NCBI GenBank assembly: GCA_964510165.1
Contig: CAZEBC010000048.1
Location: 1-23,153, forward strand
DNA: 23,153 bases
DNA from: an uncultured bacterium
GTDB taxonomy: Bacteria > Abyssobacteria > SURF-5
Direction of reading: 5' to 3'
Below the pieces are notes generated by a model, which had not been told where the DNA came from, did not search any database, and worked only from the letters and a program-made list of their open reading frames with translations. Shown piece after piece: positions 1 to 23,153 of this stretch (positions are counted from its first letter, which is position 1; each line of letters begins with the position of its first letter). The position numbers were made by a program, and so were the translations under genes.

Positions 1-7
1 CCTCCGG

Positions 8-37
8 TTGACATGTGTTGCAGGCAGGTGGTAAAGT
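8..37 (+). promoter_or_regulatory. sigma70-type promoter for the SPOR/rmlA unit
   Basis: TTGACA (8-13), 18-nt spacer, TG-G-TAAAGT extended -10 (29-37), 44 nt upstream of ATG 82. Confidence 0.6.
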
Positions 38-81
38 GAGAGCCGAACGGGAACCGGCCCGTACACTGTTAGCCAACTATT

Positions 82-669
82 ATGAGGACGGGATTCGGAC
101 AACTGATCTGCCTGATTGTCGGCATCTTTCTGCTGTCGTTTGGCAGCGGGTTGGCCGGCGCCAGGTGGGCCATTCACAAATACGAACGCGAAGCGTTGGA
201 GCAAGCTCCCAGGAAATCGGCCGCCAAGCCGGCATCGCTCGACGAAACTCGTTTGCCTTCATTGGATGAACCCGCCGCGCCCGCGACGGACCAGTCTTCT
301 CCCGCGTTGCCGGAGCAGATTCCTGACCCCCTTCCGGAACCCGCCGCCGCGCCATCCATGATGATGGCGGAACCGAAAAACGAGCCTCAGACACCCTCCT
401 CACAGAACGCATTCAGTCCTGGGGCGCCCTCGAAGCTCGTGATCCAGGCGATCTCCACGTCCAAGAGGCAGGAGGCGATGACCGCTCGCAACACCTTCAT
501 TGACCAGGGGCTTCCGGCGGGCATATTCGAAGTTGATCTCGGAGAAAAGGGAAAGTGGTATCGGGTCTATATCGGCCCGTACGATTCGGAAGAAGAAGCC
601 CGAGCGGCCCTTGAGTCGGTTCGCCAGATTCCCGGCTTCAAGGCAAGCTTCGTCAAATCGCTCGACTGA
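82..669 (+). CDS. SPOR-domain (peptidoglycan-binding) membrane-anchored protein, FtsN/DedD-like
   Basis: N-terminal TM helix (LICLIVGIFLLSFGSGL), Pro/Ala/Ser-rich linker, C-terminal SPOR signature GKWYRVYIGPYDSEEEARAALESV. Confidence 0.88.
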   Translation: MRTGFGQLICLIVGIFLLSFGSGLAGARWAIHKYEREALEQAPRKSAAKPASLDETRLPSLDEPAAPATDQSSPALPEQIPDPLPEPAAAPSMMMAEPKNEPQTPSSQNAFSPGAPSKLVIQAISTSKRQEAMTARNTFIDQGLPAGIFEVDLGEKGKWYRVYIGPYDSEEEARAALESVRQIPGFKASFVKSLD

Positions 670-699
670 TGGTTCGCACTGGAAGAAAGGAACCGCACG

Positions 700-1425
700 A
701 TGAAAGGAATCGTATTGGCGGGCGGATTGGGAACGCGCCTCTACCCCCTCACCAAAGTCACCAACAAGCACCTGCTCCCCATATACAACAAGCCCATGAT
801 CTTCTATCCGATCGAGACTCTCGTGGAGGCGGGCATCACGGACATTCTTCTGGTGACGGGCGGCAACAGCGCCGGCGACTTCCTCAGGCTCATCGGCAAC
901 GGAAAGGAATTCGGGCTCAAGCACATAAACTACACCTATCAGGAAGGCGAGGGAGGCATCGCCGAGGCCCTCGGGCTTGCCGAGCATTTTGCAGCCGGGG
1001 ACATGATAACGGTTATCCTCGGAGACAACATCATCGAGGGCTCGATTCGAAAGGCCGTCAAGGACTTCGAGCGGCAGAAATCGGGCGCAAAGATATTCCT
1101 TAAGGAAGTTCCTGACCCCGAGCGCTTTGGAGTGGCGATACTCGAGGGGGACAAGGTCATACGGATCGATGAGAAGCCGAAGCAGCCAGAGTCGAGCTAT
1201 GCCGTGGTCGGAATATACATGTACGACGGCACGGTGTTTGACATCATAAAGACCCTCCGACCCTCAGATCGCGGTGAACTCGAAATCACCGACGTCAATA
1301 ACGCCTACATTCAGCGTGGCGCGATGACCTATGACATCCTCAACGGCTGGTGGACCGACGCCGGCACCTTCCCTTCCCTGGTCCGCGCCAACAAGCTTGT
1401 GGCAAAACGATACGGCGTCGAATAG
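700..1425 (+). CDS. rmlA: glucose-1-phosphate thymidylyltransferase-like sugar-phosphate nucleotidyltransferase (short RmlA/SpsI type)
   Basis: GIVLAGGLGTRLYPLT..NKHLLPIYNKPMI, LGDN, EKP, RGELEITD, WTDAGT motifs; SD AAAGGA upstream; 241 aa. Confidence 0.9.
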   Translation: MKGIVLAGGLGTRLYPLTKVTNKHLLPIYNKPMIFYPIETLVEAGITDILLVTGGNSAGDFLRLIGNGKEFGLKHINYTYQEGEGGIAEALGLAEHFAAGDMITVILGDNIIEGSIRKAVKDFERQKSGAKIFLKEVPDPERFGVAILEGDKVIRIDEKPKQPESSYAVVGIYMYDGTVFDIIKTLRPSDRGELEITDVNNAYIQRGAMTYDILNGWWTDAGTFPSLVRANKLVAKRYGVE

Positions 1426-1562
1426 CAGACCGAAAGGGATTATTCGCCCTTAAAGGAAACTCCAACTCGCCCCACCTCTGAGGTACGCCATCCTTCCGTC
1501 CGCTCGCAAATGCTCCCTGGACTCCTCCTCTGAAATGCCGACATCTCAAGTCATTCGCGAAG

Positions 1563-1604
1563 TGTGACAAATGTCAACGCATGAAATGTTTCGAATGTTA
1601 TAGT
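1563..1604 (+). promoter_or_regulatory. CRP/FNR-family binding site plus extended -10 (class II activated promoter) for the hemerythrin gene
   Basis: TGTGA-caaatg-TCAAC (1563-1578) resembles TGTGA-N6-TCACA; TG-T-TATAGT at 1596-1604; site centre is about 41 nt upstream of the inferred start (~1611). Confidence 0.6.
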
Positions 1605-1610
1605 GTGTAC

Positions 1611-1771
1611 GAAAGATTCTTGCAAAGGCCCATCCGCAGGCAGGCTAGCAAGTTGCCGGAAACGGCGTAAGAATTGAAAGTAGGTCATTCGGGACTGGCG
1701 AGGACGAGTTTCTGTCCCCCGCACGGGGGGAGGAAAGTCCGTGTTCGACCCAAGAGAAAGGAGAATAGAGA
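1611..1771 (+). other. long structured 5' leader (candidate cis-regulatory RNA) of the hemerythrin gene
   Basis: ATTCTTGC(1616-1623)/GTAAGAAT(1667-1674) encloses a GGCC/GGCT stem and a GCCG-GAAA-CGGC GNRA hairpin (1655-1666); second hairpin GGAC..CCCCC-GCAC-GGGGG..GTCC (1702-1740); SD AAGGAG at 1758-1763. Confidence 0.35.
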
Positions 1772-2317
1772 ATGAAACCCACGGAGATATTGGCGGGCGA
1801 GCATAGCCTGATTCGACAAGCACTGGACAACTTCTCCCTGGCCGTCGAAAAGCTGGAAACAGGGGAAAGGCCATCCAAAGAATTCTTCGAAGGGGCCGTG
1901 CAGTTTGCACGCGTGTTCGCCGACAAATACCATCATTTCAAGGAAGAGTACCTCATGTTCGGGTTGCTGGCTCAAAAGAAGAATGGAGAACTTGACAGCC
2001 AGATTGACTCTTTAAAGCATCAACACGAACGCAGCCGCAATCTCGTGTCGGCAATGGCGAACAGCATTGACGGTTATGTCCGGGGGGATGACGCTCATGC
2101 GACCCTCCTTCTCGAGAACATGGCGGCATATACCTCTCTTCTTAGACACCATATTCACAGGGAGGACCATGTGTTCTATCCAATGGTTGACAAGGAGCTT
2201 TCCCAGGCAGAACAGAAAAGCCTCCTGAACGAGTTCAAGAAAGAGGAACAAAAGCAGGGCGGCAAGACGTTCAAGGAATGTGAGAAGCTCGTAAAGAAGA
2301 TGGGGTCGCTCCTTTAG
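1772..2317 (+). CDS. hemerythrin (HHE cation-binding) domain protein
   Basis: Di-iron ligand pattern H..HxxxE..H..HxxxE: EH, HHFKEE, QH, HIHRED; all-helical 181 aa; strong SD. Confidence 0.92.
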   Translation: MKPTEILAGEHSLIRQALDNFSLAVEKLETGERPSKEFFEGAVQFARVFADKYHHFKEEYLMFGLLAQKKNGELDSQIDSLKHQHERSRNLVSAMANSIDGYVRGDDAHATLLLENMAAYTSLLRHHIHREDHVFYPMVDKELSQAEQKSLLNEFKKEEQKQGGKTFKECEKLVKKMGSLL

Positions 2318-2328
2318 CTTAATCCCTC

Positions 2329-2385
2329 GAAGGAATCGGCCGATTCTTTCGCGGTTGAGGAGCGGGTGCTGGCGGTAATACCCGT
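2329..2385. terminator. hairpins between convergent genes (possible bidirectional terminator)
   Basis: Near-perfect inverted repeat GAAGGAATCG-GC-CGATTCTTTC (2329-2350) and a GCGGGT..ACCCGT stem (2362-2385); no long U tract. Confidence 0.4.
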
Positions 2386-2399
2386 TGCGCATCGCGCCT

Positions 2400-4475
2400 C
2401 TACTCGCCCCCACCGTCTCGGAGGGAGCGGGCAAACGCGCGCGCGCTCGTGTTCCAGGCGTCGCGCTGAAGATACTCTTCGAAAATCCTGACCGCTTCCT
2501 CGCGCCTTCCCTGCTCTTTGTGGGCGAGCGCAAGCAGGGCGTATGCCTCAATGTTGAGGTCGGAGAATCGCGCCGCCTGCTTCAAGGCGGTTTCGGCTTC
2601 CAGGTACATCTTGCGATGAAGGTAAAGCCCCCCCTGGTTTGAGCGGCACTTTGAATACTTTGCCCGGGCGGCGGCATCCGTGAGGAAAGCCCTGTCCTTC
2701 ATCACTCGCGCTTCAAGAGATTCCCAATAGGCAAAATCCGCCCTGACGGCCTCCGGCGGCAGCGACTCGACCCGCTCGCCTTTCAGTTCCATTATCAATC
2801 CCGAAGGAATCGCGAAATCGCGAACCCACTCGATCGGCAGGCCCTCGTCGTAATAGACGGGTCTTCTTGTGATGGCCCGCTGGTACAGTTTGAACAGCAG
2901 GTATCCGTTGACGCGGTTGACGTTGTGGGCGCCGCGCACCCCGTCTCCGGCAGTAGTCGGATGATAGGCTTGCTCATACTCTTCGGAAGACAGGAATTCC
3001 AGGTCAGGAGCATTTCGCGACGCCTCGGCGGCGTAGCTTGGATCGCCGAGTCGGTTGACGCTCAGGATTGTAATGTCCGGCCTTCTTCCCTGTACCCACT
3101 TCAGATACATCGGGATCGAGTATGCCGAGTCGGTGCCTGCAAATAACACCGCGCCTTCTGGGAGACGGTTGATCAGTGCGATGCCGTACGTGCGGCCATA
3201 ACCCTTCCCGCGCATTCCGCAATCGGCCCAATGCGCGAAGACATTGCTTATGGGCACGATGAGCCAGAGCGTCGCGAATACGGCGACCGGGATCGGTTCG
3301 CGCCTGAGGCGCCGGGAGGCCCTCAACCCCAGCAAGCCGATTGTCCCGATTCCGTATCCCACCCATATCGAAAGCACTATGGAAGAAGGAATGAAATATA
3401 TCTTCAGCAGGTTCTGCGCATTCAGGTCGAGTTCCGTGTTCGCGATGACAACCAGCAATACTCCCCCGCATACGAATGCGGCCGCCGTAAACGCCAGCCA
3501 GATTGCGCCCTCCCTCCGCGTAAACCACAGGCAGAGCAGGGCCGGAAGCAGCAACACGATGGGGATGGACTCTCTTGCAAGTGACGCGAAAAAGAATCTC
3601 ACCTGTCCCGCGACGGTCGCCAGCGACCGGATCATCTCAAGATTTCGGTATTGTTGCCGAGTGACCAGGAACCGGAAGTTCTCCCACGTGCTCGGGTCGC
3701 CCCAGTTCAGAGGCGGATTCGCAGCCGCTCTGATCGGCAGATACAGATACAGCGCGAGCCCCAAAAGGAACAGGAAGACACAACCGAGCATGACGCGGAC
3801 GGACAATACAATCCGTGGCTTCTTCAGCATGCAATAGAGCACGATTGCGGGCGCCAGCAGGAGCAGCGTCTGATGGTTCGCCTGACCCGCCCCAAACAGG
3901 AATGCGGATGCAAACAGCAGGCCGCGCCTGTCGGTTGACTCGCCCCACAGCGCCAGCAAGAGCAGGATCGCGCAGATCAGCAGATTATTGAGCGCATACA
4001 CTTCCGCCACAACAGCCTGCTGCCAGAAGGTGGGCGAAAACGCGAGACAGAGCGATGCCGTCGCCGCAGCCGAGCCCGTGATCATCCCCGCCACCGGCGA
4101 GTCCATCGTTTCCCGCGTCACTATTCCGGCGCACACCGTTGGCACGGTGCGAGATATGACAAGCGCCAGCAGTCCCACCGCCGCCGCGTCGAAAATGGCC
4201 GACATCAAGTTGAGCCGGTACGCCACCGTGCCTATCGGAAGCAACGAGAAACACTTTCCCAGGAGGAGCCATAAGGGATAGCCCGGCGGATGTGCGACTC
4301 CAAGGGTATACGCAGCGGTTATGAGTTCGCCGGAATCGCCGAATGTGATGGTGGGCGCCAGCGTGAACAGATAGACCGAGAGAGCGGCGACCGAAGCGAA
4401 CATCGCGGGCAGCGCCTCGCGCGCGCGAAGGTCGCCCGGAAACGACCGGACCCTGTCGACATAGCTTTCTCTCAT
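2400..4475 (-). CDS. DUF2723 / GT117 (TMEM260-like) GT-C membrane glycosyltransferase with C-terminal TPR-like repeats
   Basis: Signature TLAPTITFGDSGELITAAYTLGVAHPPGYPLW, AEVY, YLYLPIRA..NPPLNWGDP; many TM helices; C-terminal TPR-like helices; start moved to ATG 4475, which overlaps the upstream TGA (ATGA). Confidence 0.88.
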   Translation of the reverse strand: MRESYVDRVRSFPGDLRAREALPAMFASVAALSVYLFTLAPTITFGDSGELITAAYTLGVAHPPGYPLWLLLGKCFSLLPIGTVAYRLNLMSAIFDAAAVGLLALVISRTVPTVCAGIVTRETMDSPVAGMITGSAAATASLCLAFSPTFWQQAVVAEVYALNNLLICAILLLLALWGESTDRRGLLFASAFLFGAGQANHQTLLLLAPAIVLYCMLKKPRIVLSVRVMLGCVFLFLLGLALYLYLPIRAAANPPLNWGDPSTWENFRFLVTRQQYRNLEMIRSLATVAGQVRFFFASLARESIPIVLLLPALLCLWFTRREGAIWLAFTAAAFVCGGVLLVVIANTELDLNAQNLLKIYFIPSSIVLSIWVGYGIGTIGLLGLRASRRLRREPIPVAVFATLWLIVPISNVFAHWADCGMRGKGYGRTYGIALINRLPEGAVLFAGTDSAYSIPMYLKWVQGRRPDITILSVNRLGDPSYAAEASRNAPDLEFLSSEEYEQAYHPTTAGDGVRGAHNVNRVNGYLLFKLYQRAITRRPVYYDEGLPIEWVRDFAIPSGLIMELKGERVESLPPEAVRADFAYWESLEARVMKDRAFLTDAAARAKYSKCRSNQGGLYLHRKMYLEAETALKQAARFSDLNIEAYALLALAHKEQGRREEAVRIFEEYLQRDAWNTSARAFARSLRDGGGE

Positions 4476-5935
4476 TTTCGGAAGGGAGGAAATTTCAAGA
4501 AGCTCCGTCGAAAGTTGTACCACATGTCCTTATGCGACGGCATCTGTATCAGCCGGGGGACCACCAGGAAAACCAGGAACGATTTCAGAAGCCACTTGTA
4601 CCAGCCGCGCTCGAGCAGCCTCTCGATGGCGCCCGGCTTGAGAAACGGGATAAGCGTGAACAACGCCTGAATCCTCGCAAGCGGCTCGATGTCCTTCACC
4701 GACCCGCCCTTGAAGTAGTCGCGTTCCACGCCTTCCTCGATGGCCTCGACGTCTTCCTCCGTCAAGAGGTTGTGTGAACGCGCAAGCTCTATGATCTCGG
4801 TCCCCGGATAATAACGCATCCAGAAGCAGTTTATGTGGTCGGGCCTCACCCGCGAGTACTGACGCACCGCCTCGATGTAATCGGACTCCTCATGGAGCGG
4901 CAGGCCGAAGATGTGGTCAACGTCGAGATAGATGCCGGCGCGTTTGACCGCACGGCACGCCCTGATGATCTGCTCGTTGGTCTCGTATCGGTGACAGACC
5001 TTGCGTCTAAGCTCTTCATTCCACGTTTGCACTCCGAGCTGGATTCGCTTGCAGCCCGCATCGGCGAGCATGGAGGCCATGTCGTAATCCACGTGTCTCG
5101 CGCTGCCGATGCACCTGAAGATGGTCCCGATCTCCTTCTTATACAGCGCCAGGAACTCCGTGAGCCATCTCCGGTCGCTGACGAAATCGTCGTCCACGAA
5201 GAAGACCATCTTGAATGGATACTTACTCTTCGCCTGGATGAGTTCCTCGATGACGTTCCCCACGCTTCGCTTCCGCAGATAATTCTTCACCCCGTAGGTC
5301 TTATTGATAAGATTGTTGCAGCAGTAGGTGCAGGAATACGGGCATCCCCGGCTGGTCAGCGCGTAATAGATTTCGCCGTACACCGGCACCTTCTCTATGA
5401 ATATGGATTTGTCCGGGAAGGGCAGCGAGTCAATGTCGGCAATCGGCGGACGCACCGGATTCCGCGCCACCTCGCCGTTCATCTTGCACCACACGTTGGG
5501 TATACGAGACGGATTGTTGCCGCGCTCGAGCCCGCTCACGAGGTCAAGCAGCGCATACTCGCTCTCGCCGACGACCACATAATCCACAAATGGGCGCTGA
5601 ATGACCCGATGCGGCAGCGCCGTGACGTGGATTCCTCCAAACACCACGGGAACATCTCGGATGGCCTTGAATTCCTCCGCCACCGCGCAGGCCCACTGGT
5701 AGTAGTCGGACACCACCGAGAACGCGACGACATCGGGCTTTTCGGCCGCGATGCGCGCCGCCACTTTCGCGGGCCGGTTCGCGCGTCTCCAGGCGCCCGG
5801 TATGTTGATGTATTCGCCATCCAGCAGATAGGATTCATACGCGAGCGAGGTCTGATGGCCGTGCTGTCGGAGGACGGCGGAAAGGTACTCGATCGCGAGG
5901 GACTCGGCCTCCTTGTAAACGAAAACCACTTTCAT
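4472..5935 (-). CDS. cobalamin (B12)-binding radical SAM protein (class B methyltransferase-like)
   Basis: N-terminal B12-binding domain (SLAIEYLSAVL, KPDVVAFS, VVFGGIHVT, VVGESE) and RGCPYSCTYC CxxxCxxC motif, FVDDDF, IFGLP. Confidence 0.92.
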   Translation of the reverse strand: MKVVFVYKEAESLAIEYLSAVLRQHGHQTSLAYESYLLDGEYINIPGAWRRANRPAKVAARIAAEKPDVVAFSVVSDYYQWACAVAEEFKAIRDVPVVFGGIHVTALPHRVIQRPFVDYVVVGESEYALLDLVSGLERGNNPSRIPNVWCKMNGEVARNPVRPPIADIDSLPFPDKSIFIEKVPVYGEIYYALTSRGCPYSCTYCCNNLINKTYGVKNYLRKRSVGNVIEELIQAKSKYPFKMVFFVDDDFVSDRRWLTEFLALYKKEIGTIFRCIGSARHVDYDMASMLADAGCKRIQLGVQTWNEELRRKVCHRYETNEQIIRACRAVKRAGIYLDVDHIFGLPLHEESDYIEAVRQYSRVRPDHINCFWMRYYPGTEIIELARSHNLLTEEDVEAIEEGVERDYFKGGSVKDIEPLARIQALFTLIPFLKPGAIERLLERGWYKWLLKSFLVFLVVPRLIQMPSHKDMWYNFRRSFLKFPPFRK

Positions 5936-5948
5936 ATCTCGACGAGGA

Positions 5949-7025
5949 TCAGGTGACCTTCTCCCACTGAGCCGATTCCCTTACTTTCAACGTGAGCACG
6001 TCCAGCCACCCCAGCACGATGCCGTATTGTTGCATGATGGGGAAATACTGGCCCGTCAGCGCGACGAGCGGAAGCCCGACCATGCCGATGGCCGCGGCAA
6101 CCTTCCAATTCCACCACGCCAGATACGCTATCACGTACAAATACATCAACGGCGAGAAAATGGCCAGCACCCGCCTCACCGGATACACCAGAAGGCCGAA
6201 CCACCCGTAGCGAGGATTGAGCAGCATATGGATGTAAAGGAAGAGCGTCGGGATGGTCAGCGCCACTCGCCGGCGTATCTGTTTCAGTTCGGAACTGAAA
6301 GTTTGCGGGCTCGTCTCATATACGAGCGCGTTTGCGTCAATCACCACCCGATATCCCTTCGAACGAAGCCGGAGGGTGATCTCCAGGTCGTCCACCACGG
6401 CATTGGATGGGATTTCCGGAAGCAAGCTCTTGCGGAACGCCATCAGTTTGCCGTCAAGGCTGATTGCGCTGTCGAGTATCCCCTCCAAGGTGCGCAGTTC
6501 CCAGTCGGACTTGTGGTATTTCAGCTTGCTCCTGCCGAAGAACGAGCGCGTTTCCTCAAGCACCGCTTTTCCGCCCACCGCGCCTATGTCCGCGCTCGCG
6601 AAGCACGTGACGATGGACCCGATCGCCTCTCGCTTCAGCCGCGTATCGGCGTCCGTGACCGCGATAATCTCGGATTTCGCGTGGCGCACACCCTCGTTGA
6701 TGGCGTTTATCTTGCCCCTGCGCGAGTCGAGCACTCTCACAGGATACGACTCCGCGATCGTGCGGGTCCGGTCTTCCGAGGAATTGTCCACTATCAGGAT
6801 TTCAAGCTTGTCCGAAGGATAATCGAGGGCCAGAAGGTCCTCGATCTTGCGCGCGATGTTCTTCTCTTCATTGAAGGCCGGGACAACCACTGTTACCGAC
6901 GGCGTCTGTTCGGTCCGAGCGAGCGCTTTCCCTCGCGTCAGATACCTGAGCAGCGCCCCATAGCCGAGCACAAGGAACACCAGATACGCGAGCGACAGAT
7001 AGAAAAGGACAGCCCAGATGCTCAT
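5949..7025 (-). CDS. GT2 glycosyltransferase, CESA/PgaC-like membrane type
   Basis: N-terminal TM, VVVPAFNEE, IVDNSSED, TDAD (DxD), DD, QIRRR (QxxRW variant), C-terminal TM helices. Confidence 0.9.
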   Translation of the reverse strand: MSIWAVLFYLSLAYLVFLVLGYGALLRYLTRGKALARTEQTPSVTVVVPAFNEEKNIARKIEDLLALDYPSDKLEILIVDNSSEDRTRTIAESYPVRVLDSRRGKINAINEGVRHAKSEIIAVTDADTRLKREAIGSIVTCFASADIGAVGGKAVLEETRSFFGRSKLKYHKSDWELRTLEGILDSAISLDGKLMAFRKSLLPEIPSNAVVDDLEITLRLRSKGYRVVIDANALVYETSPQTFSSELKQIRRRVALTIPTLFLYIHMLLNPRYGWFGLLVYPVRRVLAIFSPLMYLYVIAYLAWWNWKVAAAIGMVGLPLVALTGQYFPIMQQYGIVLGWLDVLTLKVRESAQWEKVT

Positions 7026-7029
7026 AGAT

Positions 7030-8109
7030 TCACTTCGCGGTCAGAAACCGTCTTGCCATCGCCAGAGCCAAACGTGTGGGCTGAAACAATATATTAATGG
7101 TTTGATAGCAAGGATGATAACAATAACATGAGCCGTCCGCCACAGCCTTTCTCGCGGCTCGCGACGCCTCGGTCCGGACCAGTGAGTCATAGTTGTAATC
7201 GTGTTCTCTGAACGATCCGAATGGCTCAAGCATTTCGCACAGCGAGGCTTCGCCCGAGGCCCCCAGCACGAGGGTGGCGCGGTCCGCAAGGCAGCGAATT
7301 GTCTGCCTTCGCTCGCGCCGGATCCGGAAAAACTCATCGTAGTAATAATCCATCACCGCCGCATAGGTGGCCTTCAACAACCTGTGGTGTCTTCGCAGCC
7401 TCTCATAGCCGCCATAATGCCGCAGCACGGCCTTGATCTTCCCTGCAAGTTCGGGAAGCGCCTCTTCGGGCGGGAGCGTGACCGAATCGCTGGCTGGAGC
7501 GCCCCGGATGAAATCGAACGTGTGAACATCGGGCCTGAGCCGCTCCACGAAATCCCTGATTTCGTCGAATCGAGTGTAATTCAGATTGCTTAAGACCGTA
7601 TGGAACTTCACCGATAGGTTGGGAAGCCTGCTCTTCAATGGCTTGACCGACTCCCACGTCTTCATCAAGGCGTCGAAGTTGCCCGGGCATCCTCTCAGCC
7701 TGTCGTGCTCCTCACCAATGCCGTCTATCGAAAGCACAAGGTTCATCGTGGACTCGCCGATCACGCCGCATATGCGCTCTGTCATGGCGGTTATCCGCTC
7801 GGGCAACAACGCATTGGTTGGCAGGGTCACGTGCCGGACCCCGTTGGTCTGGCAGAAAATGAACACGATCTCCGGCAGGTCGCTTCGGAGAGAAGGCTCG
7901 CCGCCGGAGAGCAGAAGCCAGGGAAATCCCGGCAGTGACGCCGTGATTTTTCGTATCTCGCCCAGGTCGAGTTCAGGCGTGGCGACAAGCTCTCTTTTCC
8001 AACTGAAACAGGAAAGACATCGGGAATTGCATCTTCTTGTTACGTGGTAGATGACCTGAAAGAGGCCGGCCTTTCTGCGGAATCGAATATAATCGGTCAG
8101 CGCGCTCAT
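7030..8109 (-). CDS. radical SAM protein with C-terminal twitch/SPASM-like auxiliary Fe-S domain
   Basis: CNSRCLSC motif, SGGEP, LPTNA, LSIDG..HDRLRG; C-terminal C-x17-C and CxCxxxC; start moved to ATG 8109 (ATGA overlap with upstream gene). Confidence 0.88.
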   Translation of the reverse strand: MSALTDYIRFRRKAGLFQVIYHVTRRCNSRCLSCFSWKRELVATPELDLGEIRKITASLPGFPWLLLSGGEPSLRSDLPEIVFIFCQTNGVRHVTLPTNALLPERITAMTERICGVIGESTMNLVLSIDGIGEEHDRLRGCPGNFDALMKTWESVKPLKSRLPNLSVKFHTVLSNLNYTRFDEIRDFVERLRPDVHTFDFIRGAPASDSVTLPPEEALPELAGKIKAVLRHYGGYERLRRHHRLLKATYAAVMDYYYDEFFRIRRERRQTIRCLADRATLVLGASGEASLCEMLEPFGSFREHDYNYDSLVRTEASRAARKAVADGSCYCYHPCYQTINILFQPTRLALAMARRFLTAK

Positions 8110-8822
8110 TTTTTGTCGAACATGTGTTTGAACTTCAACGCCCACATGCGCCAGACCGCCTCCCATACAATCCCGTACGTTATCTTCGACTCCCCGATCT
8201 TGCGGTCAACAAATACAATGGATACTTCCTTGATGCGAAATCCCCTCTTCCAGACCATGTAGCTGGTCTCTATCTGGAACGAATATCCGTTGGAATGGAT
8301 TCTGTCGAGGTCTAGCTGCTGGAGCAATTCCCTCCGGAAACACTTGTAACCCGCGGTGACGTCGGTAAAGGGCAGCCCTGTGATTGTGCGGGCGTACCAA
8401 TTGCCTATCTTGCTTATGATCAGGCGGTTCAGAGGCCAATTCACAATACTGATGCCGTTCAGGTACCGCGATCCCACCACAAGATCGGCCTCCTGCATCG
8501 CCGCCAGAAAGTCCGGAATATATTTGGGATCGTGCGAAAAGTCGGCGTCCATCTCGAATACATACTTGGCGTCGGTGTGCTGGATGGCGTATTTGAATCC
8601 GTCAATGTACGCCGAGCCAAGCCCCATTCTCTCAGGCCGGTGCAGAACGCGAACCCTGCCCGTTTCACGCGCGAACTTGTCGGCCAACTGCCCCGTGCCG
8701 TCGGAGGAGTTGTCGTCCACTACCAGGACATGAAGGTCATCGTCCACGGCCAGTACGATCGGCACCAGCTTTTCAAGGTTCTCCCGTTCATTCAAGGTTG
8801 GTATGACTACAAGAGCTTTCAT
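8106..8822 (-). CDS. polyprenol-monophosphomannose synthase-like GT2 (Ppm1/DPM1 type)
   Basis: VIPTLNERENL, VVDDNSSDGTG, GLGSAY..GF, EMDADFSHDP, GSRY, DVTAGYKCFRR, GYSFQIE, FVDRKIGESK; start at ATG 8822. Confidence 0.9.
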   Translation of the reverse strand: MKALVVIPTLNERENLEKLVPIVLAVDDDLHVLVVDDNSSDGTGQLADKFARETGRVRVLHRPERMGLGSAYIDGFKYAIQHTDAKYVFEMDADFSHDPKYIPDFLAAMQEADLVVGSRYLNGISIVNWPLNRLIISKIGNWYARTITGLPFTDVTAGYKCFRRELLQQLDLDRIHSNGYSFQIETSYMVWKRGFRIKEVSIVFVDRKIGESKITYGIVWEAVWRMWALKFKHMFDKK

Positions 8823-8905
8823 GAAATTTCCGTGGCGTTTATGGCCTTTCCCTGTCTGCGCGCCGCGCTCAGGGCCGGACACAGACCGGCATTACGGCAA
8901 CGCTT

Positions 8906-8914
8906 ATTATATCA
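8906..8914 (-). promoter_or_regulatory. internal extended -10 promoter for the 8822->2400 sub-operon
   Basis: Minus strand reads TG-A-TATAAT (perfect extended -10) in the 102-nt gap; no clear -35. Confidence 0.6.
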
Positions 8915-8924
8915 CATCGAGGAA

Positions 8925-9503
8925 TTATATCGGCCCCACGTCCAGACGCCGCTTGTCTACCCGCAGAATGAAGCACACCTCGCCGGCAGGCAGCCAGTGA
9001 CAGAAGAACATGTCATATACAGAGGGAAAGAGGTTGATGATGTGACTTATCCAGTTCAGCGCCTTGAAGCTCGAGAAAACAAACCACCTCTTTTCCATCA
9101 CAAGCGGAAAGCCCGAGCCGTAATTGGTCGAGTTGCGCAAAAGCTTCCATTTCTCATAGATTCTCGGCTTCCCGACGATCTTGGTGTATCCATCAAAGGT
9201 GCGCCAGCCGAACGGTATCTTGTGATCGGGATCGCCGAACCACTTGGATGACGGAAAATAGCTCGCGCATACCCGGATTCTACCGCCTTCCTTCGTTATC
9301 CTCACCAGTTCCATGACAGTCGCATGGAAATTCCTCAGATGAGCAAGAACGTGTTCGCAAACTATCTCGTCAAAAGAGTCCTCCTTGAATGGAAACGGTG
9401 TATGGTTCAGGTCGGCGATGACGTTCACGCCTTCATACCGGATGATGTCCACATTGACGTGACCCTTGTGAACCACGCTGCCGCAGCCCAGGTTAAGCTT
9501 CAT
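8925..9503 (-). CDS. class I SAM-dependent methyltransferase (Methyltransf_11-like, glycan-cluster type)
   Basis: MKLNLGCG motif I, NVD, ADLN..PFPFKEDSFDEI..HVLAH, RITKEGGRI, DPDH; start moved to ATG 9503 (ATGA overlap with YfhO stop). Confidence 0.88.
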   Translation of the reverse strand: MKLNLGCGSVVHKGHVNVDIIRYEGVNVIADLNHTPFPFKEDSFDEIVCEHVLAHLRNFHATVMELVRITKEGGRIRVCASYFPSSKWFGDPDHKIPFGWRTFDGYTKIVGKPRIYEKWKLLRNSTNYGSGFPLVMEKRWFVFSSFKALNWISHIINLFPSVYDMFFCHWLPAGEVCFILRVDKRRLDVGPI

Positions 9504-11890
9504 TGAATCTTGCGCGTCCTCCAAAATGCCGCATTCATTCGCCTCGCGCCCATATAGCCCGCAGCAAAGACAAATGCCAACCATCCCGCGAGCGTAACCA
9601 CGAAGCCCCACACCGCCGGCTCGTACCTAAATAATATCATATGCGCGCCTCCAGGAACCAGAATCGCGCGCATCAAGTAGTTCGCGGGCAGGATTGGCGT
9701 CTCCTCTCCGTCAATAAACGCGCGCCAATCCGCATCCACGAAATCCTGGAGCACCAATGCGGACGGCCGGTCGCCCGAAACCTCAAAGCTGACCCGGTGA
9801 GGCGAGCAAGAGAATTTCGCCAAGCTCCAGACCGGGGCTTCTCCGTCCATCTCGACGAAAACCCTCGGCACAGGCGCCGCCCGCGTAAGGCTCGCATTCC
9901 TGTGCTCTGACTCCTCCAGCAACACGGTTCGTTTCAAATCAAATCCGGGTTTCCCCAAGAGTTCGATGGTATCTTCCCGTTTTGCCGTTCTGATATCGTT
10001 TGTGAGAAAGACCCTCGGAAGGGCGTCGTCGAGTTCATAGATGTACACTTCTTCGGGGGTCTGCGGCGGTCTCAGGACGGCGGCAAGCCTTGCCTGAAAG
10101 CCCCTAGGAAGTCTGGTCGCGGACAATATGTACTTGACATTGAAGAGATGAAAGAGCTTCTCATGCTCCAGTCGGCCCGCCCGCACCGCCTCGAATATCT
10201 CCGAATATCTGCCCGGTCTCCTCGACATGATGGCGTCCATTGTGTCGATGCCGGCGTAGGGGAGGACCTCCGTCACAAGGTATCTCAGGTACGGCGTCTC
10301 GCTCCATAGCTTCACGCGATACGGCCCGGGCTGTGACTGAAGCCATTTCACCGTCTCATCCTCGACGTATCTCTCCCGATAATCGTAATATGAAATGAAC
10401 GGGGACGCATTGGCGATGAGGTCCCCGGCCAGCAGAGCCACGACAAACGCGGGAACAGCCAAAGACGCGCCAGACAGAACCGCCCGCTTCGTCCCCGCTG
10501 CCACAAGGACCGAGGCCACCGCCAGAACCGCAAGCTTGAAGGTTACGACAGAGACGGTCTTCATGTAAGCGCTGCCCGTCACAAGCGGAGTCAAATATGC
10601 AATCACCGCCATGCCGGCGAAGAAGGCCGCTATCCCAATAAATATCCTGCGATTGTCTGATGCGGGCGCCGTTCGCCAGTAATCGGCCCCCATTCCCGCG
10701 AGTATCGAAACGCAAAGACTGGTTATGAAGAGCCACTTGTGCGGGTTGCGAAACCCCTCCATCAATGGGAGGGCATAGATCATGCGGTAAGGCAGAGGAA
10801 AATATCGTCCAAACGAGATCAAGACAGCCGCAACCGCCGCACACGCGAAGAAGTACCGTCGTCTCCCGTTCGACAGAAGGCCCAGGAATGCGAACAGGAG
10901 CCCGACTATGCCAAGGTAGTTGTCCGAGAGCCTCGCGTCTCTCCCCGTCAGCGGACCTTCACCCTGGATATTGCCGCTGAATGCCAGCGTTGGAACCTTT
11001 CTCGGCGAGAACGAAAACTGCGTGGCGAAGTCCCAGTTCTCTTCCTCCGTGTGCACGCCCACGTTCTCCTGACGCTTGGACAGGGAATAATAGCTGCAAA
11101 ACACTTCAGCGGCGAACACGATCCCCACGAAAGCCGCCAGCGCGGCCCAACCCAACCGCTTTGTCGAAACTGCCAGCGCTTCGGGAAGCAGCGAACCGCG
11201 CCGGGCTGACCACAGTCCGTGCGCGGCGTCCCAGACGAAATATGCCGCCGCCAGGAGACATACATAGTACGCGACTTGGATTTCGCCCCCGAGAAACTGA
11301 AGCCCGAGAAAGGCGCCAGCCAGCGCCGAGTTCCTGGCGCGTCGCGGCTCATCATTCAATATCCGGCTGAAGAACAACAAAAACAGCGGTACCCAGCACG
11401 CGGTGTCAAAGACCCAGAGCACGCCCTGCCGCGCGCTTGTCAGCAGGCCATTGCCCAGTTGAAATGAAAGCCCGCCCACCAACGCGCCGAACCTGCTCAC
11501 CTTCCGGTCTCGCAGGAACGCGAACATGAACGCCCCCGCAAGAAAGGTGTCGAGCATGAATTGAAACCCGTGAAACCGCTGGGGAGGCAGGAGCAGCATC
11601 ATCGGCAAGCTGTGTGAAAGAAACTGAAACTGCTGCGGTATTCCCGCAAGAAAGTGAGGAAACCACCTCGGCACAAACAGCCAATTCGTCCATGTCTGAA
11701 CAAACATGGGTACCCAGAGGGAGGAATCGGTTCCATAAATCGTGTTGGCGGGATTCCAGGCACCTCGGAAGACGAATGCGCTCGTGAGCGCATAGAGCAG
11801 GATGCAGGCGGTCGTGAGAAGATGAGCGCGAGTTGCCGCCTCCTCTGATGGGGCGCATCCTACCGCCGCTTCCGTCGCGTTCGACGTCAT
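9500..11890 (-). CDS. YfhO-family GT-C membrane glycosyltransferase
   Basis: Polytopic 796 aa; GTD near N-terminus, WFPHFLAGIP, FRNPHKW, FNVKYIL, ALPRVFL, C-terminal WRAFIDGEETPILPANYLMRAILVPGGAHMILFRYEP followed by a TM helix. Confidence 0.88.
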   Translation of the reverse strand: MTSNATEAAVGCAPSEEAATRAHLLTTACILLYALTSAFVFRGAWNPANTIYGTDSSLWVPMFVQTWTNWLFVPRWFPHFLAGIPQQFQFLSHSLPMMLLLPPQRFHGFQFMLDTFLAGAFMFAFLRDRKVSRFGALVGGLSFQLGNGLLTSARQGVLWVFDTACWVPLFLLFFSRILNDEPRRARNSALAGAFLGLQFLGGEIQVAYYVCLLAAAYFVWDAAHGLWSARRGSLLPEALAVSTKRLGWAALAAFVGIVFAAEVFCSYYSLSKRQENVGVHTEEENWDFATQFSFSPRKVPTLAFSGNIQGEGPLTGRDARLSDNYLGIVGLLFAFLGLLSNGRRRYFFACAAVAAVLISFGRYFPLPYRMIYALPLMEGFRNPHKWLFITSLCVSILAGMGADYWRTAPASDNRRIFIGIAAFFAGMAVIAYLTPLVTGSAYMKTVSVVTFKLAVLAVASVLVAAGTKRAVLSGASLAVPAFVVALLAGDLIANASPFISYYDYRERYVEDETVKWLQSQPGPYRVKLWSETPYLRYLVTEVLPYAGIDTMDAIMSRRPGRYSEIFEAVRAGRLEHEKLFHLFNVKYILSATRLPRGFQARLAAVLRPPQTPEEVYIYELDDALPRVFLTNDIRTAKREDTIELLGKPGFDLKRTVLLEESEHRNASLTRAAPVPRVFVEMDGEAPVWSLAKFSCSPHRVSFEVSGDRPSALVLQDFVDADWRAFIDGEETPILPANYLMRAILVPGGAHMILFRYEPAVWGFVVTLAGWLAFVFAAGYMGARRMNAAFWRTRKIQ

Positions 11891-13080
11891 CCCGCCACCC
11901 TCCAGCGCTCAAGGGTTTGTTCGAACGCGCGGTCAAAGACCAGGTCCCAATCGTACTGTTTCCCGAGAGCGGCAGCCCTGGCACGAAGTTCCGGAAAGGC
12001 GTCCGGCGCAGACAAGAGTCTCGCAAGCGCGGCAGTGAGGTTCTCGACATCCGGCTCGATTGCGATCCCCGCCCCGAAAGCCTCTATCGTCTCCGCAATG
12101 CGCGGGACGCGGCTGATGACAACCGGAACGCCAGCGGCCAGGTATAGCTTCACTTTGCCGGGGTCTGCGTATCGCTTGAATGTCTCGTCGGTCTTCACAT
12201 AAGGCGCCACGCCGACAGCGGCTTCGGACACAAGCTCGGCGACCTTCGCGTCGTCTTCTATGAATCCCATGAATTCAACCGCGTCCGAAACCCTCTTCTC
12301 GGCGGCGAGACGCTTGAGCGCACCCGATTCCACGCCGTCCCCAATCACGCGCAAGCGCGCACCGGGGAATCTTCGCTTAATTGTCGGCAGACATTCTATC
12401 ATCAGGTGCAGGCCTTGCTCGTGCCTGAGACTTCCGAGAAACACGATCAAGTTCGGGTCCGCCTTGTCCGATGGGAGCCGGGGCATTTCGCCATATCTGG
12501 CGCCGAGCGGAACCTCGATCTGCGGCGCGCAACGCCCCGGTTGGATTCCATCCTTAATCCGGGCCTCCTCCATCGCAGCCGATACATTCCAGACCGCGTC
12601 GCTCCCGTAACAGCACCGCCTATCGAGAAACCGATAGAGGCTTTGACCGGCGCGGCTCGAAAACCGGTGAGGCGCATAATCTATCACGTAATAAACCACG
12701 CGCTCGACTGCTCCGAGTCGCCTCAGGATAAGGCCGGTATTCGCATTGAGATTGTCCACCCCAAAATATAACTGGAACCGGACTCCTTTCCGAAGAAGGT
12801 ACCACAACGTGCAAATCACGTCTTTCACAAAGAACACCGGAGAAGGACCCTTCACAAGCGGGGCCAGGATTTCTTCCGTTTGTTTGCCCTTCTCGTAGAC
12901 CGTCACTGCCGTGTTAATCGGTACGCCTCTCGCGTCCGGGAACGGGTGGCTCACATAAACGACCGTTTTGGCGCGCCGCCGCAAGTACCGCAGTAGCTCC
13001 TGCTCCGCTCCTCCTGTCGGAGTATACGTGTGCTTCACTATCGCTATCGCACTGTCCGACAACCAGCCCCGAAGGTCCAT
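11887..13080 (-). CDS. GT4 (GT-B fold) glycosyltransferase
   Basis: IVFLGSL..EQG, LRVIGDG, EFMGFI, GKVKLYLAAGVPVVIS, YDW C-terminus; ATGA overlap with downstream gene. Confidence 0.88.
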   Translation of the reverse strand: MDLRGWLSDSAIAIVKHTYTPTGGAEQELLRYLRRRAKTVVYVSHPFPDARGVPINTAVTVYEKGKQTEEILAPLVKGPSPVFFVKDVICTLWYLLRKGVRFQLYFGVDNLNANTGLILRRLGAVERVVYYVIDYAPHRFSSRAGQSLYRFLDRRCCYGSDAVWNVSAAMEEARIKDGIQPGRCAPQIEVPLGARYGEMPRLPSDKADPNLIVFLGSLRHEQGLHLMIECLPTIKRRFPGARLRVIGDGVESGALKRLAAEKRVSDAVEFMGFIEDDAKVAELVSEAAVGVAPYVKTDETFKRYADPGKVKLYLAAGVPVVISRVPRIAETIEAFGAGIAIEPDVENLTAALARLLSAPDAFPELRARAAALGKQYDWDLVFDRAFEQTLERWRVAG

Positions 13081-13084
13081 CTCG

Positions 13085-14482
13085 TCATCCCGCCGCCCGT
13101 TTCCAAATGCTCAGGAACGACCTCAGCCCCATCAGGTTCGCCTTCACATCCTGCCATGTGCGAATCCGGGCAAGCCGTTTCAAAATGTAACGAGGCCTGA
13201 GGTAAAAACCGCATACCGCTATCCTGTGATATTTCTTCACCAGTTCGGGCGGAAGCGAATTATCAGAATACGTCGGCCTGGCGTAATCGAACCGTGCGAG
13301 GTCTTCCTGAACGAACGTTCCGGCGCGCCCCGCCGCCTGCGCCAGCTCCGTCCCCGGCAACGGCATATAGATCGAAAACTCGGCAACGTCTGAATCGAGC
13401 TCGCGCGAGAGCCGAATCGTTTTCTTCATGCTTTCCTCGGTCTCGCCCGGCACGCCCAGCATGTAGTTGGCGATGGTGGATATCCCAACGTCGTGGGTGA
13501 GCCGTATGTTTTCCTTTATCTGTCTTAACGTAAGCCCTTTCTTGAGAACCTCTTTCAATATACGCTCGTCACCCGACTCGATCCCGTATGAAATGACGAG
13601 ACAGCCGGAATCCTTCATCATCTCCAGAACCGGCCGGTTCACCCTGTCCAGCCTGGTGCCGCATATCCATTTAAGGCGCAGCTCCTTGAGCATCGCACAC
13701 AGACCCTCGAGCCAGGCCACATCGAACGTGAGAGTATCGTCGTAGAAGTACACGCCCCTGATGCCGTACTGGGCAATGAGCGCCTCGAGTTCCTTTCGTA
13801 TGTTTGGGATCGAGCGCAGCCTCATTTTGCGGCCGTGCACCAGCTCGGACGCGCAAAACGCGCACCGGTAGGGGCACCCCCGCGAGGCGATGACCGGCAG
13901 CGAAGGCTGAGGCAATGACCACTTGATGCGGTCGTGGCCGGACGCCTTGAAATATGACGCCACATCCACGAGATGTCGCGCTGGAAAAGGCAGTGCGTCG
14001 AGGTCTTGGATAAAACTTGGCGGCGGCCCATGCACAATTCCGTCATGCGTCCTGACGAACACGCCCGGCGCCGTGGCGGCGACCTCGAGTTTCGGATAGG
14101 CCTTCAAGAGATTGACCATCAGAAGCTCGCCCTCGCCCGTCGCCGCGATGTCGGCCTGGGAGTCATTTAACGTTCGTTCGGGAGAGACCGACGGATGGAT
14201 ACCCCCCAGCACAACCCATGAAGTCGGCAGGCGCTCCTTCACCCGACCTGCAATCGCGCGCGCATGTGGATACAGTGGAGTCGTGCAGCTTACCCCTACA
14301 ACCTCAGGTCTCCATCGTTCGATTATCTCATCAAGCTGCGAGCGGGACGGGTCAAACCCCGCGTCATGCACACGGGTTTCGATGCCCGCCTCTTCAAGCG
14401 CGGCAGCCACATAGAGCAGCCCGAGCGGCGGATTCGCCGGGATTTGCGGGTCGGGGTTTACGAGTAAGACCTTGGGTTTCAT
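13085..14482 (-). CDS. cobalamin (B12)-binding radical SAM protein (class B methyltransferase-like)
   Basis: VLLVNP..PPLGLLYVAAAL, VVGVS, VLGGIHPS, GEGE, SRGCPYRCAFC, FYDDT, GIESG, MLGVPGET, PLPGT. Confidence 0.93.
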   Translation of the reverse strand: MKPKVLLVNPDPQIPANPPLGLLYVAAALEEAGIETRVHDAGFDPSRSQLDEIIERWRPEVVGVSCTTPLYPHARAIAGRVKERLPTSWVVLGGIHPSVSPERTLNDSQADIAATGEGELLMVNLLKAYPKLEVAATAPGVFVRTHDGIVHGPPPSFIQDLDALPFPARHLVDVASYFKASGHDRIKWSLPQPSLPVIASRGCPYRCAFCASELVHGRKMRLRSIPNIRKELEALIAQYGIRGVYFYDDTLTFDVAWLEGLCAMLKELRLKWICGTRLDRVNRPVLEMMKDSGCLVISYGIESGDERILKEVLKKGLTLRQIKENIRLTHDVGISTIANYMLGVPGETEESMKKTIRLSRELDSDVAEFSIYMPLPGTELAQAAGRAGTFVQEDLARFDYARPTYSDNSLPPELVKKYHRIAVCGFYLRPRYILKRLARIRTWQDVKANLMGLRSFLSIWKRAAG

Positions 14483-14499
14483 TCACCTATCCGAATCTT

Positions 14500-14606
14500 C
14501 CCCTCACCCCGACCCTCTCCCACTGGGAGAGGGCGCCACGCCCGAAGACGAGAAGGCCGAAGCTGAACCCCAACCCCCTCCAGCTGGGAGAGGGCAGGGT
14601 GAGGGG
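14500..14606. repeat. inverted pair of palindromic intergenic repeats (BoxC-like CCCTCACCC..CCCTCTCCC..GGGAGAGGG element)
   Basis: Copy 1 at 14501-14535 CCCTCACCCCGACCCTCTCCCACTGGGAGAGGGCG; a more degenerate inverted copy at 14574-14606; a third copy at 19041-19075. Confidence 0.8.
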
Positions 14607-14614
14607 TTTCGGTT

Positions 14615-15625
14615 TCACTGATGCCAGTTGGTTCTGTCGAATTCCGACGTCACAAAAAAGGACTTGATCGTGGTTCCCCCATACGTGAGGAGCGTGAGCC
14701 AGCACGCTATCGGATGGATGAACCAGGCCGGGTCATTCTTTCGGGTGTAACCATAAACAGATTGTATCAGCAGTGGGAAAACCAGGAGACAACACACGAT
14801 GAACTTGATGTAGCCCCACCGATATCTCTGATGAGGATACGTGCGCTGGCCAAGCTTTCTGTAATGGAGGAAATCCTTTATCCTGCGTCCTTGCTTCCGG
14901 GCAAACGTCTTCAGGTCGGGGCAGTACAGATGGACGATGCCCTTCTTCACGAAGCCCGCACGGGTGTGTCCCCGGCTCACCAGTTGATGGATCACGTCAA
15001 TATCGAAATAGTATGCGTCGAGCTTGACCTCTTGCACCACGGCCCTGCGGATAAGACATCCGTTGGCGCCCATCGTGGGTATGCAATCCTTGGTGAGGAC
15101 GACCTCGTAGAAATCGCCATGGTCCGTCATCTCGAGAGGAAGCCCCGTCCACTTCCCCGTGAGCGTGCTGAGGCGGTCGTAGTTACCGAGGAAAAGATGG
15201 ATCGGATCGTTCATGCCGATCAGAGAGCAGTACCGGTCAATGACCGAATCGGTCGGACGATACGTCAATTCGTAGCACTCCGAACAGAAAATCTCGGGGT
15301 TCTCGAACGGAAGCACCATCTTCCTGAGCCAATCGGTTCCCTCGAGGATATTGTCGCTGTCTATAAATGCGAGCAGTTCGCCCTTGGCCTCCCGTATTCC
15401 GACCGTCTTGCCCGCCTCGCCCGTCCTGAGGGGGTTCGAGAGCACCTTCGCCACTCCCTCTCTCGATGCGATCGCGAGCGTGTCATCGGTCGAGCCGGCA
15501 TCAACTATTATTATCTCGATCTTTTCGGACGGATATTCCTGCGCCTTTATGCTGTGGAGGCATTCTTCGAGCGAGCGGCAGGAGTTGTAGGTTGGAATGA
15601 CGATGCTTATGGAGGGCGTGTCCAT
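14615..15625 (-). CDS. GT2 glycosyltransferase
   Basis: SISIVIPTYNS, IVDAGSTDDT, AFIDSDN (DxD), C-terminal TM helices; start moved to ATG 15625. Confidence 0.9.
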   Translation of the reverse strand: MDTPSISIVIPTYNSCRSLEECLHSIKAQEYPSEKIEIIIVDAGSTDDTLAIASREGVAKVLSNPLRTGEAGKTVGIREAKGELLAFIDSDNILEGTDWLRKMVLPFENPEIFCSECYELTYRPTDSVIDRYCSLIGMNDPIHLFLGNYDRLSTLTGKWTGLPLEMTDHGDFYEVVLTKDCIPTMGANGCLIRRAVVQEVKLDAYYFDIDVIHQLVSRGHTRAGFVKKGIVHLYCPDLKTFARKQGRRIKDFLHYRKLGQRTYPHQRYRWGYIKFIVCCLLVFPLLIQSVYGYTRKNDPAWFIHPIACWLTLLTYGGTTIKSFFVTSEFDRTNWHQ

Positions 15626-15636
15626 CCCGCGCCCCC

Positions 15637-16692
15637 TTACCTGTCCAGGCGCTTCAGCATCAGCCCCCTGATGAACGCGCAGCCGTACACTATGTGCGTC
15701 GCCATTATGCCCACTGAGCCGAGGATGGCCACGTCCAGACGGCTGGCGGGCATGACCGAAATGAAAGCCACCCCGAAATAACAAGCCAATCCGAGCAGCA
15801 GGATTACGGCAACCAGGTGAGAGAACAAGGACAGGATCGCGCCAAGCGCCAACACAACCACCACAATGCTCGGCAGGAAATAGAATATCCGCCTGGACGT
15901 TTCCGGAAACATCTTCGCGAAATAACCCCGGTGCACGCCCACGTTCGCTATCTGTTTGAGATGGTCGAAGAACAGCGAGCGCCGGTGATGGAAGACGATG
16001 ACCTCGGGCCTGTACAGTATCTTCTTGCCAAGCTTCACAAGCTCAAGACACAACTTGGTATCTTCCCCGCCGTAGAAGTTCGAGGTGAACCCGCCGATGT
16101 GTTTGAGCACCTCAGTTCTTACCATCAGGTTGAAGGCCGGGAAATCGTCCACCTCGCGCGGTTTCCGCTGGATGAACCGATGCAAGGTCTGCCCGCTGCC
16201 GAGCGGCGAGGTGTACACCGCCCCACTTGCCTGCTCGAGCAGACTGTCCTCCGGCGGCGTGATCCCCGGACCACCTACAGCAGCCACCTCGGGATTGTCG
16301 AAAAACGGGACCGCGCTGCGCAGCCAATCGGGCCGGGGATAGGCGTCGTCATCAATAAAGGCGCATATCTCTCCGGTCGCATTCTGGATTCCGAGGTTCC
16401 TCTTCTCTGCCGGGCCGGTCAGTTGCTTGCGCGTGCTGATGATATTTACAAGGCCCGGTTTCTCCTGCCGCTTGAGCTCTGAAAAGTAGGGATTCGTCGC
16501 CGCATTCAGCGTCGGCTCGTCGGCCACAATGAGTATCTCGAAGTTCGGATATTCAAGGTTGCGGATGCTGGAGAAATCCTTGAGAAATCGCGCGCTGCAT
16601 GTGTGCAGCGGTACTATCACCGAGAATTTCGCCACCTCGCCGCCGTGCCTTGCCGCCGACTTCCTCTGACTATCGGTCCTGGTCTCTGTCAT
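15637..16692 (-). CDS. GT2 glycosyltransferase with C-terminal TM helices
   Basis: FSVIVP, GPAEKRNLG..ATGEICAFIDDDAYP, GGF..GEDTKLC, HHRR, three C-terminal hydrophobic segments; start could be slightly downstream. Confidence 0.88.
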   Translation of the reverse strand: MTETRTDSQRKSAARHGGEVAKFSVIVPLHTCSARFLKDFSSIRNLEYPNFEILIVADEPTLNAATNPYFSELKRQEKPGLVNIISTRKQLTGPAEKRNLGIQNATGEICAFIDDDAYPRPDWLRSAVPFFDNPEVAAVGGPGITPPEDSLLEQASGAVYTSPLGSGQTLHRFIQRKPREVDDFPAFNLMVRTEVLKHIGGFTSNFYGGEDTKLCLELVKLGKKILYRPEVIVFHHRRSLFFDHLKQIANVGVHRGYFAKMFPETSRRIFYFLPSIVVVVLALGAILSLFSHLVAVILLLGLACYFGVAFISVMPASRLDVAILGSVGIMATHIVYGCAFIRGLMLKRLDR

Positions 16693-17434
16693 AGTGCCTC
16701 AGTATGTAAAGCCTGTAGAATATGGCCATCGTATCCCACCATGTCGTGTAGATGTCGTTTGGGCGGACCCACCGCTTGATCTTGCGGCCTATGTTGGGCC
16801 GATAATCAACCACCACGGGCGCCTCAGCTATCTTGAACCCGTGTTTATGCGCGAGCACCAGCAGTTCGAGGTCAAACGCGAACTTCTTAACGAGCATCTG
16901 CGGGAACACCTTCTCCAATACCGGCCGCTTGAACAGCTTCAGTCCCGTTTGCGTGTCATGAATCGGCAATCGAAACAACAGCTTCACCAGAAAAAAATAC
17001 ACCGCGCTGACTATCTTGCGATGTGTCGGATAGAACAGCTTGGATTCGGGATGCCGCTTCGAGCCGATCACCACGTCTGCATCCTTCGCGCGCATATAGT
17101 CGAAGAACACCTGCAACTGGCGCGGATGCAGATCGAGGTCGGCGTCAATAAACACCACAAACTCGCCCGTGCTTACCCCGAATCCCTCCCGTAGCGCCCG
17201 TCCCTTTCCGAGGTTGGCGCTGTTCCTCACCAGCTTGATACGACGATTCCCGGCGGCGAATCTGGCGGCCTCCTCATATGTGTTGTCGGAACTCCCGTCG
17301 TCTATTACGATTATCTCGTAATCGCAGCCGCCATCCTGCAATATCTTCAGCGTTTCTCCGATGTTATCGTAAATTCCGCCCCCCTCGTCATGGGCGGGCA
17401 TGAGCACGCTGAGCTTGCCCTTGAGTTTATCCAT
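16670..17434 (-). CDS. GT2 polyprenol-phosphate glycosyltransferase (DPM/DPG-synthase-like)
   Basis: LSVLMPAHDE, IDDGSSDNT, NLGKGRAL, FIDADLDLHP, VIGSKRH, DTQTGLKLF, FAFDLELL; ATG at 17434. Confidence 0.9.
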   Translation of the reverse strand: MDKLKGKLSVLMPAHDEGGGIYDNIGETLKILQDGGCDYEIIVIDDGSSDNTYEEAARFAAGNRRIKLVRNSANLGKGRALREGFGVSTGEFVVFIDADLDLHPRQLQVFFDYMRAKDADVVIGSKRHPESKLFYPTHRKIVSAVYFFLVKLLFRLPIHDTQTGLKLFKRPVLEKVFPQMLVKKFAFDLELLVLAHKHGFKIAEAPVVVDYRPNIGRKIKRWVRPNDIYTTWWDTMAIFYRLYILRHYDRDQDR

Positions 17435-17490
17435 GCCCCCCAACGCCCCCCGGACGCATTCTCAAAGTCGTATCCGCCTCGGGATACACG

Positions 17491-17519
17491 ATTCTATCAC
17501 ACGCACACGCGGAAATCAA
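17491..17519 (-). promoter_or_regulatory. sigma70-type internal promoter for the 17434->8925 block
   Basis: TTGATT (17519-17514), 17-nt spacer ending TG-A, TAGAAT (17496-17491); a GTATCC/GGATAC hairpin follows directly. Confidence 0.65.
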
Positions 17520-17544
17520 AACTAAGCGGTTCATCGCTAGACAC

Positions 17545-18870
17545 TTACGAAACGCTCTTCGTTTGGGCGGGTTCCCTTGGGCGCGTCGGCAGAAACGTAT
17601 AGACCGCGATAGTGAGGAACAGCAGCATCCCTCCCGCTCCAAGGATGGCGAGAACGGTCATTGGGGTGGCATGGAAGAACCAGATACCGGCAAACGTAAG
17701 AGTCGTGAGCGGTATCAATACCCACAGGAAGCCGTACCGCTCGATCGCAAGGTTGTAGTGGACGAGTATCATGGTAACGGCGACGGGGGTTATCGCTATG
17801 CCGAATACTCTTATCAGCGCCACCAGTTCGGGCGCGTCCGATTTCCCCAGCACGAGCGCGATGAACCGCGCCAGAACAAAGCAGGCGATGATCCCCCCAA
17901 GGGCCAGAACCACCTCCAGGACAAGCCCTCGCGCCAGAACGGGTATCGGGTTCTCTCCCGTGGCCCTCTTGCGGGCAACCTTGGGAAACAGCGCCAGGAT
18001 TATCCCGAACGGCAGGAACAGAAACGCCTTTCCGATTATCGAGGCCGTCGCATAGTAACCGGCCAGCTTCAGCCCCTCTCCCTCATTTCCATAAAAATGT
18101 CGCACCAGCGGGATATCAATGTTACAGAATGAGTTCAGACACATGAGCGTCACAATCACAGGCGCCGCGAACCTGTAAAGTTCCCTCATGTCAATGCTGT
18201 CGTCCCCGAAATCCGAAACCAGCACCTCGCGTATCGGCCACACCGCAATCAGGAGCGAAAGCCCGAATGACAGCGCCACCCCGAACAGCACTCCTCCGAC
18301 TCCCCACCCGAGCATCGCAAACAGGATGCCCAGCGCGCACTTCGCAGTAAACCCCGCGAAATACGATGTGCCGAGATAGCCGAATTGTTCGCGCCCCTGC
18401 AACACGGCCCAAAGGACCGGCATAAGATACATGGAAAACAGCAACACCCCCGAAACGATAATCGGAGTGTTTCTCTCGATGTTCAGAAAATCGCCTATCA
18501 GAGGCGCACCAAATATGATGAGCGCCATCAACACAAACCCCGCAATCCCCACCCGCTTCAAACACTCCAGCATCAACCGCCTCACCCGCGCGCCTTCATC
18601 CCTGGCATTGTATTGCGCCACAAACTTTGTTATCGTAGTCTGCACGGTTATCATTGGGATCGATATCCAGAAAAGAAGCGACATAAGCGAATTGAGCGCG
18701 CTGTAACCTTCCGGCCCGAGATTGCGGCTCATATAAATGTGAAAGTAGAAATTGAAGACGTTGCCGAGGCCGACGATCCCGACCAGAAACCCCTCGTCCA
18801 GAATGCTCTCTTTTTTCTTGACGAGCGCCAACGCGGGAGCGCTCCCCACCTTCGCTTCATCCATGTTCAA
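17545..18870 (-). CDS. oligosaccharide flippase (Wzx/MOP superfamily)
   Basis: About 12 TM helices; GNVFNFYFHIYMSRNLGPEGYS, LQGREQF, NIDIPLVRH, AGYYATASIIGKA..LFPKV; start is TTG 18870 or ATG 18864. Confidence 0.88.
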   Translation of the reverse strand: MNMDEAKVGSAPALALVKKKESILDEGFLVGIVGLGNVFNFYFHIYMSRNLGPEGYSALNSLMSLLFWISIPMITVQTTITKFVAQYNARDEGARVRRLMLECLKRVGIAGFVLMALIIFGAPLIGDFLNIERNTPIIVSGVLLFSMYLMPVLWAVLQGREQFGYLGTSYFAGFTAKCALGILFAMLGWGVGGVLFGVALSFGLSLLIAVWPIREVLVSDFGDDSIDMRELYRFAAPVIVTLMCLNSFCNIDIPLVRHFYGNEGEGLKLAGYYATASIIGKAFLFLPFGIILALFPKVARKRATGENPIPVLARGLVLEVVLALGGIIACFVLARFIALVLGKSDAPELVALIRVFGIAITPVAVTMILVHYNLAIERYGFLWVLIPLTTLTFAGIWFFHATPMTVLAILGAGGMLLFLTIAVYTFLPTRPREPAQTKSVS

Positions 18871-18902
18871 CTCGTGCCCCTTAAGGCTTACATATTTCCG
18901 GT

Positions 18903-18927
18903 GTAGTGGCGAACCTCGTGTTCGCCC
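18903..18927 (+). repeat. GTAG-headed REP-like palindrome
   Basis: GTAG-T-GGCGAAC-CTCGT-GTTCGCC-C: GTAG tetranucleotide followed by a 7-bp stem; single copy in the window. Confidence 0.5.
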
Positions 18928-18945
18928 GCGGAGATACCGAGTCCA

Positions 18946-18975
18946 ATTCTAGCCTTATTCAAGCATCTTTTTCAA
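18946..18975 (-). promoter_or_regulatory. promoter for the flippase / glycosylation cluster
   Basis: TTGAAA (18975-18970), 18-nt spacer, TAGAAT (18951-18946). Confidence 0.5.
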
Positions 18976-18990
18976 GAAAAAACGGCAGGA

Positions 18991-19020
18991 TTGCCATTCG
19001 CGGCCGTCCAATGATATAGT
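18991..19020 (+). promoter_or_regulatory. divergent promoter for the GH172 gene
   Basis: TTGCCA (18991-18996), 18-nt spacer ending TG-A, TATAGT (19015-19020). Confidence 0.6.
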
Positions 19021-19040
19021 CGTGTGCGTAATTCCCAAAG

Positions 19041-19075
19041 CGCCCTCTCCCTGTGGGAGAGGGTTGGGGTGAGGG
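19041..19075 (-). repeat. third copy of the BoxC-like palindromic repeat
   Basis: Reverse complement CCCTCACCCCAACCCTCTCCCACAGGGAGAGGGCG matches 14501-14535 at 33/35 nt. Confidence 0.8.
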
Positions 19076-19124
19076 AAAAACACCCGACAGCACTGAGAAC
19101 ATGCGGACCCGAGGAGGAACCAGC

Positions 19125-20129
19125 ATGCTGAACCCTAACTCCCTATCGAATCTCGCGATCCTACGAAATCATCGAAATGAGCGCATCTCAAGCTACGATA
19201 TCACCGGCGGCAACGCCGACTTCTCCGTCCTCTATCCCGGCGAGAGGAAGACAATCGCCGAAATCAAGGCGGCCGGCGTCATTCGCCATATCTGGATGAC
19301 ACTCCGCTCCGAAGAACTTGCATTCCTCAGAAAGATCGTCATCAGGATGTATTGGGACAACGAAAAGCATCCGAGCGTCGAGACCCCCATCGGCGATTTC
19401 TTCGGACTCGGCCACGCCAAGACCACCTATTTCTCTTCGCTGCCGCTCTCCATGTTCGACCGAGGCTTCAACTGTTTTTTCCCCATGCCGTTCCACGAAC
19501 ACGCGCTGATAGAAGTTCACAGCGAATGCGAGGAGTGCCCGCTCATCCTATACTACTACCTCGACTACGAGCTCCACGATAAGCTGCCGCCCGATCTGGG
19601 CACGTTTCACGCGCAATGGCGGCGCGAGAATCCGTGCCAGGCCGTGATTCTCGAAAACGAGAAGAACACCGACGGCAAGGAAAACTACATCGTCCTCGAC
19701 GCCGAGGGCCACGGCCACTACGTCGGATGTCACCTCGACATTGACGCCCTCTCGCCCGGCTGGTGGGGGGAGGGCGACGACATGTTCTTCATTGACGGCG
19801 AGAAATGGCCCCCCGCAATACACGGCACGGGCACCGAGGACTACTTCTGCGGCGCCTGGAATTTCAACGAGGTCAAACAGCCGTTTTGCAGCCCTTATTA
19901 CGGCTACCATTTGAAGGGAAACGACGACTACACCGGCAAGCACTCGATGTACCGTTACCATATCGAGGACCCGATCGTGTTCCGGCGCTCGCTCCTGTTC
20001 TCCATCGAACACGGACACGCCAACGATATGGGCCACGATTACTCAAGCACCGCGTACTGGTATCAGGCAGAGCCTCACAAGAGGTCGGTGCTTCTCCCGC
20101 CCGTCGAGCAGCGCTTGCCAAGACAGTAA
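19125..20129 (+). CDS. DUF2961 / glycoside hydrolase family 172 protein
   Basis: SSYDITGGNAD, GVIRHIW, MYWDNE..PSVETPIGDFFG, FPMPF, FHAQWRR, WWGEGD, GTGTEDYF, YRYHIEDPI, IEHGHAN; ATG 19125 with SD GAGGAGG. Confidence 0.92.
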   Translation: MLNPNSLSNLAILRNHRNERISSYDITGGNADFSVLYPGERKTIAEIKAAGVIRHIWMTLRSEELAFLRKIVIRMYWDNEKHPSVETPIGDFFGLGHAKTTYFSSLPLSMFDRGFNCFFPMPFHEHALIEVHSECEECPLILYYYLDYELHDKLPPDLGTFHAQWRRENPCQAVILENEKNTDGKENYIVLDAEGHGHYVGCHLDIDALSPGWWGEGDDMFFIDGEKWPPAIHGTGTEDYFCGAWNFNEVKQPFCSPYYGYHLKGNDDYTGKHSMYRYHIEDPIVFRRSLLFSIEHGHANDMGHDYSSTAYWYQAEPHKRSVLLPPVEQRLPRQ

Positions 20130-20179
20130 GTGTCGTTTGAACAGGCTGAGTCTTCTGCGCGGCGCCCAGGGATAACGTC

Positions 20180-20350
20180 ATGCAATGCCCAAGCTGCAAC
20201 ACCACCCTCGCGCGCATACAGTACGAGGGTCTTCTCATCTGCTCGTGCCCGGGCTGCAACGGCGAGTTTGTCTCGCTCAGCCAGCTTTGTTCCATCGTAA
20301 AGCGAAGAGATGAAAAGTTCGACAAGAAAAAGCTCTTTGTTTTAAAGTAA
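20180..20350 (+). CDS. small zinc-ribbon protein (zf-TFIIB-like), 56 aa, not in the ORF track
   Basis: MQCPSCNTTLARIQYEGLLICSCPGCNGEFVSLSQLCSIVKRRDEKFDKKKLFVLK; CPxC..CPxCxG pattern; AGGGA upstream. Confidence 0.65.
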   Translation: MQCPSCNTTLARIQYEGLLICSCPGCNGEFVSLSQLCSIVKRRDEKFDKKKLFVLK

Positions 20351-20367
20351 GAATGTGCTACTATAAT
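20336..20367 (+). promoter_or_regulatory. putative promoter for the vWA-FecR-FHA gene
   Basis: TG-C-TACTAT (20356-20364) overlapping a perfect TATAAT (20362-20367); TTGTTT at 20337-20342; AT-rich context. Confidence 0.5.
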
Positions 20368-20428
20368 AACAGCGACCCTGGCGCTTCTTCGTATCTTTTC
20401 GACAGTCTTCTATCCATAGGGAGGGGAG

Positions 20429-23068
20429 ATGGACTACGGTCTGTCCTCCGGTCTCAGGGCTTTCGCAAAGTTCTCTGTCATTCGCGCCCTGCTGTTTCTT
20501 TCGTTCATTCCTCTCCTCTGCATCTCCCCTTCTCCAGCCGCCGGAAAGATCGATGACGCATCCAAAATCCCCGACCGCGCCAAGGGGCGCTCCGCCATAG
20601 TCTACGTCATTGACAAGTCCTCCAGCATGGCGTGGATACTGGACGACCTCAAGCATACCTTGAAGAGCGCCGTCAGAAAATGCAAGAACCGCGATAGCGT
20701 CACGATCCTCCTGTTTGGCGATACCGTAAACACCCTGGTTCGATACCCATCGTTGGATGACGCCAAGAAGGCTCGTATCGAAAAGGCGATTGACACCATC
20801 ACCGCCGACGCCCTCTACACCAACCTGGCGCTCGCCGTCAAACGCGGAACCGAATGCCTTCAGGAATACGCTCGCGAGCACCCCGCCGAATTCTATTCCC
20901 TTGTCCTTATCACCGACGGCAAGGACCATCCCTCTCCCGATTACGTGCGCGACTTCACTATTGACGGCGTGCTCACCCGGAATCCCGATTTCATGCCCGG
21001 AGAGCGGTGGTCACTCGGTTACATCGCCCTCAAGGGACAGGTGGACCCTGAACTGCTCGCCCTGGTCGAAAAGTACAAGGGCGACGTGTTTGACGTCGAA
21101 ATGATCAGTCGCTCCTCCGAACTCAGCCAGGGTGAGATTGTCGGCAACATCATCGAGAATCCGACCGATTGGAAATTCTTCGAGGCCGAGATAGTTGACG
21201 CGACAGGCGATGTCATCCTGAAGAGGGGAAAAGAGTGGGAACCGCTTTCCAGCCTCAACCATCCCATCCTGGTCTCCGGCGACCGCATCGCCACTCGGCA
21301 GGGAGGACGGGTCATCATTCGGTTCGGACACGTGGGGCGCGCCGGCCTCGATGAAAACAGCGAGATGAAAATCGCAGCCTTTGAAGGGATGCTCGTTAAG
21401 CGGTCCGCTTCAGTCGTATTGGACCTCGAGTCCGGAACCTTATGGAACGCCGTCGGCGTGCCGCCCGACAAGTCGGTCCGCTACGAAGTCCGGTCGTCAG
21501 TCGCTTCGACCGTCGTCAAGGGCACCATCCTCAGGGTCCACTTCAACAAGGCCAACCGCTGGCATTACGCCGCAGTCCTTTCAGGCGCCGCCGAGATGCT
21601 GCCCCGGCCCGGGGTTTCCTTCAGACCTTACGAGTTGCCCGCCGACACCTATTCCGTCTGTTTTGCAAACAAGACTCCCATGCTGCCGACTCCCATGCCG
21701 GAACAAACGCTCTTCCTCGTCCCCATCTCTCAGACTGTGACAATCGGGCCCATCATGGCCGGCGAGACTCTGGTGCAGCAATACCCCGTCACCCCGAGCC
21801 AGAACGGCTATGAGACTCTGTTCGAGTGGAACCGCTGGCAGAGGGCGCTGCTCGGAGGCGCGCGGCTCGAAAATATCGACTTCGCAAAAGATATCCTGTC
21901 GGCGGAACCCGATATCCAATTGCCCCGGGGAATCAGAGTCAGCGTCAAACTGGACGAATCGTCCACCGAATGGATGGACAGAAACCTCGTTGTCTCCGTC
22001 GGCTGCCGGGCCGAATTCGAACGCACATCCGCCAAAGAGTTCTTTGGCCGAATCGTGTTGCTTTCGCGCGATCCCAACGTGAAATTCTCGAGAGACTACA
22101 TCGAGCTTCATGTGCTCAACGCGCGTTCGTTCCCGTATTTGGCCCTCATCATCGCGGGCGCAGCCACAGCCGGCATCGTCACCGCGTACCTGCTCTTCAG
22201 GAGGAACGGCCCTCTCTACAAGGCCAAGAGAAAGCTCGTCAGCTTTGTGCGGCAAAGGGCAATCAAGACAAAACTGCTGAAACCCCTGCGTGCCCGGCCC
22301 ACTGGCCGGATCATATTCAAAGGGGATTCTTACAGGGGAGAACGCTCATATGACCTGGCAGCCGTTTCTCGCCAAACCGACAAGCTTATCATCGAGATCG
22401 GCAACGACCCCACGAGCGCAATCCACGTATCCCATTCCTCGCTCCAGCCGGTTCACTGCTGCATATGGGCGGGCAGGAGGAGGCTTCCCACCAGGATATA
22501 CATCGAGCCGGGCCCCGATGCCGAGCTCATGATTAACGGCGAACCCGCGACCGCAACACGGCAACTCATTGACAAGGACGTGGTCCGACTCGGCACGCTG
22601 GAGTTCCAGTTTATTGACACCCAACTCCACAACCAGGTCGAAGTCCATATGAAGAACCACGCCGTCCATGACGGCATCCTCGAATACTGGGACCTTGGAC
22701 AAAGCGTGTTCTACATGACCCACACCACCACTCGAAAAGAGAAGTTCCTCACCCTCCGCTTCGAGGACGTCGCCTACGTGCATTTCTATCGCGACGAAAG
22801 CGAGCGCACCCTCTCCCTGCTGCCTCGCTCGCTTTCCTGCGTCAGGAAGAGGCCGAGAAAAGCTGTCGTCGTCGAACTCGAAAACAAAGAGAAGCTCAAA
22901 GGCTTTGTCCACAAGAAATACAAGGTCACCGGCGACTCGCCGGGCGTTTTTCTCATCCCCCTCTCCGAGAACAGCAACATCCAGCACACTTATATCCCGC
23001 GAAGCAGCATATCCTCCATCCTCACCGTTGATGTACAAACTCTGCCGCATCCTGAGGGCCTGAAGTGA
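20429..23068 (+). CDS. multidomain membrane protein: signal/anchor - vWA - FecR-like - TM - degenerate FHA - DUF6982-like C-terminus
   Basis: MIDAS DKSSS..T..TDG; FecR-like GDRIAT..LDENSEMKI..LESGTLW..VKGT; TM YLALIIAGAATAGIVTAYLLF followed by RR; FHA-like IGND..H..ING..LIDKDVVRLG; C-terminal VEV..G / VVV..LKG..GVFLIP..SN..YIP; SD GGAGG. Confidence 0.85.
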   Translation: MDYGLSSGLRAFAKFSVIRALLFLSFIPLLCISPSPAAGKIDDASKIPDRAKGRSAIVYVIDKSSSMAWILDDLKHTLKSAVRKCKNRDSVTILLFGDTVNTLVRYPSLDDAKKARIEKAIDTITADALYTNLALAVKRGTECLQEYAREHPAEFYSLVLITDGKDHPSPDYVRDFTIDGVLTRNPDFMPGERWSLGYIALKGQVDPELLALVEKYKGDVFDVEMISRSSELSQGEIVGNIIENPTDWKFFEAEIVDATGDVILKRGKEWEPLSSLNHPILVSGDRIATRQGGRVIIRFGHVGRAGLDENSEMKIAAFEGMLVKRSASVVLDLESGTLWNAVGVPPDKSVRYEVRSSVASTVVKGTILRVHFNKANRWHYAAVLSGAAEMLPRPGVSFRPYELPADTYSVCFANKTPMLPTPMPEQTLFLVPISQTVTIGPIMAGETLVQQYPVTPSQNGYETLFEWNRWQRALLGGARLENIDFAKDILSAEPDIQLPRGIRVSVKLDESSTEWMDRNLVVSVGCRAEFERTSAKEFFGRIVLLSRDPNVKFSRDYIELHVLNARSFPYLALIIAGAATAGIVTAYLLFRRNGPLYKAKRKLVSFVRQRAIKTKLLKPLRARPTGRIIFKGDSYRGERSYDLAAVSRQTDKLIIEIGNDPTSAIHVSHSSLQPVHCCIWAGRRRLPTRIYIEPGPDAELMINGEPATATRQLIDKDVVRLGTLEFQFIDTQLHNQVEVHMKNHAVHDGILEYWDLGQSVFYMTHTTTRKEKFLTLRFEDVAYVHFYRDESERTLSLLPRSLSCVRKRPRKAVVVELENKEKLKGFVHKKYKVTGDSPGVFLIPLSENSNIQHTYIPRSSISSILTVDVQTLPHPEGLK

Positions 23069-23153
23069 GCCAAGGTGACTGGTCGTTGGCGAACCTAGTC
23101 CTGATGCGGCGAAGCGCCGAAGAGTTTTCGGTAGCATTGTTCGATTTCTTGAT

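Follow-up and report, generated by a model that had tools for sequence, protein, structure and literature searches.

Organization of the locus

The window analysed here, a stretch of 23,153 nucleotides, carries on its minus strand a cluster of 13 genes headed by one for a Wzx-type flippase, and the promoter-distal part of this cluster consists of five tightly coupled genes lying 3′ of an extended -10 promoter box, TGATATAAT (P3; 8906..8914). In order, these encode a Dpm1/Ppm1-like polyprenol-phosphate sugar synthase of family GT2 (Ppm; 238 aa; 8106..8822; PF00535, 1.6e-29), a twitch/SPASM-type radical SAM enzyme (rSAM; 359 aa; 7030..8109; PF04055, 3e-12), a membrane GT2 of the minimal cellulose-synthase-like type (GT2d; 358 aa; 5949..7025; PF13641, PF00535, PF13632 and PF13506), a B12-binding radical SAM enzyme (B12 enzyme 2; 487 aa; 4472..5935; PF02310 and PF04055) and a TMEM260-like GT-C glycosyltransferase (691 aa; 2400..4475; PF11028, 3.9e-43, 147.8 bits against a cut-off of 24.2). 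The five coupled genes proposed in the initial annotation are thus borne out by their Pfam families and by the junctions read from the sequence, which are an ATGA overlap (Ppm/rSAM), 4 nt (rSAM/GT2d), 13 nt (GT2d/B12 enzyme 2) and a second ATGA overlap (B12 enzyme 2/GT-C). Longest-ORF starts were discarded for three genes in favour of ATG 8822 (Ppm), ATG 8109 (rSAM, whose upstream extension holds a stop codon in two relatives) and ATG 4475 (GT-C). The 100-nt gap at 8823-8924 is spanned by contigs from three DNA runs of three studies (X1 record 2, 8610-10795; X3 record 13, 8118-9340; X2 records 7 and 8), one of which may be the source sample itself.

Upstream on the same strand, the cluster begins with the MOP/Wzx-type flippase (441 aa with about 11 hydrophobic stretches by hydropathy; 17545..18870; NCBIfam SpoVB, 1.6e-7), whose orthologue in a class-level relative, G010, matches PF01943 (Polysacc_synt). 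It continues with three GT2 genes (14615..17443; assigned from Pfam, NCBIfam and the relatives' loci), namely GT2a (16670-17443), a second small polyprenol-phosphate-sugar-synthase-like GT2 with PgfS as best NCBIfam match, GT2b (15637-16692) and GT2c (14615-15784), and then with genes for another B12-binding radical SAM enzyme (B12 enzyme 1; 13085..14482; Pfam), a GT4 glycosyltransferase (11887..13080; Pfam and relatives' loci), a YfhO-family GT-C (796 aa; 9500..11890; PF09586) and a SAM methyltransferase (8925..9503; Pfam), the last joined to the YfhO stop by an ATGA overlap. A convergent plus-strand gene for an RmlA-like sugar-1-phosphate nucleotidyltransferase (700..1425; Pfam, NCBIfam) neighbours the GT-C gene, as it does in eight of nine relatives' loci, the ninth stopping short of that place.

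A probable internal promoter and the start of the unit

The box had been described as heading a separately promoted sub-operon. The extended -10 element itself is present on the minus strand, 11 nt past the TAA stop of the methyltransferase gene (8927-8925), and went unlisted in a simple two-hexamer scan because it has no -35 match. That it is no working promoter, the five genes being the tail of one long transcript, is in our estimate very unlikely, even if this lack of a -35 match, the yield of the two-hexamer scan (8 sites against 9.1 +/- 3.5 in shuffles) and the 14% chance of one TGNTATAAT in a window of this size (a single occurrence with 0.15 expected, and at least one match in 14 of 100 shuffles) would agree with such a view, as would a sequence scan that found no terminator-like site ahead of P3 and a search of RNA runs in which the locus did not turn up. 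Against it, a box after the methyltransferase stop is kept in seven of seven related loci (exactly TGNTATAAT in six, TGATAGAAT in the seventh), always in non-coding sequence and despite varying flanks, and 101 of the genome's 163 TGNTATAAT occurrences fall in the 9.7% lying outside long ORFs, a roughly six-fold enrichment, with 69 of these 101 preceding an ORF on the same strand by 10-250 nt. Given this conservation and enrichment, P3 is probably a real, working promoter inside the 13-gene cluster, which would then have at least three. What is not supported is its separateness, as it is internal to the cluster and follows no terminator-like site. P3 would supplement transcription reading through from two promoters further upstream, for which the two-hexamer scan offers the promoter-like sites P1 at the cluster head (TTGAAA-18-TAGAAT; 18946..18975, minus strand) and P2 (TTGATT-17-TAGAAT with TG; 17491..17519, minus strand), each of the two motifs being carried by loci L009 and L011 as well.

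Comparison with relatives also shows that a promoted unit starting with the Ppm1-like gene, as first described, is not the general arrangement. A GT4 gene directly follows the box in all seven relatives' loci that cover the place and is absent here, where the untranslated leader (8823..8905, minus strand; no Rfam family matched) is a deletion scar at the position of the relatives' 377-aa GT4 gene. In this genome that gene has been relocated to another contig (C1), where the same box precedes it by about 100 nt, and the joint movement of box and gene likewise argues for a functional element.

Variation among relatives

Orthologous clusters occur in all nine other genomes of the family (GT-C identity 58-66%), and the five-gene unit is not fixed among them. 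B12 enzyme 2, included in the unit by the initial annotation, is present in only three of the nine loci covering its junction and is better regarded as accessory, and B12 enzyme 1 and the YfhO gene are variable too (each in four of six loci). The PF11028 gene is found in every locus, always as the last gene of the cluster. The same architecture extends to G010 (hemW, Wzx, GT2a, GT2b, GT2c, GT4, an 843-aa ORF without Pfam match, GT4, methyltransferase, Ppm, GT2d, GT-C), whose cluster contains no radical SAM gene, a point that counts against the reading developed below. In an unrelated genome, G026, genes for a Wzx protein, a PF11028 protein, GT2s, a methyltransferase, RmlD and a Dpm1-like GT2 lie together, and the G012 locus has the same set with no Wzx in the stretch scanned.

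The TMEM260-like glycosyltransferase

The assignment of the last gene as a DUF2723/GT117, TMEM260-like protein holds well. It aligns with human TMEM260 (PDB 9rql) over residues 40-510 (E 7e-38), and the structure prediction called for at the outset, an AF2 model (pLDDT 92.1, pTM 0.93), displays the TMEM260 order of parts: the helices of the membrane domain reach to about residue 419, and a Rossmann-like alpha/beta domain with five strands and a short C-terminal TPR follow. TPR domains are found in polysaccharide export proteins too. By alignment, the bacterial protein shares this three-part build and all the residues that proved essential in human TMEM260: D47 (D52 in TMEM260) and H62 (H67) in 58 of 58 aligned homologues, R273 (R264) in 53, Y276 (Y267) in 55 and the catalytic base D449 (D441) in 52, with roles as given in a preprint (bioRxiv 10.64898/2026.03.17.711096), according to which the catalytic base, located in the Rossmann-like domain, positions the peptide hydroxyl. 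TMEM260 R355 has no counterpart in the pairwise alignment. Human TMEM260 (CAZy GT117; PDB 9rql/9rqm/9rqn) is an endoplasmic reticulum protein O-mannosyltransferase of IPT domains, whereas the protein described here is bacterial, would face the periplasm and has its gene clustered with those for a donor synthase of its own, for radical SAM enzymes and for a flippase. In the literature on PF11028, DUF2723 and GT117 and on bacterial TMEM260 homologues, we found no bacterial member whose substrate has been assigned.

The nearest folds of the model are Pmt1-Pmt2 (Z 24.9) and Pmt4 (24.1), both protein O-mannosyltransferases, tied with the lipid A modifier ArnT (23.7), and PglB, AglB and STT3 are also among its structural neighbours (Z 21-23). 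We read the five genes as part of a cluster for envelope glycans in an uncultured, Candidatus Abyssubacteria-like bacterium of the deep biosphere, and the module as a lipid-carrier ("three-component"-type) glycosylation system whose GT-C transfers a sugar, most likely to protein, and assign this reading as a whole a probability of about 0.55. Two alternatives concern what the GT-C does. One, possible though clearly less probable, is that it decorates a glycan or lipid, GT2a-c, the GT4 and Wzx building and flipping a lipid-linked glycan, and the Ppm/GT-C pair attaching, on the periplasmic side, a tailored sugar as a side branch of this glycan or of a different envelope polymer. Known analogues are GtrABC (O-antigen), CsbB/YfhO (lipoteichoic acid) and ArnC/ArnT (lipid A). 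The terminal place of the GT-C gene in a Wzx-headed cluster rich in cytoplasmic glycosyltransferases, the comparable pairing in G026 (and, Wzx apart, in G012), the ArnT match and the lack of a candidate acceptor protein in the cluster all suit it. On the other side, neither Pfam nor NCBIfam gave the window a match to any initiating phosphoglycosyl transferase, Wzy polymerase or WaaL ligase family, paralogues in the same genome adjoin pilin genes, and the only characterised family member acts on protein through a catalytic base kept in most homologues.

The other alternative, an improbable one, makes the TMEM260-like protein the terminal en-bloc transferase (O-oligosaccharyltransferase or ligase) for a Wzx-flipped polyprenol-phosphate oligosaccharide built by the whole cluster, with Dpm1-like GT2s starting the glycan, as AglJ does in Haloferax. 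Apart from this protein, the cluster, with its flippase and many glycosyltransferases, offers no candidate for the final transfer step, the YfhO gene being absent from two of six loci, and the structural neighbours PglB, AglB and STT3 and the AglJ match of the synthase (below) point the same way. Yet TMEM260 uses Dol-P-Man to transfer just one mannose, the residues gripping that monosaccharide are all kept, and monosaccharide three-component systems usually have the synthase in one promoter unit with the GT-C, as is the case here.

Putative donor synthase and candidate flippase

In the preferred reading, a lipid-carrier module acting most likely on protein, the synthase would supply the donor for the GT-C. 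The Ppm gene product has no predicted membrane helix (hydropathy), its best solved relative is the P. furiosus Dol-P-Man synthase (5mlz, E 2e-26), and its NCBIfam matches to AglJ (the best, E 6.8e-20), PpgS and dolichyl-P-hexose transferase all fall under their cut-offs. The expected linkage of Ppm1-like and DUF2723 genes stands within the family, with synthase and GT-C genes linked in eight of ten genomes, and also in the class-level relative, but G008 (GT4-rSAM-GT2d-GT-C) has no linked synthase and its sole close homologue, 49% identical, lies on another contig, which weighs against the preferred reading. Outside the family the linkage is looser, with close synthase homologues at most 15 kb from a PF11028 gene in only four of 15 genomes (G010, G012, G026 and G025) and elsewhere in the other 11. 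Counted by hand in 41 genomes, a PF11028-type protein and a close Dpm1-like synthase occur together in 25, the GT-C alone in three, the synthase alone in five and neither in eight. A GtrA-type flippase was looked for in the genome (97% complete) and not found, another point against the preferred reading; the sole flippase candidate seen is the MOP/Wzx protein of the cluster itself.

Tailoring sugars on a lipid carrier after the synthase step and before GT-C transfer is known from ArnC/ArnD/ArnT and DprE1/DprE2, where a deformylase (Arn) or a flavin/NADH epimerase pair (Dpr) does the work; the candidate tailoring enzymes here are instead radical SAM proteins, which might act on a lipid-linked or a nucleotide sugar. 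Three-component systems such as GtrA/GtrB/GtrC, CsbB/GtcA/YfhO and the streptococcal GtrB/PgtC2 and PgfS/PgfM1 (PMC12041528) share with the module a GT2 polyprenol-phosphate sugar synthase and a GT-C acting outside the membrane, and the cluster further resembles them in its YfhO-family GT-C and PgfS-like GT2a. They differ in that the GT-C here is from PF11028, the synthase has no membrane anchor, the genome lacks a GtrA-type flippase, and a radical SAM enzyme and a membrane GT2 stand between synthase and GT-C.

Radical SAM enzymes and membrane GT2

In the twitch rSAM, the CX3CX2C motif and C273, C291, C328 and C330 are invariant (25 of 25) and C334 nearly so. Its model (pLDDT 88.5) has as nearest folds SkfB (Z 22.4) and BlsE (21.7), then SuiB and anSME. 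A twitch-type fold is shared with the sugar-modifying enzymes BlsE, DesII (Z 16.4) and BtrN (13.8), but SkfB, the nearest fold, acts on a peptide. The best NCBIfam match of the B12 enzymes is the hopanoid enzyme HpnJ (for B12 enzyme 1, 177.7 bits, under the cut-off of 577.6). B12 enzyme 2, 26% identical to B12 enzyme 1, weakly matches TsrM, AprD4 and TokK, the sugar-modifying AprD4 being among the solved relatives. All NCBIfam scores of the radical SAM proteins lie far under the curated cut-offs, so no reaction can be assigned. Members of the twitch family were found in 83 of the 401 genomes sampled, and their surroundings suggest a link to sugars: of the 20 best non-family places, 11 have a GT2 gene directly adjoining, and a PMT_2 GT-C lies in the same row in two of ten loci scanned with Pfam. 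The three closest non-family homologues (38-40% identity) have no adjoining GT2 and two face a GT9 heptosyltransferase gene, which again tells against the preferred reading. GT2d has hydrophobic stretches at 3-21 and 286-304 (hydropathy) and PcManGT (6yv7/6yv9, E 1.5e-21) as best solved relative.

Proposed pathway and acceptor

By homology, the soluble Dpm1-like GT2 would make a polyprenol-phosphate hexose at the cytoplasmic face of the membrane. The twitch rSAM, and B12 enzyme 2 where present, may then tailor the sugar or its precursor, while GT2d may add a second sugar or handle the lipid-linked intermediate; the donor would cross the membrane, with the MOP/Wzx protein as candidate carrier, and the TMEM260-like GT-C, its donor-binding and catalytic residues intact, would transfer the sugar in the periplasm. 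We infer the protein acceptor, mannose as the sugar and the radical modification of the donor. The conserved RmlA-like neighbour is of the glucose-1-phosphate type by NCBIfam and not a mannose-1-phosphate guanylyltransferase, which is at odds with the preferred reading. So is the presence of Wzx and five or six cytoplasmic glycosyltransferases, which fit a lipid-linked oligosaccharide that the GT-C might decorate or transfer.

The weakest step is the acceptor, for which, by analogy with TMEM260, a Ser/Thr hydroxyl in an extended stretch of an envelope protein has about even odds; the 13-gene cluster encodes no acceptor gene. A protein acceptor has indirect support from the two protein O-mannosyltransferase folds nearest to the model, from streptococcal YfhO-family GT-Cs, which with GtrB/PgfS-type GT2s O-glycosylate Ser/Thr-rich disordered regions (PMC12041528), and from the pilin-linked paralogues described below. 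In the arabinosylation of Pseudomonas aeruginosa pilin, the GT-C TfpW, whose gene adjoins that of the pilin, draws on a polyprenol-linked sugar (bioRxiv 10.1101/2020.04.19.049825); the likeness concerns a paralogous locus on contig C7 rather than the window, and the GT-C family differs. Three tandem paralogues of the GT-C, with a small GT2 and sugar-nucleotide genes, lie between pilC and a pilin gene in all four genomes examined (G000, G005, G006 and G010).

Gene Organization and a Predicted Internal Promoter

The window, an entire contig of 23,153 bases, belongs to a metagenome-assembled genome of 4.17 Mb, 97% complete, and carries the cluster as one minus-strand gene row running from 18870 to 2400. 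In order, the upstream part of this row encodes a MOP/Wzx-type flippase, three GT2 proteins (GT2a-c, the first of them small and polyprenol-P-sugar-synthase-like), a B12-radical SAM protein (B12 enzyme 1), a GT4, a YfhO-family GT-C and a methyltransferase, and is followed by a 100-nt gap. Beyond the gap, on the same strand, lie the five genes considered here, for a Dpm1/Ppm1-like GT2 (Ppm, 8822-8106), a radical SAM enzyme (8109-7030), a membrane GT2 (GT2d, 7025-5949), a second B12-radical SAM protein (B12 enzyme 2, 5935-4472) and a TMEM260-like GT-C (4475-2400). Of their four junctions, the first and last are ATGA overlaps and the second and third are spacers of 4 and 13 nt; these bear out the gene calls and coupling proposed in the initial annotation, with starts corrected to the ATG codons at 8822, 8109 and 4475; that at 8109 is backed by stop codons within the upstream extension of two relatives.

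The same annotation had described these genes as a separately promoted sub-operon; the evidence favours an internal promoter over an isolated operon. The box in question, P3 (TGATATAAT, 8914-8906, minus strand), lies 11 nt past the methyltransferase stop and is the sole TGNTATAAT in the window, against an expected 0.15, although with at least one match in 14 of 100 shuffles this is weak by itself. Among six relatives compared (G001, G003, G004, G005, G006 and G007, the gene upstream of the box having been read in all but G003), the box recurs just past the methyltransferase stop, exactly in five and as TGATAGAAT in one, while the non-coding flanks vary. Genome-wide, 101 of 163 occurrences of TGNTATAAT fall outside long ORFs, in DNA that makes up 9.7% of the genome, and 69 of those 101 lie 10-250 nt upstream of an ORF on the same strand, so that the organism evidently uses such promoters. 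P3 therefore has the features of a sigma-70 extended -10 element, TGnTATAAT in non-coding DNA upstream of genes and conserved among relatives. Two further promoter-like sites lie upstream, both on the minus strand and both conserved in two relatives' loci (L009 and L011): TTGAAA-18-TAGAAT at 18946-18975, before the flippase gene, and TTGATT-17-TAGAAT with TG at 17491-17519, before GT2a, with the flippase gene alone between them. Together with the lack of any terminator-like site before P3 in a scan of the window, they point to P3 as a predicted internal promoter of the five genes. No TGnTAnAAT occurs inside the cluster of G010, a class-level relative, which makes P3 family-specific. A search of the window found no Rfam family, and hence no riboswitch in the leader. 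Among public sequencing runs, none of RNA was listed as containing the locus.

The 83-nt leader between P3 and Ppm is a deletion scar. All seven relatives' loci that cover this place (L009, L010, L011, L012, L014, L015 and L016) have the P3 box, about 35 nt, a 377-aa GT4 gene and then the Ppm gene; the window has no GT4 gene after P3, and this junction is genuine, being bridged without indels by contigs from three DNA runs of three studies. Contig C1 of this genome carries the GT4 orthologue instead (69% identity; C1:3122-5733, L055). An TGATATAAT of its own precedes it by about 100 nt, at C1:3122, a sulfatase-family gene follows it, and an IS200-type transposase gene is nearby (C1:6772-7650). 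Elsewhere in the window, ahead of the gene for B12 enzyme 1, the segment 14482-14615 holds GC-rich palindromes (CCCTCTCCCAG...TGGGAGAGGG), twice, within CCCCTCACCC/GGGTGAGGGG arms, which look like a REP/MITE-type element.

Conservation of the Cluster

The cluster is found in all nine other genomes of the family, with GT-C proteins 58-66% identical to that of the window. An RmlA-like gene flanks it on one side; in the window it is separated from the GT-C gene by a hemerythrin-domain gene (1772-2317, plus strand), and in relatives the two are directly adjacent. On the other flank, the two relatives' loci examined (L009 and L011) have hemW-lepB-lepA where the window has a DUF2961 gene (19053-20129, plus strand), divergent from the cluster, and, adjoining it, a gene for an 879-aa VWA-FHA-DUF6982 protein (20429-23068, plus strand). 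The flippase, GT2a-c, GT4, methyltransferase, twitch radical SAM, GT2d and GT-C genes are constant, and those that vary are B12 enzyme 1 (four of six loci), YfhO (four of six) and B12 enzyme 2 (three of nine). Ppm adjoins the radical SAM gene in eight of ten genomes; a contig end splits it off in G002, and the G008 locus lacks it and has GT4 directly before the radical SAM gene. Every genome of the family additionally has an unlinked Dpm1-like paralogue with 46-50% identity.

In G010 the same architecture ends in Ppm-GT2d-GT-C (34% identity), and no radical SAM gene lies within its cluster. This, with the variable presence of the B12 genes in the family, indicates that the Wzx/GT/GT-C cluster is older and that the radical enzymes joined it later. 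The natural variation, with or without a B12 enzyme, GT4, YfhO or a linked synthase, offers ready-made comparisons.

Putative Donor Synthase and TMEM260-Like Transferase

Ppm has a GT2 GT-A domain that matches PF00535 with 103 bits; of the solved structures, the Pyrococcus Dol-P-Man synthase 5mlz comes closest (E 2e-26, residues 1-228), followed by ArnC (4e-9). It falls below every curated equivalog cut-off (AglJ, 71.6 vs 325; PpgS, 64.8 vs 370; dolichyl-P-hexose transferase, 50 vs 375), and its sugar is therefore left unassigned. No membrane helix is predicted in Ppm. GT2d resembles PcManGT (6yv7), a minimal cellulose-synthase-like mannosyltransferase (E 1.5e-21).

The GT-C passes the PF11028 cut-off (147.8 bits vs 24.2, over profile positions 1-175 of 179; 150.8 bits in the whole-genome scan) and aligns over residues 40-510 with 9rql, the solved human TMEM260 (E 7e-38). 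A preprint on that structure (bioRxiv 10.64898/2026.03.17.711096) assigns D52 and H67 to the sugar-recognition motif, puts R264 and Y267 on the donor loop, also names R355, makes D441 of the Rossmann-like domain the catalytic base, and describes a TPR that grips an extended peptide. Pairwise alignment to 9rql sets D47, H62, R273, Y276 and D449 of the GT-C against D52, H67, R264, Y267 and D441, respectively, and finds no match for R355; among 58 aligned homologues, these five residues are retained in 58, 58, 53, 55 and 52. A confident AlphaFold (AF2) model (pLDDT 92.1, pTM 0.93) is helical to about residue 419, has five strands within 443-564 and helical repeats at 574-686, and so shows the TMEM260 build in three parts: GT-C membrane domain, Rossmann-like domain and TPR. 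In libraries without TMEM260 entries, the nearest folds are Pmt1-Pmt2 (Z 24.9), Pmt4 (24.1) and ArnT (23.7), with AglB, AftB, ALG12 and PglB as further neighbours, GT-C neighbours scoring Z 21-25 and TPR neighbours Z 8-9. Of an equivalent to the asparagine ladder in the TMEM260 TPR, a hand count places just one conserved Asn, N613, at the expected repeat position. By its sequence, residue and domain-order features, the GT-C is a member of the TMEM260-like/GT117 family (PF11028).

In a sample of 401 prokaryotic genomes, 181 were found to encode such proteins, and the genome under study has five TMEM260-like genes as well as several Dpm1-like GT2 genes. Yet in the literature outside subscription journals we found no bacterial PF11028/GT117 member with an assigned function or known substrate, nor any description of such a radical SAM/GT-C cassette.

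Radical SAM Enzymes and a Proposed Pathway

In the radical SAM enzyme at 8109-7030, C27, C31 and C34 (CX3CX2C) together with C273, C291, C328 and C330 are invariant in 25 of 25 sequences, and C334 is kept in at least 90%. Its model folds like SkfB (Z 22.4, 281 residues aligned), BlsE (Z 21.7, 282), SuiB (20.1) and anSME (19.2). The cluster motif, five conserved C-terminal cysteines suited to an auxiliary cluster and SkfB/BlsE-like model make "twitch" a fair label, with the enzyme standing outside the NCBIfam N_Twi_rSAM subfamily (NF033640), whose cut-off it misses (45 bits vs 170). The B12-radical SAM architecture, a B12-binding domain at the N-terminus followed by a radical SAM core, is evident from PF02310 (68.3 bits) and PF04055 (76 bits), both over their cut-offs.

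The family of the twitch enzyme is present in 83 of the 401 sampled genomes. Protein Atlas matches were to generic radical SAM/SPASM clusters only, and a locus search with the alignment of the enzyme returned only the family of genomes carrying the cluster plus one Coatesbacteria contig that ends at the gene. Among the best 20 places outside this family of genomes, a GT2 gene lies directly beside the radical SAM gene in 11, often as membrane GT2 - radical SAM - small GT2; the other nine, which include the three closest homologues, have no adjoining GT2, and two of those three face a GT9 gene. PMT_2 GT-Cs share the row in L036 and L043, and B12-radical SAM genes are near in L032, L036, L037 and L045. 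Outside the class of the window, 54 genomes have both the radical SAM family and PF11028, 18 the former alone, 116 the latter alone and 202 neither, a co-occurrence that, uncorrected for relatedness, is weak evidence.

A further reading, to which we give a probability of about 0.2, is that radical SAM chemistry would remodel a sugar already carried by polyprenol phosphate, or immediately ahead of its loading, to yield an unusual donor, from which the bacterial GT117 would transfer it to Ser/Thr of envelope proteins, with a core cassette of small GT2, twitch radical SAM, membrane GT2 and GT-C spread across many uncultured phyla. If true, bacteria would have a TMEM260-type pathway for O-glycosylation of proteins with a sugar tailored by radical chemistry.

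By analogy, the system would work in the same way as three-component lipid-carrier glycosylation systems. It differs from them in having a GT-C from the TMEM260 family, radical SAM enzymes inserted between synthase and transferase, and no GtrA-family flippase (PF04138) found in its genome, by a profile positive in eight of 14 reference genomes. To our knowledge, no three-component glycosylation system has been described in which radical SAM enzymes tailor the lipid-carried sugar. As a compact, promoter-defined and co-expressible set of donor synthase, tailoring enzymes and transferase, the cluster could reveal both the role of a bacterial TMEM260 relative and whether such radical tailoring occurs.

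In other phyla, a membrane GT2 (about 335 aa), a twitch/SPASM radical SAM and a small GT2 (about 240 aa) form a recurrent row (L036, L037, L040-L043, L045 and L046), occasionally accompanied by genes for PMT_2 GT-Cs, FAD amine-oxidase-like or GLF-like proteins, B12-radical SAM proteins, sugar nucleotidyltransferases or sulfatase-family proteins.

The Acceptor

That the sugar is received by a protein we consider about an even bet. The only family member to have been characterized acts on protein, and the catalytic base of the Rossmann-like domain is kept, both of which argue for this acceptor, as do paralogues linked to pilin genes. On contig C7 (24966-33424; L006:10967-19425), the stretch from pilB-pilT-pilS-pilR-pilC to a type IV pilin gene holds a tandem run of three TMEM260-like genes, all encoding long TPR domains. 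Epimerase/dehydratase, hexapeptide acetyltransferase and small GT2 genes precede the run, and the locus is a candidate for pilin glycosylation. A PF11028 triplet likewise sits between pilC and the pilin gene in G005, G006 and G010, accompanied by the small GT2 in G006 and G010 and by the acetyltransferase in G006 only. Protein as acceptor is also in line with pairs of YfhO-type GT-Cs and GtrB/PgfS-type synthases, which O-glycosylate disordered Ser/Thr-rich regions in streptococci (PMC12041528).

A glycan or lipid acceptor, which we hold to be rather unlikely, would suit a cluster that holds a Wzx flippase and many cytoplasmic transferases, and would agree with the tie of ArnT in the fold search and with comparable PF11028/GT2/methyltransferase/RmlD rows in two unrelated genomes, G012 and G026, the latter including Wzx. 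Both rows (L052 and L053, respectively) have an 880-970-aa TMEM260-like gene with methyltransferase, RmlD, Dpm1-like GT2 and GT2-CoA_binding_3 fusion genes, to which L052 adds a GT4 gene and L053, besides Wzx, a further GT2. That the GT-C moves a flipped glycan en bloc appears distinctly improbable.

Should the acceptor be a protein, one possible candidate is the SPOR-domain protein encoded at 82-669 (plus strand), in which a single membrane helix at the N-terminus is combined with a probably disordered linker, rich in Pro/Ser/Ala, at about residues 40-118; its gene adjoins the RmlA-like gene and the cluster in the window, L011 and L013. A 1452-aa protein with five TIG/IPT matches, encoded on contig C65 (14230-15768) and unlinked to the cluster, might by analogy with IPT domains be another acceptor, and is noted as a lead only.
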